This document shows, piece after piece, positions 1 to 64,000 of a stretch of DNA of 64,000 nt. The notes beneath the pieces were generated by a model, which worked only from the letters and a program-made list of their open reading frames with translations, ran no database searches and was not told the origin of the DNA. How positions within the stretch are numbered: the first letter of the stretch is position 1; every line of letters starts with the position of its first letter. A program made the position numbers and the translations under genes. Where the stretch lies: positions 1 through 64,000 of IMG/VR virus record IMGVR_UViG_3300024239_000013, one strand, 5' to 3'.

Positions 1-61
1 TTCCTGATTTAAATTTTACCCCCTTAACTTTACATCCTTCTAATTCTTTTAAATTTTTCAT
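1..61 (-). CDS. 5' end of a hypothetical protein running off the window (MKNLKELEGCKVKG...)
   Basis: ATG at 61 on minus strand, open to the window edge; TATCTTTA promoter-like box upstream. Confidence 0.5.
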   Translation of the reverse strand, partial: MKNLKELEGCKVKGVKFKSG

Positions 62-325
62 AACTTATATTTTTAATTATATCTAAAGATAAGAACTTTA
101 TTCACATTAGACAACTTTTTTATAACTTTTTCAAGAATTTTTTTTATCTAAACACAGAAGAAGTAAGAGAATGTGGTATTCTCTTACTTCTATTAGGAAA
201 GAATGATCACATCCCTTCTAAGTACTTCCTATAATAAGTTTAGATGAAGTCAGTTTCAGCAAAGGAATAAGCGTTCCTAGACTTAAAAAAACAATCTCTC
301 TATCTTAAGATCTGAAGTAAATCCG

Positions 326-919
326 CTATATAACAAACCTTCTGATCAATTCGGGTATGTATTTAGGATTTATGTATATAGTTATAATACCAAGCAAAAC
401 CCCTAATAAATGAACACCATGAGCAATTCCGTCTTCTGGTTTATTCATTCCTAGAATTTCCCCTAATATAGTTAATGAGAAAACGGAAATTTTCAAAATC
501 CTTAATAAAATTGGTCCATCTTTTGAAAAGAAAAATCTAGACATTAAGAAAAAACAAGTCCCAGATATACCTACGGAGTATCTTGTATACTCCAACAAAC
601 TAACGGGAAGATATGCACAAGACAATATAAAGGTTATCCAAAATAGTTTATTTATGTCATATTTAGAATTTAATTCAGGAAGGGTAAATATAAATATTAA
701 TATTAAATTGTAAAAAAGATGTTCGAACCCAGCATGAATAAATCCACTTGTCACTGGATTTATTATTATGAACATTTCACCAGCTTCTCCAAATATTGCT
801 AGAAAAACCGCTAATGCTAAAAATGATATAGCAGATAAACCAAATACCTGTAGGGTTAATTTTCCAGAGTTTCTAATTTTATGTAGCATCTTATAAATTT
901 TATGTTGCAAATGTATCAA
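326..919 (-). CDS. Rhomboid-family intramembrane serine protease
   Basis: Multiple TM helices; HAGFEHLFYN, catalytic GISG and AHGVHLLG motifs. Confidence 0.85.
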   Translation of the reverse strand: MIHLQHKIYKMLHKIRNSGKLTLQVFGLSAISFLALAVFLAIFGEAGEMFIIINPVTSGFIHAGFEHLFYNLILIFIFTLPELNSKYDINKLFWITFILSCAYLPVSLLEYTRYSVGISGTCFFLMSRFFFSKDGPILLRILKISVFSLTILGEILGMNKPEDGIAHGVHLLGVLLGIITIYINPKYIPELIRRFVI

Positions 920-940
920 TGCACTCCGATATAAAAAAAA

Positions 941-1606
941 TTATTCTAGATTTTTTATCATTTGTCCGATTACTATATTAAATTCACAAATCTTCATAAG
1001 TATTTCTCTTTCTAAATATTTATGTAATTTAAAATTTTTCTCGAGTATCAATGAAAGATAATATTCTCTGGATTCATTGAAGGTGTTCCAGTCCATCTTT
1101 AGAAAAGTATCATACATAACAGATCTTATAGTTCTTATTACCTTATAAGAATCTATGTCATGTGGCCATTTTACCGGTATTTTCGGATTTGGGTGATCAA
1201 CTCTACTGATTTTAAGAAAAAAATCATTTGATATTAAATTAACCCATTCCAAGATACAATCCTCGATAAAATTTTCAATCTCTTTATCACCTTCATAAGT
1301 AAACTTAAAAACCGAGGATGTTCTAAAATCTCTAGAATATTCATATTCAATAAACCTTCCGTCTATTATATCTATAACGTAAGGAAATCCTTCGTCTATA
1401 TAACTTATCGAAAATTCAGGCCAAACTGAATTAATTGAGTCTATAAATTTCCTCATAGGTATATTTGGATTTTCTAGCATTATTTTAAAATGATTATCTT
1501 GAATCTCCTCTATCACGCAAAGTCCCATTCTAAACATTTTTGCATAATTTCCATCTAAAGAAATTAGTTTTTTGTGTGTTTCTAAATCTAAATTAATATG
1601 ATTCAT
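941..1606 (-). CDS. Hypothetical protein
   Basis: 221-aa ORF overlapping the upstream gene by 4 nt in the same operon. Confidence 0.7.
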   Translation of the reverse strand: MNHINLDLETHKKLISLDGNYAKMFRMGLCVIEEIQDNHFKIMLENPNIPMRKFIDSINSVWPEFSISYIDEGFPYVIDIIDGRFIEYEYSRDFRTSSVFKFTYEGDKEIENFIEDCILEWVNLISNDFFLKISRVDHPNPKIPVKWPHDIDSYKVIRTIRSVMYDTFLKMDWNTFNESREYYLSLILEKNFKLHKYLEREILMKICEFNIVIGQMIKNLE

Positions 1607-1854
1607 AGTCTTTCTAACATAAAGTCAATAAACCCGATCTTTTGAGATTCTGAATTTATTGGATATTGATATTTTAGTGTTGTTATATTCCCTTCATTGA
1701 TTATAGATACATCAGAATCGATACCTATTCCATCTGACCAATCTAATTTACTTTTTTCTAATATTTCCAATTCTTCCAAAGTTGGATTCTTTATTGAAAA
1801 ATCATTTATTATAAATTCATCTTTTTTATAAATAGAATATATAACTACCCCCAT
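1603..1854 (-). CDS. Hypothetical protein
   Basis: 83-aa ORF with short overlaps on both sides. Confidence 0.6.
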   Translation of the reverse strand: MGVVIYSIYKKDEFIINDFSIKNPTLEELEILEKSKLDWSDGIGIDSDVSIINEGNITTLKYQYPINSESQKIGFIDFMLERL

Positions 1855-3614
1855 TTTAAATAACTTTTAATTTCATTTTTCATTTGTTTGTATAACAGGT
1901 CTCCTTCCTCATAAACCTCTATTTTATAAACGTCATCTGATACTGGTACATATGCCCACGATCCAATAGAGTTTAATGTGTGATTTACATAGTAATCTGA
2001 ACCATCATCATTTATTAATCTGATACTTCTCTCTCTTTTTTCATTTGTAAAATTCTGAGAATATAGAACAATTCCAAGATTTTGGTCGTCTGCTGAAATC
2101 TTTTTATATAACTCCGATATGCATCCATTATATTTGGGTGGAAGGTTGCTGTTAGAAGTTTCCGTATTCCATACAGTGTCTTTGAAATCTATATCGATAT
2201 CAACAGCCCCATCCCTTTCCATCAATTCACCAGGAAGAGAATTTCTTCTTAGGTTTTCGTATATGTATTTTTCAGCAATTATAAAATTAAGATTACTGTG
2301 GCGTATTAGTAGATATTTTATATAATCTGATTCGTTCTCTATTTTCTCTATTTTATTTTGGAAATATTCAATGTCACAAAAGAAATAATGAAATGATATA
2401 TTCTTCTCTGGTTCATTTTCATTAAAATAGAAAATACCATTTTTATTTTCCAACAAGCACTGAGTTTCTAGAACGTCCATGTTCTCTAGTGTATGCTTTC
2501 CGAAAATATCGTCACATTCAAGTCTTCTGAAATGTGTATATCCCATCATTTTAGCAAATCTTGTAGCATTAAATAGATTAATTAAAACCGATAGTCCATG
2601 TCTCTGTAAACCTGGATTTATATTATGTGCAACGAACTCACCGCAACTAGTGAAAAAGTCAACTTCTTCAATATTGGTATATTCTTTTTCGAATAGCTGA
2701 TTTCTATTATCATAGATATAAAAATTACATCTTTCTATAATAGTTTTGTCAGCAGGTGTATTAGATATTAGTAGTATATCATTACCTCTTTCTCTTAATC
2801 TGTCTATTAAATCGCTTAATTTGGATTCGATTTTTTGATTCCTGATGAAACAGTCTATTATGACTATTTTTTTCGTTTTTTTCATTTCATAAACTTTATC
2901 CATGATAATCTTTCTTGACAATATATTAATTCTTTCTTTCTCTTCTTCTTTTACTGCAGAAAATACTCCAGATTCTGCTATTCTATAAGCACCGGTATAA
3001 TCTTTGTCACATTTTATTTTACCAAGAAGGGAATATTCAAAATTAATAAACCAATCAAGGTATGGTGTTGATGCCATCCATGGTTTTATTATACCTTTTA
3101 CATTTCTCATCAACCTTCCAAATCCAACAAAATTAAATCTTATCAAATGTCGAGTTTCTAAATCTTCATGGATTGGGAAACCCCTCCACATTCCATCTTC
3201 TGGGATATTTCCATTCTGATCAATTTTTATGTTCCCCGTAGAATGCATAACATAATCGGGATTCTTCTCCAGAAAATCAACTTGTTTTTGAGTTTTATGT
3301 TCATCTGTTAGATAATCATCACCGTCAAGATATGAAATATATTTACCTGATGCTTGATCAAAAAGAAATTTGATATTTTCATACCCTCCTATATTTATAT
3401 TTCTTTCGAATATCTTTATTCTAGGATCGTCTCCATATTTTTTATTTAATATTTCTATAGTCCCATCTTGAGAAAAATCATCACTTATTAATATTTCAAT
3501 TTCAAAATTTACTTTTTGGTTGAGTATTGAATCTACGCATTCCTCAATATATTTAGAAAATTTGTAGGTAGGTACTAGAAAACTTACCGTTATTTCATCA
3601 GAAGAATCTATCAT
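1845..3614 (-). CDS. Family 2 glycosyltransferase with a long C-terminal domain of unknown function
   Basis: VSFLVPTY, SDDFSQDGT and YLDGDDY (DxD) GT-A motifs in the N-terminal ~240 aa. Confidence 0.88.
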   Translation of the reverse strand: MIDSSDEITVSFLVPTYKFSKYIEECVDSILNQKVNFEIEILISDDFSQDGTIEILNKKYGDDPRIKIFERNINIGGYENIKFLFDQASGKYISYLDGDDYLTDEHKTQKQVDFLEKNPDYVMHSTGNIKIDQNGNIPEDGMWRGFPIHEDLETRHLIRFNFVGFGRLMRNVKGIIKPWMASTPYLDWFINFEYSLLGKIKCDKDYTGAYRIAESGVFSAVKEEEKERINILSRKIIMDKVYEMKKTKKIVIIDCFIRNQKIESKLSDLIDRLRERGNDILLISNTPADKTIIERCNFYIYDNRNQLFEKEYTNIEEVDFFTSCGEFVAHNINPGLQRHGLSVLINLFNATRFAKMMGYTHFRRLECDDIFGKHTLENMDVLETQCLLENKNGIFYFNENEPEKNISFHYFFCDIEYFQNKIEKIENESDYIKYLLIRHSNLNFIIAEKYIYENLRRNSLPGELMERDGAVDIDIDFKDTVWNTETSNSNLPPKYNGCISELYKKISADDQNLGIVLYSQNFTNEKRERSIRLINDDGSDYYVNHTLNSIGSWAYVPVSDDVYKIEVYEEGDLLYKQMKNEIKSYLKWG

Positions 3615-3618
3615 TATT

Positions 3619-4209
3619 CTATCTTATTTTTTTTGCAGGAATTCCAATATAAGTTCCTGCTGTTTCTATATCTTTAACTACGCCAGCGTTAAGTCCTATC
3701 TTAGATAAACTATGTATAGTAGTCTTTTGTTTTATCGAAGCATTTGTACCTATATACACACAATCATATATTTTGCAATTACCAGAAATGTTTACACCAG
3801 GAGCTGTTGTAAAGTAATTGCCTATTTCACAATCGTGACCTATTGTTGTGTTAAGATTGATATGAGCATGAGATCCTATTTTAATGTTAGTGGTTAATAT
3901 AGATCCTGCACATATAATGCTACCCTCGCCTATTTCAATATCATTTCCTAAAAGCAAAGCTGAAGGATGTATAAATGTGAAATACTTAGTATTTTTTGGT
4001 AGTTTTTGTACTATGTCATATCTATGTCCCGGATCTCCTACTGCAACAAGAGCTTCATACTTTGTAGGATCAAACTTAGAAATGTGGTATATGTGTTCAG
4101 TATTTTCAGAATAATATTCATCATCTACGAAACACTTCATATTATAATCTTTCATGTGAGCTTTAATTTCTCTTGCAAACCCGCCTGCTCCTATTAGTAC
4201 TTTTTCCAT
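3619..4209 (-). CDS. NeuD/PglD-like hexapeptide sugar acetyltransferase
   Basis: IGAGGFARE N-terminus, AVGDP, hexapeptide repeats, IGHDC, terminal GIPAK. Confidence 0.9.
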   Translation of the reverse strand: MEKVLIGAGGFAREIKAHMKDYNMKCFVDDEYYSENTEHIYHISKFDPTKYEALVAVGDPGHRYDIVQKLPKNTKYFTFIHPSALLLGNDIEIGEGSIICAGSILTTNIKIGSHAHINLNTTIGHDCEIGNYFTTAPGVNISGNCKIYDCVYIGTNASIKQKTTIHSLSKIGLNAGVVKDIETAGTYIGIPAKKIR

Positions 4210-4847
4210 TATATATTAGCTTTAGTATAGATTTCAAATTTAGATAGATCTGGATAAGGAAGTTCTAAATCTTCATTATGTTTCTTACTTCCATCCACAT
4301 TATAGAATTGACCCATCAATAACAGGCCTCTTGCAGCCAATTCTGGCATCATATAAAAATTCCAGCCTAGCATATCAAAATGATCGTCATGATAAGAACA
4401 CTCTCTTCTTCCACTATATCTAGCTCTTCTGAACCAAAGATATGCTTCGTAATTATCAGTCAGTATTGCTCCTCCTTTACTTAGTTTAAAATGTTTATAT
4501 GGTCCAGTGAAAGAAACGCACATGTGGGTTCCTGGAATATACATGTCTGTAGTGAATCTTAGTGCAGAATCCCAAACATTTGTCGGATAGAGCTGGTATG
4601 CACCCTTTAGTGTTTTCCCCTCTACTGGAAAGAAATCAACTTTAGCTCCTGCATGTATAATTTCACAAGGGACCGAAGGATATGTTCTTGCTGGAATAGT
4701 TATAGTTTTGCCTGCTACTTTCTCGTACATTAAAGCAAGAAATAGAGCATTACTTTGATTATCAACAGTAACAACATACGGAGCTCCTGTATAGTCGCTA
4801 ATTGATTTTTCGAATTCGTCGGTTATCCTGTAAACACCTGTAGCCAT
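4209..4847 (-). CDS. DegT/DnrJ/EryC1/StrS-family PLP aminotransferase (short form)
   Basis: FE..I..Y.GA, ALFLAL, IPARTY, DSA, SFTGPYK (PLP lysine), GGAILT, GWNFYM. Confidence 0.85.
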   Translation of the reverse strand: MATGVYRITDEFEKSISDYTGAPYVVTVDNQSNALFLALMYEKVAGKTITIPARTYPSVPCEIIHAGAKVDFFPVEGKTLKGAYQLYPTNVWDSALRFTTDMYIPGTHMCVSFTGPYKHFKLSKGGAILTDNYEAYLWFRRARYSGRRECSYHDDHFDMLGWNFYMMPELAARGLLLMGQFYNVDGSKKHNEDLELPYPDLSKFEIYTKANI

Positions 4848-4872
4848 ATAATAAATTTTTTCCTAATTTATT

Positions 4873-4902
4873 ATTTTAGATTCGATTACAGCTTTTATTT
4901 CG
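4873..4902 (-). promoter_or_regulatory. Class II promoter candidate YGAAAY-N18-TA(T/A)AAT (also 9262-9292 -, 34051-34080 -, 49784-49813 +, 61901-61930 +)
   Basis: Same bipartite motif with an 18-19 nt spacer about 20-30 nt upstream of five start codons. Confidence 0.65.
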
Positions 4903-4911
4903 AGATAGAGT

Positions 4912-5133
4912 TTATTTATTTATAGCTCCTTTTTGGTTGAACATGTTATAGTTAACGGTAATTTTTTTACCTCTCTCGTCAATTAATATTAAGACGTCCC
5001 CGGTTTCTGTTACTTTATAATCAATTCCCATATATTTAACACTCTGTCCAGGTTTAAGGGATTTGAAATCTTCTACAGAGATCTTTTCACCGTATTTTTT
5101 GATAAATCCTTCAAATAATTCTAGGTTCTTCAT
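4912..5133 (-). CDS. Small hypothetical protein with CTS-like N-terminus (MKNLELFEGF)
   Basis: Start re-called at 5133, which removes the overlap and exposes the shared N-terminal motif. Confidence 0.7.
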   Translation of the reverse strand: MKNLELFEGFIKKYGEKISVEDFKSLKPGQSVKYMGIDYKVTETGDVLILIDERGKKITVNYNMFNQKGAINK

Positions 5134-5150
5134 AGTTGGTTTAATATTAA

Positions 5151-5378
5151 TTAACAAAATTCTTTTTTTGCTTCCCAAAAATCCTCAGCAGATAGCTTCC
5201 ATCCTTTTTTCTTAGATGCCACGTAAGCCTGTGCATCTTTTAGATTTGGATTGCAGTCATCTTTCTTACATTTTTCAAAGTATGATTTGAGGTCACCGTA
5301 CACTGCTTGACTGATCCCAGTCTTTTCTTGTATTTTGCTTTCGTTAATAAAAGAACTAAATGATTTTATATTTTCCAT
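5151..5378 (-). CDS. Small hypothetical protein with CTS-like N-terminus (MENIKSFSSFINES)
   Basis: Shared N-terminal motif; GATATATA box at 5404-5411. Confidence 0.8.
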   Translation of the reverse strand: MENIKSFSSFINESKIQEKTGISQAVYGDLKSYFEKCKKDDCNPNLKDAQAYVASKKKGWKLSAEDFWEAKKEFC

Positions 5379-5402
5379 AAGGATTCTTTATTTTTTATCT
5401 TT

Positions 5403-5690
5403 CTATATATCCTCATTCATTTCAATTATAAGCTGGAGATCACCGGTTCCTTTTATAATTCTGTGCCAAATCCCCTTTGGAATCTTTATCCTAGTATTTA
5501 TTGGAATTGGTAACTCATTATCCATTTGAAACATCCAATCGGTTTTGTGAACAGGATGTATTGTTCTATTTTCATCGTCCCAGTGCCATTTAAACTCTTC
5601 GTCTCCTGTGGTTTCTCTAAATGTACGAACAACTATCTTATTTGAAGAAGTTGTTAAAACAACTTCTTCAAAAGGAAATTCTTCTACCAT
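5403..5690 (-). CDS. Small cupin-like protein
   Basis: WHWD.E and IPKGIWHRIIKG cupin-like metal motifs. Confidence 0.65.
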   Translation of the reverse strand: MVEEFPFEEVVLTTSSNKIVVRTFRETTGDEEFKWHWDDENRTIHPVHKTDWMFQMDNELPIPINTRIKIPKGIWHRIIKGTGDLQLIIEMNEDI

Positions 5691-6265
5691 GGTCTGCTTG
5701 ATTTAATACCTAAAAGTTTTCTATATCTTGCTACATTGCAAGCCCACCATCTAGGTTTCCATCTAGGTCCTGGATTATCACATCTCATTCTTTTCTGGAA
5801 AGATCTTGCCTTTTCTGGATCGTCGTTATTCACTCTCATACCGGGTTGGCCGAATCCGACCTTAATAACATTACCCTTATCGTTCTTGGTATAAACTGCA
5901 AATTTTCTAGGACCTCCTGGTGTTCTGAATGGTTTATTTAAATTGACATTCTTTCCTCTATATTCAGCTTCGTCGACATCGCCTTCGTAGAATGGCACAT
6001 CCAAAAGAACTCTTTCCCCTTCATATTCCCCGGTTCTCCCCGCATCAGTGGAGACTAGAAAAAGATCGTCTTCGTTAAGATCTATAATGTTTCTCTCCCA
6101 AAGATCTCTAGCTTCGTTAACGATATCTAGCCATGCTTCAGATTCTATTCTATATACGCTCTCCATCAGAGGTAGTTCCCTGTCTATATGATATCGCAAA
6201 CCTTCACTAATTGATGGTTCTTTTTCTTCATAGTGAAGAGATTCGAAATTCTTGATGTATTTCAT
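5684..6265 (-). CDS. Conserved phage protein, CTS-like N-terminus, basic C-terminal domain
   Basis: MKYIKNFES start; KFAVY..KVGFG..RSF..R..C..WWAC domain recalled from phage proteins; GATATATA at 6330-6337. Confidence 0.75.
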   Translation of the reverse strand: MKYIKNFESLHYEEKEPSISEGLRYHIDRELPLMESVYRIESEAWLDIVNEARDLWERNIIDLNEDDLFLVSTDAGRTGEYEGERVLLDVPFYEGDVDEAEYRGKNVNLNKPFRTPGGPRKFAVYTKNDKGNVIKVGFGQPGMRVNNDDPEKARSFQKRMRCDNPGPRWKPRWWACNVARYRKLLGIKSSRPW

Positions 6266-6587
6266 ATGATTTTTTTAAGTTGTCTTATTTATATTTATAT
6301 TAAAATATTGAATGGTGTTATTAGTATTTTATATATCAGAATATTCAGGGGTTTAATTTTTTCTCCCGTATTTTTGGTTTAATTTTGCTCCTGTAATTCT
6401 AAATGAAAAACAAGAAAAGAAGCTATATGATTATCATTTCTATCATTTTATTTAAGTTGGTTTCAACCAGGTTAAAGAACCGAACAAAAAGATTGGGTAC
6501 CTGAAACTATAACCAGATTCACCAATATAGATAGGAGTTAATTTATAAAGTTTCAAAAAAAAAGAGATTATAATGGCATTGAATAGA

Positions 6588-7490
6588 ATGAGACAATTTA
6601 AGATTTCGGATAGATTGACACCGAGATCAACCAAATCAGCTTCAGCTTATTTAACAGAGGTTGAAAGAACATATCCACTTACATTGGACGAAGAAGTTGA
6701 ATTTGGAACCAAAGCAATGAACGGCGACATAGAAGCCAGGGATAAACTAGTAAAGGCAAATCTTAGATTCGTATTATCGGTTGCTAAGATGTACACTAAA
6801 AATCCGGAAGATTATCCAGATTTGATATCTGCAGGAAACATCGGTCTTATAGAAGCTGCCAGCAGATTCGATCCGACTAAAGGATTTAAATTTATTTCAT
6901 ATGCGGTTTGGCATATTAGAAAAGAGATACTAGAACATCTTGGAAACAATAGCAGAATCGTTCGGCTTCCACTGACTCAGGTAAACGTCATTAGAAAAAT
7001 GGTAGATGTTACCAATAAGCTTTCGACTGAACTTGGACGCGAACCAACATTCGAAGAGGCTTTAGAAGCACTTAGAAATTCTGATTCTAGACTGAAAGGA
7101 TTAAAAGCTTCAAGCTTCAAGAGTGCGATGGCAGCTGACATCAGACCGGCATCATTTAACGCACCAGTCACAGAGAACTCCAAAGAAACCCTGCTGGATG
7201 TATTCGATTTCGGATCAATTTCACCTACAACAGATCTTTATAATAGGGAAAAGAGAAAGGTGATATTGGATCTTGTAACAGACCTACCACCAACTTACAA
7301 AGAAATTGTTATGAGAAGACATGGTATTCCAGGGTACTCTGAGGAAGAGGAAACCTTTCAGGAAATAGCTAAGAACGTAGGGGTTTCTCTAGAAACTGTG
7401 AGAAGCCGATATGCTAAAGCGATGAGGATCCTTAGAAGAAGAGCAGCTAATAACAGGAAAGAACTTTATGAGGATGTCATATTAAAATAG
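6588..7490 (+). CDS. rpoD: Phage-encoded sigma-70 factor of the short Bacteroidota RpoD type
   Basis: MRQFKI start like Bacteroidota MRQLKI; ANLRFVLSVAK, GNIGLIEAA.RFD..KGFKFISYAVW, RIVRLP, region-4 HTH; no region 1.1. Confidence 0.9.
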   Translation: MRQFKISDRLTPRSTKSASAYLTEVERTYPLTLDEEVEFGTKAMNGDIEARDKLVKANLRFVLSVAKMYTKNPEDYPDLISAGNIGLIEAASRFDPTKGFKFISYAVWHIRKEILEHLGNNSRIVRLPLTQVNVIRKMVDVTNKLSTELGREPTFEEALEALRNSDSRLKGLKASSFKSAMAADIRPASFNAPVTENSKETLLDVFDFGSISPTTDLYNREKRKVILDLVTDLPPTYKEIVMRRHGIPGYSEEEETFQEIAKNVGVSLETVRSRYAKAMRILRRRAANNRKELYEDVILK

Positions 7491-7537
7491 TTGGTTAAAG
7501 TAAAATAATTTTAAAAAAGGATGCACTCTCCTTATTT

Positions 7538-7577
7538 AAAACGCCAGACTTCTAAATTCATAGTCTGGCGTTTTTTA
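7538..7577. terminator. Bidirectional intrinsic terminator between convergent genes
   Basis: AAAACGCCAGACT...AGTCTGGCGTTTTTT hairpin. Confidence 0.8.
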
Positions 7578-7597
7578 TTATTCATAAATCTATTTTT

Positions 7598-8233
7598 TTA
7601 TCTGTGATCTAGACCTCTCAATTTACTTAATCCTTTTAAAACAACCGGATTGATGCTTAATTTTTGAATAATTGCATTTGCCTTCTCTTGATTCTCTCTC
7701 GCATAGTCAATTATTCTGCTAACGTTGTTAGAAACTGTGATCTCTCCAACACCAACAACATCTTCATTAACATTTTTTCTGTCCATCATAATAGATTTTG
7801 CATTAGAGAAATGCTTCTCAATTTCGCTGGTAATATAATAGGGATTAACATCGGAGACACTTACAAAAGTTTCTGAATGAGTCGAAGGAGTAAATCCAGT
7901 CCAATAATCAATATCAATCGAAAGATCATGTGATGCCATATTTTTAAATTTGGAATTAATGTTCTCTATGTAGCAGAAGTCATCTAGATCTCTTATTTTT
8001 CTTTCATCGAATCCTATATCTTTAGCAATATATTTAACCGCATCCCTTATATCGTAACAAATGCATATATGATAAGCTTGAAATTGACAGTCATCATATT
8101 CGTCATTATATTTAACATCGGTTCTGATCACAAGACCCATCATTTGTTTTTTTGTGCTTGATTCGTTTATGCTTCTGATGTATTTCACTGTGGGTGTTAT
8201 TTTATTTTTTAATTTTGTCTGGAATTCATTCAT
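7598..8233 (-). CDS. Hypothetical protein (KYIRSINES motif near the N-terminus)
   Basis: 211-aa ORF; AATATATA box just upstream. Confidence 0.75.
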   Translation of the reverse strand: MNEFQTKLKNKITPTVKYIRSINESSTKKQMMGLVIRTDVKYNDEYDDCQFQAYHICICYDIRDAVKYIAKDIGFDERKIRDLDDFCYIENINSKFKNMASHDLSIDIDYWTGFTPSTHSETFVSVSDVNPYYITSEIEKHFSNAKSIMMDRKNVNEDVVGVGEITVSNNVSRIIDYARENQEKANAIIQKLSINPVVLKGLSKLRGLDHR

Positions 8234-8847
8234 TCAAATCTATATATTTATACAAGTACATTAATTAAAAAAAACTGATCACTGAGAGATGTACGTTTCA
8301 ATTGCATTGTCATCTCTTTGATTCTCTCCTAGATTTTTCTTAGATGTAAAGCGCGGTCGGGCCCCCCTGAAATCCCTCTGCATCCCCGGGGCCGGCCACA
8401 AGAATCTTTTTTAAAAAAGTTTCGAATTTTTTGAAGTGCTAGATGATCTTAGATAAGATGATAAAGTAGTGAAGTGTGTTAATAGTGAGTAATGAACTGA
8501 TGTCTGGCTATATATGATCGTTTGGGATTGTCAGTGATGATGCTCTTAGATAAAAGTGAACGCAACATAAGTTCTTTTAAAAACTGATGTCTACAGATAC
8601 AATATGCTTTATTAATATTCTTTAATTGACATATATGAGTCGTGCTAGATAGGTGCACAGAGATCTTATATTATATTTTTTTCATTATAACACACGTAGA
8701 CAACCCAAATAAAAACACAGATCTAAACTCCTTATTGAGATCTGTGTTTAGTAAAATACCAACTTTTAAGTGGGCCTGTGTGAGTACACAGAGAGGTTTG
8801 GATGTCTTGGAAGTCTGAGAGACGGAAAATCTAATCTTATTATCATT

Positions 8848-9240
8848 TTAACCTATAATGGGTTCTTCTATACCCAAGTAGCCTAGCAAGGCAGAGACTA
8901 TGGCAGAGGGTGAATTGTTATAGATGGCAGTGAGCATGGGATCACTTGACTCAGCTCCCTCGTTGTTCATTAGACACACTTCCACGTAGCTGTTGTTGAC
9001 CATGGAAGCTAAGATGGTATAGACACTACCGGAATTCGTTTTAAATCTGATCTCGTTATCTACGTTTTCAAGAGACTGAATAGAAGGGATTTTGTTAAAG
9101 ACTACCCATATGGTGTCCATTACAAGATACCAGTCCTCCCAGATTTCTCTGGACACCCCGATTTGCTTTAGCTCGCTGTCTGTTATATAGTTCTTAGATT
9201 CTGGAATCTCGCTGCTTGTTTTGCTTTTCTTCTTACTCAT
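8848..9240 (-). CDS. Hypothetical protein, GC-richer than average
   Basis: 130-aa ORF preceded by a class II promoter (9262-9292). Confidence 0.75.
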   Translation of the reverse strand: MSKKKSKTSSEIPESKNYITDSELKQIGVSREIWEDWYLVMDTIWVVFNKIPSIQSLENVDNEIRFKTNSGSVYTILASMVNNSYVEVCLMNNEGAESSDPMLTAIYNNSPSAIVSALLGYLGIEEPIIG

Positions 9241-9467
9241 ATGCTTTAGAAATTTTATGATGTTATAGATACCTGGAGTGGGTTGTGTTTCGGGTTGCCT
9301 TTGATGACTAGGATATTTTAAAGACCAGGACTGGACTTAGAATGATCTTTAATAGAGTAGAGTAGAGTAGAGTAGTAGGGTGGGATTGCACTTTGTCTTG
9401 ACTCTGTGTTGTGTCTGTTATTAATTCGGCCGGGTTCTTCATCAGAATTTCCTTATTGACCACCGAA

Positions 9468-9523
9468 GGTTCTTTATAGATGGTTCTTTATAGATGGTTC
9501 TTTATAGATGGTTCTTTATAGAT
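9468..9523. repeat. Four perfect 14-bp tandem repeats GGTTCTTTATAGAT (iteron-like)
   Basis: Read directly; follows a (TAGAG)n tract near 9352-9376 and precedes a C-run-rich GC island at 9524-9765. Confidence 0.95.
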
Positions 9524-10337
9524 CCCCCGGCGCTTAAGCGGTTGGACTCCCGAGGTTATTCCCTGTATACGAGGCCCCCTTAAAAAGACCCGTCTGAGGG
9601 ACCCCTAATATGTCCTTTTTGTCTCCTCCACTAAATATGGGACCCCTGCTTAGCGTATATGTCCCCTACATATACCTCCTATACGAGGGGGCTTCATACC
9701 CCCTATTAGAGGACCCCAATTTTACCCCCCTCCACATATTTGGAGGGCCCCGTTTTTCCGGGGAGATAGAGAAGTATTCAGATCTGTTTTTTATTTTTCG
9801 AAACAGGGTTTACACCTCGGAAAGTATCATATACCCTTACATTGAATCAATGTTATCTTTGTTATCTTAATGTTATCACCTCGGAAACCATCTGTACTCT
9901 AAATGCATAAGCATAGATGCTGAAGCAATGATGACACCTCGGAATGTTTATATAAAGGGGTCGTTACTTAGATGTTGAAGCAATGTTATCACCTCGGAAC
10001 CCTTTCTTTGACAGCATGCTGCATCATATATGACATCAGCAACACCGTCGACCGAGGTGTAATCCTTAGACTAGATGCAAAAGTTTCTTTTATTACCTCT
10101 CACAGATTTAGTCTGTTGCTTACAGAAAAATTCCTTAAGGTACATCAGTTATGACATCGTCACCACCGTCGACCTCGTCGACCGAGGTGTAATCTATAGA
10201 CTAGGTGAAAGATTCTTTCACTCATCTTTAGCTACTTACACAAAAATCCCACCGAGAGCATTGTGCATCAGGGTGGGGATTTCTGGTTGGATAATAATTT
10301 ATTATCCGGTATGTCAAGATTAAAAAGTCCTTTGTGC

Positions 10338-10553
10338 TTATGGTTCAGTGTCCAGATCTGTTAATACCTCGGGTTCAGGTAAGAAGAACATTATAAGAAA
10401 AGCTGTTGCGAGTAGGGTCACTCCTATAAAGAATAACAACTCGTTTAACGGTTCATCATTAAAAGGAATATATTCCTGAACTACTCCTGCCATTGTTAGG
10501 TAGGCTATAAAAAATAAAAGGATCGTTGCGATTAGGTAAAATAACTTTTTCAT
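10338..10553 (-). CDS. Small two-TM membrane protein
   Basis: Two hydrophobic helices; followed by a hairpin terminator near 10245-10283. Confidence 0.7.
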   Translation of the reverse strand: MKKLFYLIATILLFFIAYLTMAGVVQEYIPFNDEPLNELLFFIGVTLLATAFLIMFFLPEPEVLTDLDTEP

Positions 10554-10619
10554 GGTGTTGTGCTGTATTATATTGAGATTTATATTATATATTAAGTATA
10601 TTAAAAAGGTCTATTTTTT

Positions 10620-10850
10620 TTAAATGTCGTTTCCGTTTTCATCGCATAGAACAAATCGACCTTCGATTACTGGAGGGAACTCGGTTGATGGTTCGCCCTC
10701 TGATACGTATTTGAAGTTGGCTTTACCTTTTGATATGATTAAGGTGTTATCAGCAGAAACACTTATAACGATTTTCTTTTCCGAAAGGAGATTGAATAAC
10801 TCTTCGAATTCTTTTGCAATTTTAGATTCTGTCTTTAGTAGCTTTGCCAT
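10620..10850 (-). CDS. Hypothetical early protein
   Basis: Directly downstream of a class I promoter. Confidence 0.75.
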   Translation of the reverse strand: MAKLLKTESKIAKEFEELFNLLSEKKIVISVSADNTLIISKGKANFKYVSEGEPSTEFPPVIEGRFVLCDENGNDI

Positions 10851-10875
10851 GTCTTTGTTTGATTAGTTTGATGAT

Positions 10876-10908
10876 GTAAATGTAAGAAAAATAACCCGGA
10901 TAAAAAAA
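10876..10908 (-). promoter_or_regulatory. Class I (early-type) promoter TTTTTTATC-N13/14-TAnnTTT(A/G); ~28 copies at 10.9-36 kb plus variants near 53.1, 56.4, 57.8 and 61.9 kb
   Basis: Plus-strand text (g/c)taaatgtaag...gataaaaaaa recurs near 10876, 11410, 11859, 12694, 13050, 13742, 14011, 15768, 16301, 16591, 17451, 17986, 19094, 19653, 20152, 20620, 21077, 21741, 22504, 22852, 23651, 25093, 26192, 26737, 30448, 32460, 34988, 35913, almost always just upstream of a minus-strand ATG; -7 box matches Bacteroidota TAnnTTTG. Confidence 0.9.
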
Positions 10909-10947
10909 TAATTTAGCCGGGTTATTTTAACTTCTTTTTTATTCCCC

Positions 10948-11355
10948 TTACCAGGTAACTGGATTAGCTTCAATAAACTCCGGGGTATAAAGGTGTTTTG
11001 AGTTATCGTTATATTTAATTACATCCTCCCACCAGCGGATTCCCATTTCTAATCTAACTATTGCAAATTTTGCAATATCATCACTGTGGACGAAAAAGAA
11101 AATGTCGTTTCTATCTCCTGTATCCGGAATTGGATTTCCCATTTCGTCTAGGTCAGGAAGTGTTTGCACCTCGGTATGGTATTTTATCCTCACCCCCAAT
11201 TCACTCTTAAAGAAAGACTCGAATTCTTCAATTGAACTGTCACCTAATATAACCGCGGGCCAAACGCAAAGTTGTGTGAAGTTGTTGGAGGGTTGAGTTT
11301 CAGTAGATGGTATTACTGGTAAGATTCTTTCGGTTGTTTTTTTAGTTGTTTCCAT
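10948..11355 (-). CDS. Hypothetical early protein
   Basis: 135-aa ORF after a class I promoter. Confidence 0.8.
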   Translation of the reverse strand: METTKKTTERILPVIPSTETQPSNNFTQLCVWPAVILGDSSIEEFESFFKSELGVRIKYHTEVQTLPDLDEMGNPIPDTGDRNDIFFFVHSDDIAKFAIVRLEMGIRWWEDVIKYNDNSKHLYTPEFIEANPVTW

Positions 11356-11617
11356 TTTGTTTGATTTTTTTTGGTTAGTTAATTATAATGTTATATTTAA
11401 TTTGATGACGTAAATGTAAGGAAAATAATCCGGATAAAAAAATAATTAAAGCGTTAATTTTTTTTAATTTTTTTAGTTTTTTTATTTCCATGTAAAATAA
11501 TCCACACACCGTCGTCCCTGGTGGGATCATCATTTTCATTTTTTATGTAAAGGGGAAATTCCATAAAAAAATCCGAGTTACCCCGGATTTCCAATTTTCC
11601 ATTTTCACTAACTAATT

Positions 11618-11815
11618 TTATTTCAAACCAATTCCTTTAAAATTAAAATTCCCTTTTTTGATTTGTTCAACATCGGCTTTGACCGCATCCGCATACCTCG
11701 GGTCTTGGATTTCCTTTTCCTTGCAATCCATGCAAATTATTTGTGTATTGAACATTGACATAATGGTTACACCGTTGGTAGGTTTGCTACATCTTTGACA
11801 GTTTTGTACGTTCAT
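11618..11815 (-). CDS. Small Zn-finger-like protein
   Basis: CQRC...CMDC; class I promoter upstream. Confidence 0.75.
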   Translation of the reverse strand: MNVQNCQRCSKPTNGVTIMSMFNTQIICMDCKEKEIQDPRYADAVKADVEQIKKGNFNFKGIGLK

Positions 11816-12194
11816 GATTTTAAGATTTTGTTTGGTTGGTTGATTAAATTTGATGACGTAAATATAAGGAATCTTTTTAAGATAAAAAAATAATTCATGA
11901 ATTATTTTTGAGATTTTTTGTCCGAGGTGTACGTGTGTTGCTGTGCATGAGACTTCTTCGCAAGAAGTGCAATTAGAACCTGATGTTTACCAACAGGTTC
12001 CGATCAACTACACCGTCGCTTAGTCGTCCAAGGTGTAGCTGATAAAGCACTAGCACTTCTTAGTTATACTGGTATGATTTTTTTTATCTTAACCTATAGC
12101 CAAAAAAAACCCGAAAGATTTAACAATCTTCCGGATCTTCAAACTCAACTTAGAAACCTATAGAAATTTAACCTTCGAACCTATAGAAACCTTG

Positions 12195-12314
12195 TGGACA
12201 GAGCAGGACTCGAACCTGCAATAGTACCATACTTGCTTCGGATGCCTCCTACAACAACGGAATCGAACCGTATCTCTCGATGCCTCGAGCGCTTTACCAC
12301 TTCGCCACCTGTCC
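12195..12314 (-). ncRNA. tRNA-Leu-like RNA, 69-nt insert replacing the anticodon/variable arms
   Basis: Acceptor GGACAGG/TCTGTCC-A, D arm TGGCGAAGTGGTAAAGCGC, T arm GCAGG-TTCGAGT-CCTGC; extra internal ACGG-TTCGATT-CCGT. Confidence 0.75.
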
Positions 12315-12345
12315 TTATTTTATTTTTTTTATATATTTGTTATGA

Positions 12346-12381
12346 CCCTCGCGGGCGGAGTATCTTAGTAACATAGTATGT
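12346..12381. repeat. 36-bp dispersed motif CCCTCGCGGGCGGAGTATCTTAGTAACATAGTATGT (copies 15532-15567, 23918-23953; partial 20206-20227, ~35977-36011, ~37806-37852)
   Basis: First two copies identical; all intergenic and in the same orientation. Confidence 0.85.
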
Positions 12382-12391
12382 TATAGATCCC

Positions 12392-12658
12392 TTAATCCCA
12401 CCAATTATGAGCCCCAATGTTTACTTTTTTAAATCCAACCAGAAGTGAAAATAAATCTGAAGGAATGTTAACGGTAATGTATGATTCATTAGCCACCCTT
12501 TTCGTAAACATCACAACTGGATATGTGTTGAGAATCGTTTCAATTCCTTCCTCGTTAAAAGAACTGAGATTGATGTTTTCCAATGCAATTAAATTTGGGA
12601 GGTCTTTGATATTTATATCAACAGCAACAGTAATGTTGGTAACCATTTCTTTGTTCAT
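12392..12658 (-). CDS. Hypothetical early protein
   Basis: ORF after a class I promoter. Confidence 0.75.
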   Translation of the reverse strand: MNKEMVTNITVAVDINIKDLPNLIALENINLSSFNEEGIETILNTYPVVMFTKRVANESYITVNIPSDLFSLLVGFKKVNIGAHNWWD

Positions 12659-13169
12659 AACGTTTAGTTTTAGTAATTATTATTTTTTGATGATGTAAAT
12701 GTAAGAAAAATAAACGGGATAAAAAAAATAATTAGAGGATTATTTAATTTTTAATGTTTATTTAATTCCTTTTCGATTTCAATAGACATGCTATCTATAA
12801 ACTTTTTAGTTTTCTGATGTTCTATTGTTTCGTTCAGTCTTAAAAGAGATTCCTTTTCTGTGATTCTATTCATTCTGGAATTGTGTTTATTTGATTCGTG
12901 AATGAATGTAAATATCTTTATATCTCAAATCCAACTATTCTTCCAAGTATTAATACTATCGTTACCGCTAGTCCTACTAACACATACAAATATTGTATCT
13001 TTTTTATCATTTTAAATTATATTTAGATTCATTAATTTTATTTGATGACGTAAATGTAAGAAAAGTAAACCAGATAAAAAAATAATTTGATGGTTATTTT
13101 TGGATTTTAACTTTCTTTTATTTCCGAGGTATTTTACCCTAGATAGCTCTAGAATACTTGAGATTAAAA

Positions 13170-13262
13170 AAAACTAACATGGATACCGACATGCTTCCAC
13201 CGTCGACCGTCGACATCAAAACTAACATGGATACCGACATGTTTCCACCGTCGACCTCGGTG
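13170..13262. repeat. 48-bp-period direct duplication containing CACCGTCG sites
   Basis: AAAACTAACATGGATACCGACATG(C/T)TTCCACCGTCGACC twice. Confidence 0.9.
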
Positions 13263-13360
13263 GGCTCGATCTGCTTACTCCTTTTGCTTAGCATCTCACA
13301 CAAAAAAAGAGCCTCACGCTTGCGAGGCCCCTTTCAAACTAATTGTATAACCAAACTAAA

Positions 13361-13702
13361 CTAAACTTCTATTTCAACTTTCCATTCGTTTTTAATTTCA
13401 ATTCTTAGATTGTACATCATTGTAACGTAAAATGGAAGTACTTTTTGATTTATGTGATCTGCTCTTCCCACCGCGGCAGAAAGGTCATTATCCAAAATCG
13501 ATTTTACGAAACTTCCGGGGTATGTGTCGATACCAACCTTATTTAGCATTATGGAAGTTCCTATGTTTATTATATGCTCATTTGCTTCTTCGTTATGAAG
13601 AAATTCAAATGGGATTAAATTCTTATTTGAGTTTAAGTAGTCTTCTACTTGTTTTCTTACTCCTTGTTCTGCGAGTTGTCTGTCAATTTTTTGTGTTTCC
13701 AT
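13361..13702 (-). CDS. Hypothetical early protein
   Basis: ORF after a class I promoter; PGSFV.SIL.NDL..A..RAD motif. Confidence 0.8.
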   Translation of the reverse strand: METQKIDRQLAEQGVRKQVEDYLNSNKNLIPFEFLHNEEANEHIINIGTSIMLNKVGIDTYPGSFVKSILDNDLSAAVGRADHINQKVLPFYVTMMYNLRIEIKNEWKVEIEV

Positions 13703-13774
13703 TTTTGTTTAGTTTTAAGTTATTTGAATAATTTTGATGGTGTAAATGTAAGGAATATTTTCGAGATAAAAAAA

Positions 13775-13993
13775 TTAACTGGATAAATATTCCTGAAATC
13801 TTTCGTTATAATTCGATTTTCCAAACCCCTTGTTATTCTCGTGGCACCATTTTAAGAATGGAACGACTACAGCATATTCTTTAGAGGTTAGATCCTCTTC
13901 GAATAGATATAGAATTTCGTCTGGGTTAAAAGTTCCCTCGATGTTTACTGCTTTACTGATTAAAGTGTAGAGTCTTTGTGAAAGTTGTTTCAT
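13775..13993 (-). CDS. Hypothetical early protein
   Basis: Start re-called to MKQLSQ, downstream of the promoter at ~14011. Confidence 0.75.
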   Translation of the reverse strand: MKQLSQRLYTLISKAVNIEGTFNPDEILYLFEEDLTSKEYAVVVPFLKWCHENNKGFGKSNYNERFQEYLSS

Positions 13994-14086
13994 TTTAGTT
14001 GATTTTATACCACAAATATACAAAATCTCGTTTAGATAAAAAAAAATAATTTTATAATTTAAGATTATAATTTATTTTTATCCCGG

Positions 14087-14176
14087 GGTGTAGCTGATAG
14101 AGATCTCAGAGAAAGAGAATGTGTAATTTCATGTTTTTCTTTAATATAACACTCTGAGCTCTCTATCAACTACACC
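14087..14176. repeat. Long imperfect inverted repeat flanked by CACC sites
   Basis: GGTGTAGCTGATAGAGA..CTCAGAG / CTCTGAG..TCTCTATCAACTACACC; the same arms occur in swapped order near 12003-12043. Confidence 0.8.
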
Positions 14177-14287
14177 GTTGCCCGGGGTGAAAATGAAGTT
14201 AAGAGAGTGCAAAAAAAGGATCCTTCATCTTGAAGGATCCCCACTCTTTCTTTATTGTAAAATTCTTCCGTGATTTTATACGTACAT

Positions 14288-14818
14288 TTACTTTGTACTG
14301 TAAAATATCTTTCTATTGTAATCGAACACCACCTTATGTTCGGAAAAGAAATCTGAACCGAGTATGCCTATGATCTCCACCCCGGATCCGTTTTTAATGG
14401 TGTTGATAACATTTGATAGGTTACTTGCCTTTAAACTTATATTAAATTGCTTATCCTTTATCTTTATAGTTCTTATATTAACCACGTCTTTCATAAAGTT
14501 AGAACCTCCGATCCCAACAAAGTCTGTGTCTGAATCCATTGTGACTAGACCAATCTCCTCGGATCTATTATAGTCAATCACGCTCACATTAGCACCGGTG
14601 TCAAGTAACATATACTCTTTTTTACCTCCTATCTCCACCTCAGCAAATAGAAGATTACTGTCATTTGTTGTTAGATAATGGAAAGCTCCGATCGGCTCAC
14701 CGTCGTAAACTACTTGTTGGCTGTTTCTTAAGTCCTCTATCTTCTTGTTCTGATTGAATATAAACACCGATGATGTTAATAACAAAACACCTAATAGAAT
14801 GTAATAAATCGATTTCAT
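14288..14818 (-). CDS. Retropepsin-like aspartyl protease with N-terminal membrane anchor
   Basis: LLDTGA and GILGSDF motifs; hydrophobic N-terminus. Confidence 0.85.
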   Translation of the reverse strand: MKSIYYILLGVLLLTSSVFIFNQNKKIEDLRNSQQVVYDGEPIGAFHYLTTNDSNLLFAEVEIGGKKEYMLLDTGANVSVIDYNRSEEIGLVTMDSDTDFVGIGGSNFMKDVVNIRTIKIKDKQFNISLKASNLSNVINTIKNGSGVEIIGILGSDFFSEHKVVFDYNRKIFYSTK

Positions 14819-14989
14819 GTTAATTTTTTGTTTTGTTTTTTGTATTTAATTAAATTATTCTAAGGTATCTATCTTCTTTTTACTTTATGTGCAAATATAC
14901 TAAAAAATACCAAGGAAAAAAAATTCTCTGCATTTGAACTTTATTTAGAGTTCCTACCGTGGATATAATTAATCATCCAAATCTCAATT

Positions 14990-15290
14990 CTGTTTTTCCA
15001 ACTGTTTTTCCAACTGTTTTTCCAACTGTCTCTCTTCTGTTTTTTAGTGTCTACACCGTGGGACGAAAAATCACATGACGTTTAAACAATTGCTAATTGC
15101 TTAGTGGTCATCACCTAGCAATTGCATCTACCGTGGGATAGAAATCTCTTAGAAACCACCCAGTATTACTTAAACAATTGCTTAGCAAGATGCTAAGCAT
15201 CACACACACCTCGGAATGTGAACCACCAGCATTTAAACAATTGCTTAGTAGACATCACCTAGCAATTGCACCTACCGTGGGATAGTTATA
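14990..15290. repeat. Non-coding repeat cluster: (CTGTTTTTCCAA)x3, TTAAACAATTGCT x3, CATCACCTAGCAATTGCA.CTACCGTGGGATAG x2
   Basis: Read directly. Confidence 0.85.
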
Positions 15291-15581
15291 AACCTCTTTT
15301 CTGTTGCTACTTTATTGTCAAATCCACCGGACCAATGTTATAAACCTCGGGCTGCCTTTGATTAATAAAATGTCACTCACACACATATTAAAAAATCCCG
15401 ATAATAGATTATCGGGATTGAAGTAGAATTATTCAAGCTCTACTAAAACTAAACTAATGATGTAAACAAACTAATAACTATTTTATAACCAAAGATATTT
15501 ATATTACGTATTATTTTTCTTAGCATATCTGCCCTCGCGGGCGGAGTATCTTAGTAACATAGTATGTATAGGGGTGCTTAA

Positions 15582-15743
15582 TTAATTTAAGCAAACCTTA
15601 GCCCTAATATTACGATTTTCAAGTGTTGCAAAAGCTCTCTCTTCCTTTTCTGCTGCTTTTAAATCCATTTCCAATTTGGCTAGCATTGCCATCATTAAAA
15701 GCATTCCTAAATTTTTTTCGTTGTTGTTTAGTGGTGTTTCCAT
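15582..15743 (-). CDS. 53-aa hypothetical early protein (METPLNNNEK...), missing from the ORF track
   Basis: ATG 15743 to TAA 15582; class I promoter at ~15768. Confidence 0.6.
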   Translation of the reverse strand: METPLNNNEKNLGMLLMMAMLAKLEMDLKAAEKEERAFATLENRNIRAKVCLN

Positions 15744-15800
15744 TTTTTTTCGTTTTTTAATTATGGTGTAAATGTAAGAAAAATAAACCAGATAAAAAAA

Positions 15801-16052
15801 TTATTTAGCTGGTTTGTTTATATTTTTTAACCACCATTCCTTTAATCTACCTAATTCCCTTTCACCCATATTCATTTCCATAAAATCAACTATTCCCTTA
15901 TATTCTCTCTTCTCCTCCTTATAAAAACCTGGGGTGTCAATGTACTCTTCTCCCATTATTTCTCTAATCGAATATTCAGACATGCTGTCTATCTCTACTA
16001 AGAATCTCTCGAAATTCTTTTTGTTTCTAAATGTGGGTTTTTTATCCTTCAT
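15801..16052 (-). CDS. Hypothetical early protein
   Basis: Start re-called to MKDKKP; short overlap with the upstream gene. Confidence 0.7.
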   Translation of the reverse strand: MKDKKPTFRNKKNFERFLVEIDSMSEYSIREIMGEEYIDTPGFYKEEKREYKGIVDFMEMNMGERELGRLKEWWLKNINKPAK

Positions 16053-16257
16053 GGTCGATGTAAATATTATTCTCCTCGTCATCCTTGTCGTCCTCGTCAT
16101 TCAATTCATACTCGTCTAATAAAGCATCCATGGCATCATTTGCATCATCAGCTGATAGCCAGTTCTTAACAAGATAATCAAGGATAGAAGAGTCCTTGAT
16201 ACCCTCCTCTCTTAACTTTTCTAATTTCTCTATTGGTGTTTTGCGGTCTGTAGCCAT
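16042..16257 (-). CDS. Small acidic early protein
   Basis: Class I promoter upstream; D/E-rich tail. Confidence 0.75.
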   Translation of the reverse strand: MATDRKTPIEKLEKLREEGIKDSSILDYLVKNWLSADDANDAMDALLDEYELNDEDDKDDEENNIYIDHEG

Positions 16258-16359
16258 TTTGATTTTTTTAATTGAGTTATTGTTATTTTTTTATTATGAA
16301 GTAAATGTAAGAAAAATCCACCAGATAAAAAAATAATTTGGTCGAATTTTTTTGCTGAA

Positions 16360-16557
16360 TTAACCCTTCACCCTTACAAAGGTTTCACCGCTGTTCTCTG
16401 AATAAATAACTATTAAATAAAGCCCACCATTTTGTCTTGAAACTAAATTTTTAATTTCTATTATGTTGATTTTACCCACCTCAATTTTCTCTAACCATTC
16501 GTTTAATTTAACCTCCATATCGGCTGCGTAGTCGGCATAAAAAATCTTGGTCTTCAT
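16360..16557 (-). CDS. Small hypothetical early protein
   Basis: Class I promoter upstream. Confidence 0.7.
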   Translation of the reverse strand: MKTKIFYADYAADMEVKLNEWLEKIEVGKINIIEIKNLVSRQNGGLYLIVIYSENSGETFVRVKG

Positions 16558-16654
16558 ATATTCACTATTTATAATTTTTTATTTATACTTCAAATATAAA
16601 AAATCCCAGCCAGATAAAAAAATAATTCGGCTGGGATTTTTTATGAAATTATTG

Positions 16655-17419
16655 TTACCAATATTTTTCTTTATTGATTTTTTTATACGTTCTTGAATCC
16701 CATATATTTTCTCTGTCCTCTAATACACCGTTGTCTAATAAATCTAGAAGTTGAGCTTTGATTAAATCAGCGTCTCTTCCCAATCTATCCTCAATGCATG
16801 TTGAAATTTTACCGTCATAATTAAGATTTTCTAAAACGGGTTCTTTGAATTCGAAATAGTATTCACCTCGGGATTCATTATACGAGGCATGTGAATAGTT
16901 CAGCAGATCAACCTGTGATAGTACGAAAATATATGATTCGAATGGAGGTGTTCCAATCACAAAGAAATCATCACCGTCGTTGAATGCACGATATTGTATG
17001 TAATTGATTGCTCTGAATATTTCTCCGATTAAGGTTTTTGCCGGACCACTAGATGGGATATTTCCTGACTCAAATTTTCCAATTCTGGTTTTCAAATCTT
17101 CATAAAACTCCTCTTCGAATATTCGAAATCTGTCTGGACCTTTGGGACCTTTGATTTTTTCATACGTCGCTTCATGCTCTAATATGTCTTGAGTGATTAC
17201 TATATGGTCAGACAAATCAACGCTTCCTGCTTCTGGATATGAGCAGACGCTAACCCCGGTTTTCTTTGATATTTTGTCAAGCTTACCACTTTCAAAATAT
17301 CTATCTTCTGAGTTTAGATAAAGAAATCTTTTACAGTCTTCGTGAAGTTCTTTTACAGAATTAAGGGTGTTTACTAAAAATCTTAGTTTCTGAATTTTTG
17401 ATAGTTGTGTAATTTCCAT
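16655..17419 (-). CDS. Hypothetical early protein
   Basis: 254 aa; IP.SG.A.T..GE..RA...I.YR..NDGD motif; class I promoter. Confidence 0.8.
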   Translation of the reverse strand: MEITQLSKIQKLRFLVNTLNSVKELHEDCKRFLYLNSEDRYFESGKLDKISKKTGVSVCSYPEAGSVDLSDHIVITQDILEHEATYEKIKGPKGPDRFRIFEEEFYEDLKTRIGKFESGNIPSSGPAKTLIGEIFRAINYIQYRAFNDGDDFFVIGTPPFESYIFVLSQVDLLNYSHASYNESRGEYYFEFKEPVLENLNYDGKISTCIEDRLGRDADLIKAQLLDLLDNGVLEDRENIWDSRTYKKINKEKYW

Positions 17420-17656
17420 TGTAGTTGATTGTTTGTTTGTTAATTATAGTGTAAATTTATGAAAACCAAACCAGATAAAAAAATAATTTAGAGGGTTTAT
17501 TAAAAAAAATATTTTATCGTCTTTATAAAAAATACCACCGGGGTCCGAGGTGTATAGCTTACAGCGATCCCGATTTAAAAAAAAGTATTCTATTACAAAA
17601 AAAACCAGATATATTTTTTTATATCTGGTTTTTTTAGATTTTCTAGAAACTGTTTC

Positions 17657-17962
17657 CTATTCAATTTCAGCTAAAGCTTTTAGAATTTCGTCTAACGCTT
17701 TTACTGTTGCGTTGTTCGTGTGTCCTCCTATGTGGAATTCTACCCTTTCATTTTCGTCGATTCTTTTATATTCCTTCCAATCATAAACTGTAAATACGTC
17801 TCCTGATTCGGTCTCGGCCTGCCATTCGAAGTTGACTTTATCTTCTCCGTCATTCGCAGAATACTTAGGCTCTCCTAATACCATTCTTAGTTTTTTAACT
17901 GATGTTGTGATTGTGGTTCCATGGAAGCTTGTTCCATTTGCTGATTTAGTTGTTGTTCTCAT
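17657..17962 (-). CDS. Conserved phage hypothetical protein
   Basis: GTSFHG, DKV..EW, FTVYDWK, FHIGG motifs; class I promoter. Confidence 0.8.
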   Translation of the reverse strand: MRTTTKSANGTSFHGTTITTSVKKLRMVLGEPKYSANDGEDKVNFEWQAETESGDVFTVYDWKEYKRIDENERVEFHIGGHTNNATVKALDEILKALAEIE

Positions 17963-18019
17963 TTTTTGTTGATTTTTTTATCTGGTGTAAATGTAAGAAA
18001 AATAAACCAGATAAAAAAA

Positions 18020-18322
18020 TTATTTATTGATTATTTTTACGATCGGAAAGTCGACAAATCCATTATTAACCCATCTAACTGGATTTGAGGTTATTTTATT
18101 TTCTATTAAAAATTCAAGAACACCCTCATTTTCGGAATAGTTCTTAATGATGATTTCATTCTCTTCTAATTCGACTTCTGGTAGATTCACCGTTGCCGTC
18201 ATAACCGGACACCCGTCCTCTGCATCAATTAGTTCTAGAGCTAATCTTCCGTTTCGATACCTCCCACTTTCTATTATCACATTATAATCTGAATACTGTG
18301 TTTTTAATTTGTAGGTTTGCAT
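18020..18322 (-). CDS. Hypothetical protein (DUF4313-like)
   Basis: Y.NG.LAL.L...G.P....TVNL, IKNYSENEG; family recalled from memory. Confidence 0.6.
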   Translation of the reverse strand: MQTYKLKTQYSDYNVIIESGRYRNGRLALELIDAEDGCPVMTATVNLPEVELEENEIIIKNYSENEGVLEFLIENKITSNPVRWVNNGFVDFPIVKIINK

Positions 18323-18326
18323 AATT

Positions 18327-18626
18327 CTATAGATTGTTTAATTTTTCGATAAATTCATTCTCCAGCTCTTCGTCATCCAAATCATTTCTTCTGTGTAATT
18401 CAAAAGCCCACTTTGCAATTTTTCTAACCTCATCTTCGCTGTACATTCTCTCTTGCTGCAATTTAGCACCGTGGACCATTCCTTTTTGTAATGCTGCAAC
18501 TATCAATTCATGTTGCGGGTTCCCCTCAATAATTTCTGGGTCATACCCGTAAATTTCTCTAAATAACTTTTCTGCTAGCTTATAAGATTCAGAGTCTTCT
18601 TTAAGCATTTCTTTTTTCTCCCCCAT
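18327..18626 (-). CDS. Hypothetical protein
   Basis: Operon member; GAK.QQERMYSE.EV motif. Confidence 0.75.
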   Translation of the reverse strand: MGEKKEMLKEDSESYKLAEKLFREIYGYDPEIIEGNPQHELIVAALQKGMVHGAKLQQERMYSEDEVRKIAKWAFELHRRNDLDDEELENEFIEKLNNL

Positions 18627-18629
18627 CTT

Positions 18630-19058
18630 TTAGAAGTTTTCGTCATCGTCATATTCCTCATCCTCATCCTCATACTCATCCTCATCCTCATCAGAGTAGA
18701 AAAAACCTTGGGCTCTGCAAGATTTTGGATTTGGTAAACTGTTATATTGCTCGATTACATTTTCCGGGTCTAGATCCTCTACTAATTTAGGATAAATGAC
18801 ACCTTGGGTATCATCACCCACTGGATTTCCTTCAAAAGATAAATCTATACCAGCATCCCTGTTTGACCCTAGTCCGTTTAATTCTGCTAGAAGTTCATAA
18901 AAATCTTTTCCTCCAAATTCTCCGTATCCATCATAATCGTTCTCTGTGAATACTCTTCCGTCTGGGGTAATCATGTGTACTGTGAATGTTTGTTTCCCTG
19001 AATATTTGTTAGCGATAGATCTATCGGTATCGCAAGTATGCCAGCTAAAGAATCCCAT
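18630..19058 (-). CDS. Hypothetical protein with acidic tail
   Basis: MGFFSW...YDGYGEFGGKDFYELLA; class I promoter. Confidence 0.8.
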   Translation of the reverse strand: MGFFSWHTCDTDRSIANKYSGKQTFTVHMITPDGRVFTENDYDGYGEFGGKDFYELLAELNGLGSNRDAGIDLSFEGNPVGDDTQGVIYPKLVEDLDPENVIEQYNSLPNPKSCRAQGFFYSDEDEDEYEDEDEEYDDDENF

Positions 19059-19188
19059 AATATTTTTTTTTAGATTGTTTAATTAATTATGGTGTAAATG
19101 TAAGAAAAATAAACCAGATAAAAAAATAAAATTGGATCAATTTTTCGTTTATTTATTTTGTGTGGATTGGAGTTCGTCTGCACACTAG

Positions 19189-19221
19189 GCACACTACACC
19201 TCGGACCGAGGTGTAGTGTGC
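19189..19221. repeat. Perfect 33-bp palindrome centred on a 17-bp CACC site
   Basis: GCACACTACACCTCGG-A-CCGAGGTGTAGTGTGC. Confidence 0.95.
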
Positions 19222-19338
19222 AGACTACCTGCATAGGAAAACCTAATAACACAATAAAAAAAAAGGACCTCTTTATGAGATCCTTTCCAACTTGCTTAGA
19301 GCTTAAAGCTGTATGTGATTATATAATTAAAAGTCTTC

Positions 19339-19617
19339 TTAGATTATTTCCTCCTCTGTTGTATAGAAAGTTCTTGTGGAATTCTCTTTCTTAATCCTCA
19401 CAACGTGGGTTCCTGTTGGACCGATGTCTGAGATTTTTTCTAAAATAACATTAGCTCCCTGTGGCATTAAACTCGGTTTACCTGAAATGTCTTTCTTTCC
19501 GAATACCTTAATTGGAGATTCTAATATTTTGTTGATTTTTTCTCCTAATGATAAATTTTCATTTTTTTTAGGTTTAGGTAAAAATCTACCTGTTCTTGGG
19601 TCTCTTAATACGTTCAT
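19339..19617 (-). CDS. Basic hypothetical early protein (RDPRTGRF motif)
   Basis: Class I promoter upstream. Confidence 0.75.
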   Translation of the reverse strand: MNVLRDPRTGRFLPKPKKNENLSLGEKINKILESPIKVFGKKDISGKPSLMPQGANVILEKISDIGPTGTHVVRIKKENSTRTFYTTEEEII

Positions 19618-19904
19618 GATATTTTTGTTTTAGATTGTTAATTAATTACTGTACAAATGTATAAAATCTTTTTTAGATAAAAAAATAATTTGTCTAATTT
19701 ATAATTAATTTTTTGATAGTCGATAAAAAATGAATTCGTGGATTATATTTTATCTAGATGTGTGAATTATACTTCAGCAGATGCTTCCACCGTTGACGAC
19801 GGTGTATGTATTTGGATACTGTCAGATAATCCAGATTCTAGAGCAAATAAAAAAACCTCCGGAACTTCCAGAGGTTTATCAAAAAACTTAACAACTACAA
19901 AATA

Positions 19905-20117
19905 TTACGGAACAACAGTAACAAGTTCCTGTGATACAACATAATCATATAACAGGTTCATCTTATATCTAAAATCTCTTTCTTTACCATCACAGTCTTC
20001 TTTAACATATGATTGGTTTAGAAAGGTTTCTATTTCTAAATCGCTTATCTCTGAAATAGCAACATGTGGATAATTTTCGGAAAAGAATCCCTTTACTTCT
20101 TTAATTTGTTCTGTCAT
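19905..20117 (-). CDS. Small hypothetical early protein
   Basis: Class I promoter upstream, terminator near 19850-19876. Confidence 0.75.
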   Translation of the reverse strand: MTEQIKEVKGFFSENYPHVAISEISDLEIETFLNQSYVKEDCDGKERDFRYKMNLLYDYVVSQELVTVVP

Positions 20118-20363
20118 TTTAGTTTGGTATTTTTTTATTATTATTTACTTTGCAAATGTAAGAATAAAATTCGAGATAAAAAATAAATTCGCGCATATAT
20201 GAGTGGTATCTTACTAACATAGTATGTACCGGGGTTTTAGGATTAAGTGCTTAAGTAGATTTTATTAAAACAAAAAAGAGCCTCTTACGAGGCCCCGACT
20301 CCAATTTTTTTAAGAGTCTAAATTAAACACAACCAAACTTTACCAATTTTATTTTATTTTATT

Positions 20364-20597
20364 TTATTTATTAACCTCATCTACTTCTATAATTGTATCA
20401 ACCTCAACGACAATATAATCAATAGCACCGTTGGATAACATAATTTTCATATCAATCTCCTCAACATCATATCCCATTGATTCGAATGCTATCTTTGAAG
20501 CCTCGTAGGAGTTGGTTGCTCTAGCGTGCATTATTGTTGGGCTGTCCCATTCTTCGGGATTTGTTAGAACTATGCAGTACAATTTTTTAGATTCCAT
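20364..20597 (-). CDS. Small hypothetical early protein
   Basis: Class I promoter upstream. Confidence 0.75.
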   Translation of the reverse strand: MESKKLYCIVLTNPEEWDSPTIMHARATNSYEASKIAFESMGYDVEEIDMKIMLSNGAIDYIVVEVDTIIEVDEVNK

Positions 20598-20656
20598 CTT
20601 TTCTAGTTTTTTTCTTATTATAAATGTAAGAATAAAATTCCGGATAAAAAAATAAT

Positions 20657-21046
20657 TTACCCGAAAATCACATCCTCAAATAGAACGGTTTGTAAAATAC
20701 AATCTGCTGTGATCGCATCATCTTCTTCGTTTTCCATTTCAATTAGTCTTTCTTGAGGTGAATGCTGTACTCTTTCGTGGACATCAGCAAGGGTTATTAC
20801 ACCGTTGTATTCGTCTCCTTCTTCGTCTATAATCTGAAGCTCTCCACCATCTTTAAGTATTCTCATTAAAATATCTTCGTAGCATACAATCTGATTGCTC
20901 TCAGACTTTAAAGCTTCTTTAGCCTTTTTATAATCTGCTGAATCGTAATCTAGAACTATACCGTGGGAGTTTAAATAACTTAACCCGTTACATAATGCTC
21001 TGTAAAAGAATTCTTCTGATTCTAAGTTCGTAAGTTTAATTTCCAT
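20657..21046 (-). CDS. Acidic hypothetical early protein
   Basis: C-terminal DA.TAD..LQ..LF.DVIFG motif; class I promoter. Confidence 0.8.
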   Translation of the reverse strand: MEIKLTNLESEEFFYRALCNGLSYLNSHGIVLDYDSADYKKAKEALKSESNQIVCYEDILMRILKDGGELQIIDEEGDEYNGVITLADVHERVQHSPQERLIEMENEEDDAITADCILQTVLFEDVIFG

Positions 21047-21143
21047 TGTTGTTTTATGTTGTTATGAATTACACATCAAATGTAAGAAATCATTTCCAGA
21101 TAAAAAAATATTATATAGATATTTTTTTATCTGGAAATATTAA

Positions 21144-21713
21144 TTAAGTGAATATAACTACACCTTCTTCTTTAGCTAGTTCAAAAGCATTTTTGAAATG
21201 CACATATGTTCCTAAATAAAAATTGAGTGAGGGCTTGGTTAATATACCATCAGCTACCAGACTCTCTAAATACACCTTGAATTTTTCCTCGTTCTGTACC
21301 ATATCGTTATAAAGTTTTCCCGCGATGCTCCAGCTAATTTCACCTTCACAGTCACTAAAATCTATAAGTTCATAACAGGGTGAATTCAAATAGTTTTCGG
21401 GATTCCTCCAAATCACATCTGGTATTACTCCAATCAAAGCTTCGCTTAGGTACCTTCTGAAAGCATTATAGTACCCATAAGAACCTGCACCGAAATGATA
21501 AGTTTTAGTCTCGATTGATTTGTACCAGTCACCTTTTGTTAGGTCAGGAGCTCTGTAGTGAAGATCTTCTCTCGTTTTTTCGAAATGTTCATCAACTTCA
21601 ATAAGAATATTATCCTTATTGTAAGTTCTTAATAGTGCTTTTTCCAGAATCTCAGCTACTCTATCGTCTGGTTTTTTATTAATTTTCGAATATGTTACTA
21701 TATCTAGTCCCAT
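21144..21713 (-). CDS. Conserved phage hypothetical protein
   Basis: MGLDI start, GSY..Y..FR..L, ELI.FSDCEG; class I promoter. Confidence 0.8.
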   Translation of the reverse strand: MGLDIVTYSKINKKPDDRVAEILEKALLRTYNKDNILIEVDEHFEKTREDLHYRAPDLTKGDWYKSIETKTYHFGAGSYGYYNAFRRYLSEALIGVIPDVIWRNPENYLNSPCYELIDFSDCEGEISWSIAGKLYNDMVQNEEKFKVYLESLVADGILTKPSLNFYLGTYVHFKNAFELAKEEGVVIFT

Positions 21714-21800
21714 TTTAATTTGTATTTTTTTAATTATGGAGTAAATATAAGAAAAATAAACAAGATAAAAAATTATTTCCTGGTAAAATATTTATTTTTT

Positions 21801-21970
21801 TGAGGCCCCGATCTTTTATTAATCCAGACCACCTCGGCCCACGGTATGAGGTATCCGACTAGTCGGTAAAGAAAATTCTTTTTTTTAATCCAACAGCTGA
21901 GGTCCCGATCTTTTATTAATCCATACACCTCGGCCCACGGTATGATGTATCCGACTAGTCGGTAAAGAAA
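21801..21970. repeat. Two ~74-bp direct repeats, each with a 17-bp CACC site and a CCGACTAGTCGG palindrome
   Basis: 21801-21874 vs 21898-21970, near-identical. Confidence 0.9.
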
Positions 21971-22052
21971 CCTCATAAAAAAATCTGGGTCTTTTAAGAT
22001 CCGGATTTTTTTTATTATTGTTGTACGGTAAAAATTTTAAATTTGTATTTTT

Positions 22053-22475
22053 CTATAAATCCTGCTCGACAATCTCTGGTGTTAGATCTGTTATTCTATT
22101 TTTACCGCGGATCAATTTCCATTTATTTTCCTTTGTGAATATGTAACCAAATTCTTCTGAATAAGAATTAATAAACCCATTTAAGGAAAAATTTTCTCTA
22201 GGTTGATTAAAAGCATCTCCTCTGTCTCTAGAGTAAGCTACCGTTACAACAGGTGATCTATTATCAAAGGAATGCTCGACTCCTTCACCTGGAGCTAATT
22301 CCTTTCCTAAAACGCTGATGTCACCAAGGGCTATTAAACCCTCAACCTTTTCTCTATTTGTGTAGTTCTCCAATAAAATTCTTCCATTGTATGCAGGGTA
22401 ACCATCCCAATGGCAGTAAATTGAGCGTATAGTTCCGTCCTCTTTTTCTATTCCGATTCTTGATCTTGTTGCCAT
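22053..22475 (-). CDS. Conserved phage hypothetical protein
   Basis: MATRSRIGI...SIYCHWDGYP...G..L..NY; class I promoter. Confidence 0.8.
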   Translation of the reverse strand: MATRSRIGIEKEDGTIRSIYCHWDGYPAYNGRILLENYTNREKVEGLIALGDISVLGKELAPGEGVEHSFDNRSPVVTVAYSRDRGDAFNQPRENFSLNGFINSYSEEFGYIFTKENKWKLIRGKNRITDLTPEIVEQDL

Positions 22476-22544
22476 GATATTTTTTCCTTTTAAATTATTA
22501 TGGTGTAAATTTACAAAAAATAAATCAGATAAAAAAATTATTTG

Positions 22545-22835
22545 CTACTTTATTTTCACAAATTCAATGTTGTTCGAATTATAGGCAACATCAGCATAGT
22601 ATTTAAAGAATCTTCTCTCCCTGGATAATATCACAGCTAACTGATGATCCGAAGCATCGTGTAGGTTTTTGATGACTCCATCCTCGATTCTCTTCTGCAT
22701 TAAACCCTCATCAACACTTCTGAAGTGACCCTTCTCTACTCTCTCCAACACCTCGGCTAACTCCCGACTTGAATTCATTATATAAGCTAGTTCCTGTAAT
22801 GAATCAATTATCTCTTTGTTGTCTGAATCTTTCAT
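22545..22835 (-). CDS. Hypothetical early protein
   Basis: Class I promoter upstream. Confidence 0.75.
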   Translation of the reverse strand: MKDSDNKEIIDSLQELAYIMNSSRELAEVLERVEKGHFRSVDEGLMQKRIEDGVIKNLHDASDHQLAVILSRERRFFKYYADVAYNSNNIEFVKIK

Positions 22836-22900
22836 ATTTTAGATTTTTGGTGTAAATTTACAAAAAATAAATCAGATAAAAAAATTATGTGGTGGAAAAT

Positions 22901-23629
22901 TTAATCCCACCACATAATTAATTCAATCCCAAAGTAATTGTTTCCGTGACTAGTCTCTTCGAATCTCACACTGTCGGCTTTGATTCTTTGACCCTTTGGT
23001 ACCCATTGGGTTTTATAAAATTCTTTAACCCTTTCTAAAGTATGTGCATCAATAAAATCAAATTCCATTATAACATATTCGCAACCGTGAACGGTTTTCC
23101 ATTTGTGCATAATGTTTCCTGTGTTGGGATTATTTGGACCATAATCAATTCTCGGTGCTAATGTATCCAATTTCCAAAGTGCTAAATTTACGTCTGGTGC
23201 TTTGAATCCATTCCAGGAGCCACATGCTTTAATGTATCCCTGGAGTCTGTCAATATCCAATGTTAGCATACCCCCAAATTTCAATTCTTTCTGCATCTCG
23301 TAGATTCTCTTACCCAATCCAACCCGATGGTTGGCTGTTAGAGTTCTCATTAAGTTGTAATGTGTTTTCTGTTCCTTCTTAACTTTATCGAACAACTCAT
23401 CTAGTTCTTCCACCTCGGTATTCCGTACATCCTTATAATCGATAGAATGCTGTGGAGCTTTAAACACATCACCGTCAATGTCCTGGTAACAGTGTGGATA
23501 TTGCATTGAAACCAACACGTTCCAAATAACTGAACGTTTCGTTTCAGGATTAAGAGTTTTGAACAATTCTGGGGTTAGCCTTGGGTTTACTGAACCGTTA
23601 ATGATAGGCTTAATTTCTGTTGTTTGCAT
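22901..23629 (-). CDS. Hypothetical early protein
   Basis: 242 aa ending in WWD; promoter with perfect TATATTTG. Confidence 0.8.
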   Translation of the reverse strand: MQTTEIKPIINGSVNPRLTPELFKTLNPETKRSVIWNVLVSMQYPHCYQDIDGDVFKAPQHSIDYKDVRNTEVEELDELFDKVKKEQKTHYNLMRTLTANHRVGLGKRIYEMQKELKFGGMLTLDIDRLQGYIKACGSWNGFKAPDVNLALWKLDTLAPRIDYGPNNPNTGNIMHKWKTVHGCEYVIMEFDFIDAHTLERVKEFYKTQWVPKGQRIKADSVRFEETSHGNNYFGIELIMWWD

Positions 23630-23958
23630 ATCTGGTTAAATTTTATATTGCAAATATACAGAAAATAGTTTGGATAAAAAAATTAACGGTCAGGTTTTTT
23701 TTCACCTCGAGAGATTCTATATTTTATAATATCCTTAATATGTCTATCGTGTTATTTTATATCTTCCAGGTACGAGTATCTAATTTTTTATGCAAAATTA
23801 ATAACACAAATACAATCAATATATTCAGCATAAAAAATATTCAGCATAAAAAACCCGGATCTCTCCGGGAATTTCTCAACTTAATTTCTTTTTTATCTAT
23901 TCTTTCCGCGTGAATTACCCCCGCGGGCATAGTATCTTAGCAACATAGTATGTTTTGA

Positions 23959-25056
23959 TTATGCAAATGGACTGGCAACAATGTTTGCCATATCTAAATT
24001 CTTAGTTAGAAGCTTACCTGCTTGAACCTGAATTTTTCTACGGTCGTAATCCGAAATCTCGAACCCATTGTCGTGAGATGCGAAATGTGTTAGTCCGTTA
24101 ACCAGATCCCAAACACTGGTTCCGGTTTTTGCAGTTTTCTTTTGAGCGTTGCTCAACATAAGAGCGTCAATGTTTGCAGCATAGAACCTTTCTCTTGTGG
24201 TGTGAAGTGGTACCCAAGCTTCTAGTTCCTTGTGTTCTGCATCAGATAGGAACTGAAGTGTTTTGTGTGCTGTTTCTAATTCCATTAAAGAGGCACGGGT
24301 TTCTGCTGCTAGCTTAACGTTAGTCTCGAAGGATAGTGGCATAAAGGCTCTTTCAGCAAGGGCATTCAACTGAGCCCAAAAGCTCTCCATGTAAGCTGGT
24401 TCCATTTGTCCTAATGTGAATGTTTCTGAGAAGGCTGTTCCAATCATACCGTTGGCGCAAACCAATCTGTGTACATATGGGCTAACATTAAACCCACCGT
24501 TGGGACTATTCATGAATGAAATACCTCCGAAGTACGACTCGTCAGTCATACCTTTAATCTCCCATTCATTTTTAGGAGAAGCTGCATTGATAACAACTCC
24601 ACCGTCTCTTCCCACTGAAATGTTATTCACCTCCAACCCATACTTATCTATAATGGATGTAGATGTATTGATGAAGGTTTGATTGCTGATGAGACTCTTG
24701 TTGTCTTTTTGTATACTGACAATCTCTCTGGTATCCGGGTTAACTGCTAGGGATAGAGTGGTAGCACCCTTTGCTTGAATAGCAACCTTTAACCTGTTAA
24801 CTAAAGCCTGTCTAGCCTTGTCACCGAATGCAGATGCGAAGGTTTTATCAAAGCCTACGGGAAGACCTACAATTTTGCAAATCCCCCTGAAAGCATCAGA
24901 ATTCATTTTAATGTGTCTTTCGCCTAATTTTAGGATGTCGTTTTTGATAACTTCAACGTCTTTTAGACTCACCTCTTTACGGATTGGTGTTTTTTCTATT
25001 GCCTCTTTACATTTTAAATCGAATAGAGACTGGGAGATAGTTTCGTACCTTGGCAT
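23959..25056 (-). CDS. DUF932-like phage protein
   Basis: RLVCANGM motif and C-terminal W.LVN.LT..ASH. Confidence 0.6.
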   Translation of the reverse strand: MPRYETISQSLFDLKCKEAIEKTPIRKEVSLKDVEVIKNDILKLGERHIKMNSDAFRGICKIVGLPVGFDKTFASAFGDKARQALVNRLKVAIQAKGATTLSLAVNPDTREIVSIQKDNKSLISNQTFINTSTSIIDKYGLEVNNISVGRDGGVVINAASPKNEWEIKGMTDESYFGGISFMNSPNGGFNVSPYVHRLVCANGMIGTAFSETFTLGQMEPAYMESFWAQLNALAERAFMPLSFETNVKLAAETRASLMELETAHKTLQFLSDAEHKELEAWVPLHTTRERFYAANIDALMLSNAQKKTAKTGTSVWDLVNGLTHFASHDNGFEISDYDRRKIQVQAGKLLTKNLDMANIVASPFA

Positions 25057-25136
25057 ATTGTATTATGTTTTTTTATATTGATTAATAATGATGCAAATAT
25101 AAGAAATCTTTTTGAGATAAAAAAATAATATGGGGG

Positions 25137-26141
25137 TTAATCTTCATCTTCCCCCATGTTTATCGCAAATAGCGCATCAAATGCAGACTCTTCCGAAGAT
25201 AGAATATTTCTCTCCTCCTCTAGTGTATTTCTCGCATCCTCATCGTTACTGAAACGTCTCAAGTCATACTCGACGTCTCCGCTTTTAGAAAGGGAAAAAT
25301 ACATTTTCTTAGCAACTGGTCCTCTTCTGTTTTTAGTGAATATCATATAACTATCCCCGCTATCTGTATCGTAACGAAGTTCGAGCATACCTGTAGTGTT
25401 GTGTTTCAGTTTGTTGGATCCCACGAAAACACCCCCTTTGGTAACCTGTTGAATAGCTATAAATGTCGTGTTTTTACCTTCGTCATTTTTTCCTAGGTTA
25501 TGGTTAATCATCAAGTCAATTAACCATTTCTCGGAAGAAGAAGTGCTCACTCTTAAAGCCTCCTTAATGTCCTCCTGAACCTCAACAAATGAGTCTATTA
25601 AAACCACGTCATATCCTGGGGCAAGAGCTTGTTCTATAACTGTTTTAGGATTGCTTTCGCAGTACTCCCCGGTAAATATCGTGTCAACTTCTCCAAATTT
25701 AGGAAATCTCTGAACGTATCCGTATAGATCAATTCGGGTCATTTCAGCACAAATGAAAAGTACTTTATTTCCTGCTATAGCCAGATCCGATAGAATGTCT
25801 AATGATACTGTGGATTTACCGATCCCTGGATCCCCTATAAGCATAATGTTACAAGCTTTAGGAACCCCACCATCTTTAGTGAATAAAAGGTCTATCGGTT
25901 TCCCTGTTGTCATTGGAACGAATAGATCCGGTGAAAAACTTTGATCCCTCATCTTAACCAACTCGATTGGTTTTTCGATGTAGGTTGGAGCAACAGAATT
26001 TACATTATTTCCAGATTGGATTGGGGGTAATCCCATTTCCTCTCTTTTTCTAGCTGCTGCTCTTCTAACTGCTTCTGCTATTTTAGCCTTAGCCTCTGGT
26101 GTCATTGGTTTTCTCGCTCCTGTTGGTTCTTGGTAAGCCAT
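25137..26141 (-). CDS. RecA-superfamily ATPase, RadA/Sms-like
   Basis: Walker A GDPGIGKST, Walker B VVLIDS, QVTK.G.F.G...LKH, KNRRG (RadA KNRFG); lacks the Zn finger and Lon-like domain. Confidence 0.8.
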   Translation of the reverse strand: MAYQEPTGARKPMTPEAKAKIAEAVRRAAARKREEMGLPPIQSGNNVNSVAPTYIEKPIELVKMRDQSFSPDLFVPMTTGKPIDLLFTKDGGVPKACNIMLIGDPGIGKSTVSLDILSDLAIAGNKVLFICAEMTRIDLYGYVQRFPKFGEVDTIFTGEYCESNPKTVIEQALAPGYDVVLIDSFVEVQEDIKEALRVSTSSSEKWLIDLMINHNLGKNDEGKNTTFIAIQQVTKGGVFVGSNKLKHNTTGMLELRYDTDSGDSYMIFTKNRRGPVAKKMYFSLSKSGDVEYDLRRFSNDEDARNTLEEERNILSSEESAFDALFAINMGEDED

Positions 26142-26223
26142 ACTTAAATTGGTTTTTTGTTGTTAAATTTTTTATTTTATTGATTATGTCGCTAATTTAT
26201 GAAAAATAAACCAGATAAAAAAA

Positions 26224-26691
26224 TTATTCGAGGGTTAATTTATTAAATTCTACGTCCCAACAATTGCCCTCGCCGTCCTCCACTGTGCAGTAGTCTTCTC
26301 TAACCTTTAGGACAATTCCAGAAAATTCAAAAATCCAAAGGTCTCCTGGTTCTGGTGGAGCAACCGAAACATATGCACCTATGTAAAAATCTTCCGCCTT
26401 CATTTCATTTTCTGGTTTCTTAGGTTCCGCTAGTTCTTTAGCCTTATTAAGCTCCTCTATTAGCTGAGGTAGCTGTTCTTCTTTAATAACCATTGTTGAA
26501 GAGAATCCCTGTTCAAATTCTGCAACCACCTCTTTTATGCGGTAGTCAACATATTCACCAAAGTCATTATCAAAATCATCCAATACGTCATCATCCAAAT
26601 CATCTTCGTCAAAAACTAATCTAACCACCTTAACCTCATCATTTAGGTATCCTCCAGTAGCTATTAAAATGTGTGTTTCTTTTTGTCCCAT
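26224..26691 (-). CDS. Acidic hypothetical early protein
   Basis: Class I promoter at ~26737. Confidence 0.75.
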   Translation of the reverse strand: MGQKETHILIATGGYLNDEVKVVRLVFDEDDLDDDVLDDFDNDFGEYVDYRIKEVVAEFEQGFSSTMVIKEEQLPQLIEELNKAKELAEPKKPENEMKAEDFYIGAYVSVAPPEPGDLWIFEFSGIVLKVREDYCTVEDGEGNCWDVEFNKLTLE

Positions 26692-26800
26692 GATGCTTTT
26701 ATTTTTTTTTAATTAAGTTGTTGTTATTATTATGACGTAAATTTACAAAATCCTTTTCAGATAAAAAAATATTATGTGATTTATTTTTTATTAAAAAGTT

Positions 26801-26808
26801 GATATATA
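26801..26808 (+). promoter_or_regulatory. Class III (late-type) box GATATATA (also 5404-, 6330-, 38597, 48958, 50809, 51297, 53188, 62990; AATATATA variants near 8241-, 37027-, 59337)
   Basis: Recurs 5-65 nt upstream of genes with CTS-like N-termini and lytic genes. Confidence 0.7.
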
Positions 26809-26832
26809 ATCCAATATAGATTATTTAATAAA

Positions 26833-27630
26833 ATGGATAAAATAAAATCATTTGACCAGTTTTTAAACGAAGCTCAGTTCAATATAAAAAACCCCGGTGA
26901 GACTGCTGACGCATTAGCAAATATCATTAAGGCTAATAGGAATGTTAAGGAAACCCCAAAGGGTAGTAACGCTGGAACCGAGGTGGCAAAATATCTGAAG
27001 AGTGTGGGTCTTCCCCCAGGTTTACCTTGGTGTGCAGCCTTTGTTTACTACATATTTTCTGAGTTATCTAAAAAACTTAACGTACCTAATCCTTTATCTA
27101 AGACCGGCGGTGTAATGCAGCAATGGGAATCTGCATCAAATGACATTAAGATAACAGCAGATAGAGCTAGAATGGATCACAAACTAATCAGACCAGGTCA
27201 GGTTTTCATTATGAGAAGACCTGGAAGAGGCTTGGGCCACATGGGGATAATAATAAATGTTAACCTTTCTAAAGGAACATTCACCTCTATAGAAGGTAAC
27301 ACCAATGATAAATTATCAGGGGAAGGGGATAGAGTTGGAGTTAATGTTAGAAGAATTGATTCTAAGGATTTAGTTGGATTCATAGACTATTTTAAGAACC
27401 AGAGAGATACTGGATTTGAAAATAAGCTATCCAAAGCAGTTGACGGTAAGGCATCGATGTTACCCCCGGTGGAAGGCGGACCTGAAGATGATGTTGTAGG
27501 AAAGGGTGAATTTGGATCAGCAGGAGATGATGCTATAGATAAAAGCTTCGGAGGAATGCTACTTAGTACTCTTGGAGGAAAGGATCTAACCGTCGGTGAG
27601 GTTAGTAACATGTTAAGCAAATTGAGATAG
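26833..27630 (+). CDS. CHAP-type peptidoglycan hydrolase with CTS-like N-terminus
   Basis: PWCAAFV, GHMGII, IEGNT; MDKIKSFDQFLNE start. Confidence 0.85.
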   Translation: MDKIKSFDQFLNEAQFNIKNPGETADALANIIKANRNVKETPKGSNAGTEVAKYLKSVGLPPGLPWCAAFVYYIFSELSKKLNVPNPLSKTGGVMQQWESASNDIKITADRARMDHKLIRPGQVFIMRRPGRGLGHMGIIINVNLSKGTFTSIEGNTNDKLSGEGDRVGVNVRRIDSKDLVGFIDYFKNQRDTGFENKLSKAVDGKASMLPPVEGGPEDDVVGKGEFGSAGDDAIDKSFGGMLLSTLGGKDLTVGEVSNMLSKLR

Positions 27631-27659
27631 TCAATAGGAAAGAATAAGATAAGACAATT

Positions 27660-27697
27660 AAAAAAAGGCTGAGAATGAAATTCTCAGCCTTTTTTTT
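27660..27697. terminator. Bidirectional intrinsic terminator
   Basis: AAAAAAAGGCTGAGAAT-GAA-ATTCTCAGCCTTTTTTTT. Confidence 0.9.
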
Positions 27698-27723
27698 GTT
27701 TGCTATATAAGTATAGTTTACCC

Positions 27724-28002
27724 TTACCCTGCATCTTCATAAAGTTCAGGGTAATTCTCCATTATATCTTCTCTTGTATACCCAAATTTTTCTTTGAGCA
27801 TATTAGATAGAGATACTACACCTCCGGAATATTGAAGCAAAGGATAGTCTCTTAAGTAATTGGTTGATTTGGATGCTTCTTCTACATCCAATACTTTGTA
27901 TTCTATAGAGTATTCTTCGAGATAGTCTGTAAATATCTTATCTGCAGATTCGTCTTTTCCAAATACCGTGGGCACTAATATTTTTTTAACTACTAATCGC
28001 AT
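27724..28002 (-). CDS. Hypothetical protein
   Basis: Operon-terminal ORF. Confidence 0.7.
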   Translation of the reverse strand: MRLVVKKILVPTVFGKDESADKIFTDYLEEYSIEYKVLDVEEASKSTNYLRDYPLLQYSGGVVSLSNMLKEKFGYTREDIMENYPELYEDAG

Positions 28003-28208
28003 AATCTGATTTCTTTTCCTTTCCTATGAATCTTTTCCAGTAAGGATAGTATAGCATCCTCTAAAATAAAGTTTAAAGATTTCGGTTCCTCTCTTAGACA
28101 TTTTTCTATAAAAAGATCAATGTACTTAGAAGCTATTTTAATGTGGTCTATCGATTTACATGAATCTATAACCGAGCTAACTTTTTTGTATTCAAAATCA
28201 TCTTCCAT
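27993..28208 (-). CDS. Hypothetical protein
   Basis: Short overlap with the neighbouring gene. Confidence 0.7.
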   Translation of the reverse strand: MEDDFEYKKVSSVIDSCKSIDHIKIASKYIDLFIEKCLREEPKSLNFILEDAILSLLEKIHRKGKEIRLCD

Positions 28209-28230
28209 TATAAATTGTTTTTTTTTATTC

Positions 28231-28788
28231 TTATTTAATATTATCTATGTATATAATCTCGTCTTTATCACCTCGGTAACTTTCTATTATAAGTTTCCAT
28301 TTACCTTTAAAGATTTTTTTGAAAACCGATTTACCCACTTCGATAACATCATCTTCTTCCCAAAACCCTCGGGTTAAATCACCAATCTCGTATCCTAACC
28401 ATCTATCTCTCCCATGACGTACATCATTAGATTTATCATTTTCATCATAAGGTCTTTTTAGTTCTAATTTAAAAAATTCCAAGTAAATCTCAGGTATTCC
28501 CTTTAAGAAGGATCCAGAAATGCTATTTTTACCAATTTTTTCTAAATCATCTGTAAAATTAAGATCATAACACTTTAAAGACCCGTAATAGTGATCAACA
28601 CCATACGAAGTCACTCTGAGAGTTACTTCACGATATCCATCCCTTCGATAGCCTATCCAACTAATGGCGTCCCTACCTTCGGAGTTTTTTAAATGAAGAT
28701 CTTTCCCAAAATCGTCATTGATTGGAAATTTCCAGAAATTTAAGTCCGCTTTACTTATGTGATTTTCTATATTAAACTCTTTGTTCAT
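28231..28788 (-). CDS. Hypothetical protein
   Basis: 185-aa ORF in operon. Confidence 0.75.
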   Translation of the reverse strand: MNKEFNIENHISKADLNFWKFPINDDFGKDLHLKNSEGRDAISWIGYRRDGYREVTLRVTSYGVDHYYGSLKCYDLNFTDDLEKIGKNSISGSFLKGIPEIYLEFFKLELKRPYDENDKSNDVRHGRDRWLGYEIGDLTRGFWEEDDVIEVGKSVFKKIFKGKWKLIIESYRGDKDEIIYIDNIK

Positions 28789-28799
28789 ATTTAATTGTT

Positions 28800-29648
28800 T
28801 TATAAATTTTCTTCAATCCATTTATTTAAAAATCTCTTTTCTATTAGACCAATAGAATGGATGTCATTATTTTCATTTGACCAATCGTGAGACTCGGATA
28901 CTGCTCGAACTATCAAATCAATAACATCATCTTTACTTTTATAACCTTTAAATTTTTCTAGCATTTCAGCAGTAGTTTTTGATGCTTGTTCATCTAACAG
29001 TCTATCTACTTCTTCTCTGGTATAACTATCTTTTACTTTTTTAATTGTAATAGTGTTGTCTTCCGGATTTACTTTTAATCTTTCAAAATCTAAAGGAGAT
29101 GAATCTCTTAATGATTCATGTAAAGGTTTATTTAAACCTTTTTCATACTCAACCAATACATCAGTAATAATATTACCTTTATTATATTCTTCAACAAATT
29201 TTTGAATAAATTGTTGAGAGGGTTGAGGTAATAATGCTCCATCTAATTTCCATACAGAATTAGGATGTGAATTTTTTCTTGGAAATCTTAAAGAAGTATC
29301 TGTTGTTGCGATGACTTTTTTACAATAATCATCTATGAACTTTAAACCATTATTTTTTAATAATTCAGGTATACCATCTATAATATAATAATCGTCCTCT
29401 TCTATTTTATCATCTGAAATAATATATAAATGTTGGTGTTTAAAGAGTTCTACATTTGGAATGGTGATGGCACATGAATTGTGATTAGATGAGTTATTTA
29501 AAAAAAACCAACCTTCAGTGTATCTTTCAATCTCTATTTTAGATGTCCAAAATAAAGAGGCTGATAAGAGTAATTGATATTCTTTTGTATTTATTACTTT
29601 TTCATTGGTAGGTAACATAACTACTTTTGCTTTTTTAAACGTACTCAT
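28800..29648 (-). CDS. Phage hypothetical protein, paralogue A
   Basis: QHLYIISDDKI, KVIATTD, PQPSQQFI shared with the next gene. Confidence 0.85.
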   Translation of the reverse strand: MSTFKKAKVVMLPTNEKVINTKEYQLLLSASLFWTSKIEIERYTEGWFFLNNSSNHNSCAITIPNVELFKHQHLYIISDDKIEEDDYYIIDGIPELLKNNGLKFIDDYCKKVIATTDTSLRFPRKNSHPNSVWKLDGALLPQPSQQFIQKFVEEYNKGNIITDVLVEYEKGLNKPLHESLRDSSPLDFERLKVNPEDNTITIKKVKDSYTREEVDRLLDEQASKTTAEMLEKFKGYKSKDDVIDLIVRAVSESHDWSNENNDIHSIGLIEKRFLNKWIEENL

Positions 29649-29699
29649 TGTATTTGTTTTTAAAATTATACCTAAAGATAAGGAAAAAAAACTAACATT

Positions 29700-30422
29700 T
29701 TATAGATTTTCTTCAATCCATTTATCTTCTTTTTCTTTAGTAGATTTTATTAAACCGGGATAACCATAATTATCTGATTTATATAATAAAAATGCTTTTC
29801 TACATAAGTCTTCAACTTCTTCTCTTTTCCAACTATCTTTTACTTTTTTAATCGTAATAGTATTGTCTTTTGGATTGATTTTTACTGTATTATTTAAAAC
29901 TTCACATTGTTTTAATCTCGATGCCCAGCTACCTGTTAGTGTAATATTGTCGGAATATTTTGTGCTAAAACCATCTTTTTGTGGGGTAGGATAATTAATA
30001 TACTCAACCATAACATCAGTAATAATATTACCTTTATTATACTCTTCAATAAATTGTTGAATAAATTGTTGAGATGGTTGAGGTATTTCTGTTCTACTTG
30101 TTTGTGATAATTTTTTATCTGTTGTAGCAATAATTTTTTTAAAAGTTTGATTTTCTTTATTTTCTTCTAATACAAAAATTAGTTGTGTTTTTGAATTAAT
30201 TTGTTCTACAATATTTTCTTTATTGTTATAAACCCAATCAAATAATTTTATTTTATCATCTGAAATAATATAAAGATGTTGATATTCTTTATATTCATCA
30301 TTTTTTAATCCATTTAAAATTAGTTTACCTTTTGTTTTTTCAACATCAGAATAAACCATTAAATATTTAGTTTGTTGATTATTAGGTAACATTACCGCTT
30401 TTGCTTTTTTAAACGTACTCAT
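29700..30422 (-). CDS. Phage hypothetical protein, paralogue B
   Basis: Same MSTFKKAK start and KWIEENL end as 28800-29648; start re-called. Confidence 0.85.
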   Translation of the reverse strand: MSTFKKAKAVMLPNNQQTKYLMVYSDVEKTKGKLILNGLKNDEYKEYQHLYIISDDKIKLFDWVYNNKENIVEQINSKTQLIFVLEENKENQTFKKIIATTDKKLSQTSRTEIPQPSQQFIQQFIEEYNKGNIITDVMVEYINYPTPQKDGFSTKYSDNITLTGSWASRLKQCEVLNNTVKINPKDNTITIKKVKDSWKREEVEDLCRKAFLLYKSDNYGYPGLIKSTKEKEDKWIEENL

Positions 30423-30543
30423 TGTATTTGTTTTTAAAATTTGCATTACAAATATAAAAAAAAAATCGCAGGATAAAAAAATAATACCGTGAATATTCCC
30501 TTATCCTGCGATTTTCCCCTTATTAAAGGAGAATTTGTCAATA

Positions 30544-30852
30544 TTATTTTCTCACTCTGTCTCCCACTGCATCATAGATTTGTAATCTAGATATCGAATC
30601 ACTTTTAACATTTAGACTATCAAGGATTTCTGGGGTTAGCCTACTGTCCGGATTATTATAAAGGTATCTCTTAACCTCGATTGCTAGTGAAGCAGAGCCC
30701 AATTCAGTTGCAACTATCAACGACTCTCTTCTTAGTTCTTTTGAACTTAATTCTTTAACCTCTATACCGTCACTTTCCTTGGTGTCGGAGCAGCTACCTA
30801 ATCCGATTAGTAAAGACAAAATAACAAACCCTAATAAAATTTTATTTCCCAT
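30544..30852 (-). CDS. Putative lipoprotein
   Basis: Signal peptide with LGSC lipobox. Confidence 0.65.
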   Translation of the reverse strand: MGNKILLGFVILSLLIGLGSCSDTKESDGIEVKELSSKELRRESLIVATELGSASLAIEVKRYLYNNPDSRLTPEILDSLNVKSDSISRLQIYDAVGDRVRK

Positions 30853-30921
30853 TTTTTTTAAAATTAATTTTTTTTTCATTCTTTTGAATTCAGCTTACAA
30901 ATTTTCTCAATCAGTTCTCTG

Positions 30922-31245
30922 TTATCGATTCTCAATTGAGCGATTTTTTTTATTTAGATTCCTTATCACAGATTCTTTCTCTTTTATCACAGCTTCTTTT
31001 TCCTTCCACTTAGCACTCTCTTTAATCTGACGATTGACTTCATTTTGAATGGTAAGTGGTCTCTTCTTTTCATACCTCTCTATGAACTTTTTCATCTTAA
31101 GAATCTCGTTGTTGAGATAATCTATCTCTGATTGCAACTTACCGTTCTCAATTTCTAACGATTTGCATCTAGTTTCCAAAGCAGCAAAGATCTCATCTTT
31201 ACCGTATTTTCTTCTTAGTTTTAGTAAAACCTCATCGTCACTCAT
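30922..31245 (-). CDS. Coiled-coil hypothetical protein
   Basis: Heptad-rich ORF overlapping the upstream gene by 4 nt. Confidence 0.7.
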   Translation of the reverse strand: MSDDEVLLKLRRKYGKDEIFAALETRCKSLEIENGKLQSEIDYLNNEILKMKKFIERYEKKRPLTIQNEVNRQIKESAKWKEKEAVIKEKESVIRNLNKKNRSIENR

Positions 31246-31511
31246 AACACCTCGGCTTCTTTTAACTGTTCGTAGACATTGAGCACCTTGTGGTGGTCAG
31301 AGTTTTCTATTTCGTTGATAAGAGTTTCTATCACCGAGGATCCTAGATCATTTTCAACGTCCTCCTTCCTACGGTGTTTACCCTGAATTATGAATGATAG
31401 AGTGGTTAAAGCATCACAGTCCGAAGATGCTATGAATTCACATATCTTCTTTCTCATTCTGTGACCTTCGACCATCTTGGTCTGGTTGAGATAAAGACTA
31501 TTTACTCCCAT
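31242..31511 (-). CDS. Hypothetical protein
   Basis: Operon member. Confidence 0.65.
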   Translation of the reverse strand: MGVNSLYLNQTKMVEGHRMRKKICEFIASSDCDALTTLSFIIQGKHRRKEDVENDLGSSVIETLINEIENSDHHKVLNVYEQLKEAEVL

Positions 31512-31734
31512 TGATCAGCAGTAAATAAACTATAATTACTAAAACTGATCCCATCCAGCTTTTTAGAGAAGGTTCCACGTCGAATCCGATTAGCATTAAT
31601 CCAGCTACCAGAAGCATTGGCAACCCTACAAAAAAAAGCAACGAAAACATAGCCAGAAAAATTAAAGCTGATGTTCCCATAGATTGGAGATCCCCCCTTG
31701 ATAGTTTTCTAAAAAATTCTCTTACTCTTTCCAT
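31498..31734 (-). CDS. Small membrane protein
   Basis: Two hydrophobic segments. Confidence 0.7.
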   Translation of the reverse strand: MERVREFFRKLSRGDLQSMGTSALIFLAMFSLLFFVGLPMLLVAGLMLIGFDVEPSLKSWMGSVLVIIVYLLLINGSK

Positions 31735-31805
31735 ATTAATGTACCTGATTTATTTTTTTTTATTTTTATTATCTATTATATAATTTTTCTTTCCGTTTTT
31801 CTTTT

Positions 31806-32054
31806 TTAGATTTCCCACGGTTGTTTATCGCCGATACCTCTTTGCCACTTAATCTCGTTGTTAACCAAGATCCCGACAATTTCACCGTTGGTGGTAGGTT
31901 TAAGTGCAATGCTTTTAACATAACTACCTGGTTTCTTAACTTTATCGTAGATAAACCTTTTCCCATTTTCGTAAACCACAGTGACCTCATAGCCTCCTGG
32001 TTGTAGACTCAGTTCATTTGTTCTGTAATCATCAGATACCCTTAGATCGCTCAT
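31806..32054 (-). CDS. Hypothetical protein
   Basis: TN.LSL.PGG..V.V.Y..G....YD.VK.P..Y motif. Confidence 0.75.
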   Translation of the reverse strand: MSDLRVSDDYRTNELSLQPGGYEVTVVYENGKRFIYDKVKKPGSYVKSIALKPTTNGEIVGILVNNEIKWQRGIGDKQPWEI

Positions 32055-32095
32055 AATGAATTATTTTTTTTATTAAATTTTTTTTTATTTTGAGT

Positions 32096-32434
32096 TTATG
32101 TAGAAAATATATCCAGATCCGGGTTAGGTATAAGTCTCCAGCTTTTCTCTACCCCAGGTCCTCTTGCTAGACTAACCGTAATAGCCTCTTCCTTTAGCTT
32201 ATTCAAAGCTTCTATATAATCCCCTTTTTTATATAGTTCTTGTATCCCCTTTGCAGTAGTCCCGTTGATGTCTGCCATATAAACAACAGCGTGTCTGGTT
32301 CTATTTGCATTTGCTCTTAGCACCATCATGGAGAGTTCCTTTTCATCAAACTTGGGTTCTCCAGTTTCCACATTATATGGTGCAACTCTAAAAGACTCTA
32401 AACCATATGCGTCTGCTATTCCGTAAACTTTCAT
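32096..32434 (-). CDS. Hypothetical early protein
   Basis: GIAD.YGLESF...RA.AN..RHA...W..IPNP.LD; class I promoter. Confidence 0.8.
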   Translation of the reverse strand: MKVYGIADAYGLESFRVAPYNVETGEPKFDEKELSMMVLRANANRTRHAVVYMADINGTTAKGIQELYKKGDYIEALNKLKEEAITVSLARGPGVEKSWRLIPNPDLDIFST

Positions 32435-32842
32435 AAAATTTCTTTTTGGTTTTAATGACGTAAATGTAAGAATAAAGATCGAGATAAAAAAATTATTTTA
32501 CAATATAAAAAAAAAGGAGGAACTCAAGTAATGAATCCACTCCTATTTAGAAATTGGGCATATAATTTTTTTTATACCCTCTATATATTCTCATTCCTAT
32601 ACTTTTTTTGTAACGAAAGTAAATATTCCCAGGTTAATTTCCTGCTGCCATCAACTGAATTAACTGCATCATATTCATCCTTAGTTGGGTCTTTTATCTC
32701 TCCAAATTTCCAGCTTATGATAAGGTCCAATATAATGCTGGATTTAGTAATGCTTATGTGAAGTTGTCTATTCGACCGATTTATCCTTCTAACCTCTTCT
32801 CCTCCTAGCCTATCAGTTTCCTTTCTGATGATCCATTGCTTC

Positions 32843-33049
32843 TTAAGCCTCCTCGCCTTCTTCTTTATCCAGTTTATCATTGGCATTGTAGAATTTGATT
32901 CTGGATTCAATATCACCGGGGTTTATGCGAATCCCTATAGATTCCAGGTTCTTTACAACCTTGTCGGAATCCACTTCACCGTTGTTTTCTTCTGCAAATC
33001 TTTTTATCTCTTTATAGATAAGATCAGATTTGAATTCGTGTGATTTCAT
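32843..33049 (-). CDS. Small hypothetical protein
   Basis: ATG-started ORF with protein-like composition. Confidence 0.6.
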   Translation of the reverse strand: MKSHEFKSDLIYKEIKRFAEENNGEVDSDKVVKNLESIGIRINPGDIESRIKFYNANDKLDKEEGEEA

Positions 33050-33094
33050 ATTAGATTTTTAATAATAATTATATTATGATTTTTTTTAATCTGC

Positions 33095-33364
33095 TTAACC
33101 ATTATCCGAAGATTCCTGTTTGGCTAAAAGACTTATGCAATGTAGAATAATCCTTTGTTTGTCCTCTAGATTAATCTTACTTGAATCCAATTCTTTCTTA
33201 GCAGCCATAACTTGTAAATAAACTCCTCTTGCTAGTTTTTCAACCTCCTTTCTGTAGGTGACTAGTAGTTCGCTTGTCTTAGCATCCATGCTTAATTCTA
33301 TAATATTTTTTTTTATTAGTGTTTTAATTTCCCGTTCGATAGTTTGATAACACATTTCCAACAC
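33095..33364 (-). CDS. Hypothetical protein (true start probably MDAKT)
   Basis: Operon member. Confidence 0.55.
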   Translation of the reverse strand: MLEMCYQTIEREIKTLIKKNIIELSMDAKTSELLVTYRKEVEKLARGVYLQVMAAKKELDSSKINLEDKQRIILHCISLLAKQESSDNG

Positions 33365-33482
33365 GTAACTGCTGTTGCTTGGTAATCAACCTTATCAACT
33401 GGTTCCCCACATAGTTTACAATTTAATCTCTTAAATGTTTTTTGAATTCTGGATTTAATTTTATCCTTTAATTTAGCCATGA

Positions 33483-33797
33483 TTAGTATCCCATTTCAAT
33501 TTTAACTGAAGGATCCGGTTTTATCTCGTGTCCGGGAATGTTTCTTTTAACATAATCTGCTAGGAATTGACATCTCTCATACTCCTCATTGATTATGAAA
33601 AGACTTGTCATTCTATCTATAGCCTTACATACTGAATCCAGATCAACATCAACTATTGCTGAATCTCCTTTCGATACCAACATATCGTAAGCCATATAAC
33701 ATCCATCAACAAACTCTTTTCTTGATATCTCTTTTAGCTTCTCCTGAATTTCTTTTGAGTGTGCTTCAAACTCTTCGTCGTCAAAGTCTTCGTGCAT
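33483..33797 (-). CDS. Hypothetical protein with UVR-like EEYERC motif
   Basis: F...EEYERC..L. Confidence 0.7.
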   Translation of the reverse strand: MHEDFDDEEFEAHSKEIQEKLKEISRKEFVDGCYMAYDMLVSKGDSAIVDVDLDSVCKAIDRMTSLFIINEEYERCQFLADYVKRNIPGHEIKPDPSVKIEMGY

Positions 33798-33801
33798 AAC
33801 G

Positions 33802-34023
33802 TTATTCTATTATATGTGCTGTTTTACTTAATCCTGTTTCTTTAACCTCTCTGTATAAAGTACTGCCTTCTGAAATGATTTCCATTTCTCCCTCAAATTC
33901 GCTACTGGTGTCTCTTCTGATTTTCTCCCTAATGATAACACCGCCGGCGAGATATACCTTGTTCTGTATATCGTAATGCTTAGCCTTGTTATCCGTGGTA
34001 CATATAAATTTTACCGCTGCCAT
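33802..34023 (-). CDS. Small hypothetical protein
   Basis: Class II promoter at 34051-34080. Confidence 0.7.
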   Translation of the reverse strand: MAAVKFICTTDNKAKHYDIQNKVYLAGGVIIREKIRRDTSSEFEGEMEIISEGSTLYREVKETGLSKTAHIIE

Positions 34024-34332
34024 TTTTATGGTTTTATTTTAGATTTATATATTATAGTGAAAATCCAGACAAAGATTTCAGACAAATTGGTGGTAGGCTT
34101 TACTTCATATTAAGCTTTCACCCCGGGAGTTTTTCTTTTTTCATCCAGCCAATTTTTAAACATGGCTCTTTCCTCCTCGTTCATTTCATTGTGGAATTTT
34201 TCAAATTCTCCAGCTGCTTCCTTAAAATCTTGAATCAATTGTTCAATGCTTCTTGTTGTTCTCATAATCTTTTATTTTAAATTGTTAAATGTATTAATAT
34301 TCTTTTTTTCCTTCCTTTCCTTCCCTTAATTA

Positions 34333-34965
34333 CTATACATACTCGTATTTTTTTTCAGCGGTCCCATTGTACTTAAGCCCATTCTCATAGAATTCCATTT
34401 CGTTCTCAGAGATTCTAATTTCCATTTCAGCATCTGAAAAATAATCACTATAAGATCTTTCTATTCTGTTTTTTATTTCTTCTACGTGGGTTTTGAATTT
34501 TTCCTCTGCGTTTTTAACTAGGACTTTAACGTAGTTGTACCTTGGATCAGATTCTAAAAATTCATTATCAATTGTAAGTGTCGTTGAAGTATAATGGCTT
34601 TCATGAAAACTAAAGCTAATGTACTTCTGGTATTTTTTCGGAAAGCCAAGCCATTCGAGAAACATTTCTTCGTTGGTTATCTCTAGGGCTTCCTTAATAT
34701 TAATTGTTCCAAATTCTCCTTCATACTCCAGTCCCTTTCTGTGGTTTTTGAAAACGAAATTGTCATGGTTCTTTTCATAATAATCCTCTCCGAATAACTC
34801 CGCCATTTCTTTGTGTTGGGGTTCGAATAATGCGCAGTCATCAATTGCCCAGTCATAAGCCTCGTCGGAATTTGTGTGCTTTAGTCTTTCCCTCATTTTT
34901 TCGATAGCAACTTTTTTTGCTTCTTCTGAAAGTTCGTTGAATTGGTAAATGTTTATTGTTCTCAT
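34333..34965 (-). CDS. Conserved phage hypothetical protein
   Basis: Y.F.ELSEEAK..AIE N-terminus and N..EF.ENG C-terminus; class I promoter. Confidence 0.8.
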   Translation of the reverse strand: MRTINIYQFNELSEEAKKVAIEKMRERLKHTNSDEAYDWAIDDCALFEPQHKEMAELFGEDYYEKNHDNFVFKNHRKGLEYEGEFGTINIKEALEITNEEMFLEWLGFPKKYQKYISFSFHESHYTSTTLTIDNEFLESDPRYNYVKVLVKNAEEKFKTHVEEIKNRIERSYSDYFSDAEMEIRISENEMEFYENGLKYNGTAEKKYEYV

Positions 34966-35049
34966 TGTTGTCCTATTTTTGATGAGGTAAAATTACAAAA
35001 TCTTATTTAGATAAAAAAATAATTTACAAATTTTTTTAAGAAAAATAAT

Positions 35050-35529
35050 TTAATCTCGAATATTTTCCAACCTCACACTTTCGTTGATTCTTGTATTCAG
35101 CTCTCCAACCTTTAAATTAATCCAGTTGTCAACCCTGGCAGTTATTTCATTTTTAACCAATTCCAGGTCTATATCCACTTTCACATCAAACCCAAAGGAG
35201 ATTTCAATGTTTTCCGAAAATATCCATGTTTTATTACTATTCGGTTTGTAGTTCAATTTTTCAGGTTCGTCAAAGTATTCTATGTAGATTGCGGTTTTCT
35301 CTGCCACTTGGTCGAGTATACTCATACCCAAAGAATTTTTCAAAAAAGCTTTTATTGTTTCAGTTCTACTTATCTCTGCGAGAAACTTGCACACAAAAAG
35401 CTTATCCCTCGACAACTTTTCGGAAGGGAATAAAAATGAATATCTAACATCAATTTCGACATTCTCTAAACCAAGAGATTCCACCTCGGAAATGAATTCT
35501 TCTATCAATCTATCTAACATTTTACACAC
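35050..35529 (-). CDS. Hypothetical protein
   Basis: 159-aa ORF. Confidence 0.7.
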   Translation of the reverse strand: MCKMLDRLIEEFISEVESLGLENVEIDVRYSFLFPSEKLSRDKLFVCKFLAEISRTETIKAFLKNSLGMSILDQVAEKTAIYIEYFDEPEKLNYKPNSNKTWIFSENIEISFGFDVKVDIDLELVKNEITARVDNWINLKVGELNTRINESVRLENIRD

Positions 35530-35609
35530 ATATGAGACTATTATAAACGTGGGTTAAAAAAATGCAATTTCCCAAAAAGCATTTGTGTCTAATGGGTAAC
35601 ACCTCGGAT

Positions 35610-35876
35610 CTATTGCTGTTCCTTGTCCTTAGCCTTTTTACCGGACTCATTTCTTCCCTTTCTCTTAGCAGCTTCTGGATCGGGTCTAGTGACGTACAAC
35701 GAAACCCCTGCAACAACGCAGGTTAGGATCAATAGCATTGGCTTCATGAATCCAGGCCACTCCACAGGATTAAAAGAATCCAATAAGAAACTGAGGTTGA
35801 TATAAACCAGTAATAATGATATAAGGAAAACCTTTCCCTGATACTCGAACGAATTGTTGTTTTTTTGATCAGCCAT
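35610..35876 (-). CDS. Small two-TM membrane protein with basic tail
   Basis: Hydrophobic pair around SFNPVEW; class I promoter. Confidence 0.75.
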   Translation of the reverse strand: MADQKNNNSFEYQGKVFLISLLLVYINLSFLLDSFNPVEWPGFMKPMLLILTCVVAGVSLYVTRPDPEAAKRKGRNESGKKAKDKEQQ

Positions 35877-36160
35877 CTTCTATTCTATTTTATTATATTA
35901 TATTTTTTTTATACAAATATAGAAAATCTTTGCGGAATAAAAAAATTAAATTGGGTTCTAAGAGTTTTTTTTAAACGCCCGGCCACATAGTATATTAGCA
36001 CCTTACTATGTTTTTTTTTGCTGAATCATTTTTTTCCTTCGAGAAAATTTCATAAATTTACATTGGGGAATTGTGGTCAAAAAAATACACCGAGAAAATA
36101 TTCCGCGGTGTAAAATAAAGAATAGGTTGTTTATTATTTAAGTTTATCTTATATTACGTA

Positions 36161-36991
36161 TTAGGGAGTGTAGTTGTCTAGGAAGTGAATAGCCCTTCTC
36201 GCCGAATTCCTATTAAATGTTTCTCTGCTCTTAGTGTGTTTTCTGTAGTATTCACCTCTTCCGAATTCTCTATCGTAGTCATATCCAGGAGAGAGGTAGG
36301 ATTCCAATTCATCTATGAGTTCGCTCACTATTTCCTTAGTATCTATGGGAGCGAGGTCTGTTTCTAGATCCAGCCAGTCCTGAGATGACTTAGGAACCAA
36401 AGGATCATTTAGTAGATCTGTGGCGTAGTTGATTGCAGAGTCTGCGTCGTTTTGTAGTTCGATCTCGGAGCTCGGGTAGGTTAGCTGTAAAGCATATTCC
36501 TCCGGGAGGTCCAGTGTTCTAACCACCCACTTATCAGCTTTGAGCTTATCCTGAGGTCTCTTAGGTGTAAGGATAGTGAATAGTGGGATCCCAATGAAAA
36601 GCTCGAACAACTGCTCGTCATCATCGTAGTCTATTTCTCTGTATAGATCGGGTTCGCCGTCGTAATAGCTTTCCTTCAGACCTTCACCCTCACCTTTATC
36701 CTTACTCATCTCCTTATAAAGAGAAAGAGCCGAGGGTTCGTCAACCAACCCAGCCTTTACGAGTTTGGTGTAGTATGCAGGATCTTCCCATAGGTGATCC
36801 AATGCTATCTCTTCTGCAATCCCTTTGTTGTCGGCGTGTTCAGATTCTACTGCCACCCCGAGTTCCAGTTGCTTATTTTTTAGACTAAGTAGCGTGGCTT
36901 CATCTGAGATGCCATGTCTTTTGGCTACCGCGGGTAGGGTTGGGGGTTTGGAGGCTCCGCCCTGTAAGAACGATTCGAACTTTTGTATCAT
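36161..36991 (-). CDS. DUF5661-like protein with CTS-like N-terminus, GC-rich
   Basis: QL..G..VE.EH...A.EIA.DHL.E.P.YY.KL; MIQKFESFL; family name from memory. Confidence 0.7.
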   Translation of the reverse strand: MIQKFESFLQGGASKPPTLPAVAKRHGISDEATLLSLKNKQLELGVAVESEHADNKGIAEEIALDHLWEDPAYYTKLVKAGLVDEPSALSLYKEMSKDKGEGEGLKESYYDGEPDLYREIDYDDDEQLFELFIGIPLFTILTPKRPQDKLKADKWVVRTLDLPEEYALQLTYPSSEIELQNDADSAINYATDLLNDPLVPKSSQDWLDLETDLAPIDTKEIVSELIDELESYLSPGYDYDREFGRGEYYRKHTKSRETFNRNSARRAIHFLDNYTP

Positions 36992-37059
36992 GTTATGTTA
37001 GGTTATGTTATATTGTATTGTTCCTTGTATATATTTACATGCGTGTTAAAGAGGATGAG

Positions 37060-38140
37060 AGTTAAGACTAAGACTAAGACTAAGACTAAGGTTTCTCTGG
37101 GGAATTTTGGGGAGAATCCCAGAGAGGGCCCGGCCTCCAAATAGATAATAGATATAGTAAAGCTAAGTATACTAAGACTAAGACTAAGTATAAAGCTAAA
37201 GCTAAAGCTAATTAGACTAAGGCTAAGACTAAGACTAAGTATAGACATAGGTATACTAAGAAGACATCCACTATCCAGACTAAGACTAAGACTTGTTCCG
37301 TTCCTAGTTCAGCTAAGAGAACTAATCTGAGTGGTGGGCTCGCGTGCCTCTTGTGGAACCCGGGGCGAGGCGAAGGGTAAAGGGGTACAGAGGGGGTAAA
37401 CGGGGCGATTATCGGGGCGGGGAAATCGGGGCGAGATTCGGGGTCGGACTACGGGGGAAGAAACCAAGTTTTTTTCCAGTTTTTTCCAGTTTTTTCCACT
37501 TCGTTACACTCTGCCAACTTGGTGGGGAAACCCCGGGGGTAAACGGGGATTTCTTAGAATCTCCCAGAAACACCCTGGGTGGTGGGCTCGGCCCTAAAGA
37601 GGGGCTTCCACAAGGGCCCTTTTTACGAGAAAACCCCCGGTTGGATATGGATAAGTACCTGGATACTCTCTGGTTGGGTACGACTAAGTGATAGGGATAC
37701 TCTCTGGTTGGATATGGATAAGTACCTGGATACTCTCTGGTTACGTAACGATTGGGGAATGTGTCTACGTCTCTCTATGTACTAATGACTGAAGCGTCTT
37801 GAATTCCTTACGCGGGTATGCGTCCATGTAGTAACTTACTATCATACTATGTTTCTTTAGATAGTGTGGTTATTGTACTTAGTCTTAGTCTTTCTTATCT
37901 CTTCTCACTCTACTTGACTACTGAGAATTGGTTTGTTATGCTACGTAACTTATCTAGTAGTATAATGAGATAGATGTGGATATTATGCTTACTGTGCATC
38001 ACCCTGGGTAGTCTTAGTCTTAGTCTTAGTCTACCACCTACATTTATGCTTAGCTTTATACTTAGTCTTAGTGACGGAAAATGTATGAGCTATTTGGAGG
38101 CCGGGCCCTCTAGGAGAAAGGAGCCCGAAATCCCCCTCGA
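37060..38140. repeat. ~1.1-kb non-coding element with inverted arms, (ACTAAG)n tracts, a G-run tract and internal direct repeats
   Basis: Perfect inverted repeats 37123-37144/38090-38111 (22 bp) and 37177-37199/38050-38072 (23 bp); GGTTGGATATGGATAAGTACCTGGATACTCTCTGGTT twice (~37639, ~37706). Confidence 0.9.
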
Positions 38141-38667
38141 GCTCTCATTTCACCCAATTGCCTGATCCATGTTAACCGACATGATATAGAATGGATCTTT
38201 TTAAAGTAATATACAGAAAATAAAAGAAACCCATTAAAATTTTTGAGAATTTCAACTCAAATAAATCTGTTGATATGATCTTGATGGTTTCCCCGAGATC
38301 AAAGCGGGGGTGATCGAAAGGACTGGTATGGGATCTTCCTAGAATTGCAGCACTAAAAAGAATCGGAATGCTTTAATGTCGCATTCAGCATTTAATTAAA
38401 AGGCAGGTTGATTCCTGCTTTTTTTGCGCAGATTCCATAGGTCTGAGAGTTTTTATTCAAATTCATATATCACAATAAAACAATCAGTATGGTATTTATT
38501 ATACGCATTCTTAAATGCAGCAAAGTGATTTACAGAAACTCGCTAAAAAAAGATCTCTATGTCTTTATCCTAACAAAAACCGGACAATGTTTTAGAGATA
38601 TATAAAACAGAACAAAATAAAAGGTGAATTGTATAAAAAGGCGGACAATAAAAAAATCCCAAAAAAT

Positions 38668-39495
38668 ATGAGCATTAAGAATTATAAAACATTCATAAGT
38701 GAAAGTTCGGATGCAAGTACACTGACAACTGAACAAATAGATTTCCTTGACAAGTATGTTATCGGTAAATGGCATATGAATGATGATGGATTTGTTGATG
38801 TTGATGGCGTGTTTGATTGTTCTAATAAAGGGATATCTGATTTTAAAGGAATAAAGTTTGGTAATGTTGATAGACATTTTAATTGTGCTGATAACAAATT
38901 AACCTCATTAGAAGGCGGTCCAAAAGAGGTTGGTGGTAGTTTTTATTGTAGTCATAACAAAATAACCTCATTAGAATTTGGTCCGAAAGAAGTTGGTGGT
39001 CATTTTTATTGTAATCATAACAACATAACCTCATTAGAAGGTTGTCCAAAAGAGGTCGGCGGTAGTTTTAATTGTTCGTATAACAACTTAATCTCATTAG
39101 AATTTGGTCCAAAAGAGGTGAAAGGATATTTTAATTGCTCAGATAACAACTTAATCTCATTAGAAGGAGCTCCGAAAGAAGTTGACGGTAGTTTTAATTG
39201 CTCAGATAACAACTTAATCTCATTAGAAGGAGCTCCAATAGAAATTGGGCGGGAATTTTATTTGGATCATAACGAAGGTGCATCAGCAGAAACTCTAAAA
39301 TCGATATACAGTAAAATGAAAGAAGCCAAATCTGATTATAAAACAGTTTTAAAATCTTTATGGAAAGGAATATCAATAGGAGATAAAATACTTTTATACA
39401 CACCAGATCTGGATTGGGTTGAAGAAGATGAAGCGGCTAAATTATATAACCTAAAGAAGTACAATAGCATAAAGAAAATGCTCTATTTCATATAA
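38668..39495 (+). CDS. LRR array paralogue 1 (6 x 21-aa repeats)
   Basis: LTSLEGxPxEVxGxFxCxxN repeats with conserved caps; start re-called to MSIKNYKTFISES. Confidence 0.95.
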   Translation: MSIKNYKTFISESSDASTLTTEQIDFLDKYVIGKWHMNDDGFVDVDGVFDCSNKGISDFKGIKFGNVDRHFNCADNKLTSLEGGPKEVGGSFYCSHNKITSLEFGPKEVGGHFYCNHNNITSLEGCPKEVGGSFNCSYNNLISLEFGPKEVKGYFNCSDNNLISLEGAPKEVDGSFNCSDNNLISLEGAPIEIGREFYLDHNEGASAETLKSIYSKMKEAKSDYKTVLKSLWKGISIGDKILLYTPDLDWVEEDEAAKLYNLKKYNSIKKMLYFI

Positions 39496-39509
39496 TATAA
39501 AGAAGCATA

Positions 39510-40205
39510 ATGAAAAGAATCTCAAATTATAAAACATTCATAAATGAAAGTACAGGTGCAAGTACATTGACTGCAGAACAGATCGATTTCCTTGATAGAT
39601 GTGTTAGAGGAACGTGGAAGCTGAATGATGAAGAATTTGTTGATGTTGATGGGAATTTTGATTGTTTCAATAAAGGAATATCTGACTTTAAAGGAATAAA
39701 GTTTGGTAAGGTTAATGGAGATTTTGATTGTTCATATAATAATTTAAGTTCTTTGGAAGGATGTCCAAAAGAAGTTGTTGGACATTTTGATTGCTCACAT
39801 AACAAATTATCTTCATTAGAATTTGCTCCGGAAAGGGTGAGAAGTAGTTTTTATTGCTCACACAACAACTTAACCTCATTAGAATTTGCTCCGGAAAGGG
39901 TGAAAAATAGTTTTTATTGTCAGAATAACAGCTTAACCTCATTAGATGGGGTTCCTAAAAAAGTTGGAGGATTTTTTTATTTTGATCATAATGAAGGGAT
40001 TTCTTCAGAAACCTTAAAAATGATATCCATCCAAATGAAAGTAATCAAATCTGATTATAAAACAGTTTTAAAATCTTTATGGAGTGAAATACCAGTAGAA
40101 GACAAAGTACTTTTATATTCATCAGATCTAGATTGGGTTGAAGAAGATGAAGGATCTAAATTATCTAATCTAAAGAAGTATAAAAACATAAAGAAAATGA
40201 TCTAA
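39510..40205 (+). CDS. LRR array paralogue 2 (4 repeats)
   Basis: Same caps and repeat. Confidence 0.95.
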   Translation: MKRISNYKTFINESTGASTLTAEQIDFLDRCVRGTWKLNDEEFVDVDGNFDCFNKGISDFKGIKFGKVNGDFDCSYNNLSSLEGCPKEVVGHFDCSHNKLSSLEFAPERVRSSFYCSHNNLTSLEFAPERVKNSFYCQNNSLTSLDGVPKKVGGFFYFDHNEGISSETLKMISIQMKVIKSDYKTVLKSLWSEIPVEDKVLLYSSDLDWVEEDEGSKLSNLKKYKNIKKMI

Positions 40206-40221
40206 TATAATATAAAGCAAC

Positions 40222-41106
40222 ATGATGAAAAGAATCTCGAATTATAAAACATTCATAAACGAAAGCTCGAGTGAAAATAAGCTGACTCAGAAACAACTTG
40301 ATTTTCTTAACAACCACGTTAAGGGATATTGGAAGTTGAATGCTGGAGTTGTTGATGTTGATGGCGATTTTGATTGTTTTAGTAAAGGGATATCAGACTT
40401 TAAAGGAATAGTGTTTGGAAAGGTTAGCGGAGATTTTGATTGCTCACGTAATAATTTAAGTTCTTTAAAAGGTGCTCCTAAAGAGGTTGGTGGACATTTT
40501 GATTGTTCACATAACAACTTAAAATCATTAGAAGGAGCTCCAAAACAGGTTAGTGGAGATTTTGATTGCTCACGTAATAATTTAAGTTCTTTGGAAGGTG
40601 CTCCTAAAGAGGTTGGTGGACATTTCCATTGTTCATACAACAAATTAACATCATTAGAAGGTTGTCCTAAAGAAGTTGGTGGACATTTTTATTGTTATGT
40701 TAACAAATTAACCTCATTAGAATTTGGTCCTAAAGAAGTTGGTGGAGATTTCGATTGCTCTGACAACAAATTAACCTCATTAGAATTTGGTCCCGAAGAG
40801 GTTGGGAGAAGCTTTAATTGCTCAAATAACAAATTAACATCATTAGAAGGAGCTCCTAAAGAAGTTGGTGGAGATTTACGATTTTCTCATAATGAGGGAA
40901 TATCAACCAAAACGATAGGTCTTATATTTGACAAAATGAAAAAGTCCAAATTGGACTATTCTGATGCTTTAAAATCTTTATGGAAAGAAATACCAGTAGA
41001 AGACAAAGTACTTTTATATTCATCAGATCTAGATTGGATTGAAGAAGATGAAGCGTCTAAATTAGTTAAGTTAAAGAAGTATAATAGCATAAAGAAAATG
41101 ATCTAA
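40222..41106 (+). CDS. LRR array paralogue 3 (7 repeats)
   Basis: Same caps and repeat. Confidence 0.95.
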   Translation: MMKRISNYKTFINESSSENKLTQKQLDFLNNHVKGYWKLNAGVVDVDGDFDCFSKGISDFKGIVFGKVSGDFDCSRNNLSSLKGAPKEVGGHFDCSHNNLKSLEGAPKQVSGDFDCSRNNLSSLEGAPKEVGGHFHCSYNKLTSLEGCPKEVGGHFYCYVNKLTSLEFGPKEVGGDFDCSDNKLTSLEFGPEEVGRSFNCSNNKLTSLEGAPKEVGGDLRFSHNEGISTKTIGLIFDKMKKSKLDYSDALKSLWKEIPVEDKVLLYSSDLDWIEEDEASKLVKLKKYNSIKKMI

Positions 41107-41125
41107 TATAATATAAAGAAGCATA

Positions 41126-42010
41126 ATGAAAAGAATCTCAAATTATAAAACATTCATAAACGAAAGCTCGAGTGAAAGTACGCTAACACCTGAACAAATT
41201 AATTTCCTTAACAATTATGTTAAGGGATATTGGAAGTTGAATGCTGATGGAGTTGTTGATGTAGATGGCCATTTTAGTTGTTTCAATAAAGGGTTATCAG
41301 ACTTTAAAGGAATAGTGTTTGGAAAGGTTAATAGAGATTTTGATTGTTCAAACAACAACTTAACCTCATTAGAAGGCTGTCCAAAAAAAGTTGGGGGAGA
41401 TTTTTTTTGTTATGTTAACAAATTAACCTCTTTAAAAGGATCGCCAAAAGAGGTTGGTGGTAGTTTTATTTGTTCAGGTAATAACATAATCACATTGGAA
41501 GATGCACCTAAAAAAACCAGAAGAAGCTTTGATTGCTCACATAATAAATTAACATCATTAGAATTCGGTCCAAAAGAGGTTGGAGGCAATTTTAACTGCT
41601 CGCATAATAAATTAACATCATTAGAAGGTGCTCCTGAAGAAGTTGGTGTGGATTTTTATTGTTATTATAACGAATTGAATAATCTAAAGGGTTCCTCGTA
41701 TGTAGTTGGAAGAGATTTTAACTGCTCGGATAATAAATTAACATCATTAGAAGGAGCTCCAAAAGAAATTGGAGATGATTTCATATTAGAAGATAATGAA
41801 GGTGTTTCTTCAGAAATCTTAAAAGAGATATTTAGAAAAATGTTAGAATCCAAATTGGACTATAAAACAGTTTTAAAATCTTTATGGAAAGAAATCTCAA
41901 TAGAAGATAAAATACTTTTATACACACCAGATCTAGACTGGGTTGAAGAAGATGAAGGGTCCAAATTAGTTAAGCTAAAGAAGTATAGCAACATAAAGAA
42001 AATGATCTAG
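41126..42010 (+). CDS. LRR array paralogue 4 (7 repeats)
   Basis: Same caps and repeat. Confidence 0.95.
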   Translation: MKRISNYKTFINESSSESTLTPEQINFLNNYVKGYWKLNADGVVDVDGHFSCFNKGLSDFKGIVFGKVNRDFDCSNNNLTSLEGCPKKVGGDFFCYVNKLTSLKGSPKEVGGSFICSGNNIITLEDAPKKTRRSFDCSHNKLTSLEFGPKEVGGNFNCSHNKLTSLEGAPEEVGVDFYCYYNELNNLKGSSYVVGRDFNCSDNKLTSLEGAPKEIGDDFILEDNEGVSSEILKEIFRKMLESKLDYKTVLKSLWKEISIEDKILLYTPDLDWVEEDEGSKLVKLKKYSNIKKMI

Positions 42011-42024
42011 TATAAATCAGCATA

Positions 42025-42969
42025 ATGAAAAGAATAATAAATTATAAAACATTCGTAAATGAAAGTTCAGGTGCAAGTACACTGACAACTGAACAAATAG
42101 ATTTCCTTAACAGGTATGTTAGGGGGAAATGGAAGTTGAATGCTGGAGTTGTTGATGTTGATGGCGATTTTGATTGTTTTAGTAAAGGGATATCAGACTT
42201 TAAAGGAATAGTGTTTGGAAAGGTTAGCGGAGATTTTGATTGCTCACGTAATAATTTAAGTTCTTTAAAAGGTGCTCCTAAAGAGGTTGGTGGACATTTT
42301 GATTGTTCACATAACAACTTAAAATCATTAGAAGATGCACCTAAAAAAACTGGACGTAGTTTTTATTGTTCGTATAATAAATTAACCTCATTAGAATTTG
42401 CTCCGGAAAGGGTGAGAAGTAGTTTTCATTGTCAGAATAACAGCTTAACCTCATTAGAAGGAGCTCCTAAAGAAGTTGGAGGGTATTTCGATTGCTCAAG
42501 CAACAACTTAACCTCATTAGAAGGAGCTCCAAAAGAGATTGGGTATGATTTCGATTGCTCACACAACAACTTAACCACATTAGAAGGCTGTCCAAAAGAA
42601 ATTGTTGAAGATTTCGATTGCTCACACAACAACTTAACCACATTGGAATTCTCTCCAGAGAAAGTTGGTGTTAATTTTTATTGCTTCAATAACAACTTAA
42701 TTTCATTAAAAGGAGCTCCAAAAGAGATTGGATATGATTTCATATTAAAAAATAATGAAGGAGCATCATCAGAAATCTTAAAAGAGATATTTAGAAAAAT
42801 GTTAGAATCCAAATTGGACTACTCTGATGTTTTAAAATCCCTTTGGGATGAAATACCAATAAAAGATAAAATAGTTCTATATACCCCTGATCTAGACTGG
42901 GTTGAAGAAGATGAAGCGTCTAAATTATCTAAGTTAAAGAAGTATAGCAACATAAAGAAAATGATCTAG
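42025..42969 (+). CDS. LRR array paralogue 5 (8 repeats; mosaic)
   Basis: Same caps and repeat; blocks identical to paralogues 2, 3, 4, 6 and 7. Confidence 0.95.
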   Translation: MKRIINYKTFVNESSGASTLTTEQIDFLNRYVRGKWKLNAGVVDVDGDFDCFSKGISDFKGIVFGKVSGDFDCSRNNLSSLKGAPKEVGGHFDCSHNNLKSLEDAPKKTGRSFYCSYNKLTSLEFAPERVRSSFHCQNNSLTSLEGAPKEVGGYFDCSSNNLTSLEGAPKEIGYDFDCSHNNLTTLEGCPKEIVEDFDCSHNNLTTLEFSPEKVGVNFYCFNNNLISLKGAPKEIGYDFILKNNEGASSEILKEIFRKMLESKLDYSDVLKSLWDEIPIKDKIVLYTPDLDWVEEDEASKLSKLKKYSNIKKMI

Positions 42970-42983
42970 TATAAATCAGCATA

Positions 42984-43868
42984 ATGAAAAGAATAATAAA
43001 TTATAAAACATTCGTAAATGAAAGTTCAGGTGCAAGTACACTGACAACTGAACAAATAGATTTCCTTAACAGGTATGTTAGGGGGAAATGGAAGTTGAAT
43101 AATGATGGGGTTGTTGATGTAGATGGGGATTTTAATTGTTTTAATAAAGGGTTATCAGACTTTAAAGAAATAAAATTTGGAAAAGTTACAGGATATTTTG
43201 ATTGCTCTAAGAACAACTTAACCTCATTAGAGGGTTCACCAAAAAAAGTTGGTGTAGATTTTTATTGTAGTCATAACAAATTAACCTCATTAGAAGGAGC
43301 GCCTATAGAAGTTTATAGAAGTTTCGATTGCAAGGGTAACAAATTAACCTCGTTAGAATTCGGTCCAAAAAAGGTGGAGGGAAATTTTATTTGTTCAATT
43401 AACAAATTAACCTCGTTAGAATTCGGTCCAAAAGGAGTTCCTGGAACTTTCAATTGTTCATTTAACAAATTAACCTCGTTAGAATTCGGTCCAAAAGAAG
43501 TCGGAAGTAGTTTTAATTGCTCATTTAACAACTTAACCTCATTAGAATTCTCTCCAGAGAAAGTTGATGTTGATTTTTATTGCTCGAATAATAAATTAAC
43601 ATCATTAGAAGGTGTCCCAAAAGAAATTGGTGGATATTTCTGGTGTTCTTATAATGTTGGACTATCGACAGATATAATAAATCTTATATTCAGAAAAATG
43701 ATAAAGTATAGATCTGATTATAAAACAGTTTTAAAATCTTTATGGAAAGAAATCTCAATAGAAGACAAGATACTTTTATATTCATCAGATCTAGATTGGA
43801 TTGAAGAAGATGAAGCGGCTAAATTAGCTAAGTTAAAGAAGTATAGCAACATAAAGAAAATGATCTAG
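42984..43868 (+). CDS. LRR array paralogue 6 (7 repeats)
   Basis: Same caps and repeat. Confidence 0.95.
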   Translation: MKRIINYKTFVNESSGASTLTTEQIDFLNRYVRGKWKLNNDGVVDVDGDFNCFNKGLSDFKEIKFGKVTGYFDCSKNNLTSLEGSPKKVGVDFYCSHNKLTSLEGAPIEVYRSFDCKGNKLTSLEFGPKKVEGNFICSINKLTSLEFGPKGVPGTFNCSFNKLTSLEFGPKEVGSSFNCSFNNLTSLEFSPEKVDVDFYCSNNKLTSLEGVPKEIGGYFWCSYNVGLSTDIINLIFRKMIKYRSDYKTVLKSLWKEISIEDKILLYSSDLDWIEEDEAAKLAKLKKYSNIKKMI

Positions 43869-43882
43869 TATAAATCAGCATA

Positions 43883-44830
43883 ATGAAAAGAATAATAAAT
43901 TATAAAACATTCATAAACGAAAGCTCGAGTGAAAATAACTTGACACCTGAACAGATATATTTCCTGAACAAGCAGATTAAGGGGAAATGGAAGTTGAATG
44001 CTGATGGGGTTGTTGATGTTGTTGGAAATATCCATTGTTCACATAGAGAAATATCGGACTTCAAGGGAATAAAATTCGGAAAAGTTACTGGGTATTTTGA
44101 TTGCTCAAATAACAACTTAACATCATTAGAGGGTTGTCCAAAAGAGGTTGGTGGACATTTTTATTGTTCATATAACAGCTTAACATCATTAGAGGGTTGT
44201 CCAAAAGAGGTTGGGGGACATTTTTATTGTCAACGTAACAACTTAACCTCATTAGAAGGTGGTCCAGAAAGAGTGAATGGAGATTTCATTTGTTATGGTA
44301 ACAAATTAGCTTCATTAGAATTTGGACCCAAGGAGGTTAGAGGTACTTTCGATTGCTCAAATAACAAATTAACATCCTTAGAAGGATGCTCTAAAGAGGT
44401 GAATGGAGATTTCGATTGCACATATAACAAATTAACATCATTAGAATTCTCTCCAGTTAAAGTTGGTGGTACTTTCGATTGTTCAGATAATAACTTAACC
44501 TCATTAGAATTTGGACCTGAAGATGTTGGGGGAGGCTTTAATTGTTCCCGTAATAAATTAACCTCATTAGAAGGAGCTCCTAAAGAAGTTGGAGGTACTT
44601 TACGATGTTTTTATAATGAGGGTTTATCAAACGAAACAATAGGTCTTATATTTGAAAAAATGATAAAATCCAGATTGGATTATAAAACAGTTTTAAAATC
44701 TTTATGGGGAGAAATACCAATAAAAGATAAAATAGTTCTATATACCCCTGATCTGGATTGGGTTGAAGGAGATGAAGCGGCTAAATTATCTAATCTAAAG
44801 AAGTATAGCAACATAAAGAAAATGATCTAA
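43883..44830 (+). CDS. LRR array paralogue 7 (8 repeats)
   Basis: Same caps and repeat. Confidence 0.95.
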   Translation: MKRIINYKTFINESSSENNLTPEQIYFLNKQIKGKWKLNADGVVDVVGNIHCSHREISDFKGIKFGKVTGYFDCSNNNLTSLEGCPKEVGGHFYCSYNSLTSLEGCPKEVGGHFYCQRNNLTSLEGGPERVNGDFICYGNKLASLEFGPKEVRGTFDCSNNKLTSLEGCSKEVNGDFDCTYNKLTSLEFSPVKVGGTFDCSDNNLTSLEFGPEDVGGGFNCSRNKLTSLEGAPKEVGGTLRCFYNEGLSNETIGLIFEKMIKSRLDYKTVLKSLWGEIPIKDKIVLYTPDLDWVEGDEAAKLSNLKKYSNIKKMI

Positions 44831-44846
44831 TATAATATAAAAAAAC

Positions 44847-45794
44847 ATGATGAAAAGAATAGTAAATTATAAAACATTCATAAACGAAAGCTCTGGTGAA
44901 AATAACCTGACCCCAGAACAAATTGATTTCCTTAACAACTATGTTAAGGGGAAATGGAAGTTTAATGTTGGAGTTGTTGATATTGATGGCGATTTTAGTT
45001 GTTTCGATAGAGGAATATCTGACTTTAAAGGAATAGTGTTTGGAAGGGTTACCGGTCATTTTGACTGTTCGGATAACAACTTAACATCATTAGAAGGTTG
45101 TCCAAAAGAGGTTGGTGGAAATTTTTATTGTCATTATAACAACTTAACCTCATTAGAAGGTTGTCCAAAAGAGGTTGGCGGACATTTTTATTGTCATTAT
45201 AACAACTTAACATCATTAGAAGGTTGTCCAAAAAAAGTGAATGGAGATTTCGATTGCACAGATAACAACTTAACCTCATTAGAATTCGGTCCAAAAGAGA
45301 TTAATGGACATTTTTATTGTTATGATAACAGCTTAACCTCATTAGAATTTGGTCCCGAAAGAGTGAATGGAGATTTTGATTGTTCGAATAACAACTTAAC
45401 CTCATTAGAATTTGGACCCAAAGAGGTTGGTGGTACTTTCGATTGCTCACGTAATAACTTAAGCTCGTTAGAAGGTGTTCCTGAAAAGCTGAACGGAGTT
45501 TTTTATTTCTCATGTAACAAATTAACCTCATTAGAAGGTGCTCCTAAAAAACTAGGATCACAATTTTTTTGTGAGAATAATGAAGGGATATCAACCAAAA
45601 CGATAAATCTTATATTTGACAAAATGGAAACCTCCAAATCTGATTATAAAACAGTTTTAAAATCTTTATGGAAAGAAATACCAATAGAAGATAAAATACT
45701 TTTATACACCCCAGATCTTGATTGGGTTGAAGAAGATGAAGGGTCTAAATTAGCTAAGTTAAAGAAGTATAGCAACATAAAGAAAATGATCTAA
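44847..45794 (+). CDS. LRR array paralogue 8 (8 repeats)
   Basis: Same caps and repeat. Confidence 0.95.
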   Translation: MMKRIVNYKTFINESSGENNLTPEQIDFLNNYVKGKWKFNVGVVDIDGDFSCFDRGISDFKGIVFGRVTGHFDCSDNNLTSLEGCPKEVGGNFYCHYNNLTSLEGCPKEVGGHFYCHYNNLTSLEGCPKKVNGDFDCTDNNLTSLEFGPKEINGHFYCYDNSLTSLEFGPERVNGDFDCSNNNLTSLEFGPKEVGGTFDCSRNNLSSLEGVPEKLNGVFYFSCNKLTSLEGAPKKLGSQFFCENNEGISTKTINLIFDKMETSKSDYKTVLKSLWKEIPIEDKILLYTPDLDWVEEDEGSKLAKLKKYSNIKKMI

Positions 45795-45812
45795 TATAAT
45801 ATAAAGAGCACA

Positions 45813-46508
45813 ATGAAAAGAATAGTAAATTATAAAACTTTCATAAATGAAAGTGCAGGTGCAAGTACACTGACTTCAGAACAGATAGATTTCCTTAACA
45901 ACTATGTTAAGGGGAAATGGAAGCTGAATGGTGAAGGATTTATTGATATAGATGGTGATTTTAGTTGTTTCGATAAAGGGTTATCAGACTTTAGATGGAT
46001 AAAATTTGGAAAAGTTACAGGGTATTTTTATTGTTCATATAATGGATTGACATCATTAGAGGGAGCACCAAAAAAAGTTGGTTTGAGTTTTTATTGTCAT
46101 AATAACAAATTAACATCATTGGATGGCTCTCCTAAAGAGATTGGTGGAAATTTCGATTGCTCTGACAACAAATTAACCTCATTAGAATTCTCACCCGAAA
46201 GTGTAAAGGGGAGCTTTGATTGCTCATATAACAACTTAACATCATTAGAATTTGGTCCTAAAGAAGTTGGCGGAGATTTACGATTTTCTCATAATGAGGG
46301 ATTGTCAACCAAAACGATAGGTCTTATATTTGACAAAATGGAAAAGTCCAAATTGGACTATAAAACAGTTTTAAAATCTTTATGGAAAGAAATACCAATA
46401 GAAGATAAAATACTTTTATACAATGCGGATCTAGATTGGATTGAAGGAGATGAAGCGGCTAAATTAGCTAAGTTGAATAAATATAGCAACATAAAGAAAA
46501 TGATCTAA
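45813..46508 (+). CDS. LRR array paralogue 9 (4 repeats)
   Basis: Same caps and repeat. Confidence 0.95.
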   Translation: MKRIVNYKTFINESAGASTLTSEQIDFLNNYVKGKWKLNGEGFIDIDGDFSCFDKGLSDFRWIKFGKVTGYFYCSYNGLTSLEGAPKKVGLSFYCHNNKLTSLDGSPKEIGGNFDCSDNKLTSLEFSPESVKGSFDCSYNNLTSLEFGPKEVGGDLRFSHNEGLSTKTIGLIFDKMEKSKLDYKTVLKSLWKEIPIEDKILLYNADLDWIEGDEAAKLAKLNKYSNIKKMI

Positions 46509-46527
46509 TATAATATAAAGAAACATA

Positions 46528-47412
46528 ATGAAAAGAATAGTAAATTATAAAGCATTCATAAACGAAATCTCGAGTGAAAATAACTTGACACCAGAACAGA
46601 TAGATTTCCTTAACAGGTATGTTGAGGGGAAATGGAAGTTGAATGCTGATGGAGCTGTTGATGTAGATGGCGATTTTAGTTGTTTCGATAAAGGGTTATC
46701 AGACTTTAAAGGAATAGTGTTTGAGAAGATTAGTGGAGATTTTGACTGTTCGGCTAACAGCTTAATATCATTAGAAGGTTGTCCAAAAGAGGTTAATGGA
46801 TATTTTTATTGTCATTATAACAAACTAACCTCATTAGAATTTGGTCCTGAAAGTGTAGATGGAGATTTCGATTGTTCGAATAACAATTTAACTTCATTAG
46901 AATTTGGACCCAAAGAGGTTGGTGGAAATTTTGACTGTTCATACAACAAATTAACCTCATTAGAAGTCTGTCCAAAAAAAGTTGGGGGAACTTTCAATTG
47001 TTCATTTAATAAATTAACATCATTAGAATTCAGTCCAAAAGAGGTTGGTGGTAGTTTCAATTGCTCATTTAACAACTTAACATCGTTGCAATTCTCTCCA
47101 GAGAAAGTTGATGCTTATTTTCATTGTTCAAATAACAACTTAACCTCATTAGAAGGGGTATCAAAAGAAGTTGGAGGGAATTTAAGATGTTTTTATAATG
47201 AAGGGCTATCAACCGAAACAATAAATCTTATATTTGACAAAATGATAAAGTCCAAATTGGACTATTCTGATGCTTTAAAATCTTTATGGAAAGAAATACC
47301 AGTAGAAGACAAAGTACTTTTATACACACCCGATCTAGATTGGGTTGAAGAAGACGAAGCGTCTAAATTAGCTAAGCTAAAGAAGTATAGCAGCATAAAG
47401 AAAATGATCTAG
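46528..47412 (+). CDS. LRR array paralogue 10 (7 repeats)
   Basis: Same caps and repeat. Confidence 0.95.
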   Translation: MKRIVNYKAFINEISSENNLTPEQIDFLNRYVEGKWKLNADGAVDVDGDFSCFDKGLSDFKGIVFEKISGDFDCSANSLISLEGCPKEVNGYFYCHYNKLTSLEFGPESVDGDFDCSNNNLTSLEFGPKEVGGNFDCSYNKLTSLEVCPKKVGGTFNCSFNKLTSLEFSPKEVGGSFNCSFNNLTSLQFSPEKVDAYFHCSNNNLTSLEGVSKEVGGNLRCFYNEGLSTETINLIFDKMIKSKLDYSDALKSLWKEIPVEDKVLLYTPDLDWVEEDEASKLAKLKKYSSIKKMI

Positions 47413-47426
47413 TATAAAGAAGAATA

Positions 47427-48374
47427 ATGAAAAGAATAGTAAATTATAAAACTTTTATAAACGAAAGTTCAGGTGCAAGTACACTGACAACTGAACAGAT
47501 AGATTTCCTTAACAGGTATGTTAAGGGGAAATGGAAGTTGAATGATAATGGAGTTGTTGATGTTGATGGTGATTTTAGTTGTTCCGATAAAGAAATATCA
47601 GACTTTAAAGGAATAATATTTGGAAAAGTTACCGGTCATTTCTATTGCTCAAGTAACAACTTAAGATCATTAGAAGGTTGTCCCAAAGAGGTTGGAGGGG
47701 GTTTCAATTGCTCACGTAATGAATTAACATCATTGGAAGGTTGTCCAGAAAGGGTGAATGGAGATTTCATTTGTTATGGTAACAACTTAACCTCATTAGA
47801 AGGTTGTACAGAAAGAGTGAATGGAGATTTCATTTGTTCGGCTAACAACTTAACCTCATTAGAAGGCTGCCCTAAGGAAGTTGAGGGATTTTTCAATTGT
47901 TCATTTAATAAATTAGCTTCTTTAGAAGGATGTCCTGGAGAAATTGGAAGTAGTTTTTATTGTTCGTATAACAAATTAACCTCATTAGAATTTGGCCCAG
48001 AAATGGTGAATGGAGATTTCGTTTGTTCAGATAACAAATTAACCTCGTTAGAATTCAGTCCAAAAGAAGTTGGTGGTAATTTTATTTGTTCAGATAACAA
48101 CTTAACATCATTAGAGGGAATATCAAAAAAAGTTGGGGGATCTTTATGGTGTTCTTCTAATGAAGGACTATCAACCGAAACGATAGATCTTATATTTGAT
48201 AAAATCATAAAGTTCAAATTGGACTATTTGGATGCTTTAAATTTTTTATGGGAGGATATCCCAATAGAAGATAAAGTACTTTTATACACACCCGATTTAG
48301 ATTGGATTGAAGGAGAGGAAGCGGTTAAATTATCTAATCTAAAGAAGTATAGTAAAATAAAGAAAATGATATAA
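47427..48374 (+). CDS. LRR array paralogue 11 (8 repeats)
   Basis: Same caps and repeat. Confidence 0.95.
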   Translation: MKRIVNYKTFINESSGASTLTTEQIDFLNRYVKGKWKLNDNGVVDVDGDFSCSDKEISDFKGIIFGKVTGHFYCSSNNLRSLEGCPKEVGGGFNCSRNELTSLEGCPERVNGDFICYGNNLTSLEGCTERVNGDFICSANNLTSLEGCPKEVEGFFNCSFNKLASLEGCPGEIGSSFYCSYNKLTSLEFGPEMVNGDFVCSDNKLTSLEFSPKEVGGNFICSDNNLTSLEGISKKVGGSLWCSSNEGLSTETIDLIFDKIIKFKLDYLDALNFLWEDIPIEDKVLLYTPDLDWIEGEEAVKLSNLKKYSKIKKMI

Positions 48375-48418
48375 TACGGGGATTATAGAATACATAATAG
48401 AAAAAAATAATAAACGAT

Positions 48419-48877
48419 ATGAGATATATTCAACTTTACGAGAACTTCTCGGTATTAAATGAGACTACCATTGATAGATTTAGTCCTGATGTTATTAGAG
48501 GTCAAGATGCAATCGATTCTCAATTTTTTAATAAATTGATGCCAAAAACAGCAAAAACAACATCAGAAGCTCAGAACAGGATATTATCATTTTCTGGCGG
48601 TACTATGTTTGTACATTATCAATACTTCATTGTTACACCAAAGGGAAATACCCCCGATAGACCTATTTATAGAATACATAATAGCCAATATTGGTTAAAT
48701 GACTACCAATTAATTAGGCAGGGTAAAAATGGACAGGATGTAAACGTAACCGAGATTTACATAACCGACATTACAGATCCCAAAAACGAGATTAGACTCG
48801 GATCGGTTTATGTTGATACTAGAATTTATTTAGATGAACAAAAAATTGTTTTTGATGTACTCAAGAGTCATTCATAA
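48419..48877 (+). CDS. Hypothetical protein with CTS-like N-terminus (MRYIQLYENFSVLNE)
   Basis: Shared N-terminal motif. Confidence 0.8.
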   Translation: MRYIQLYENFSVLNETTIDRFSPDVIRGQDAIDSQFFNKLMPKTAKTTSEAQNRILSFSGGTMFVHYQYFIVTPKGNTPDRPIYRIHNSQYWLNDYQLIRQGKNGQDVNVTEIYITDITDPKNEIRLGSVYVDTRIYLDEQKIVFDVLKSHS

Positions 48878-48969
48878 AAAGATAATAAAAATTGAATGAA
48901 TTAAATTTAAGTATTCAGACAATATTTAAAGAAGATCTTAAGTGTTTATATTTTAATGATATATATAAA

Positions 48970-49476
48970 ATGAATAAAATATTAACATTAAGCGCATTGA
49001 TAGCTCCGGTTATTTATGAAGCTCAGATCACAGTGATGAACCAGAGTTCCATAGAATCGGGACTAAAGATAGTAAAAGGATTAATCAAAAGAGGGTTTAC
49101 TCCTAAAGCTGCAGCTGCAATAGCAGGAAATATGTGGCAGGAATCTAGGTTTAATCCAAAGATTAGCCACAAAAACTCTCAGCACGTTGGTATAGTACAA
49201 TGGGGTGGTAAGAGAAAGCAAAACCTAATGAAAAGATCTGGATGGAGCAGATTAGAAACACAATTAGATTTTGTTAAACATGAATTTGATACAAACGATC
49301 AGTTTAAAAAGCTACTAAAGAACATCGAAAAGGTGTCATTGAAAAAAGCAACCGAAGCAGTTGCAAGAACCTATGAGGGATGCAGAGATCCTCATCACCC
49401 AAATAGGAATTCGGCTGCACAAAAACTGTTTGAAGCATATAAAAAAGAAAAACAGACAGTAGATATAATAGAATAA
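48970..49476 (+). CDS. Phage tail lysozyme (Phage_lysozyme2-like)
   Basis: AAAIAGNMWQESRFNP, GIVQW...R, QLDF; start re-called after GATATATA. Confidence 0.85.
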   Translation: MNKILTLSALIAPVIYEAQITVMNQSSIESGLKIVKGLIKRGFTPKAAAAIAGNMWQESRFNPKISHKNSQHVGIVQWGGKRKQNLMKRSGWSRLETQLDFVKHEFDTNDQFKKLLKNIEKVSLKKATEAVARTYEGCRDPHHPNRNSAAQKLFEAYKKEKQTVDIIE

Positions 49477-49495
49477 AAATTAAAAATATAAGGAT

Positions 49496-49771
49496 ATGAA
49501 AAACATAAAACTATATGAAAATTTCATTAACGAAAAAATTTCATCCGAAGCTGTTTATATTCACAATATAACCGGTGCTGGACAACAATCTATTCAAAAC
49601 TTTATTGACGACAATAATATAGACGCTGATAAATTAGCGGAATATGTGAAAGTAAATAAGGATCATAAAGAAAAGTATGATGTAAGAGATATGATTTCAG
49701 GAACTGGACTAGGATCAGATAAAAATAGAAGAGAAAATTTTATTAAAAAATTCAAGAGAGGTAAAAAATAG
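49496..49771 (+). CDS. Small protein with CTS-like N-terminus (MKNIKLYENFINE)
   Basis: Shared N-terminal motif. Confidence 0.8.
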   Translation: MKNIKLYENFINEKISSEAVYIHNITGAGQQSIQNFIDDNNIDADKLAEYVKVNKDHKEKYDVRDMISGTGLGSDKNRRENFIKKFKRGKK

Positions 49772-49839
49772 AACTATTTAATTCGAAACACATTAAAAAA
49801 TCATATCTATAATTTAGATATGATTTTTTTTAGGATATT

Positions 49840-50802
49840 ATGACAGAAGAAAAACTTTTTAGATGGACTAATTATTCAGTAAAGTCACTAGAAAATTTAA
49901 TTGAAGGGATGGAAAAACATCATCCGGAAGATTATAAAAAGATAAAGGAAATAAGTGATCGTTTACTATTGTATTATAGGGGAGATAATATATTAACAGA
50001 AAAACAAAAAAATACTCTAGATTCTTTATCTAAAGATTGGTACATATCACCAGAAAACGGAGGGGTTAATATTGGATATATGTATGCTTCGGATTGGGGA
50101 TTATCCATTAAAAATTATTGGGAAGAGGATACGGAATCTGCGAGAAAAAAAAGACTAAAGCTTTTTGAGGATCTTAAAAAAATAAAATTTAATGAGGTTT
50201 ATTCTCTTTCTTTGAGATCGTGTGGATTAGAAGAATTTTGGCCAAATATGCCAAAAAGAACTTCTAGATTTGATTGTTCCTATAATAAGATAGAAAGTCT
50301 AGTTGGAGGTCCAGAATATGCTAGTGAATACGATTTCTGTGGGAATAATATTAAAAGCTTTGATGGGTTACCTGACAATGTTAAAGAATTAGATTGCAGT
50401 CATAACCCAATAGAGGATTTTTCAACCCTAAAAGTTAAAGAATTATTAAGGTTTAGATGTCGGGATACACATATAAAAAATCTAATAGGTTGTCCTAAAG
50501 TTACAACCTTTTTAGACGTATCAGGATGTAAGTTAACCTCAGTTGAAGGAGCCCCGTTAAATTTAACCTTAAGAGAGGTTAATTTTGGGGAAAATGTGGT
50601 TAGTGAAAAAACATTAAAACTTGCTTTCAATGCAATGAAAAAAGCTAAAGGAGATTATGGTAAAGGATTGGATAAAATATGGAAAAAAATACCTATAGAA
50701 GACCAAATACAAATGTATAAGGACAATCCAAATCTTACTAATGATGAGGTAAAAAAATATTACAATTTAAAAAAATATTTTGATATAAAAACTTTTATAT
50801 AA
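49840..50802 (+). CDS. Divergent LRR protein related to the array, lacking the CTS-like N-terminus
   Basis: FDCSYNKIESLVGGP-type repeats; C-cap VSEKTL...DY...L..IWK.IPIED...LKKY; class II promoter. Confidence 0.85.
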   Translation: MTEEKLFRWTNYSVKSLENLIEGMEKHHPEDYKKIKEISDRLLLYYRGDNILTEKQKNTLDSLSKDWYISPENGGVNIGYMYASDWGLSIKNYWEEDTESARKKRLKLFEDLKKIKFNEVYSLSLRSCGLEEFWPNMPKRTSRFDCSYNKIESLVGGPEYASEYDFCGNNIKSFDGLPDNVKELDCSHNPIEDFSTLKVKELLRFRCRDTHIKNLIGCPKVTTFLDVSGCKLTSVEGAPLNLTLREVNFGENVVSEKTLKLAFNAMKKAKGDYGKGLDKIWKKIPIEDQIQMYKDNPNLTNDEVKKYYNLKKYFDIKTFI

Positions 50803-50840
50803 GGATTGGATATATATGTTTTAAATATAAATAAAAACGT

Positions 50841-51197
50841 ATGAAAAACCTAAAAGTTTATGAAAACTTCCTAATCAAATCTCCCGGATTAGATATCGAT
50901 ACAAATAAAAAAGAAATTAATCCAGGTTTTAATGACTATACAAAAAAACCAAATGTGACCCCTGAACAAGAAGCCATCAGAAATAAACTAGAATCTGATG
51001 TAAAGAGAATGTACCCAAAAATAGTTATAAAACATTCACCAGACGGACAATCAGGTGCATCTGTAGATAATATAGTTATTTACGCTACTGATCATTACGA
51101 CTCATTTAACGCATTCTTATTTGGTTTGGTGATGGGTAAGATTCATGGAAGCGAAATGCCAGCTAAAATGGCATCTAGAATAGGCGAAGATTTATAA
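50841..51197 (+). CDS. Hypothetical protein with CTS-like N-terminus (MKNLKVYENF)
   Basis: Shared motif; GATATATA at 50809. Confidence 0.8.
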   Translation: MKNLKVYENFLIKSPGLDIDTNKKEINPGFNDYTKKPNVTPEQEAIRNKLESDVKRMYPKIVIKHSPDGQSGASVDNIVIYATDHYDSFNAFLFGLVMGKIHGSEMPAKMASRIGEDL

Positions 51198-51327
51198 CAA
51201 ATATTTTATCCGGCGGGCTCAGTGCCCCATTTTAGGACCGGAATAGTTACGACTATTTAAAAAAGGGTGGAATTTCGTTACTTCCACCTTTTATTTGATA
51301 TATAATGAATAAATTAATTTTTCTAAT

Positions 51328-52131
51328 ATGAAAAAAATAGCATCATTTAATGAGTTTGTAAATGAGGATAACGGGCTTCTAGGACACATAGCTCCATTAT
51401 TGGGTAGCATTGAAATAGATGGTAAAAAAAAAGCAGAGGAAATTAGAAGCCAGGATACAGGTTCTGAGATTGATCAAGGTGATCTTTTACCGTCCGATTT
51501 TAATCCATTTCCAGGTAATGATGATTTCACTCTTTATATGCAACATCAGCAAGGAGTAGCTGGAGCAAAGGGATTAATAGAAGCATCTTTAGGAACTGGT
51601 AAATTAGCATCAGATACGATCAAAACCAAGAATGGTAAAAAATATGCAAATTTAATTTCAAATGTTCCTAGCGACAAACCTCAAATTAAAAATTCCATAA
51701 TAAAAGCATTAGACTCGGGTGATCAAAAAACTGCATCGGTTTTATTCCTAAATATGTGGAAGGAAAAATGGAACCGAGCATATAAAGATGCAAAGATCGA
51801 AATAGAAAAGCCACAAAACTCTACTGCTAAATCAGCTATAAAAAAATACAGTTCAGCATATGGGGTTCCTTTTGATTTTGCTATAACCGTAGCAAAATTG
51901 GAATCCGGATTTAAGCCTAATGTAGGAAACAATACCTATAAAGGATTATTTGCTCTAAGTCAAAATGGATTTAATAAATATGTTCCTGGAGGAAATATTT
52001 TTAACCCAGATGATAATGCTAAAGCAGGAATTCAAAGTCTAAGAGATAATATAAAAGAATTCAAAAAACAACTAGGTGATAAAACTCTAGCCTCTCTTAA
52101 TATTGCTCAATGGGCAAAAAATATAGCTTAA
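51328..52131 (+). CDS. SLT-type lytic transglycosylase with CTS-like N-terminus
   Basis: AKLESGFKP, YKGLF, FNPDDNAKAG; MKKIASFNEFVNE. Confidence 0.8.
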   Translation: MKKIASFNEFVNEDNGLLGHIAPLLGSIEIDGKKKAEEIRSQDTGSEIDQGDLLPSDFNPFPGNDDFTLYMQHQQGVAGAKGLIEASLGTGKLASDTIKTKNGKKYANLISNVPSDKPQIKNSIIKALDSGDQKTASVLFLNMWKEKWNRAYKDAKIEIEKPQNSTAKSAIKKYSSAYGVPFDFAITVAKLESGFKPNVGNNTYKGLFALSQNGFNKYVPGGNIFNPDDNAKAGIQSLRDNIKEFKKQLGDKTLASLNIAQWAKNIA

Positions 52132-52155
52132 TAAATTAAATCAAATTAAATAAAT

Positions 52156-52446
52156 ATGTTACAAGGAAATAATAGTTATAGATTAGTCGCAGACAAGGAT
52201 TACCGACCAGGTTCTTTAGATTCTAGTAATGGACCAACCTCTCTAGAAGGACCAATAACTCTAGTTTATGTTGCTCCAGGAGCTGCAGTATTAGATTTTT
52301 ATGATGCTAAAAATAACAGAAGCATAATAGAGATTGGACCTAATAATACCGGAATTCTTTTACCGATAACAGTAATGGCAACTGGTAGTAATTTATCCGG
52401 TGAAATCTTTGGATTCTCGCAAGGAGGAATCTATGCAAATAGATAA
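52156..52446 (+). CDS. Small beta-rich hypothetical protein (possibly structural)
   Basis: ORF co-transcribed with the SLT gene. Confidence 0.7.
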   Translation: MLQGNNSYRLVADKDYRPGSLDSSNGPTSLEGPITLVYVAPGAAVLDFYDAKNNRSIIEIGPNNTGILLPITVMATGSNLSGEIFGFSQGGIYANR

Positions 52447-52469
52447 AAATAAAATATAATAAGATAGCA

Positions 52470-52502
52470 AAAAAACTCTAGTGAAAACTAGAGTTTTTTT
52501 TT
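52470..52502. terminator. Bidirectional intrinsic terminator
   Basis: AAAAAACTCTAGT-GAAA-ACTAGAGTTTTTTTT. Confidence 0.9.
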
Positions 52503-52520
52503 ATTGATTGACAATATTTA

Positions 52521-53102
52521 TTATTCCAGAGTAATGGTAATTTTGGATCCCGTCGATTTAACTAATTTTTGTAAATTAGAGAAAAATTCAACTAGTTCTA
52601 AAGATTTGTCTAATGTTTTTTCCGGCCCTAAATTTACCTGTACCTTTCTATTTTCCATCAATTTTTTTCTAAGAATGATTGATGTTTTTGTTCTGTTTAG
52701 AGATTTGGCCATATCACCAACCGACATTTTATTTGACATCATTTGTTCTAAAGCTAAAATTTCACTGTCTGTCCATCTTCTTCTTCTTATAGACTGATCA
52801 TTTTTTAAAGGCGTTCCGTTTTCATTAGAATCCCTATCCTGAAATTTTCTCAAGTTTTTTGCAAACTTCATAGCAGAAACTGCAGCAAAACTTCTACCTA
52901 ATTTCTTTGAAATTTCATTAACCGTCATTTTTTCATCTACCATTTTTTTCAATTCTGCTAACTCGCTATCTGACCATCTTCTCGATTTAGCCCTTTTTGA
53001 AATCTTTTTTGTTTTAGCAGATTTTACTTTAGCATTTCCGTGATTCAAAACTGAATGGTAGTTTTTTACTGATGAAGGTTTTGATGATTTTCTTGTTCTC
53101 AT
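52521..53102 (-). CDS. Basic DNA-binding protein with two tandem HTH (Myb/GcrA-like) repeats
   Basis: RRWSDSE...MTVNEISKKLGRS and RRWTDSE...MSVGDMAKSLNRT; class I promoter. Confidence 0.75.
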   Translation of the reverse strand: MRTRKSSKPSSVKNYHSVLNHGNAKVKSAKTKKISKRAKSRRWSDSELAELKKMVDEKMTVNEISKKLGRSFAAVSAMKFAKNLRKFQDRDSNENGTPLKNDQSIRRRRWTDSEILALEQMMSNKMSVGDMAKSLNRTKTSIILRKKLMENRKVQVNLGPEKTLDKSLELVEFFSNLQKLVKSTGSKITITLE

Positions 53103-53199
53103 TTTTTAATGTATTTAAAATTTATGTTGCAAATATATTAAAATAAATCGGATAAAAAAAATAAATCGGATAAAAAAAATTTATTTTGATATATAAAAC

Positions 53200-53556
53200 A
53201 TGGAAAAAATGATAAAAAATTACAATAATTTTATTAATGAGTCCAAAAAAGAATCTTTTGAAGAGTTTTCTTTAATTAGATTAAACGGGGCTAAAAAAAT
53301 AGCAGAAAATGCTAAAGAAAAAGGTGGTGATGCTCTACTTACTTACCATCATTTTAAAGTTAAGATACCAACTTATAAAAAAGCTAAAGATGGTGAATTT
53401 GATATGATAAATTCTAAAAAAGAATATGAAACCCTTTTAGAAAAATTATATAAATCAACCAAGGATAATATGAAAATAAGCCAAGTTGAATTTCAGGAAT
53501 TGGTTGGTAGAATAGAAGTATTAGGAGAACTTATTATCAGAAAGGAGATAGAATAA
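53200..53556 (+). CDS. Hypothetical protein with CTS-like N-terminus (MIKNYNNFINES)
   Basis: Shared motif; GATATATA at 53188. Confidence 0.8.
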   Translation: MEKMIKNYNNFINESKKESFEEFSLIRLNGAKKIAENAKEKGGDALLTYHHFKVKIPTYKKAKDGEFDMINSKKEYETLLEKLYKSTKDNMKISQVEFQELVGRIEVLGELIIRKEIE

Positions 53557-53557
53557 A

Positions 53558-53854
53558 CTATTCGCCCTCCTTTCTTATTGTTACCCAATTTGGATTGTTT
53601 AATATATCTCTTAATTTTTCTGCAACTGTTAATTTAGTTCCAATTTTTTCTGGGTGCATCTCATCCAGAAGTTTATGCATCTGCTCAATTTCTCTATTTA
53701 ACTTTCTAAGAATTTCTTCGTTATCCTCTGCTTTGGATTTTGATGTAGTAGTTGTATTAAAATCAGGTAATGAGAATAATTCATATGGACGGGTTATAGA
53801 AGAATCTGACCTTCCGTACATTGGAATATGCATGTTAAAAATATCGTCTTCCAT
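53558..53854 (-). CDS. Hypothetical protein
   Basis: ORF abutting its neighbours. Confidence 0.65.
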   Translation of the reverse strand: MEDDIFNMHIPMYGRSDSSITRPYELFSLPDFNTTTTSKSKAEDNEEILRKLNREIEQMHKLLDEMHPEKIGTKLTVAEKLRDILNNPNWVTIRKEGE

Positions 53855-53855
53855 A

Positions 53856-54110
53856 TTAATAGATTTTAGAATTATCGATTAATTTATCATTTCTTAAAAC
53901 TTGTATGACTGAAACTATTTCCTCGACTGTATTTTGATCTTTGACCTCATTTCCACTAAAGTCAATTATAGTCCAAGATTCCTTCCCTAAATTAAAGTCG
54001 TTTACCACAGTGACGTTATATGATGAATCTTCTTTTTTAACCGTATAAAAGGTTTTTTTGGATTCTACCATATAAGTATTTTTCTCTACTATTTTTTCTA
54101 TCTTTATCAT
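53856..54110 (-). CDS. Hypothetical protein
   Basis: ATG-started ORF. Confidence 0.65.
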   Translation of the reverse strand: MIKIEKIVEKNTYMVESKKTFYTVKKEDSSYNVTVVNDFNLGKESWTIIDFSGNEVKDQNTVEEIVSVIQVLRNDKLIDNSKIY

Positions 54111-54579
54111 ATTTGGAATTTTAAATTATTTTTTCATTTACCTCGTATAAGTAATTAGAATCCATCCAATTACTTGTTCTCTAAAACCAATATCATTCAT
54201 TCCCTACTCATCTGCCAAATGTTTTAAATGAAGAGGAAGTTTTTGTGAAAGATTTTCTAGCTGAAGCCTAGTTGGTATCCCCCGGGAGAGAGCGTATAAA
54301 GATTGTAAGTCATCTAATAAAAATGATCAAGATTATTAAGGACATGGACCATCTGGATCTATAATTTCCATATTATCATATTCTTCCTCCGTAATTATTA
54401 CATATCCTTTATTCATAATCCACAAATGTACAGATTGCCAATCTAAATCATTTTCTTCGAGAATTCTCTCCATTTTTTCGTTTAATTCTTCTTTTGACAT
54501 TTTCTAAAAATTCACTTACATCAAGTGATAAGCTTTTAATTAATAATATTTTTTCTAATAGTTTATGTTGTTATAAAAT

Positions 54580-54975
54580 CTATTTTTCGTAATAAAAAAT
54601 CGTATAACCCTCTCCTTCAAAAGCACCTTTGCTTGTTATTGAAACTATTTCTATTCTATCCTCTTGTTCATTAACCCAATTGACTAGTGTTCCTGCATAT
54701 TTAAAAGAATCAACCCTTAATTTTCTTATAATTATTAATTCCCCACTCCCATTTCCCTCTTCAGATTTCGTAAAATGCCTTCTTGTTAATTCAGTTAAAA
54801 TTAAATTACGCAAACCCATTACTCCAGTAATAAAATCATTTGTTGAGATTTTATAATGACTCACTAAGAATCTAATATGAGAATCATCAGGAAAGTTTGA
54901 AGAATCGCTTTCCCTTGATAATTCTATTAAGGAATCAGTATCCAATTTTGATAGATATTCGAAAATATTTTCCAT
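54580..54975 (-). CDS. Hypothetical protein
   Basis: Starts 16 nt after the tRNA-like RNA. Confidence 0.7.
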   Translation of the reverse strand: MENIFEYLSKLDTDSLIELSRESDSSNFPDDSHIRFLVSHYKISTNDFITGVMGLRNLILTELTRRHFTKSEEGNGSGELIIIRKLRVDSFKYAGTLVNWVNEQEDRIEIVSITSKGAFEGEGYTIFYYEK

Positions 54976-54990
54976 TTTTTTTAATTTTTG

Positions 54991-55152
54991 TAATCAGGAC
55001 AGGGTTCGAACCTGTACGATTAAGTTTTTCCTAGTGAATATCTAAATTAACTTTTGGTTTTGCTAATCTCTGAATTCACCTTGGTTACGTCTGCCTACCC
55101 ACTTAATCTAAAAACCATATTAAATAGCGTCTACCAATTCCGCCACCTGATC
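54991..55152 (-). ncRNA. tRNA-Leu-like RNA with 111-nt branched insert
   Basis: GATCAGG/CCTGATT-A acceptor, Leu-type D arm TGGCGGAATTGGTAGACGC, T arm ACAGG-TTCGAAC-CCTGT; insert stems GATTAAGT/ACTTAATC and GTGAAT/ATTCAC. Confidence 0.8.
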
Positions 55153-55222
55153 TTATTTTATTATTGTTAATTCTTTTTATAATAAAATCCTAGAAATTTT
55201 TATTTAATTTATTTTTATTATT

Positions 55223-55471
55223 CTATGATTCGAATTTTAAATAATCGCCATCTCTCTGATCTAGGATAAGATTAACTTTACTCCATCCGGCTTTTATGTA
55301 TCTGTCTCTAAGAACATAAAAATGAGTATGATCTAGACCAGATGGGATTCGTATGTATATGCTCTGACCTTTTGATATTGATTTTTTAGATAATCTGGAA
55401 TCTATCTCTTTTTCGTATAGATCTACATCTTCTTGAAATTTTTCTATTAATTTTATTGGTGATATTGCCAT
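55223..55471 (-). CDS. Small hypothetical protein
   Basis: MAISP...Y..AGW..V....DQRDG motif. Confidence 0.75.
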   Translation of the reverse strand: MAISPIKLIEKFQEDVDLYEKEIDSRLSKKSISKGQSIYIRIPSGLDHTHFYVLRDRYIKAGWSKVNLILDQRDGDYLKFES

Positions 55472-55596
55472 TTTTTATCTATTTTTTTATATTTTATTAA
55501 GAAACCCATATTCGATTTCTTACATATATTAATACATTTCTAACTTAGCCAAAACAAAATTATGTATTATGATAAATGTGACTTATATTTTTAATT

Positions 55597-55893
55597 ATAA
55601 TTCACTGTTAAATCTACTTAAATCCTGAGAATAGTCTATTTCTGTGTGGGGATAAATAGGAAATTCTGGTACATTGTATTCTAAATCCAATTCAGAAAGA
55701 TAAGCGATCCCTCCGTTTGTCAAACTACCTCCTTTGATGTAAACATAATGTCACCTTTCGTCATTGTAGACATGTTCGTCTGAGATAAAAATAATAGGTT
55801 CACACGCCAAATATTGGTCTGATAAGCTTTTGATTGTAAATTTTGAATTTAATCTGACTCTAACCCCTCTTGCAATTTGATTAGATTTTATCA
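55597..55893 (-). pseudogene. Probable decayed small gene
   Basis: ATG at 55893 hits a stop after 14 codons; a shifted frame continues VRLNSKF...DER*HYVYIKGG... with an internal TGA. Confidence 0.4.
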
Positions 55894-55912
55894 TAAATGT
55901 TTTTTTTTTATA

Positions 55913-56041
55913 TTACCAGGACAGGATTCGAACCTGCATCTCCTTATCAATGGCACCTGGAACTTTCACACATCAATGTGACTGATAAATTCACACTCTG
56001 AAGCTACTCCTTCTTGCGTCTTCCGATTCCGCCACCTGGAT
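55913..56041 (-). ncRNA. tRNA-Leu-like RNA with 78-nt insert
   Basis: CCAGG/CCTGG acceptor core (top 2 bp mismatched), D arm TGGCGGAATCGGAAGACGC, T arm GCAGG-TTCGAAT-CCTGT; insert stem TTATCA/TGATAA. Confidence 0.7.
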
Positions 56042-56057
56042 ATTTTATAATTAACTA

Positions 56058-56405
56058 TTAATCCCTACTTAAAAATTTGATATAATAGCCTTCTCTGTTT
56101 ATGTGCAATTTTTCTAAAAGCCCCAAGTCCATTAATTTATTAATCTGGTCCTGATTTGGTTCTTTTTCCATAACAGCTCCCCCATAGACCCTGCTACCTA
56201 TCTTAATCCACCCTAGATCCTCTACATGTTTTTCTGGGTTTGATTTTTCTGGAAATATCTCTTCTACTATCTCGTAATGAAAGGATACATATTCGGAATC
56301 CATGTCTCCTTTAAATCTGTGAATTTTCCCGTACGTATCAATCCAGAATTCTCTTTCTACTCTTTTAAGATTACTTTTCCTTATCATAACAATTTCCTCT
56401 TCCAT
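56058..56405 (-). CDS. Hypothetical protein
   Basis: WID..G..H...H...LGWIKI...N.DQ motif; class I-like promoter. Confidence 0.75.
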   Translation of the reverse strand: MEEEIVMIRKSNLKRVEREFWIDTYGKIHRFKGDMDSEYVSFHYEIVEEIFPEKSNPEKHVEDLGWIKIGSRVYGGAVMEKEPNQDQINKLMDLGLLEKLHINREGYYIKFLSRD

Positions 56406-56499
56406 ATAATTCCATTTTAACTTAATTGCATTTATAATTTTTTCTCTAGCAAATATATGTCAATAAATCGTTTTAAAAAAATAATAACAATAGAAAAAT

Positions 56500-56724
56500 T
56501 TATTTATTTTCTATTATTTCGCCTTTCCAGTCCACCATATCGAAATTCTCCCAGTCAATTTCCTTTAGATTTTTAATCATTTCATCAACTTTCTTTTTCA
56601 ACTCGAGTATAGATTCTTCTAGATTAGCACCATATCCTGATAAATCTGAATATTCTTCGATTAGTCTGGCTTCAAATGATTGATACCTTTCCTTTCCGTC
56701 GTTATGTATTTGTAATTTGTACAT
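56500..56724 (-). CDS. Small HicB-like hypothetical protein
   Basis: GYGANLEE.I.EL pattern. Confidence 0.55.
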   Translation of the reverse strand: MYKLQIHNDGKERYQSFEARLIEEYSDLSGYGANLEESILELKKKVDEMIKNLKEIDWENFDMVDWKGEIIENK

Positions 56725-56826
56725 TCCTATAGATATTTTTGCTTATTTTAAATATTTCTTTGGGTTCATATTCATATTATCGTGTCAATTCCTCGTTTCT
56801 ATATAGTTTTAAGAATCCTTTACCTG

Positions 56827-57012
56827 TTAAATGAAAGTTAATTTTAGATCAGAAGCAGGGTATTTTATCCTCGTTGTGCTACTTGATTTTATCTCTCCTA
56901 CAACTATAATATAATTTCCTTGTCTGTATGCCCCCTTGGCCTCGTAATTTTTACCGTAGGGTATCGGGTATTTTGGAGATTCGTTAATAATCTCTACTAT
57001 TACTTTTTCCAT
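56827..57012 (-). CDS. Small hypothetical protein
   Basis: ATG-started ORF in a minus-strand run. Confidence 0.6.
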   Translation of the reverse strand: MEKVIVEIINESPKYPIPYGKNYEAKGAYRQGNYIIVVGEIKSSSTTRIKYPASDLKLTFI

Positions 57013-57134
57013 AATGAATTATTTACAAGAAGGAAAGTTTTGATGTATATGCAATAGAATAACCAATGCACAAATTATTGAAAATGTCATAGAGAAAACC
57101 ATAGCTAACATCATGGCTTTAAATGGGCTTAATT

Positions 57135-57407
57135 TCATAATTTAATTTTTTTATGTAATTTATTAAATCCTTTTTTTATGTCTGAAAGTATTTTACTAGG
57201 AGTTGATAGTTCCAAATCCCATCTTTTTACTTTTTCCTCACTTTCTAGAACAATTTTATCGTGGAGATAATCAGTAATTAAAGAATCTAGTTCTTTTCTA
57301 ATTAATTCTTTGCAATCTTCACATGATAAAATAAAAAGAGGTTTATCTTGATCAGTTGTAAATTTATATTTGGCCTTATTTCCACATTTACATTTATGTT
57401 CATCCAT
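57135..57407 (-). CDS. Small Cys-containing protein
   Basis: CKCG...CEDC. Confidence 0.65.
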   Translation of the reverse strand: MDEHKCKCGNKAKYKFTTDQDKPLFILSCEDCKELIRKELDSLITDYLHDKIVLESEEKVKRWDLELSTPSKILSDIKKGFNKLHKKIKL

Positions 57408-57430
57408 GATAACTCTATTTAAGGTTGTTT

Positions 57431-57742
57431 TTAAACTAATCTATAGGGTTTTGCTATAGCATTAATCTTAGTTATAACTTCATTTGGAAGTTGGTAATAT
57501 GATCCTTCTAGAGCCTTTAGTGAATCTATAAAGACAGAATGATCTAACGAGAGGTTTCCTGGAATTTTTAATTCTTCTTCAATAAACTCCTCCTCTATCA
57601 AAGATTTCAGATGATCCCTTAATTTTTCGTTAGATGAGCATTCATAGACTAGTGTTGATAAAAGCTCTTTCTTTTCCTTTTGTGTACACTCATAGACGAA
57701 TTCGTCAATGTCAATACTAACAGATGTTTCAAAATCCGGCAT
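57431..57742 (-). CDS. Acidic hypothetical protein
   Basis: Class I-like promoter near 57780. Confidence 0.75.
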   Translation of the reverse strand: MPDFETSVSIDIDEFVYECTQKEKKELLSTLVYECSSNEKLRDHLKSLIEEEFIEEELKIPGNLSLDHSVFIDSLKALEGSYYQLPNEVITKINAIAKPYRLV

Positions 57743-57918
57743 AATTTATTTTTTTTAATTAATTAAATGTAATTTTTATATAAATGTAATATTTATATTC
57801 GAAAATAAAAAAAAATTCCAAATATATAGATTGGATAACTCGAATCCCTTTAAATTTTTAAATTCATAAGAATTTAAAGAAAAAAATTCCATTATGGACA
57901 CGAATAGCAATAAACAAA

Positions 57919-58149
57919 ATGCAAAAAAAGAATATCCAGACGATTCTGTTGGTATTGGCTACGTTTTTCAATCCACTTGGATTCGATGCTCTCTTCGCTA
58001 TTGTGATGAAGTGGACCGGATCTTATTGGATAACAGATGGAATTTTCTATTGCCTATCAGCACTATTTTTTGGTCTATATTACTGGGTCTCTAAAAAATC
58101 CCCAAGATTTATAATATTTGGACCAAAAAAGAAAAAGATTAGCCAATAA
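57919..58149 (+). CDS. Small membrane protein
   Basis: LATFFNPLGFDALF..VM.WTGSYW hydrophobic motif. Confidence 0.65.
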   Translation: MQKKNIQTILLVLATFFNPLGFDALFAIVMKWTGSYWITDGIFYCLSALFFGLYYWVSKKSPRFIIFGPKKKKISQ

Positions 58150-58330
58150 CATTGGCTTTTTCTTTTTCTTTTGTTTTATTGATTTTTTTAAAAGCCATTT
58201 CGTATGATTCGACCAAGGAATTTCCGTCTTTGATATATTCCATAGCTAGATCCATAACCTCTTTTTGTATACCCAACTTATAACATTCATAGAGGATTTC
58301 TTCTATTATTTCTGAACCAGTTAAACTCAT
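58139..58330 (-). CDS. Small hypothetical protein
   Basis: IEEILYE...LGI..EV pattern. Confidence 0.65.
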   Translation of the reverse strand: MSLTGSEIIEEILYECYKLGIQKEVMDLAMEYIKDGNSLVESYEMAFKKINKTKEKEKANVIG

Positions 58331-58538
58331 TTTATTAATTTTTTTTAATATCGATTTTTCATTATGATTAAAAAAACATTCTCTTTTTTCTACATCCAGT
58401 TCATTTAATAAGATGTCTGGATGCTAACCTTTCATTTTTTTTCAAATATAACATCAACAATTTTCTTACCGTACTTATTCATTGCCTCTTCTATGAATTC
58501 TTTTTTTATTACTATTGCTCCTATCATAATAGTCTTTT

Positions 58539-59288
58539 TTAATATCTAACTATAGGAACTAAAACCTCAGATACAAATTCCTCCATGTCATTTATTGATA
58601 TTTTATCTAGTGTATCATCATCACTATGACAAAGCCACCATGAAGAGTTATCTAGATAACCCTCGCTCGTTTTTATACTAGATTCACCCTCTAATAAAAT
58701 AGGAAGAGGATTTATAACATTCGTGTCTATACCATATCTTGATAAAATATAACAATCACTACCCGGTGTTGGGTGGATTGGAGGATCAAATAAGTTTTTT
58801 ATGTGTTCTGTTAGTTTTCCTTGATGTGAACCTATCATAAAATTTTTACCTCCCTTACCAGAAAGCTCTAGATTAAGAACCCATTCAATTTCACCAAATT
58901 CTCCTTCCGTTATTTGTTCTGCCAATCTTTTTGCACCTCTAAAACCAACTTCTTCCGCATCGGTTATTACTACATTTATCTCAGGGACTAAGTATTTAAG
59001 ATATATTGCATTTATGACTGAAGCTGAATTATCGTTGGCATTCTGTGAATTTGGATTAATTATATCATGATGTGCTATCACCATTCTTTTACTTTCTCCC
59101 TTCATAACTATATTATAAAGCTTTGTACCAAGATCGTCAAACTCATCTATTACGTATTCTATCCCATATCTTTCCAAAAGATCTGAGATGAATTTTACTC
59201 TTGGTGTAGGTTCTAAAGTATTATAAAATGCATTGCCAACATTTTTAACCTGACAAAATTCATTTATTGATTGGAGTATTGGATGCAT
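58539..59288 (-). CDS. M28-family zinc peptidase
   Basis: AHHD, ANDNSASV, DAEEVG..G, NLE, SD, H...D; start re-called to MHPILQ. Confidence 0.85.
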   Translation of the reverse strand: MHPILQSINEFCQVKNVGNAFYNTLEPTPRVKFISDLLERYGIEYVIDEFDDLGTKLYNIVMKGESKRMVIAHHDIINPNSQNANDNSASVINAIYLKYLVPEINVVITDAEEVGFRGAKRLAEQITEGEFGEIEWVLNLELSGKGGKNFMIGSHQGKLTEHIKNLFDPPIHPTPGSDCYILSRYGIDTNVINPLPILLEGESSIKTSEGYLDNSSWWLCHSDDDTLDKISINDMEEFVSEVLVPIVRY

Positions 59289-59371
59289 ATAAAAATTATT
59301 TTCTGTAAATGTATGATATGAATGCGAAATTAAAAAATATATATATAGAAAAATTAATTTTTTTATATAAT

Positions 59372-59944
59372 ATGTTAAATTTAAAAACTTTCGCTCTTTT
59401 TGAATCAAATAATTATAACTTTACTCTAGAAGATGTAAGAAAACTACCACTATATTCACGTTTAGTTAAAATGGGATTTGAAGACACCACCACTGATAGA
59501 ATATGGAATAATGGGAATATGAGATTTTATAATTATCAACTAAGAATGACTAATCCTGAATATTCACTAACCATATATGGTAATGGACCGATCAGAAAAA
59601 CGACTATGGGCAATCCTTATATTCTTAAAAGATTTCCTGAAATAAAAAGTTTGGAAGATTTTAATCTAAGATTCTATTATGTGATGAAATGGGGTAAAAA
59701 ACTTTATAAAAAAATTCATAAAAAAGAAATTGATTTTCAATTATCACCAGACGAGAAAAAATCAATTACCAAGGTTCTAGTAGATATATATAAAGAAATA
59801 GGAGCTATTCCATTTTTACCCACTTATAATTCTTTATCTGATGATGAAAAGGATGATTTTTTAAAGGAAATAAATCAAACAAAAGAAAGATTTGAAAAAA
59901 ATATAAAAAGTTATTTAAGAATTAGAAAAATAGCTTTTCTATAA
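59372..59944 (+). CDS. Hypothetical protein with CTS-like N-terminus (MLNLKTFALFES)
   Basis: Start re-called; AATATATA box upstream. Confidence 0.75.
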   Translation: MLNLKTFALFESNNYNFTLEDVRKLPLYSRLVKMGFEDTTTDRIWNNGNMRFYNYQLRMTNPEYSLTIYGNGPIRKTTMGNPYILKRFPEIKSLEDFNLRFYYVMKWGKKLYKKIHKKEIDFQLSPDEKKSITKVLVDIYKEIGAIPFLPTYNSLSDDEKDDFLKEINQTKERFEKNIKSYLRIRKIAFL

Positions 59945-60009
59945 AATAATATAATTGAATAAAAAAATAGCCATAATTTACTGTGGCTATTTTTTTAATA
60001 ATTTTTATA

Positions 60010-61197
60010 TTATCTTCTTTTTCCGAAAATTGGATCATTATTTCCTTCTATGTCATTATATATTGCCCAATAACAAATTCCCACTGTTATCACCAGGGTG
60101 AAAAAGAAAGTAACCCAAATTGCCCAATTTGGTGGGTCTACAGTGATGTAAGAAAATTCCTTAAAATCCCTTCTAGTGTAAGATTTTTCTACGTTATTCT
60201 TAATAGATTTTCCAATAATATCGACATTGAATCTAGGATTTTTCATTAAATCTTCTCTTATATCAGGTATAATCTTACTTGTTTTTGACCAAGAAAATGG
60301 CTTAACCCATTGAATATCCTTAGTTTTACTACTAAGACCTATACAAACAATAACTTCGTTATCATTCCCTCCTTTCCAATAAGCTTCCTGCATATTGGCA
60401 GATAGAATAGACCTATCGACAAAGAATAGAACATATATTCTGGCGTGCTTATTAACCCCAAGATAACCATTTAGGAATTTATTCCACTGTTTAAGTTTTT
60501 CTATTTCAGAATTATGTATCCATTTAATTTTTTCTGCACCTAAAACAGTTTCCTGCATAATACCTTCTATCTTAGGATAGTTATAAAGGTCATAATTCTT
60601 AACATCTTCATCGGTTACTTTTATGAAATCAAATGATGAATGTGCTGCCTGTACTCTGTTTTCGTACCAGTGGTCTGTTGTAGTAGATTCAGCAGACATA
60701 GGATCACCGTCCCATTTTATACTGTACATGTCTCCATCTTTACCACAGCTATATGTATAATCTATATCTCTATTTAGCTCAACAAACTTTGGTTTATCTT
60801 TCCATTTTTCCATTAAAAAATTGTAAAATTCTCTAGAGATTTCAAATTCCTGACCCAAAGAATTTAGAACCGTCCATCTTTCTCTATTATAGTCACAATA
60901 TGAACAATCGTATGTAACTGTGGTCGTACAATTTTTTCCGCAGCTAACTGTTCGAGTACATGTTCTATGAACGTAAGTCTCCCATGGTTCATAATATCTA
61001 GCCTCTATTATGATTGCCCCGTGATATTCGGTGTCATTTACCTGTATCTTCTCGACCATTAATTTAAAGCCTAAAATGAAAATTGAACAAATAATAGCTG
61101 GTATTACAACTTCCCACCAAACTAAATTTCTTCTAAACCATTTTAACATTACGAAAGCCCCCAATAAAGGTATTAATAAAGATAACCAAATTGACAT
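60010..61197 (-). CDS. Membrane protein with Cys-rich periplasmic domain (partner of the LemA-like gene)
   Basis: Two N-terminal and one C-terminal TM; YYEPW..., YENRV, W.GGN.NE. Confidence 0.8.
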   Translation of the reverse strand: MSIWLSLLIPLLGAFVMLKWFRRNLVWWEVVIPAIICSIFILGFKLMVEKIQVNDTEYHGAIIIEARYYEPWETYVHRTCTRTVSCGKNCTTTVTYDCSYCDYNRERWTVLNSLGQEFEISREFYNFLMEKWKDKPKFVELNRDIDYTYSCGKDGDMYSIKWDGDPMSAESTTTDHWYENRVQAAHSSFDFIKVTDEDVKNYDLYNYPKIEGIMQETVLGAEKIKWIHNSEIEKLKQWNKFLNGYLGVNKHARIYVLFFVDRSILSANMQEAYWKGGNDNEVIVCIGLSSKTKDIQWVKPFSWSKTSKIIPDIREDLMKNPRFNVDIIGKSIKNNVEKSYTRRDFKEFSYITVDPPNWAIWVTFFFTLVITVGICYWAIYNDIEGNNDPIFGKRR

Positions 61198-61269
61198 ATT
61201 TGTAATTTTTGAAGTTTATAGAAAAAGCCAGCTTTATAACTGGCTTTATTTTATTATTTTATTATTATT

Positions 61270-61827
61270 TTAGAATACGTTTACTTCGTTATCCTTTCCT
61301 GTTTTGATCACGCCGTCCGTTCTATCTGAGGTAATTGGTTTATATTCTAATTTTTTTCTACCCATCATTGTAGATAATATAAAACCAGACGGAAACTTAT
61401 CTAATAAATTGTCATGTTCATAAACAATGCCCTGTATCATTTTTTCCTCCATGAAAAAATCGTTTCTCTGTCCTTCGATGGCTCTACTCAAATCTCCATA
61501 TAAAGCGGATACTGATTCGAAGTTTGCGTTAGGATTGCTCTCCTGAACCCATTTCATAAATAACTGGTCGGAGTCCTTACGTCCTGCCATAATCATATCA
61601 ACGTTTCTTGCGAAAGAACTGTCATTTTTAACAGCAACCTGAGATTTCTGACTAATTGTTTTCCACATCTTGTCATAGAATGCAGTTCTTTCGTCCATTT
61701 TTTGCTTGAATCTATTCCTTAAGTCGACTTCTTGGTTTGATGTTGAGATAAGCCCTGAAATTAACCAGATTAAGATAAATCCTCCAAGTGCTAGACTTGC
61801 ATAGCGAATAATTTGTTTAGTGTCCAT
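61270..61827 (-). CDS. LemA-like membrane-anchored coiled-coil protein
   Basis: N-terminal TM, N.EV.LR, ESNP, FP...I motif. Confidence 0.65.
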   Translation of the reverse strand: MDTKQIIRYASLALGGFILIWLISGLISTSNQEVDLRNRFKQKMDERTAFYDKMWKTISQKSQVAVKNDSSFARNVDMIMAGRKDSDQLFMKWVQESNPNANFESVSALYGDLSRAIEGQRNDFFMEEKMIQGIVYEHDNLLDKFPSGFILSTMMGRKKLEYKPITSDRTDGVIKTGKDNEVNVF

Positions 61828-61955
61828 TCTTTAAAAATTTTTATTTTATATTTATAAAGGCAAATTTATATTAAAATAACGAAAGAAAAAAATAATTCAT
61901 CGAAATTATTTTAAAAAATTGCAATATAATTAACATCACTTTAAATTTATAAAGA

Positions 61956-62525
61956 ATGTCAAAGTTAGTTTCAGTAATGGGTGCTCCAAGTTCAGGTAAG
62001 AGTACTTTAGCAACCTCAGTTCATCACGGACTAAAGATAAGAAAAAAGAATTCTGTTTTTGTAGGAGAGGCTGCAACGGACTATATAGCGGAATGGGGAG
62101 TTCCTGACAGTCCAACAGATCAGATAGTTATTTTTTATAAGCAGCTCAGTAGAGAAAATATGTACAAAGATTCCAAGGAATGGGTTATTTGTGACTCTAG
62201 CTCTATATTAAATTATTTCTATTTTAGATCTTTGTTTAATTCTAAATTAAGTTTAAAGGATATTGCGACAATTAATCATATACAGAAGGAAATTCTAAAA
62301 TCCATAAACCAATGGCACAAAATTTATTACGTTCCCCCTTTTTTAGATGACGAAGATCCTGTAGATGGTATAAGATTCCATGATAGAGAGGATATAATTA
62401 AGATAGACGGAATGATTCGAAATTATTTAGATCTGGAAAATATAGAATATACTGATTTGACAAATATACCCATAGATGAAAGGGACCAGTGGGTAATAAA
62501 TGATCTATTAAAATCTAGAAAATAG
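61956..62525 (+). CDS. NadR/AAA_28-type P-loop kinase
   Basis: GAPSSGKST, E.A, ICDSS, DGIR; class II promoter. Confidence 0.8.
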   Translation: MSKLVSVMGAPSSGKSTLATSVHHGLKIRKKNSVFVGEAATDYIAEWGVPDSPTDQIVIFYKQLSRENMYKDSKEWVICDSSSILNYFYFRSLFNSKLSLKDIATINHIQKEILKSINQWHKIYYVPPFLDDEDPVDGIRFHDREDIIKIDGMIRNYLDLENIEYTDLTNIPIDERDQWVINDLLKSRK

Positions 62526-62969
62526 TTATCTTACTGGTATTACAATGTCTGGCGAATTCTTTAAAAAGTATTCGCTATTTTTTATGGCTTTATTTAACGA
62601 AGTTTCTTTTATAGTTTCTCTCCAATTGATTGTTTTATTCTTATTTAAACCAATCTTAAGATTCTTTATACTGGTCCATTTTTCTATATAAGTTGGATCA
62701 TATGGAAGTTTTTTAGATTTCATATTTCCTTCCTCGTCTTTAACTATACCATAAAATTCTGGATATAATGTAGCCATATTAACCGGAATCCCTTCTTTAC
62801 CTCCAACCTTATATCGGGAAAGCTCATTTACACTTTTTACCTGAGCAGCAAAAATGTTACATTTGCCCTCCTTGTTTTTCTTACCTTTTATTAAAAGCCA
62901 TCCACCAAGAGACCATTTTATCCCTTGGTTGTTCCATTGGTTATATTCTAATATATTCTCCATATCCAT
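62526..62969 (-). CDS. Hypothetical protein (MENILEYNQW, weak CTS-like start)
   Basis: 147-aa ORF. Confidence 0.7.
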   Translation of the reverse strand: MDMENILEYNQWNNQGIKWSLGGWLLIKGKKNKEGKCNIFAAQVKSVNELSRYKVGGKEGIPVNMATLYPEFYGIVKDEEGNMKSKKLPYDPTYIEKWTSIKNLKIGLNKNKTINWRETIKETSLNKAIKNSEYFLKNSPDIVIPVR

Positions 62970-63018
62970 ATATATTTAATAAAATATTGGATATATAAAT
63001 AAAATAAGTGAATATGAA

Positions 63019-63282
63019 ATGAAAAAGTTTTTTATAGATTTGTTATCAGGGCAAACTGAGGTGTCAAGTAAGAGATTTGCTGCTCTTTTTGCATTAGTAA
63101 ATTTGGTGATTCTAACTTGGATTGCCACTTTAAATGATGATAATTTAATTACACCTGAATTTATGTTTGATGCATTACTAATGATCGCGGGAGGTGGTTT
63201 CGGTCTAAGCGTTGTGGAAAAAGTTCTGACTACAAAAAATTCTAAAAAAACTGATTCAAACGAACAAAACCCTACAATATGA
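63019..63282 (+). CDS. Holin-like two-TM protein
   Basis: SSKRF + TM + TM + charged tail; GATATATA at 62990. Confidence 0.55.
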   Translation: MKKFFIDLLSGQTEVSSKRFAALFALVNLVILTWIATLNDDNLITPEFMFDALLMIAGGGFGLSVVEKVLTTKNSKKTDSNEQNPTI

Positions 63283-63545
63283 AAAATTTAAAACCGTTTG
63301 AAGATTATAACATTTCGAATTTAGACGAGGCTCTAGAAGAGTCTTCATGTTTAAGCGAGAATGCTAAGAATGAATTGAAAAGAATCTGTGAAGAGTATTT
63401 AGTTAAAGAAGCTATCGATTATGATGAAGATGATTATGATGAGCATACATACGATGGGTATGTAGAAGAGACCGCTAATTATATTAAAGAATGTTTAGGT
63501 AGACCCGGATATTCATCTTTAGATAAACCATACACAACACAATAA
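63279..63545 (+). CDS. Acidic protein with CTS-like N-terminus (MKNLKPFEDY)
   Basis: Shared motif. Confidence 0.75.
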   Translation: MKNLKPFEDYNISNLDEALEESSCLSENAKNELKRICEEYLVKEAIDYDEDDYDEHTYDGYVEETANYIKECLGRPGYSSLDKPYTTQ

Positions 63546-63546
63546 T

Positions 63547-64000
63547 ATGAGTAGATTGGTAAAATTTGATAAATATAAATCAGAAATCAAAGAATCTGAG
63601 GAGGAAGAATTTACATATAGCCTTGATGAAATTTCGGATGCTCTTGATTCAGTGGAAGATGATCTAATTAATTACATAGAAATTCATAATATAGAAATTT
63701 TAGATGTTGACCACGACGAAACTCGCGACGGAGAGGTGGTATTAAAGCCGATAATTGGTGAACATTCTGACCTTGTCTATGACTATAATACAGACCTAAA
63801 TGATTTAATTTTAAAAGAGCTTTCAAAATCAGGTAATGACGGACTTAAACCCCGATTTAATTCTGACGTTATATTTAATGCTATAGATTTAGTTTCTTCT
63901 TACATTGGAAAATATGTAAATGATGTATCGATGGATGATATAGAAATAGAATATGAAACAAGGTCCGGAAATTTTAATGAGATAACTGTAACATTCCTGA
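63547..64000 (+). CDS. Partial acidic protein (MSRLVKFDKYKSEIKES), runs off the window
   Basis: ATG at 63547, frame appears open to the end. Confidence 0.7.
   Translation, partial: MSRLVKFDKYKSEIKESEEEEFTYSLDEISDALDSVEDDLINYIEIHNIEILDVDHDETRDGEVVLKPIIGEHSDLVYDYNTDLNDLILKELSKSGNDGLKPRFNSDVIFNAIDLVSSYIGKYVNDVSMDDIEIEYETRSGNFNEITVTFL

What the first reader, a model, noticed from the sequence alone, without database searches (positions are those of the whole stretch)
37060..38140. 1.1-kb inverted-arm element with telomere-like (ACTAAG)n and a G-quadruplex-prone core, upstream of the LRR array
Seen: perfect 22-bp and 23-bp inverted repeats and mirrored (ACTAAG)n/(CTTAGT)n tracts form ~150-bp arms around a ~770-bp core. 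The core has about ten runs of 3-5 G within ~100 bp (37361-37457), three TTTTTTCCA copies and a 37-bp direct repeat. It lies at the switch from minus- to plus-strand transcription. Inference: an origin, a cruciform/terminus, or an invertible segment; a G4-linked recombination trigger for the neighbouring array (by analogy with the Neisseria pilE G4) is more speculative.
Basis: partly seen in the sequence, partly recalled or inferred. Interest (0 to 1): 0.6.

Follow-up and report, generated by a model that had tools for sequence, protein, structure and literature searches.

The report
Conserved divergent control region of jumbo phage
The 1.1-kb "inverted-arm element" is real: it is a single-copy, mostly non-coding control region from which two gene blocks of an uncultivated 319-kb Bacteroidota-type jumbo phage diverge. 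It is conserved in at least 15 related phage contigs and fixed in one orientation; what its GC-rich core does is still unknown.

Summary
The window is the first 64 kb of a 319,334-bp IMG/VR phage record related to huge Bacteroidota phages.

- **Conservation:** The same gene-poor region lies upstream of the same acidic-protein gene in 15 other metagenomic or viral contigs. Its core always has the same orientation.
- **Arms:** They are mirrored copies of an outward-facing cassette. Each has a locus-specific box (CTATTTGGAGGCCGGGCCC), then about 58 nt later the phage's general upstream motif (G)ATATATA, then a start codon.
- **Hexamer tracts:** The (ACTAAG)n tracts are lineage-specific microsatellites. 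Relatives carry AG-rich tracts there instead, and copy number varies between strains.
- **Core:** It is an oriented island of 53-62% GC. It holds CGRGGCGR octamers, three phased T-tract/CCAC boxes and an invariant block of about 46 bp.
- **G-quadruplex:** The motif is unique in this genome but not conserved in relatives.
- **Inversion:** No sign of it. Contigs show one orientation, 16 of 16 loci agree, and the phage encodes no recombinase.
- **RNA:** No Rfam hit, no RNA covariation and no excess fold stability.

Best reading: a divergent promoter and regulator-binding hub. A replication origin or a non-coding RNA in the core remain live rivals.

The parts
36161..36991 (-). Flanking leftward gene, 276 aa: an N-terminal DUF5661 domain plus a conserved acidic C-terminal domain of about 180 aa. 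This gene is always linked to the element.
   Evidence: Pfam DUF5661 E 8.6e-11. C-domain conserved in 9 loci, with the N-domain absent in 3. pI 4.5. AF2 pLDDT 77 with no fold match. 101 homologous clusters in metagenomes.
37028..37035 (-). ATATATA-type upstream motif of the leftward gene, about 37 nt before its ATG.
   Evidence: Sequence. ATATATA is the most enriched 7-mer upstream of genes genome-wide (68 of 416 against 7.4 expected). It lies 109 nt after the box start here.
37063..37092 (+). (AAGACT)5 hexamer tract between the left box and the leftward gene.
37123..37144 (-). Left copy of the locus-specific box (CTATTTGGAGGCCGGGCCC plus TCT), pointing left.
   Evidence: Perfect 22-bp inverted pair with 38090-38111. 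The only two copies in 319 kb even with 5 mismatches allowed. Conserved in relatives.
37158..37293 (+). Left-arm purine-rich microsatellite zone: (ACTAAG)n, (AAAGCT)n and variants.
   Evidence: Relatives carry AG-rich tracts here instead. A strain in run X6 has a 15-nt insertion at 37231.
37294..37310 (+). GTTCCGT motif, the inner inverted-repeat partner of ACGGAA at 38074-38079. In relatives it reads GTTCCGTCTCCTATAGAGAG.
   Evidence: Sequence comparison.
37340..37625 (+). Oriented GC-rich core. It holds CGRGGCGR octamers (37361-37457), three T-tract/CCA boxes 10 bp apart (37469-37498), block D (37531-37565), the invariant block E (37571-37620) and a short T run.
   Evidence: Alignments of 9 and 16 homologues. 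nhmmer E 1e-19 to 1e-77 in 8 distant contigs. GC 53-62% in all, against 34-44% in the flanks. CGGGGCGA occurs only here in the genome.
37375..37405 (+). The only canonical G-quadruplex motif in the 319-kb genome. It is lineage-specific.
   Evidence: Regex and G4Hunter scan of the genome and relatives.
37639..37747 (+). Lineage-specific direct repeat (42 nt at 95%, plus three 15-nt copies). It causes the unitig breaks.
   Evidence: Contig breaks at 37646-37735. Absent from relatives.
37829..37853 (+). Block F (…ACTATCATACTATGTT…), conserved in most relatives about 100 nt right of block E. Here it is displaced by the direct repeats.
   Evidence: blastn match to L012-L015. Alignment.
37876..38072 (+). 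Right-arm pyrimidine-rich zone with (CTTAGT)n tracts at 37876-37892, 38009-38033 and 38050-38072.
   Evidence: A strain in X6 has one extra CTTAGT unit at 37877.
38090..38111 (+). Right copy of the box, pointing right.
38183..38223 (+). GATATAGA upstream motif followed directly by only a 10-codon ORF. This looks like the remnant of the cassette's original first rightward gene.
   Evidence: Sequence. Motif position 92 nt after the box start. Relatives have full ORFs at this position.
38629..50802 (+). Tandem array of LRR paralogues: the plus-strand island served by the right side of the element.
   Evidence: ORF list and Pfam LRR_4 hits. The local positive GC skew spans only 37-51 kb.

Best explanation
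The element is the conserved intergenic control region from which two gene blocks of a jumbo phage are transcribed in opposite directions.

**Arms.** Each arm is a copy of the same outward-pointing cassette:
- a 19-22-bp box found nowhere else in the genome;
- a short GC-rich palindrome or hairpin;
- about 58 nt after the box start, the phage's general upstream motif (G)ATATATA;
- then the first start codon.

The box is most likely the site of a dedicated regulator, or a specialised promoter. It would couple the leftward operon (an acidic protein plus small ORFans, which look like early genes) to the variable rightward genes (here the LRR array).

**Hexamer tracts.** They are slippage-prone microsatellites that grew in the spacers between cassette and core. 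They have no telomere function.

**Core.** Between the cassettes lies an oriented, GC-rich core of about 290 bp. It is built from same-strand octamers, three helically phased T-tract/CCAC boxes and two invariant palindromes. I read it as a DNA platform for protein assembly: an enhancer or operator cluster that may also serve as the replication origin.

**Shown:** anatomy, uniqueness, conservation, fixed orientation, and the box-to-ORF geometry.
**Inferred:** promoter and regulator function, early timing, and the DNA-level role of the core.
For: - **Synteny and conservation:** the core lies upstream of the same gene in 15 other loci.
- **Box geometry:** 25 boxes were found in 16 loci. Of these, 23 point at an ORF start (median 87 nt). 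An ATATA[TG]A motif lies 57-60 nt after the box start in about half of them. Some relatives have extra boxes in front of further rightward genes.
- **General upstream motif:** ATATATA is the top enriched 7-mer upstream of genes (68 of 416 against 7.4 expected), and GATATATAG is 12 of 12 on the coding strand.
- **Box is locus-specific:** it is confined to this locus in three complete genomes.
- **Arm symmetry:** inverted arm similarity outscores direct similarity in all six genomes tested, while the arm repeats differ between lineages.
- **Gene arrangement:** genes diverge here in every relative.
- **Neighbouring genes:** the leftward genes are small ORFans with no family hits.
- **Possible partners:** the phage has three sigma-70-family genes, so non-host promoter classes are plausible.
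- **Core looks like binding sites:** blocks are invariant without 3-nt periodicity, there is a frameshifting indel inside block E, palindromes are perfect, and repeats lie on one strand.
- **No RNA-structure signal**.
Against: - No transcription start, regulator or binding has been shown.
- The box does not match the Bacteroidota -33/-7 consensus. That consensus is my own knowledge, not something tested here.
- No candidate DNA-binding partner was identified. The only linked protein is acidic and of unknown fold.
- A 290-bp island held at 53-62% GC regardless of flank GC is more typical of RNA genes than of operators.
- A metatranscriptome holds a 224-nt contig of the core.
- The box-to-ATATATA spacing is loose in several cassettes, including both cassettes of this window (92 and 109 nt).
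Confidence: 0.45

Rival explanations
1. The core is the phage's replication origin, possibly activated by the flanking divergent transcription. The CGRGGCGR octamers would act as iterons for an unidentified initiator. The three phased T-tract/CCAC boxes would act as a bent or easily melted region, or as weak DnaA-like sites. In this lineage, the G-rich non-template strand could favour an R-loop or G4 primer. This is compatible with the best explanation for the arms.
For: - Single copy per genome, and the octamers are unique to the locus.
- Four to six same-strand octamers are followed by three boxes at 10-bp phase, in all 16 homologues.
- Inverted protein-site-like boxes flank the core.
- It sits at a divergent transcription point.
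- It holds the strongest G4/G-skew stretch of the genome.
- The layout resembles octamer-iteron origins such as P4 ori. That comparison is my own knowledge and was not tested.
Against: - Cumulative GC skew shows no genome-wide switch here, only the local gene-strand island.
- The region is GC-rich, not AT-rich.
- No initiator, helicase or polymerase gene is adjacent, and the linked protein is acidic.
- Octamer spacing (12-14, 25, 40 bp) is not helically regular.
- G-richness is not conserved: core skew is -0.07 to +0.23.
Confidence: 0.25
2. The core encodes a plus-strand non-coding RNA of about 250-300 nt. It would end near the hairpin and short T run after block E (about 37625). It would be protein-bound or weakly structured, with the repeated octamers as protein-binding motifs.
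For: - GC content is held at 53-62% whatever the flank GC, which is typical of RNA genes in AT-rich genomes.
- A long invariant block of about 46 nt persists while the neighbouring protein is only 20-40% identical.
- Orientation is fixed.
- Block E has hairpin potential, its one-sided changes keep G-U or A-U pairs on the plus strand, and a T run follows in some lineages.
- A 224-nt contig covering 37393-37605 occurs in a metatranscriptome.
Against: - No Rfam family even at E up to 5.
- Fold energy equals that of shuffles: z = 0.24 on the plus strand and 1.63 on the minus strand.
- Only 1 compensatory pair among 19 predicted pairs in 16 sequences.
- The T run has 4 or more T in only about 6 of 16 sequences.
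- No promoter was found upstream.
- The metatranscriptome contig does not prove transcription, because DNA carry-over is possible and contigs are unstranded.
Confidence: 0.2
3. The segment between the 22-bp inverted boxes is an invertible switch (an inverton) that flips to redirect expression between the leftward operon and the LRR array.
For: Perfect 22-bp inverted repeats about 950 bp apart flank a non-coding segment next to a variable surface-type gene array. Invertons are common in Bacteroidota; this is my own knowledge.
Against: - Core orientation relative to the flanking gene is identical in 16 of 16 loci.
- No strand-change joints were seen, and unitigs run unbroken through both boxes in two DNA runs.
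- No Resolvase or Phage_integrase domain exists anywhere in the phage.
- In several relatives the left box is degenerate, a gene (DUF2452) sits inside the segment, or extra boxes lie further right.
Confidence: 0.03
4. The element marks a physical genome feature: a terminus or terminal-repeat boundary, a pac site, or an injection-stop region. An injection-stop region would resemble the repeat-rich non-coding region beside the pre-early genes of phage T5; that comparison is my own knowledge.
For: - It is a unique, repeat-rich, ORF-free region of about 1 kb next to a block of small ORFan genes.
- Contig depth is about two-fold higher left of about 37.7 kb than right of it, in two runs: 81.8 against 40.1, and 8-11 against 5.
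Against: - Depth figures are per-contig means and can equally reflect strain variation of the variable right side.
- Contigs span the region collinearly.
- The large terminase gene is about 45 kb away.
- The assemblies of relatives break in tandem-repeat genes, not here.
- No read-start data could be obtained.
Confidence: 0.05
5. It is a non-autonomous mobile element of the MITE type, bounded by terminal inverted repeats.
For: Inverted termini enclose a non-coding interior with a composition foreign to the genome.
Against: - Single copy in each of three complete genomes.
- It lies at the same syntenic site in all 16 loci, with divergence tracking the neighbouring gene.
- It is absent from 185,579 prokaryote species genomes and from 50,697 phage records.
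Confidence: 0.02

Closest known systems
Divergent early control regions of large phages, for example lambda pL/pR with nutL/nutR (own knowledge)
   Same: Two outward-facing, near-identical cis modules occur only at this locus. Each lies in front of the first gene of an operon that leaves a central regulatory region.
   Different: The centre has no repressor gene. The modules share no sequence with nut or put sites. The central core is a 290-bp GC-rich repeat platform. Transcription has not been mapped.
Iteron-type origins with short octamer repeats, for example phage P4 ori/crr and lambda ori (own knowledge)
   Same: Several same-strand short repeats lie next to a T-rich phased stretch, in single copy, near active promoters.
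   Different: No adjacent initiator gene, a GC-rich rather than AT-rich setting, irregular repeat spacing and no skew switch.
Bacteroidota invertible promoters (invertons) and the phage Gin/Cin/Hin segments
   Same: Perfect inverted repeats of about 20 bp flank a non-coding segment beside a variable gene array.
   Different: One orientation only in 16 loci and in reads-derived contigs. No recombinase in the phage. The left repeat is degenerate in relatives.
Neisseria pilE G4 recombination initiator
   Same: A G4-capable run lies upstream of a tandem array of variable paralogues, in this genome only.
   Different: The G4 motif is not conserved in relatives, most of which have no LRR array there. 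No recombination joints involve the element.
Large phage-borne non-coding RNAs in Rfam (GOLLD, ROOL and others)
   Same: A GC-rich, conserved non-coding island of several hundred nucleotides in a phage genome.
   Different: No match to any of 4227 Rfam models, no covariation and no excess stability.

Membership tests
Invertible DNA switch (inverton) | Inverted repeats flank the segment | tested here: met
   22-bp perfect pair at 37123-37144 / 38090-38111.
Invertible DNA switch (inverton) | Both orientations present in a population or among close relatives | tested here: not met
   No strand-change joints in contigs of runs X1 and X2, and unitigs cross both repeats. Same orientation in 16 of 16 loci. 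Contigs can hide rare variants.
Invertible DNA switch (inverton) | A site-specific recombinase encoded by the element or genome | tested here: not met
   No PF00239 or PF00589 match in six frames of the 319-kb genome. Controls were positive. A host enzyme was not testable.
Iteron-type replication origin | Cluster of direct repeats as initiator sites | tested here: inconclusive
   Four to six CGRGGCGR octamers on one strand are conserved in 16 sequences, but with irregular spacing and no known binder.
Iteron-type replication origin | Adjacent AT-rich unwinding region | tested here: inconclusive
   Only a 30-bp stretch of three phased T tracts. The surrounding core is 55% GC.
Iteron-type replication origin | Linked initiator or replication genes | tested here: not met
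   The neighbours are ORFans. The linked protein is acidic (pI 4.5) with no known fold. No DnaB or PolA domain lies nearby.
Iteron-type replication origin | Genome-wide compositional skew switch at the site | tested here: not met
   Cumulative GC skew falls monotonically except over the 37-51 kb plus-strand gene island. Phage skews are often dominated by transcription, so this is weak evidence.
Iteron-type replication origin | Supports initiation of replication | not testable with these tools
   Needs marker-frequency analysis, 2D gels or a plasmid replication assay.
Structured non-coding RNA | Match to a described RNA family | tested here: not met
   Rfam 15 at gathering thresholds and at E up to 5: nothing in 36900-38300.
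Structured non-coding RNA | Compensatory base changes supporting helices | tested here: not met
   0 of 23 pairs in 9 sequences and 1 of 19 pairs in 16 sequences.
Structured non-coding RNA | Folding energy below shuffled controls | tested here: not met
   z = 0.24 on the plus strand and 1.63 on the minus strand.
Structured non-coding RNA | Transcribed as a discrete RNA | tested here: inconclusive
   One 224-nt contig (37393-37605) in a metatranscriptome run. It is unstranded and DNA carry-over is possible.
Genome terminus / telomere / pac-cos site | Coincides with physical DNA ends (read-start pile-up, coverage step) | tested here: inconclusive
   Only Logan contigs were available. Per-contig depth falls about two-fold across 37.7 kb in two runs, but contigs are collinear.
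Genome terminus / telomere / pac-cos site | Close to terminase genes, or a contiguous palindrome (protelomerase type) | tested here: not met
   TerL lies at 311 kb. The arms are separated by more than 770 bp.
pilE-type G4 recombination trigger | G4-forming motif | tested here: met
   The only canonical G4 motif of the genome lies at 37375-37405, with G4Hunter 2.04. This is sequence prediction only.
pilE-type G4 recombination trigger | Motif conserved and linked to the variable array in relatives | tested here: not met
   No canonical motif in 6 of the 10 relative loci scanned. Right-hand genes differ, with LRR genes only in the window and L016.
MITE / transposon | Multiple copies or polymorphic insertion sites | tested here: not met
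   Single copy in G000, G002 and G004, and always at the same syntenic site.

The most novel reading that the evidence does not exclude
The oriented GC-rich core is a new class of phage cis/RNA element, specific to a clade of uncultivated jumbo phages. One form would be a protein-bound non-coding RNA of about 280 nt, built from repeated CGRGGCGR motifs and ending in an invariant double hairpin. The other would be a transcription-primed (R-loop or G4-assisted) origin whose firing is set by the two mirrored box cassettes.
Probability: 0.2. Interest if true: 0.7.

Novelty: new member of a known kind. Interest (0 to 1): 0.45.

Why it matters
Almost nothing is known about how huge phages of Bacteroidota start transcription or replication, because none of this clade is in culture. 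This locus is a single-copy element with sharply defined, conserved motifs. Those motifs can be used directly as bait for DNA or RNA pull-downs, as probes for 5'-end mapping, and as a marker to recognise this phage clade in metagenomes. Relatives occur in subsurface, freshwater and wastewater samples. The result also removes an attractive but wrong reading, namely a phase-variable or G4-driven switch for the LRR array.

Tried and rejected
- **Similarity and host searches:**
  - blastn of the region against 50,697 phage records found nothing.
  - A block E pattern scan of 185,579 prokaryote genomes found nothing, so this is not a host-derived attP or tRNA piece.
  - Block E resembles a tRNA 5' half (acceptor plus D arm), but no tRNA model matches and no T arm exists. 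I treat the likeness as chance or mimicry.
- **Coding potential of the core:** rejected. The ORFs there are not conserved in frame, a 1-nt indel sits inside the most conserved block, and conservation shows no 3-nt periodicity.
- **Flanking protein:** Pfam, PHROGs, the ESM Atlas, Foldseek PDB/BFVD and VIA wide gave no function.
- **First related-loci scan:** a scan with the single protein failed. It succeeded only with alignments.
- **Long terminal repeat in the 373-kb relative:** rejected. It is a 307-bp overlap in a tandem-repeat gene.
- **The box as a general promoter class:** rejected, because it occurs only at this locus.
- **Host sigma-70-type promoter scan:** fewer hits than in shuffles.
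- **Literature:** searches for DUF5661 and for jumbo-phage origins found nothing relevant.
Full report
**What the window is.** The window is bases 1-64000 of a 319,334-bp IMG/VR virus record. The record has 31% GC and about 87% of its large ORFs lie on the minus strand. A 1220-aa protein of the genome finds only huge or jumbo phages by tblastn: Tenacibaculum, Flavobacterium, Chryseobacterium and Prevotella (Lak) phages, and uncultured 460-735-kb phages. So this is an uncultivated jumbo phage, probably of a Bacteroidota host. Table 11 reads the genome well and no other code was used.

**Checking the observation.**
- A perfect 22-bp inverted pair lies at 37123-37144 / 38090-38111.
- A perfect 24-bp pair is made of hexamer tracts.
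- Mirrored (ACTAAG)n and (CTTAGT)n tracts are present.
- Ten G runs lie in 37361-37457.
- Three TTTTTTCCA copies sit 10 bp apart.
- A 37-bp perfect direct repeat is present.

The longest perfect inverted repeat (24 bp) exceeds all 200 dinucleotide shuffles, whose maximum is 18. Tandem ACTAAG occurs nowhere else in the genome. Its orientation is strictly split: four + tracts on the left and three - tracts on the right. The G-run stretch is the top G4Hunter region (2.04) and holds the only canonical G4 motif of the whole genome. The region has 43.6% GC in a 31% GC genome. It lies between a minus-strand gene (36161-36991) and the plus-strand LRR array (from 38629). The GC-skew flip there is local. 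Only 37-51 kb has positive skew, matching the one plus-strand gene island, and the cumulative skew otherwise falls monotonically.

**The element is conserved, single-copy and syntenic.**
- The 22-mer box and a 62-bp core piece matched four IMG/VR contigs of 126-373 kb.
- A third lineage, a 290-kb contig, was found through the neighbouring protein.
- A degenerate pattern of the most conserved block found nine further metagenome contigs. It found none in 185,579 prokaryote genomes and none in 50,697 phage records.
- A profile of the neighbouring protein's C-terminal domain found 101 protein clusters. Eight of their contigs were fetched, chosen for long contigs. All eight carry the core directly upstream of that gene, with nhmmer E-values from 1e-19 to 1e-77.
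- In every locus a minus-strand gene of this family starts 370-580 nt left of the conserved block, and plus-strand genes resume to the right.
- The core has the same orientation relative to that gene in 16 of 16 loci.
- Within the own genome the region matches only itself.

**Anatomy of the arms.** The perfect 22-bp pair is a box (CTATTTGGAGGCCGGGCCC plus TCT) that points outward on both sides.
- It occurs only twice in the 319 kb even with five mismatches allowed. It is also confined to this locus in two other complete genomes.
- Across 16 loci I found 25 boxes. Of these, 23 are followed in their own direction by an ORF start (median 87 nt, range 30-381).
- An ATATA[TG]A motif lies 57-60 nt after the box start in about half of them. 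Some relatives have a second or third box in front of further rightward genes.
- ATATATA is the most enriched 7-mer in the 80 nt upstream of the phage's genes: 68 of 416 against 7.4 expected. GATATATAG lies 12 of 12 times on the coding strand, between a T-rich and an A-rich stretch.

So each arm is one cassette: a locus-specific box, a short GC palindrome, the general upstream motif, then the start codon. The inverted symmetry follows simply from two such cassettes pointing apart. In this window the right cassette is followed by only a 10-codon ORF (38191-38223), and the LRR array starts about 400 nt later. The cassette's original first gene seems to have been lost.

A second inner inverted pair exists (GTTCCGT… on the left, …ACGGAA on the right), at variable distance from the box.

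Between these motifs and the core, the left side is purine-rich and the right side pyrimidine-rich in most relatives. The repeat unit differs, though: ACTAAG here, AG-rich units elsewhere. A strain 90-95% identical in a wastewater run carries one extra CTTAGT unit and a 15-nt insertion in the tracts. The tracts are therefore unstable, lineage-specific microsatellites and not telomere repeats. Inverted similarity between the two arms outscores direct similarity in all six genomes tested. In the window it also exceeds the similarity to orthologous arms. This points to shared constraint or to homogenisation between the arms.

**Anatomy of the core.** Alignments of 9 and then 16 homologues show an oriented series of blocks:
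- four to six CGRGGCGR octamers on one strand (CGGGGCGA occurs three times in the genome, all here);
- three T-tract/CCAC boxes about 10 bp apart;
- a GGGTAAnCGGGG block;
- a nearly invariant block of about 46 bp made of two palindromes (CCACCC-T-GGGTGG and CCCTnnAGAGGG);
- about 100 nt further on, an ACTATCATACTATGTT-type block.

The core holds 53-62% GC in every lineage, while the flanks range from 34 to 44%. Its G-over-C excess is not conserved: skew runs from -0.07 to +0.23. G4 propensity is not conserved either: G4Hunter is 1.2-1.3 with no canonical motif in several relatives.

The core is not coding. ORFs there are not conserved in frame, conservation has no codon periodicity, and a 1-nt indel sits inside the most conserved block.

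The right half of the region is variable. This window has a private direct repeat there. Four relatives have a DUF2452 gene inserted.

- *Inversion.* Logan contigs of two DNA runs that hold 82-94% of the stretch are collinear with the window. They show no strand-change joints in 37.0-38.2 kb, and unitigs pass unbroken through both boxes. The only breaks fall at the 37-bp direct repeat. Together with the fixed orientation in 16 loci and the absence of any Resolvase or Phage_integrase domain in the genome, an invertible switch is very unlikely. Contigs can hide rare variants, so raw reads remain the formal test.
- *Terminus or cruciform.* The arms are 770-930 bp apart. To my knowledge that is far too distant for cruciform extrusion. 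TerL is about 45 kb away. The 'direct terminal repeat' of the 373-kb relative is a 307-bp overlap inside a tandem-repeat gene. The one loose end is a roughly two-fold drop in per-contig depth from left to right of about 37.7 kb in both DNA runs. It may reflect strain variation of the variable right side or a real coverage boundary, and I could not resolve it.
- *G4 trigger.* The motif is private to this lineage, and most relatives have no LRR genes to the right.
- *Origin.* This is not excluded; see below.

**RNA or DNA?**
- Rfam gives nothing at gathering thresholds or at E up to 5.
- The core folds no better than shuffles: z = 0.24 on the plus strand and 1.63 on the minus strand.
- RNAalifold finds 0 of 23 compensatory pairs in 9 sequences and 1 of 19 in 16 sequences.
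- The few one-sided changes in the block E hairpin keep G-U or A-U pairs on the plus strand. They are transitions and there are too few to count as evidence.
- A genuine metatranscriptome holds a 224-nt contig on 37393-37605. It is unstranded and may be DNA carry-over.

For an RNA speak the constant high GC and the long invariant block. For a DNA platform speak the perfect palindromes, the same-strand octamers, the 10-bp phased boxes and the lack of any structural signal. I lean to DNA but hold the RNA reading at about 0.2.

**The neighbourhood.**
- The linked gene encodes an optional DUF5661 domain plus a conserved acidic C-terminal domain of about 180 aa. Its pI is 4.3-4.5. The AF2 model has pLDDT 77, and no fold match appears in PDB, BFVD or the wide search. 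Its acidity makes it a poor candidate for the DNA-binding partner.
- The following leftward genes are small ORFans. This resembles early, host-takeover operons of large phages, which is an inference.
- The phage has three sigma-70-family genes, so promoter classes beyond the host's are plausible.

**Verdict.** The finding is a real element with a precise architecture, conserved in a clade of uncultivated jumbo phages and not described in the libraries searched.

The best-supported reading (0.45) is a divergent transcription-control region. Two mirrored box cassettes drive or regulate the two outward gene blocks. Microsatellite spacers separate them from an oriented protein-binding core.

An origin function of the core (0.25, compatible with the above) and a core-encoded RNA (0.2) remain open. 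An inverton, a terminus, a mobile element and a G4 recombination trigger are each unlikely.

Noticed in passing
window 12195-12314 (-): An Rfam tRNA hit (37 bits) is stretched over 120 nt. It has an insertion of about 52 nt before the T arm and an odd anticodon loop. ARAGORN calls no tRNA anywhere in the window.
   Followed up: partly
window 38629-50802 (+): A tandem array of 13-14 LRR paralogues (231-320 aa) forms the only plus-strand island of the genome. Contigs of runs X1 and X2 show joints that skip 400-659 nt between paralogues. These are either copy-number variants or paralogue cross-mapping.
   Followed up: partly
window about 37668-37713: Per-contig depth drops about two-fold from left to right in two DNA runs: 81.8 to 40.1, and 8-11 to about 5. 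This may be strain variation of the right side or a real coverage boundary. It is unresolved because only contigs were available.
   Followed up: partly
window 6573-7490 (+); G000 294.2 kb and 301.8 kb (-): The phage encodes three sigma-70-family proteins. One is 305 aa with regions 2, 3 and 4. Two are of ECF size, from open frames of 166 and 203 aa.
   Followed up: partly
whole G000 genome; e.g. 183886, 263701, 310202 (-): (G)ATATATA, set between T-rich and A-rich stretches, is the phage's general upstream motif: 68 of 416 upstream regions against 7.4 expected. GATATATAG is 12 of 12 on the coding strand, 2-25 nt before an ATG in 9 of the 12 copies. It is probably a phage promoter or leader element.
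   Followed up: partly
L016 3002-3424; L116 2018-2404; L117 2049-2435; L101: In four relatives a DUF2452 gene sits inside the right half of the otherwise non-coding region, on the same strand as the acidic-protein gene.
   Followed up: partly
G002 (373,467 bp) ends; G000 end 319,1xx-319,334: Contig ends of this phage group fall in long tandem-repeat genes. The IMG/VR 'direct terminal repeat' of the 373-kb relative is a 307-bp overlap inside such repeats, so it says nothing about the real termini.
   Followed up: yes
runs X5-X20: Relatives 90-95% identical over parts of the stretch occur in wastewater runs from several independent studies. The best holders are subsurface and soil metagenomes.
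   Followed up: no
window 25137-26141 (-), 26833-27630 (+), 51328-52131 (+): Other genes in the neighbourhood include a KaiC/RecA-like ATPase, a CHAP-domain protein and an SLT transglycosylase-domain protein.
   Followed up: no

What the first reader, a model, noticed from the sequence alone, without database searches (positions are those of the whole stretch)
38668..48374. Eleven-gene tandem LRR repertoire with constant caps and hypervariable binding face (VLR-like library in a phage)
Seen: 11 intact head-to-tail paralogues separated by 14-19 nt. Each has a near-constant N-cap (MKRIxNYKTFINES...FKGIxFG) and C-cap (...IEDKxLLY...LDW.EEDE..KL.KLKKY..IKKMI) around 4-8 exact 21-aa repeats (6,4,7,7,8,7,8,8,4,7,8; 74 in total by my count). 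Framework residues L-T-S-L-E-x-x-P...G-x-F-x-C-x-x-N are conserved, while the x positions in GxFxCxxN vary widely (D/H/Y/N/S/T/I/F/R/G). Known: in LRR solenoids these alternate beta-strand positions form the concave ligand-binding face, and lamprey VLRs build diversity from constant caps plus variable LRR modules. Inference: an expanded, diversifying family of binders, for example inhibitors of variable host defence proteins or receptor binders. No paralogue is broken, which suggests selection to keep all of them.
Basis: partly seen in the sequence, partly recalled or inferred. Interest (0 to 1): 0.9.

Follow-up and report, generated by a model that had tools for sequence, protein, structure and literature searches.

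The report
Phage array of injected LRR binders
A jumbo phage carries eleven tandem genes for small leucine-rich-repeat binding proteins whose binding face varies from copy to copy, and each starts with a phage-T4-style "pack me into the capsid" tag, so they are probably a repertoire of proteins injected with the DNA to bind different host targets.

Summary
There are 11 intact + strand genes (38668-48374) with gaps of 14-19 nt and 74 exact 21-aa LRR units (6,4,7,7,8,7,8,8,4,7,8), plus a 12th diverged paralogue at 49840-50802. AlphaFold gives a confident capped LRR solenoid (pLDDT 91.5) closest to type-III-secretion effector LRRs.

Variability sits at unit positions 21, 2, 4 and 5, the canonical concave-face x positions. 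There pN/pS is 0.73 against 0.22 elsewhere (P=1.5e-6), which is not above 1. Related phages carry the array at the same locus with different gene numbers, whole-unit indels and gene-conversion tracts.

New here: the "constant N-cap" begins with a 13-aa disordered leader. It keeps the four functional residues of the T4 capsid-targeting sequence (Y..FI.E). It is position-locked on unrelated neighbours, including SLT and CHAP cell-wall hydrolases, and follows a GATATATA box.

In related contigs that box also precedes a gp21-family prohead protease gene lying just upstream of a gp23-type capsid gene.

Best reading (about 0.5): late-made, capsid-packaged, co-injected LRR binders, an expanded analogue of T4 Ip1-3 anti-restriction proteins.

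"VLR-like" holds only as an analogy: there is no somatic assembly. The window contig's own protease and capsid genes were not seen.

The parts
38597..38604 (+). GATATATA promoter-like box upstream of the first array gene; the only such box before the array, so g1-g11 are probably one transcription unit
   Evidence: 10 boxes in the window (5.5 expected); 9 of the 10 lie 4-64 nt upstream of a gene start on the same strand, 8 of them before leader or leader-like genes. Across 9 loci, 54 of 69 boxes lie 0-68 nt upstream of a gene start. In related contig L067 one lies 27 nt upstream of the protease gene that directly precedes the capsid gene.
38668..39495 (+). g1, LRR paralogue, 275 aa, 6 units; leader variant MSIKNYKTFISE
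   Evidence: Its orthologue in L006 has 4 units, an exact 42-aa indel.
39510..40205 (+). g2, LRR paralogue, 231 aa, 4 units
   Evidence: Its orthologue in L006 has 3 units, an exact 21-aa indel.
40222..41106 (+). g3, LRR paralogue, 294 aa, 7 units
   Evidence: Shares a 205-nt exact tract with g5 and a 78-nt tract with g10.
41126..42010 (+). g4, LRR paralogue, 294 aa, 7 units
   Evidence: Orthologue at L007:1101-1985, 89% aa identity.
42025..42969 (+). g5, LRR paralogue, 314 aa, 8 units
   Evidence: Mosaic: 205 nt identical to g3 and 137 nt identical to g6.
42984..43868 (+). g6, LRR paralogue, 294 aa, 7 units
43883..44830 (+). g7, LRR paralogue, 315 aa, 8 units; the copy that was modelled
   Evidence: AF2 pLDDT 91.5, pTM 0.85; residues 1-16 disordered; 4-helix C-cap at 250-314. 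Orthologue at L007:2000-2884 has 7 units.
44847..45794 (+). g8, LRR paralogue, 315 aa, 8 units
   Evidence: The C-terminal part is 90% identical to L006:11967-12398.
45813..46508 (+). g9, LRR paralogue, 231 aa, 4 units
46528..47412 (+). g10, LRR paralogue, 294 aa, 7 units
47427..48374 (+). g11, LRR paralogue, 315 aa, 8 units
48419..48877 (+). Non-LRR 152-aa protein with a leader variant (MRYIQLYENFSVLNE)
   Evidence: No Pfam or PHROG hit.
48970..49476 (+). Phage_lysozyme2 (tail-lysozyme type) protein, GATATATA box 4 nt upstream
   Evidence: PF18013, E=1e-27.
49496..49771 (+). Non-LRR 91-aa protein with the full leader (MKNIKLYENFINE)
49840..50802 (+). g12, diverged 12th paralogue (320 aa): irregular LRRs, same C-cap, different N-terminal region containing NLIE
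   Evidence: (LRR_4).
51328..52131 (+). SLT lytic transglycosylase carrying the leader (MKKIASFNEFVNE), box 23 nt upstream
   Evidence: The orthologue in L018 keeps the leader.
52469..52500 (.). Bidirectional terminator-like hairpin closing the + strand block
53200..53556 (+). Non-LRR 118-aa protein with the leader (MEKMIKNYNNFINE), box 4 nt upstream
26833..27630 (+).
5151..5378 (-). 75-aa protein with the leader (MENIKSFSSFINE), box 25 nt upstream

Best explanation
The locus encodes a germline repertoire of small capped LRR solenoid proteins. The repeats are 21 aa long and stack a conserved cysteine (F-x-C-x-x-N). A constant 4-helix C-cap and a constant helix/hairpin N-cap frame 4-8 repeats.

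Solvent-facing x positions on the concave sheet (unit positions 21, 2, 4, 5) differ from copy to copy, so each paralogue presents a different binding surface.

Each protein starts with a roughly 13-residue disordered leader, MK..x-Y-x-x-F-I-N-E|S. This is a T4-type capsid-targeting sequence.

Proposed sequence of events:
1. The genes are transcribed from a GATATATA promoter-like box that, in related contigs, also precedes the prohead protease gene upstream of the capsid gene.
2. The leader takes the protein into the prohead core.
3. The gp21-family prohead protease removes the leader after the (L/I)-x-E motif.
4. The mature LRR proteins are ejected into the cell with the DNA.
5. In the cell each binds a different or variant host protein. 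By analogy with T4 Ip1, Ip2 and Ip3, the most likely targets are defence proteins that must be neutralised before phage genes are expressed.

The array diversifies by unequal crossing-over (whole-unit and whole-gene gain and loss), by gene conversion between paralogues, and by near-neutral or diversifying substitution at the concave positions.

Shown: gene structure, fold prediction, location of variability, selection pattern, array flux, leader and box distribution, and a T4-type head module in related LRR-array contigs.

Inferred: packaging, cleavage, injection and the nature of the targets.
For: Structure and variability:
- AF2 pLDDT 91.5. Foldseek top hits are LRRs of injected T3SS effectors SspH1/SspH2/YopM/IpaH, with InlJ also listed.
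- Entropy maxima fall at positions 5, 21 and 2, and family-wide at 4, 2, 21 and 5.
- pN/pS is 0.73 vs 0.22, P=1.5e-6, and 0.77 vs 0.25 between orthologues.

Array flux:
- L006 and L007 orthologues differ by exact 21- or 42-aa indels and by gene content.
- The syntenic locus in L010 has 6 genes.
- Exact tracts of 205, 137 and 78 nt lie in a 70%-identity background.

Leader:
- The motif [YF]..[FS][ILV].?[NF]E occurs 16 times in 17,321 residues. It always starts at residue 7-8, apart from one at 18, and is found on 10 LRR genes plus 5 unrelated proteins, including SLT and CHAP hydrolases.
- Residues 1-16 are disordered in the model.
- Leader pN/pS is 0.17 with undiminished pS, so the constraint is on the peptide, not the RNA.
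- T4 IpII/IpIII begin MKTYQEFIAE. In T4, residues 4 and 7 determine targeting and residues 8 and 10 determine processing (PMC9026906). Y, F, I and E have the same spacing here.
- Leaderless homologues exist in related phages, so the leader is a separable module.

Protease link:
- Contigs that carry capped, leader-bearing LRR genes (L009 and L021) also encode a Peptidase_S77 (gp21-family) protein directly upstream of a PF07068 gp23-type capsid protein.
- That protease starts MPQLQSINE, against T4 gp21 MNEPQLLIE. The capsid protein starts MKLINE and has LNES within residues 31-60 in 81 of 81 head loci.
- L027 has leader genes immediately downstream of its capsid gene.

Regulon: 54 of 69 GATATATA boxes lie 0-68 nt upstream of gene starts. 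Most of those genes carry the leader or are LRR genes, and one is the L067 protease gene.

Precedent: T4 Ip1-3 share only the leader, and each blocks a distinct GmrSD enzyme (PMC12373910; PMC3012670).

Control: Tenacibaculum phage PTm1 (100 kb examined) shows no N-terminal enrichment of the motif.
Against: - The protease and capsid genes of the window's own contig were not found in five attempts. The link therefore rests on relatives whose LRR proteins are about 46% identical.
- No proteomic evidence exists for packaging or cleavage.
- In some relatives more than half of the genes in a 20-kb stretch carry the leader. That would mean an unusually large number of packaged species.
- The core head-module loci themselves hold few strict-leader genes (15 of 1744).
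- Omega at concave sites is not above 1, so an arms race is not demonstrated.
- No host target is known. Pfam finds nothing in ten other leader proteins.
Confidence: 0.5

Rival explanations
1. The LRR proteins are virion-surface adhesins or receptor-binding proteins. A constant cap docks on the tail, baseplate or head, the variable LRR face binds cell-surface structures, and the 11 copies widen or switch host range.
For: Late-type promoter box shared with structural genes. LRR or beta-helix domains occur in tail-associated host-recognition proteins of the jumbo phage Goslar (PMC13742148). The constant C-cap is found only on these proteins and could be a docking module. The array lies next to a tail-lysozyme-type gene.
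Against: The proteins are small (231-315 aa) with no fibre, coiled-coil or trimerisation region in the model. They carry a leader with the T4 CTS residues, which in T4 directs proteins to the inside of the prohead. Related phages have solitary leaderless copies among non-structural genes. The nearest folds are intracellular effector LRRs.
Confidence: 0.15
2. The LRR proteins are made late and act in the infected cytoplasm without being packaged, for example by binding host proteases or defence proteins or by chaperoning assembly. The shared N-terminal leader would have another role, such as a stability or degradation tag or a recognition tag for a phage factor.
For: Packaging is not shown. Leader genes are very numerous in some relatives. 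Few strict leaders occur inside the core head modules. Leaderless homologues exist, so the LRR domain can presumably work without the leader.
Against: The leader matches the four functional CTS residues at the same spacing and ends in the gp21-type (L/I)xE motif. It sits on peptidoglycan hydrolases, which are typical ejected virion proteins. The same (L/I)NE motif is invariant at the N-terminus and at residues 31-60 of the clade's capsid protein and at the protease N-terminus.
Confidence: 0.22
3. Programmed diversification: a diversity-generating retroelement or a VLR-like cassette-copying system rewrites the variable codons.
For: Codons at positions 2, 5 and 21 are 97-100% NNY, mostly NAT, giving the D/N/H/Y/S/T/I/F/G/R set that adenine mutagenesis of AAY codons would give. 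Exact conversion tracts occur between paralogues.
Against: None of the five window ORFs of 300 aa or more shows a reverse-transcriptase hit. Orthologues from other samples differ at only 15% of concave codons, with pN/pS 0.77, so there is no hypermutation. The second codon base at position 2 is almost always A. Every gene is complete and no cassette fragments are present.
Confidence: 0.03
4. Assembly artefact or neutral junk: the array is a mis-assembled collapse or expansion of fewer genes, or a recent duplication without function.
For: The related scaffold L006 has an N gap inside its array, and several relatives' contigs end in arrays.
Against: Paralogues are 63-78% identical in protein and units 70% identical in DNA, and the longest exact repeat is 205 nt. 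Independent assemblies from other samples carry the same family at the same locus. All 11 genes are intact with dN/dS of 0.2-0.4 in caps and framework.
Confidence: 0.02

Closest known systems
T4 internal proteins Ip1/Ip2/Ip3 (IPI, IPII, IPIII) and CTS-bearing proteins of T-even phages
   Same: A short N-terminal leader is shared by otherwise unrelated proteins. The Y, F, I and E residues have the same spacing as the T4 CTS MKTYQEFIAE, and the leader ends in an (L/I)xE protease motif. The genes are non-core and differ between related phages. Each T4 Ip specifically blocks one variant of a defence enzyme.
   Different: The leader is three residues longer. The cargo is a single LRR family expanded to 11-12 tandem paralogues with a modular variable face, not unrelated small proteins. 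The host is probably Bacteroidota and the phage a 319-kb jumbo phage. Packaging and targets are untested.
LRR domains of type-III-secreted effectors (YopM, SspH1/2, SlrP, IpaH) and Listeria InlJ
   Same: Short (20-22 aa) bacterial-type LRR solenoid that binds targets on the concave face; these are the best Foldseek matches. InlJ is also listed among the matches; that it has 21-residue repeats with a stacked cysteine is recalled, not tested here. Like the T3SS effectors, these proteins would be delivered into another cell.
   Different: The matches are weak (E about 1e-3, TM 0.4-0.5, 18-30% identity). There is no NEL E3-ligase domain; the C-terminus is a family-specific 75-aa four-helix cap found in only about 120 clusters. 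Delivery would be by phage ejection, not a secretion system.
Lamprey/hagfish variable lymphocyte receptors (VLR)
   Same: Constant N- and C-caps around a variable number of LRR modules, with diversity concentrated on concave-face residues. A hagfish VLR appears among the fold matches (rank 28).
   Different: There is no incomplete germline gene, no cassette library and no somatic assembly. All copies are complete genes and diversity is inherited. The caps are not homologous to LRRNT/LRRCT beyond weak Pfam LRRNT scores.
Ejection/inner-body proteins of giant phages (phiKZ, 201phi2-1, SPN3US)
   Same: Many paralogous head-internal proteins are processed by a gp21-related protease after Glu and ejected into the host (PMC5694885; PMC9026906).
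   Different: Those propeptides are mostly over 100 residues with an S/A/G-x-E motif. Here the leader is T4-length with (L/I)-x-E, and the capsid protein is gp23-type.

Membership tests
Leucine-rich repeat superfamily (short bacterial type) | Tandem repeats with the LxxLxLxxN(x)L core | tested here: met
   74 units of exactly 21 aa, x-F-x-C-x-x-N-x-L-x-x-L. Pfam LRR_4 scores at or just above its cut-off on g7 and g12 and below it on g2.
Leucine-rich repeat superfamily (short bacterial type) | Curved solenoid fold with a parallel beta-sheet on the concave side and terminal caps | tested here: met
   AF2 model pLDDT 91.5, with one F-x strand per unit and helical caps. Foldseek hits are all LRR proteins. 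This is a predicted, not a solved, structure.
T4-type capsid-targeted internal proteins (CTS proteins) | 10-20 residue N-terminal leader shared by otherwise unrelated proteins of the same phage | tested here: met
   The motif is locked at residues 7-8 on 10 LRR and 5 non-LRR proteins and has no internal occurrence, apart from one at residue 18 of an ORF whose start is uncertain.
T4-type capsid-targeted internal proteins (CTS proteins) | Targeting residues (T4 Y4, F7) and processing residues (T4 I8, E10) present | tested here: met
   Window Y7, F10, I11 and E13 have the same spacing as T4 IpII/IpIII. The roles of these residues come from PMC9026906.
T4-type capsid-targeted internal proteins (CTS proteins) | gp21-family prohead protease and gp23-type capsid protein in the same genome | tested here: inconclusive
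   Present in related LRR-array contigs (L009/L067 and L021/L065: PF03420 and PF07068). Not found for the window's own contig, of which only 71 of 319 kb could be read.
T4-type capsid-targeted internal proteins (CTS proteins) | Protein present in the capsid, leader cleaved, protein ejected with the DNA | not testable with these tools
   Needs virion proteomics and infection assays.
VLR-type somatically assembled LRR receptors | Incomplete germline gene completed by copying from flanking LRR cassettes | tested here: not met
   All 11 genes are complete, each with its own start, stop and both caps. No orphan cassettes lie in 36.9-54 kb.
Diversity-generating retroelement targets | Reverse transcriptase plus template/variable repeat pair with adenine-specific differences | tested here: not met
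   No RT among the five window ORFs of 300 aa or more. Orthologues are not hypermutated at the variable codons. The rest of the contig was not examined.
IpaH/SspH (NEL) E3-ligase effectors | C-terminal NEL ubiquitin-ligase domain after the LRR | tested here: not met
   The C-terminus is a 75-aa four-helix cap with no Pfam hit and no structural match.

The most novel reading that the evidence does not exclude
A large clade of uncultured T4-like jumbo phages, probably infecting Bacteroidota, uses the T4 capsid-targeting mechanism on a much larger scale. Islands of leader-bearing genes would encode a cargo of injected effectors. Within that cargo, a tandem LRR family works as an inherited, module-shuffling repertoire of binders, each tuned to a different host (defence) protein. 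This would be an offensive counterpart of LRR-based immune receptor repertoires, delivered as protein at the moment of infection.
Probability: 0.4. Interest if true: 0.85.

Novelty: new variant of a known kind. Interest (0 to 1): 0.72.

Why it matters
Injected phage proteins act before any phage gene is expressed. They are therefore the first line of counter-defence, yet only a handful, in T-even coliphages, have known targets.

If this reading is right, three things follow:
- The T4 capsid-targeting signal is far older and more widespread than the T-even phages, and it can be read directly from sequence. That gives a simple way to list the injected cargo of hundreds of uncultured jumbo phages.
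- Phages have built a modular binder scaffold (constant caps, 4-8 exchangeable 21-aa units, three or four variable residues per unit) that evolves by unit shuffling. This would be a natural analogue of engineered repeat-protein binders and of LRR immune repertoires.
- Each paralogue becomes a probe for an unknown host protein, probably a defence factor, in Bacteroidota.

The leader also offers a possible tag for loading foreign proteins into jumbo-phage capsids.

Tried and rejected
- **Alternative genetic code.** Making TAG, TGA or TAA sense does not lengthen ORFs in a meaningful way. The array genes end in TAA or TAG and the next gene is out of frame.
- **Near-identical DNA in cultured phages.** None found. 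tblastn finds only partial LRR matches in a Vibrio phage, huge uncultured phages, Lak phages and Listeria prophage internalin-like genes.
- **DGR or programmed diversification.** Rejected; see the rival explanations.
- **RNA-level explanation of the leader.** Rejected because synonymous divergence in the leader is not reduced, while pN/pS is 0.17.
- **Finding the window contig's own capsid or protease gene.** All five attempts missed it: PTm1 capsid protein as a single query; a word-indexed protein search, looking for the 319,334-bp contig length; a capsid profile scan; and two subclade capsid queries. Walking the contig 10 kb at a time was judged too costly.
- **Function of other leader proteins.** Ten from relatives gave no Pfam hit.
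- **C-cap function.** No Pfam hit, no structural neighbour, and only viral hypothetical clusters in the ESM Atlas.
- **Sigma-70 promoter scan.** Uninformative: 69 found against 76 expected.
- **Rfam on the upstream non-coding region.** No match.
- **Solvent exposure from coordinates.** Concave-face assignment therefore rests on the DSSP strand positions and the standard LRR register.
- **Cellular genomes.** One match in 185,579 species, a Saprospirales MAG contig, so the capped family is essentially viral.

Full report

Yes, in every detail. The ORF list and my own translation give eleven intact + strand genes from 38668 to 48374. Lengths are 275/231/294/294/314/294/315/315/231/294/315 aa, and the intergenic gaps are 14-19 nt. 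The gaps all read TATAA(TATAA)AG... or TATAAATCAGCATA.

The F.C..N anchors are spaced by exactly 21 residues. Tandem Repeats Finder sees 63-nt periods in every gene.

A twelfth, diverged paralogue sits at 49840-50802, with the same C-cap, irregular repeats and a different N-terminal region. The code is standard.

The window is the first 64 kb of a 319,334-bp JGI contig that IMG/VR lists as viral. For one conserved protein, the nearest cultured relatives are the Tenacibaculum jumbo phages PTm1, PTm5 and pT24, followed by the Lak Prevotella megaphages.

**2. What the proteins are**

Pfam sees only weak LRR_4/LRRNT signals, and PHROGs places them in two families of unknown function.

An AlphaFold2 model of g7, built on an alignment of the paralogues and 18 homologues (A1), is confident: pLDDT 91.5, pTM 0.85. 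Its parts are:
- residues 1-16, disordered (pLDDT<50);
- a helix (22-31) and a beta-hairpin that cap the N-terminus;
- solenoid turns with two short strands each, F-x and E-V;
- a C-cap of four helices (250-314).

The best PDB matches are LRR domains of injected type-III effectors (SspH1, SspH2, YopM, IpaH, SlrP). Listeria InlJ is further down the list. All are at modest scores (E about 1e-3, TM 0.4-0.5).

In the viral structure library the best hits are two proteins labelled Marseillevirus LCMAC102, at 32-35% identity, one of them a dUTPase-LRR fusion.

A profile of the C-cap alone finds only 120 clusters among 1.84 billion representatives. In each, the cap sits at the extreme C-terminus of a protein of about 350 aa or less. 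The LRR type itself is far more common: at least 6,600 hits, including a roughly 500-aa class with other N-terminal domains.

Only one of 185,579 species genomes has a copy, on a contig of a Saprospirales MAG.

**3. Where the variation is**

In the 74 units, F1, N6 and L11 are invariant, and C3, L8, S10, P15 and V18 nearly so. Entropy peaks at positions 5, 21, 14 and 2. In 522 units from 92 relatives the peaks are positions 4, 2, 21 and 5, at 3.2-3.3 bits each, rich in Y, D, N, S, H, R and W.

In the standard LRR register (LxxLxLxxN) these are positions 3, 5, 7 and 8: the outward-facing residues of the concave strand and its exit. This fits the modelled F-x strand.

All-pair comparisons of units are near synonymous saturation (pS about 0.55), so I used closer pairs:
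- **Five orthologue pairs from related contigs.** pN/pS is 0.17 (leader), 0.43 (N-cap), 0.25 (other repeat positions), 0.77 (concave positions) and 0.34 (C-cap).
- **41 independent nearest-neighbour unit pairs (84-98% identical).** Concave positions show 58 non-synonymous and 17 synonymous changes (0.73). The other positions show 71 and 90 (0.22). Fisher P=1.5e-6. The concave value does not differ from neutrality (P=0.29).

So the face is free to vary or is diversifying, but positive selection is not proven.

A side observation: codons at positions 2, 5 and 21 are 97-100% NNY.

**4. The array is in flux**

- L006, a 46.7-kb ENA scaffold, is syntenic: a DUF5661 gene, a 1.8-kb gap, then the array. 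Its g1 and g2 orthologues have 4 and 3 units instead of 6 and 4. A g8-like gene follows directly, and then a paralogue absent from the window.
- L007 has the g4 orthologue followed at once by a g7 orthologue with 7 units rather than 8, then two paralogues with no counterpart in the window.
- All indels are exact multiples of 21 aa.
- A 289-kb contig (L010) shares gene order with window 31.8-37 kb and has six LRR genes at the same place. Other relatives have 3+3, 4+2 or 3.
- Within the window, exact tracts of 205 nt (g3/g5), 137 nt (g5/g6) and 78 nt (g3/g10) lie in a background of about 70% unit identity. These are gene-conversion or recombination mosaics.

An assembly artefact is very unlikely given this divergence and the independent assemblies.

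**5. The leader**

The first 13 residues (MKRIxNYKTFINE, then S) are not part of the fold and are not specific to the LRR genes.

The motif [YF]..[FS][ILV].?[NF]E occurs 16 times in the 115 predicted proteins of the window (17,321 residues). It always starts at residue 7 or 8, except once at residue 18 of an ORF whose start is uncertain. It is found on ten LRR genes and on five unrelated proteins:
- a 75-aa ORF (5151-5378, - strand);
- a CHAP hydrolase (26833);
- a 91-aa ORF (49496);
- an SLT transglycosylase (51328);
- a 118-aa ORF (53200).

Gene 48419 has a looser version.

Distant homologues keep it in the form MKNLKTY..(L/M)FE, and some related phages have leaderless copies. Related contigs are full of unrelated genes that start MK(H/N/Y)(I/L)K.(Y/F)..(F/L).E. 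PTm1 shows no such enrichment.

T4 IpII and IpIII start MKTYQEFIAE. In that capsid-targeting sequence, residues 4 and 7 determine targeting and residues 8 and 10 determine processing by the prohead protease (PMC9026906). The window leader has Y, F, I and E at exactly those relative positions.

**6. Link to a T4-type head**

A capsid-protein profile scan of IMG/VR returned loci on two contigs that also carry leader-bearing capped LRR genes: the 348-kb contig of L009 (four LRR genes) and the 138-kb contig of L021 (one).

There a 654-aa protein with a Peptidase_S77 (T4 gp21 family) domain lies directly upstream of a PF07068 gp23-type capsid protein:
- The protease begins MPQLQSINE. T4 gp21 begins MNEPQLLIE, whose LIE-9 fits its own cleavage logo.
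- The capsid protein begins MKLINE and carries LNES within residues 31-60 in all 81 head loci examined. In T4, gp23 is matured after LTE in the same N-terminal region, though the two sites do not align exactly.
- In another T4-like jumbo contig (L027), two small genes with perfect leaders follow the capsid gene.

The clade's protease thus very probably cuts after (L/I)-N/x-E, which is how the leaders end.

I could not find these genes for the window's own contig. That is the main gap.

**7. A shared promoter-like box**

GATATATA occurs ten times in the window (5.5 expected). Nine copies lie 4-64 nt upstream of a gene start on the same strand. Eight of those genes carry the leader or a leader-like N-terminus, and they include g1 (box at 38597), the CHAP and SLT genes, and the tail-lysozyme-type gene.

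Over nine loci, 54 of 69 boxes lie 0-68 nt upstream of a start. The downstream genes are mostly leader genes, LRR genes or arrays, and they include the protease gene that directly precedes the capsid gene in L067.

The array therefore appears to belong to the same expression class as that protease gene, which I take to be late. A bidirectional terminator at 52469-52500 ends the + strand block.

**8. Mechanism, with levels of support**

Shown: a tandem family of capped LRR proteins with a variable concave face, under purifying selection elsewhere, turning over by unit and gene indels and by conversion. Also shown: a position-locked, peptide-constrained, disordered leader shared with unrelated proteins, including two cell-wall hydrolases; a shared upstream box; and a gp21/gp23-type head module in related LRR-array phages.

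Inferred, at about 0.6: the leader is a capsid-targeting propeptide cut by the prohead protease, so the LRR proteins are packaged and ejected.

Inferred, at about 0.35-0.4: their targets are host defence proteins, by analogy with Ip1-3.

Rivals are surface adhesins or receptor-binding proteins, unpackaged late cytoplasmic proteins, programmed diversification, and artefact. Each is weighed in its own section.

**9. Comparison with the known, and novelty**

The locus works like the T4 Ip system and looks like a T3SS-effector LRR. It is not a VLR system, not a DGR target and not a NEL effector: in each case the defining feature was tested and not met.

Six full-text searches, four of them naming leucine-rich repeats, found no description of this LRR family, of LRR arrays in jumbo phages, or of this leader outside T-even phages.

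I class it as a new variant of a known kind: CTS-delivered internal proteins, here built on an expanded modular LRR scaffold in uncultured jumbo phages.

Noticed in passing
window 36992-38667 (core element about 37571-37618): A 1.7-kb non-coding, GC-rich stretch (up to 55% GC against 32% overall) lies between the divergent DUF5661 gene and the array. It contains 26-, 33- and 10-nt tandem repeats. It is 96% identical to L006 over 1,063 nt. A 45-nt hairpin-forming core (CACCCTGGGTGG...GGCCC) is conserved in five contigs at the same position. There is no Rfam match and few covarying pairs. It could be an ncRNA, an origin or a regulatory element.
   Followed up: partly
window 12195-12314 (-): Rfam tRNA hit (37 bits, full model) spread over 120 nt, which suggests an intron or insert. 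ARAGORN finds no tRNA in the window.
   Followed up: no
window 38668-48374, unit positions 2, 5 and 21: The hypervariable codons are 97-100% NNY, mostly NAT, so E, K and Q are almost absent although D, N and H are common. This resembles the outcome of adenine mutagenesis of AAY codons, but orthologues are not hypermutated and none of the five window ORFs of 300 aa or more gave a reverse-transcriptase hit.
   Followed up: partly
L009, L010, L011, L016, L018 (related jumbo-phage contigs); L005 (LR756501, 735 kb); L001 (Vibrio phage VB_VaC_TDDLMA): Islands in which many unrelated small genes (about half of the genes in L009 by eye) start with the MK(H/N/Y)(I/L)K.(Y/F)..(F/L).E leader. The 735-kb huge phage and the 195-kb Vibrio phage show ...F(I/L)NE and ...FLAE leaders next to their LRR genes. 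Ten such proteins had no Pfam hit.
   Followed up: partly
Homologues P0044, P0083; BFVD A0A481YU71: The same LRR type is fused to dUTPase (P0044, and 'Marseillevirus LCMAC102' dUTP diphosphatase) and to DUF5661 (P0083). DUF5661 is also the gene next to the array (window 36161-36991, -). The 'Marseillevirus' bin proteins are 32-35% identical to g7 and may be mis-binned phage sequence.
   Followed up: no
window 28800-29648 and 29700-30446 (-): Two adjacent paralogous genes (282 and 248 aa) both match PHROG 15656, of unknown function. This is a second small tandem duplication in the window.
   Followed up: no
L002 (T4) 16062-16886 (-): T4 gp2, the DNA-end protector that travels with the DNA, begins MAIFQIINES. 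This ends in the same INE|S as the window leader. It may be coincidence.
   Followed up: no
L019 1394-4014 (-): A related contig has five tandem paralogues starting MT(R/Q)E(E/A)F...(L/E)..(K/R).(Y/W). This is another tandem family in the same group of phages.
   Followed up: no
L023 (PTm1) 27026-28805: In Tenacibaculum phage PTm1 a 98-aa ORF annotated 'E3 ubiquitin-protein ligase SlrP' (an LRR-type annotation) sits next to a 'DNA transfer protein'. That is a possible injected LRR protein in a cultured relative.
   Followed up: no

What the first reader, a model, noticed from the sequence alone, without database searches (positions are those of the whole stretch)
40330..42969. DNA-level cassette shuffling between LRR paralogues (paralogue 5 is a patchwork of at least five others)
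Seen: 42130-42334 is identical to 40330-40534 (205 bp, paralogue 3). The intergenic plus 5' ~150 bp of paralogue 5 matches paralogue 6. GAAGATGCACCTAAAAAAAC at 42331 matches paralogue 4 (41498). The EFAPERVRSSF and CQNNSLTSL blocks match paralogue 2. The SEILKEIFRKMLESKLDY block (~42769-42821) matches paralogue 4 (~41810-41862). EIPIKDKIVLYTPDL matches paralogue 7. Paralogues 6/10 and 3/9 share other blocks. Several junctions fall in the conserved TTAAC(C/A)TCATTAGAA framework. Inference: repeat modules are exchanged by gene conversion or recombination rather than arising by simple duplication and drift.
Basis: seen in the sequence. Interest (0 to 1): 0.8.

Follow-up and report, generated by a model that had tools for sequence, protein, structure and literature searches.

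The report
Recombining LRR gene array in huge phage
A 319-kb phage genome carries eleven side-by-side genes for small leucine-rich-repeat proteins that have repeatedly swapped DNA with one another, which gives the phage a varied set of protein-binding modules that may be carried in the virion and injected into the host.

Summary
Window 38668-48374 holds 11 tandem, same-strand paralogues. Each encodes a 13-15 aa leader, an N-cap, 4-8 LRR units of 21 aa, and a 79-aa helical C-cap.

Paralogue 5 (42025-42969) shares exact tracts with three neighbours:
- 131 bp with P6 (166 bp counting the preceding gene's 3' end)
- 205 bp with P3
- 53 bp with P4

It also has weaker but significant blocks with P2 and P7. 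Background synonymous divergence between paralogues is about 0.35.

One duplication tree is rejected. N-cap and C-cap distances are uncorrelated (r=-0.13). AU tests reject each region's tree on the other's data (6.5e-7, 5.5e-9). PHI gives p<0.001, and GENECONV-type runs are globally significant.

Related phage contigs reuse the same blocks at 96-100% identity in other combinations. They also differ by whole 63-bp units and in gene content.

So ectopic recombination or gene conversion is supported. Two points in the finding did not hold up:
- Junctions are not enriched in the LTSLE framework.
- Exchange tracts do not follow repeat-unit boundaries.

Short-read contigs could not bridge the repeats, so single-molecule proof is missing.

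A new lead: the leader resembles the T4 capsid-targeting sequence and is shared by eight unrelated genes in this genome, which has a T4-type head protease. The proteins may therefore be packaged and injected.

The parts
38668..39495 (+). P1: LRR paralogue with 6 units and a C-cap 3 aa longer than the others. An upstream TTG at 38629 is an alternative start.
39510..40205 (+). P2: 231 aa, 4 units. Its core is 100% identical over 247 bp to gene 2 of the related phage contigs L012 and L016.
40222..41106 (+). P3: 294 aa, 7 units. Units 1 and 3 are 60/63 identical, which points to an internal two-unit duplication.
41126..42010 (+). P4: 294 aa, 7 units. Its orthologue in L013 is 96% identical over 722 bp.
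42025..42969 (+). P5: 314 aa, 8 units. It is the most mosaic member, with 12 painted segments.
42984..43868 (+). P6: 294 aa, 7 units.
43883..44830 (+). P7: 315 aa, 8 units. Its orthologue in L013 is 96-99% identical.
44847..45794 (+). P8: 315 aa, 8 units.
45813..46508 (+). P9: 231 aa, 4 units.
46528..47412 (+). P10: 294 aa, 7 units.
47427..48374 (+). P11: 315 aa, 8 units.
42130..42334 (+). 205-bp tract in P5 identical to P3 40330-40534. It covers the end of the N-cap, unit 1 and most of unit 2.
40330..40534 (+). The P3 copy of the 205-bp tract.
41976..42141 (+). 166-bp tract identical to 42935-43100. It spans the last 35 bp of one gene, the 14-bp spacer and the first 117 bp of the next gene.
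42935..43100 (+). Second copy of the 166-bp tract, at the P5/P6 boundary.
42130..42141 (+). 12-bp overlap where P3, P5 and P6 are all identical. This is the junction between the P6-type and P3-type parts of P5. The 18 junction-spanning 31-mers occur once in the genome.
42769..42821 (+). 53-bp exact block shared with P4 41810-41862, in the C-cap.
42850..42893 (+). 44-bp exact block shared with P7 44711-44754.
42382..42480 (+). 99-bp block 93% identical to P2 39870-39968.
40941..41018 (+). 78-bp exact block shared by P3 and P10 (47247-47324).
45645..45708 (+). 64-bp exact block shared by P8 and P9 (46359-46422).
42025..42069 (+). Leader codons 1-15 of P5 (MKRIINYKTFVNESS). The same kind of leader starts all 11 genes, and the model has pLDDT <50 across it.
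49840..50802 (+). P12: a distant LRR relative with a different N-terminal part and a C-cap about 40% identical. It takes no part in the exchanges.

Best explanation
The array is a family of 11 intact, probably co-transcribed genes for short bacterial-type LRR proteins, in a huge phage with a T4-type head.

**How the array evolves.** The genes evolve by repeated ectopic homologous recombination between paralogues. Three kinds of change are seen:
- short-tract gene conversion or template switching of 20-205 bp
- in-frame gain and loss of 63-bp units
- unequal exchange that changes gene content

Homology for these events comes from the conserved leader and N-cap, the 3' end plus spacer, and the repeat framework. 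P5 is the most recent product. It has a P6-type 5' end, a P3-type block and a P4-type C-cap block with no mismatches, plus older P2-type and P7-type blocks.

**What varies in the proteins.** Amino-acid variation is concentrated at repeat positions 1, 3, 5 and 8. These positions flank the invariant Phe4, Cys6 and Asn9. By the general knowledge of LRR structure (the x positions of LxxLxLxxN), they lie on the concave binding face. Recombination therefore re-sorts binding surfaces.

**Shown and inferred.**
- Shown: the mosaic structure, the rejection of a single tree, the gene architecture, and the fold class.
- Inferred: that the exchange happens between phage genome copies during replication, which recombinase performs it, and that selection for diverse targets keeps the variants.

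**Likely role.** The likely role is protein binding inside the host. The T4-CTS-like leader suggests the proteins may be packaged in the head and injected.
For: **Exact tracts in diverged genes**
- Exact tracts of 205, 166, 78, 64 and 53 bp sit in genes that are otherwise 70-88% identical.
- Background pS is 0.35-0.53.

**Tests against a single tree**
- N-cap and C-cap distances: r=-0.13.
- AU tests: 6.5e-7 and 5.5e-9.
- PHI: p<0.001. GENECONV-type global p<=0.01 for P5-P6, P3-P5, P3-P10, P4-P5 and P8-P9.

**Independent assemblies of relatives**
- They reuse the same blocks in other contexts.
- L012 and L016, from two samples, agree on a gene 2 made of the P2 core (247 bp at 100%, 162 bp at 99%) minus one unit, with different ends.
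- In L013 a P4 orthologue (96%) is followed directly by a P7-type gene.
- L012 and L016 are otherwise identical but differ at repeat-unit level: one extra 63-bp unit in gene 1, and 155 bp against 66 bp in gene 3.

**Genes are functional**
- Orthologous segments have pN/pS of 0.1-0.5.
- Variation is concentrated at repeat positions 1, 3, 5 and 8. pN/pS is 0.82 at hypervariable codons against 0.28 at the others.

**Fold and generality**
- The AF2 model has pLDDT 91. The nearest solved folds are the YopM, IpaH and SspH LRR domains.
- The same kind of array occurs in other large phage contigs: 12 genes in L001 and 13 in L002. In both, end-to-end distances are uncorrelated (r=-0.16 and -0.18). In L001, exact matches of up to 131 bp lie in shifted register.
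Against: - All the genomes compared are short-read metagenome assemblies.
- The public contigs laid on the region are 150-540 bp pieces, so no molecule was seen to span the 205-bp or 166-bp repeat.
- A k-mer-consistent alternative path would swap the parts of P3 and P5 downstream of the 205-bp tract. The mosaic would remain but its details would change.
- Bubble collapsing by an assembler could make 98-99% identity look like 100%.
- No phage recombinase was recognised: RecA and AAA_25 gave only sub-threshold hits, and RecT and Rad51 gave none.
- pN/pS at hypervariable codons is below 1, so positive selection is not demonstrated.
- Part of the pattern may come from exchange between related phages rather than within one genome.
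Confidence: 0.85

Rival explanations
1. The mosaic is an assembly artefact. A short-read metagenome assembler threaded reads from different paralogues, or from co-occurring strains, into chimeric genes.
For: - The genome is a metagenome contig.
- Repeats of 166 and 205 bp exceed common k-mer sizes.
- L012 and L016 disagree on unit numbers, and L012 gene 3 is out of frame. This is the kind of error assemblers make in tandem repeats.
- The laid contigs do not bridge the repeats.
Against: - P3 and P6 share only 12 bp at the P6-to-P3 junction of P5, and its 18 junction 31-mers are unique. A de Bruijn graph could not create that join without reads that contain it.
- Runs X2, X4 and X20 (another study) hold both sampled words of the 60-bp junction stretch. 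Only 2 words were sampled, so this is weak support.
- Any path through the same k-mer graph still gives a gene with a P6-type 5' end joined to the P3-type block.
- Incongruence between the N-cap and C-cap affects all 11 genes, not only the repeat borders.
- The L012 and L016 assemblies agree with each other on the mosaic of gene 2.
Confidence: 0.06
2. The pattern is simple tandem duplication followed by independent drift. Shared blocks reflect conserved framework positions and uneven constraint.
For: - The framework is strongly conserved, so short identical runs arise by chance. The 20-mer shared by P4 and P5 is matched by 15 of 2478 same-phase windows.
- Painting of diverged paralogues gives several segments even where identity is only 72-85%.
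Against: - Tests restricted to polymorphic sites still give global p<=0.01 for five pairs.
- PHI gives p<0.001.
- AU tests reject a common tree.
- Distances at the two gene ends are uncorrelated.
- A 205-bp tract with no synonymous difference stands against pS of about 0.35.
Confidence: 0.02
3. The main source of mosaicism is exchange between different but related phages during co-infection, that is, recombination between arrays of different genomes. On this view, conversion inside one genome contributes little.
For: - The P2 core is 100% identical over 247 bp to L012 and L016, while the flanking sequence is 88-96% identical. This implies recent transfer between lineages.
- Related arrays differ in gene content.
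- The family is abundant in the same samples: some loose ends are absent from this genome.
Against: - Exchange between aligned arrays cannot by itself make two different genes of one genome identical over 205 bp. That requires misaligned (ectopic) pairing, whichever molecules take part.
- Phage DNA is present in many copies in a cell, so the two routes cannot be separated with these data.
Confidence: 0.3
4. The variation comes from a dedicated diversification device: a diversity-generating retroelement, a shufflon-type invertase system, or silent cassettes feeding one expression site.
For: - Hypervariable codons are about 92% NNT, which faintly recalls AAY-templated mutagenesis.
- Variation is focused on a few positions per repeat.
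Against: - The genome has no reverse transcriptase.
- All 11 genes are complete, lie on the same strand, and each has its own start codon. There is no silent-cassette or inversion layout.
- Shared tracts are copied blocks, not adenine-specific changes.
Confidence: 0.02

Closest known systems
Tandem LRR gene clusters that evolve by unequal crossing-over and gene conversion. Examples are plant NLR and receptor-like clusters such as RPP8 (PMC6771003) and, from my own knowledge, the Listeria internalin gene clusters.
   Same: Both have tandem paralogues with variable numbers of LRR units, sequence exchange between paralogues, variation focused on solvent-exposed repeat positions, and gene-number differences between close relatives.
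   Different: Here the carrier is a bacteriophage. The proteins are small (231-315 aa), made only of LRRs plus caps, with no NB-ARC, kinase, signal peptide or cell-wall anchor. The genes are 14-19 bp apart in what looks like one operon.
T-even phage internal proteins Ip1-3 and their polymorphic loci (PMC3012670, PMC12373910, PMC8442874).
   Same: - The N-terminal leader is Y-x-x-F-I-x-E, ending in Glu, against the T4 CTS MKTYQEFIAE.
- The leader is shared by otherwise unrelated proteins of the same phage.
- The genome has a T4-type prohead protease and a gp23-type capsid protein.
- The locus varies between relatives.
- In T4 these proteins are injected and each blocks one variant of a host defence enzyme.
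   Different: - Packaging, cleavage and injection were not shown here.
- T4 Ips are unrelated small basic proteins rather than an LRR family.
- The leader here is 3-4 residues longer.
Head paralogue families of giant phages, for example SPN3US paralogue family B, with 20 members against 2 in phiKZ (PMC5694885).
   Same: Both are large gene families of variable size in phages with genomes over 200 kb and T4-related prohead proteases. In SPN3US the members are head proteins, some of them with propeptides cut after Glu.
   Different: There is no sequence relation to those families. Virion location is unknown here. Recombination between members was not the subject of that work.
LRR domains of the YopM, IpaH, SspH and SlrP class.
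   Same: The repeats are 20-22 residues long, and these are the best structural matches to the model (Foldseek E 2e-4 to 1e-3, TM up to 0.63 by target).
   Different: There is no NEL ligase domain and no type III secretion context. Sequence identity is only 19-27%, and the caps differ. The similarity is one of fold class, not of family.
Lamprey variable lymphocyte receptor assembly.
   Same: In both, LRR segments are copied between genes using short homology in the framework, which produces combinatorial binders.
   Different: VLR assembly is somatic and programmed, and it fills an incomplete germline gene from silent cassettes. Here all the genes are complete and the exchange is evolutionary.

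Membership tests
Ectopic gene conversion / recombination in a tandem multigene family | Long identical tracts embedded in clearly diverged flanks, beyond what site conservation explains | tested here: met
   Exact tracts of 205, 166, 78, 64 and 53 bp are present. Permutation of polymorphic sites gives global p<=0.01 for five pairs. Background pS is 0.35.
Ectopic gene conversion / recombination in a tandem multigene family | Different parts of the genes support different trees | tested here: met
   r=-0.13 between N-cap and C-cap distances. AU p=6.5e-7 and 5.5e-9. PHI p<0.001.
Ectopic gene conversion / recombination in a tandem multigene family | The mosaic exists on single DNA molecules and is not an assembly product | tested here: inconclusive
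   The laid contigs are too short to bridge the repeats. The junction 31-mers are unique, and P3 and P6 share only 12 bp at the junction. Two sampled junction words are held by runs X2, X4 and X20.
Ectopic gene conversion / recombination in a tandem multigene family | Non-reciprocal transfer with an identifiable donor and recipient | not testable with these tools
   No outgroup copy of the 205-bp tract was found in L012, L013 or L016.
Bacterial-type short LRR proteins (structural class of YopM/IpaH/SspH) | Repeat unit of 20-22 residues with an L..L.L..N.L-type core, and an LRR solenoid fold | tested here: met
   There are 74 units of exactly 21 aa with invariant F4, N9 and L14 and near-invariant C6 and L11. 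Pfam LRR_4 scores above its cut-off. The model has pLDDT 91, and the top PDB matches are YopM, IpaH3 and SspH1/2.
IpaH/SspH NEL-type E3 ligase effectors | C-terminal NEL ubiquitin-ligase domain | tested here: not met
   The protein ends in a 79-aa helical cap, and Pfam gives only LRR hits.
T4-type capsid-targeted internal (injected) proteins | Short N-terminal leader resembling MKTYQEFIAE, ending in Glu, and shared by unrelated proteins of the phage | tested here: met
   All 11 genes start MKRIxNYKTFINE-S or a near variant. The strict motif [YF]xxF[ILV]NE has 20 hits in 538 ORFs, and 18 of them begin 5-8 residues after the initiator Met (zero-based offsets 5-8). Eight of those are non-LRR proteins, including a CHAP and an SLT hydrolase. 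The T4 sequence is taken from PMC8442874.
T4-type capsid-targeted internal (injected) proteins | Phage has a T4-type prohead protease and capsid | tested here: met
   Peptidase_S77 scores 33.8 bits against a cut-off of 27, at 277.6 kb. Gp23 scores 138.5 bits at 274-276 kb.
T4-type capsid-targeted internal (injected) proteins | Leader is cleaved, and the protein is present in virions and delivered to the host | not testable with these tools
   This needs virion proteomics. The only indirect hint is that leader residues 1-15 are predicted to be disordered.
Diversity-generating retroelement targets | Reverse transcriptase plus a template repeat with adenine-specific differences | tested here: not met
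   RVT_1 has no match in the 319-kb genome. The shared tracts are identical copies.
Silent-cassette or VLR-type programmed assembly | One expressed or incomplete gene plus promoterless partial cassettes | tested here: not met
   All 11 copies are full-length ORFs with start codons, caps and stop codons.

The most novel reading that the evidence does not exclude
Huge phages with T4-type heads keep recombining tandem arrays of LRR proteins that carry a capsid-targeting leader. On this reading the proteins are loaded into the head, trimmed after the leader's Glu, and injected with the DNA. Each variant binds, and probably blocks, a different variant of a host defence or other host protein. Ectopic recombination between the paralogues continually makes new binding surfaces. 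This would be a viral counterpart of LRR-based immune receptor diversification, and an LRR version of the T-even internal-protein arsenal.
Probability: 0.25. Interest if true: 0.8.

Novelty: new variant of a known kind. Interest (0 to 1): 0.58.

Why it matters
Sequence exchange in tandem LRR families is a classic route to new recognition specificities in plants, animals and some bacteria. In the literature I could search I found no description of such exchange in bacteriophages.

Here it appears in a 319-kb phage, and similar arrays of 12-13 genes occur in other large phage contigs. This suggests a widespread, unannotated class of phage host-interaction proteins: more than 5800 database relatives, all labelled 'hypothetical'.

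If the T4-like leader really directs packaging, the arrays would be a large new set of injected proteins. The leader motif would then give a simple way to predict the injected proteome of uncultivated huge phages.

For genome scanning, the case is also a caution. Such arrays are where short-read assemblies are least reliable.

Tried and rejected
1. **Laying public contigs on 39500-45400.**
   - The pieces were too short to bridge the repeats.
   - I first read several 'joints' at depth about 40 as a co-existing variant. One search showed that their letters belong to P1 and P11, which lie outside the laid stretch, so I withdrew that idea.
   - Other loose ends come from LRR genes of other phages in the samples.

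2. **Junction-specific run search.** Only 2 words were sampled, so the support is weak.

3. **Exact searches of IMG/VR for the two P5 junctions.** No other record holds them.

4. **Metagenome scan for more arrays.** It returned only the window's own contig and one 1-kb fragment.

5. **megablast of the array against GenBank phages.** No match.

6. **Recombinase search.** Nothing scored above the cut-offs.

7. **Reverse transcriptase / DGR.** Absent.

8. **Rfam and tRNA scans of the upstream non-coding region.** Nothing found.

9. **Enrichment of junctions in the LTSLE framework.** Not found.

10. **Promoter and terminator scan of the array.** Promoter-like sites were not above chance, and there was no convincing internal terminator.

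11. **PHI on 150-bp ends of the L001 and L002 arrays.** Not significant, because there were few informative sites. The script stopped with an error before it listed the longest exact matches for L002, so the 131-bp figure applies to L001 only.

12. **Pfam scan of longer relatives.** No informative fused domain.
Full report
**What is there**

The window is the first 64 kb of a single 319,334-bp virus contig from a subsurface metagenome. CheckV rates it complete. The genome has a gp23-type major capsid protein and a T4-type prohead protease. The window also carries a phage sigma factor, a tail lysozyme and other phage families.

From 38668 to 48374 lie eleven genes on the + strand, 14-19 bp apart. 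All have the same plan:
- a 13-15 residue leader
- an N-cap, which brings the N-terminal part to 67-68 residues
- four to eight repeats of exactly 21 residues (63 bp)
- a 79-residue helical C-cap

tblastn finds no further member in the genome apart from a distant relative at 49840-50802.

Pfam sees only LRR_4. An AlphaFold model built on 18 family sequences has mean pLDDT 91.3, and only residues 1-15 are unstructured. Its closest solved folds are the LRR domains of YopM, IpaH3 and SspH1/2. Its closest viral models are LRR proteins of giant viruses and uncultured tailed phages. This shows a shared fold class, not family membership, because there is no NEL domain.

**Checking the observation**

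- The 205-bp match between P3 (40330-40534) and P5 (42130-42334) is exact and maximal.
- The match between the 5' ends of P5 and P6 is 131 bp: 14 bp of spacer plus 117 coding bases. It continues 35 bp upstream into the preceding genes, giving 166 exact bases, 41976-42141 = 42935-43100.
- P4 and P5 share 53 exact bases in the C-cap.
- P5 and P7 share 44 exact bases.
- P2 and P5 share 99 bp at 93%.
- The 20-mer at 42331 recurs only at 41498.
- Elsewhere, P3/P10 share 78 exact bases and P8/P9 share 64.

**Is it more than chance?**

Repeat units are on average 44/63 identical (sd 4.2), and only 11 of 2701 unit pairs reach 56/63. Synonymous divergence between paralogues is about 0.35 in the caps and 0.53 in the repeats. 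Exact tracts of 50-200 bp are therefore far outside the background.

I permuted only the polymorphic columns of the cap alignments, which removes the effect of conserved sites. The longest concordant runs remain globally significant for five pairs:

| Pair | Global p |
|---|---|
| P5-P6 | <0.0005 |
| P3-P5 | 0.002 |
| P3-P10 | 0.0005 |
| P4-P5 | 0.004 |
| P8-P9 | 0.01 |

- P5-P7 is significant pairwise only, p=0.0002.
- The P2-P5 block exceeds all 1218 same-phase windows.
- The 20-mer alone is weak, since 15 of 2478 windows are equally identical.

P5 therefore has three robust partners (P6, P3, P4), two moderately supported ones (P2, P7) and one doubtful block.

**One tree or many?**

- Pairwise identities in the N-cap and in the C-cap are uncorrelated: r=-0.13, Mantel p=0.74. 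Nearest neighbours differ for every gene.
- Maximum-likelihood trees of the two regions conflict, and each data set rejects the other's tree: AU p=6.5e-7 and 5.5e-9.
- The pairwise homoplasy index is below all 1000 permutations in both regions.

**Relatives**

The family is large, and the ESM Atlas clusters nearest to P5 are 100% viral. More than 5800 database proteins pass E<=0.001, and none carries a functional name. Only a few contigs carry the same caps.

- **L012 and L016.** L012 is a 46.8-kb contig. L016 is a 4.4-kb contig from another sample, assembled separately. They are the same phage at 100% identity. They are syntenic with the window upstream of the array at 88-99% identity.
  - Their gene 2 is the P2 core (247 bp at 100%, then 162 bp at 99%) with one 63-bp unit missing and with different 5' and 3' ends.
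  - Their gene 1 is P1 with units removed and one duplicated.
  - The two contigs differ from each other only at unit level, and gene 3 of L012 is out of frame.
- **L013.** This 4.7-kb contig holds five genes. A P4 orthologue at 96% over 722 bp is followed directly by a gene that is P7-like at 96-99% with a P3-type insert. P5 and P6 have no counterpart there.

The same sequence blocks therefore occur in different combinations in related phages. Arrays differ by whole units and in which genes they hold.

Orthologous segments show pN/pS of 0.1-0.5, so the genes are under purifying selection and are functional.

Comparable arrays occur in unrelated large phage contigs: 12 genes in L001 and 13 in L002, each array with its own conserved leader. 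In both, end-to-end distances are uncorrelated. L001 has exact matches of up to 131 bp in shifted register.

**Where the variation sits**

Across the 74 units:
- F4, N9 and L14 are invariant, and C6, L11, S13 and P18 are nearly so.
- Positions 1, 3, 5 and 8 have 2.2-3.2 bits of entropy.
- In the model the short strand falls on positions 4-5.
- By the general rule for LRR proteins, the residues flanking the core positions of the strand form the concave binding face.
- Uncorrected pN/pS is 0.82 at the six most variable codons, against 0.28 at the others. This suggests relaxed or diversifying pressure, but values below 1 are not proof of positive selection.

**Junctions**

I mapped each painted junction to the stretch where both donors match. 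Across 48 junctions, 25% of the junction density falls in the 18 framework bases that encode N-L-T-S-L-E, against 29% expected. The framework remark holds for some P5 junctions but is not a general rule. In addition, junctions can only be placed where no informative site exists, which favours conserved stretches.

The strongest recent junction, P6-type to P3-type at 42130-42141, lies in the N-cap, not in a repeat. Exchange tracts also include the caps and the spacer, so they are not repeat 'cassettes' in a strict sense.

**Assembly artefact?**

This could not be settled with reads.
- The public data for the source study are k=31 contigs of 150-540 bp that break at the repeats.
- The apparent alternative joints turned out to be P1 and P11, which lie outside the laid stretch.

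Three arguments speak against an artefact:
- At the P6-to-P3 junction, P3 and P6 share only 12 bases, and the 18 junction 31-mers are unique in the genome. No k-mer graph could make this join unless reads contain it.
- The only k-mer-consistent alternative path swaps the downstream parts of P3 and P5 and leaves the mosaic in place.
- The incongruence affects all eleven genes, and two independent assemblies agree on the mosaic of the relative's gene 2.

Runs X2, X4 and X20 hold both sampled words of the 60-bp junction stretch, but two words is thin evidence. I put the artefact reading at about 6%.

**Mechanism**

The best reading is ectopic homologous recombination among paralogues on the many genome copies in an infected cell. 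It produces short conversion tracts, unit gain and loss, and occasional gene gain or loss.
- The three mismatch-free tracts in P5 could stem from one event with several template switches, or from several recent conversions. The P2-type and P7-type blocks (91-93%) are older.
- Exchange between related phages also contributes, as the 100% identical P2 core in L012 and L016 shows. It cannot by itself make two genes of one genome identical.
- A dedicated device is unlikely. There is no reverse transcriptase, all copies are complete, and all lie on one strand.
- No phage recombinase was recognised, so the enzyme is unknown.

**A lead on function**

All eleven proteins start MKRI-x-NYKTFINE-S or a near variant. 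The strict motif [YF]xxF[ILV]NE occurs 20 times in the genome's 538 ORFs. Eighteen of those hits begin 5-8 residues after the initiator Met (offsets as printed). Eight of them are on unrelated proteins, among them a CHAP and an SLT peptidoglycan hydrolase. More distant family members start MK[YH]LKTYQLFEA and similar.

- The T4 capsid targeting sequence is MKTYQEFIAE. It directs the internal proteins into the prohead and is removed by the prohead protease. The mature proteins are injected, and each blocks one variant of a host restriction enzyme (PMC8442874, PMC3012670, PMC12373910).
- Giant phages also carry head paralogue families of very variable size (PMC5694885).
- This genome has the T4-type protease and capsid.
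- The model leaves exactly residues 1-15 unstructured.

This supports, but does not prove, that the LRR proteins are packaged and injected. I give the full chain about 25%.

**Comparison and novelty**

Exchange between tandem LRR paralogues is well known in plant resistance clusters (for example PMC6771003) and, from my own knowledge, in the Listeria internalin genes. LRR segment copying is the basis of lamprey receptor assembly. I found no description of such arrays in bacteriophages. The literature treats phage LRR proteins as rare curiosities (PMC10945359).

I therefore rate this a new variant of a known kind. It is of moderate interest as it stands, and of high interest if the injected-repertoire reading holds.

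The frameshift in gene 3 of L012 is only described.

Noticed in passing
window 5151-5378(-), 26833-27630, 48419-48877, 49496-49771, 51328-52131, 53200-53556; genome 172567(-), 186452(-), 204663(-): A shared N-terminal leader of the type K-x-[YF]-x-x-F-[ILV]-N-E sits on at least eight proteins unrelated to the LRR family. They include a CHAP hydrolase and an SLT peptidoglycan hydrolase. Of the 20 strict-motif hits in 538 ORFs, 18 begin 5-8 residues after the initiator Met (offsets as printed). The leader resembles the T4 capsid targeting sequence.
   Followed up: partly
window 37060-38115: A non-coding element of about 1 kb with 43% GC in a genome of about 31% GC.
- It is bounded by imperfect inverted repeats built of (TAAGAC)n.
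- It contains internal direct repeats.
- It lies at the switch of coding strand and at the minimum of cumulative GC skew.
- It is 88-99% conserved in L012 and L016.
- It has no Rfam match.

It may be a replication origin or an unknown structured element.
   Followed up: partly
L016:4264-4432 and the end of L012: In the related phage, the fifth array gene stops after 38 codons. It is followed by the C-terminal zinc-ribbon part of a TnpB-like ORF. A 58%-identical relative lies at about 194.6 kb in this genome.
   Followed up: no
L012:11365-12398 versus L016:2488-3432: Two assemblies of the same phage are 100% identical except for repeat-unit-level differences in genes 1 and 3. Gene 3 is out of frame in L012 and intact (314 aa) in L016. 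This is either real population variation or an assembly error in the tandem repeats.
   Followed up: no
L001:2397-11370 and L002:2022-12298: Other large phage contigs (184 and 192 kb) carry 12 and 13 tandem LRR genes with 3-12 repeats each. Each array has its own invariant leader (MKLQELFLKEE..., MEILKTEQYINEKL...). L001 has exact matches of up to 131 bp in shifted register.
   Followed up: partly
window 38869-48134 (LRR units): At the hypervariable repeat positions 3, 5 and 8, about 92% of codons end in T (mostly GAT, TAT, AAT and CAT). In the caps the T share of NAY codons is 78%, and at the invariant F4, C6 and N9 codons it is 23-69%. The cause is unexplained.
   Followed up: no
window 38403-38427: A terminator-like hairpin followed by a T run lies in the 460-bp non-coding stretch just upstream of the array. 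It could end a small transcript from 38270-38427. Rfam has no match.
   Followed up: no
C-cap codons for D-Y-K-T versus D-Y-S-D, e.g. window 42815-42835: A dimorphic three-codon patch (YKT or YSD/YLD) is scattered among the paralogues. The P4 orthologue in L013 carries the other form than P4 does. This looks like very short patch exchange.
   Followed up: no
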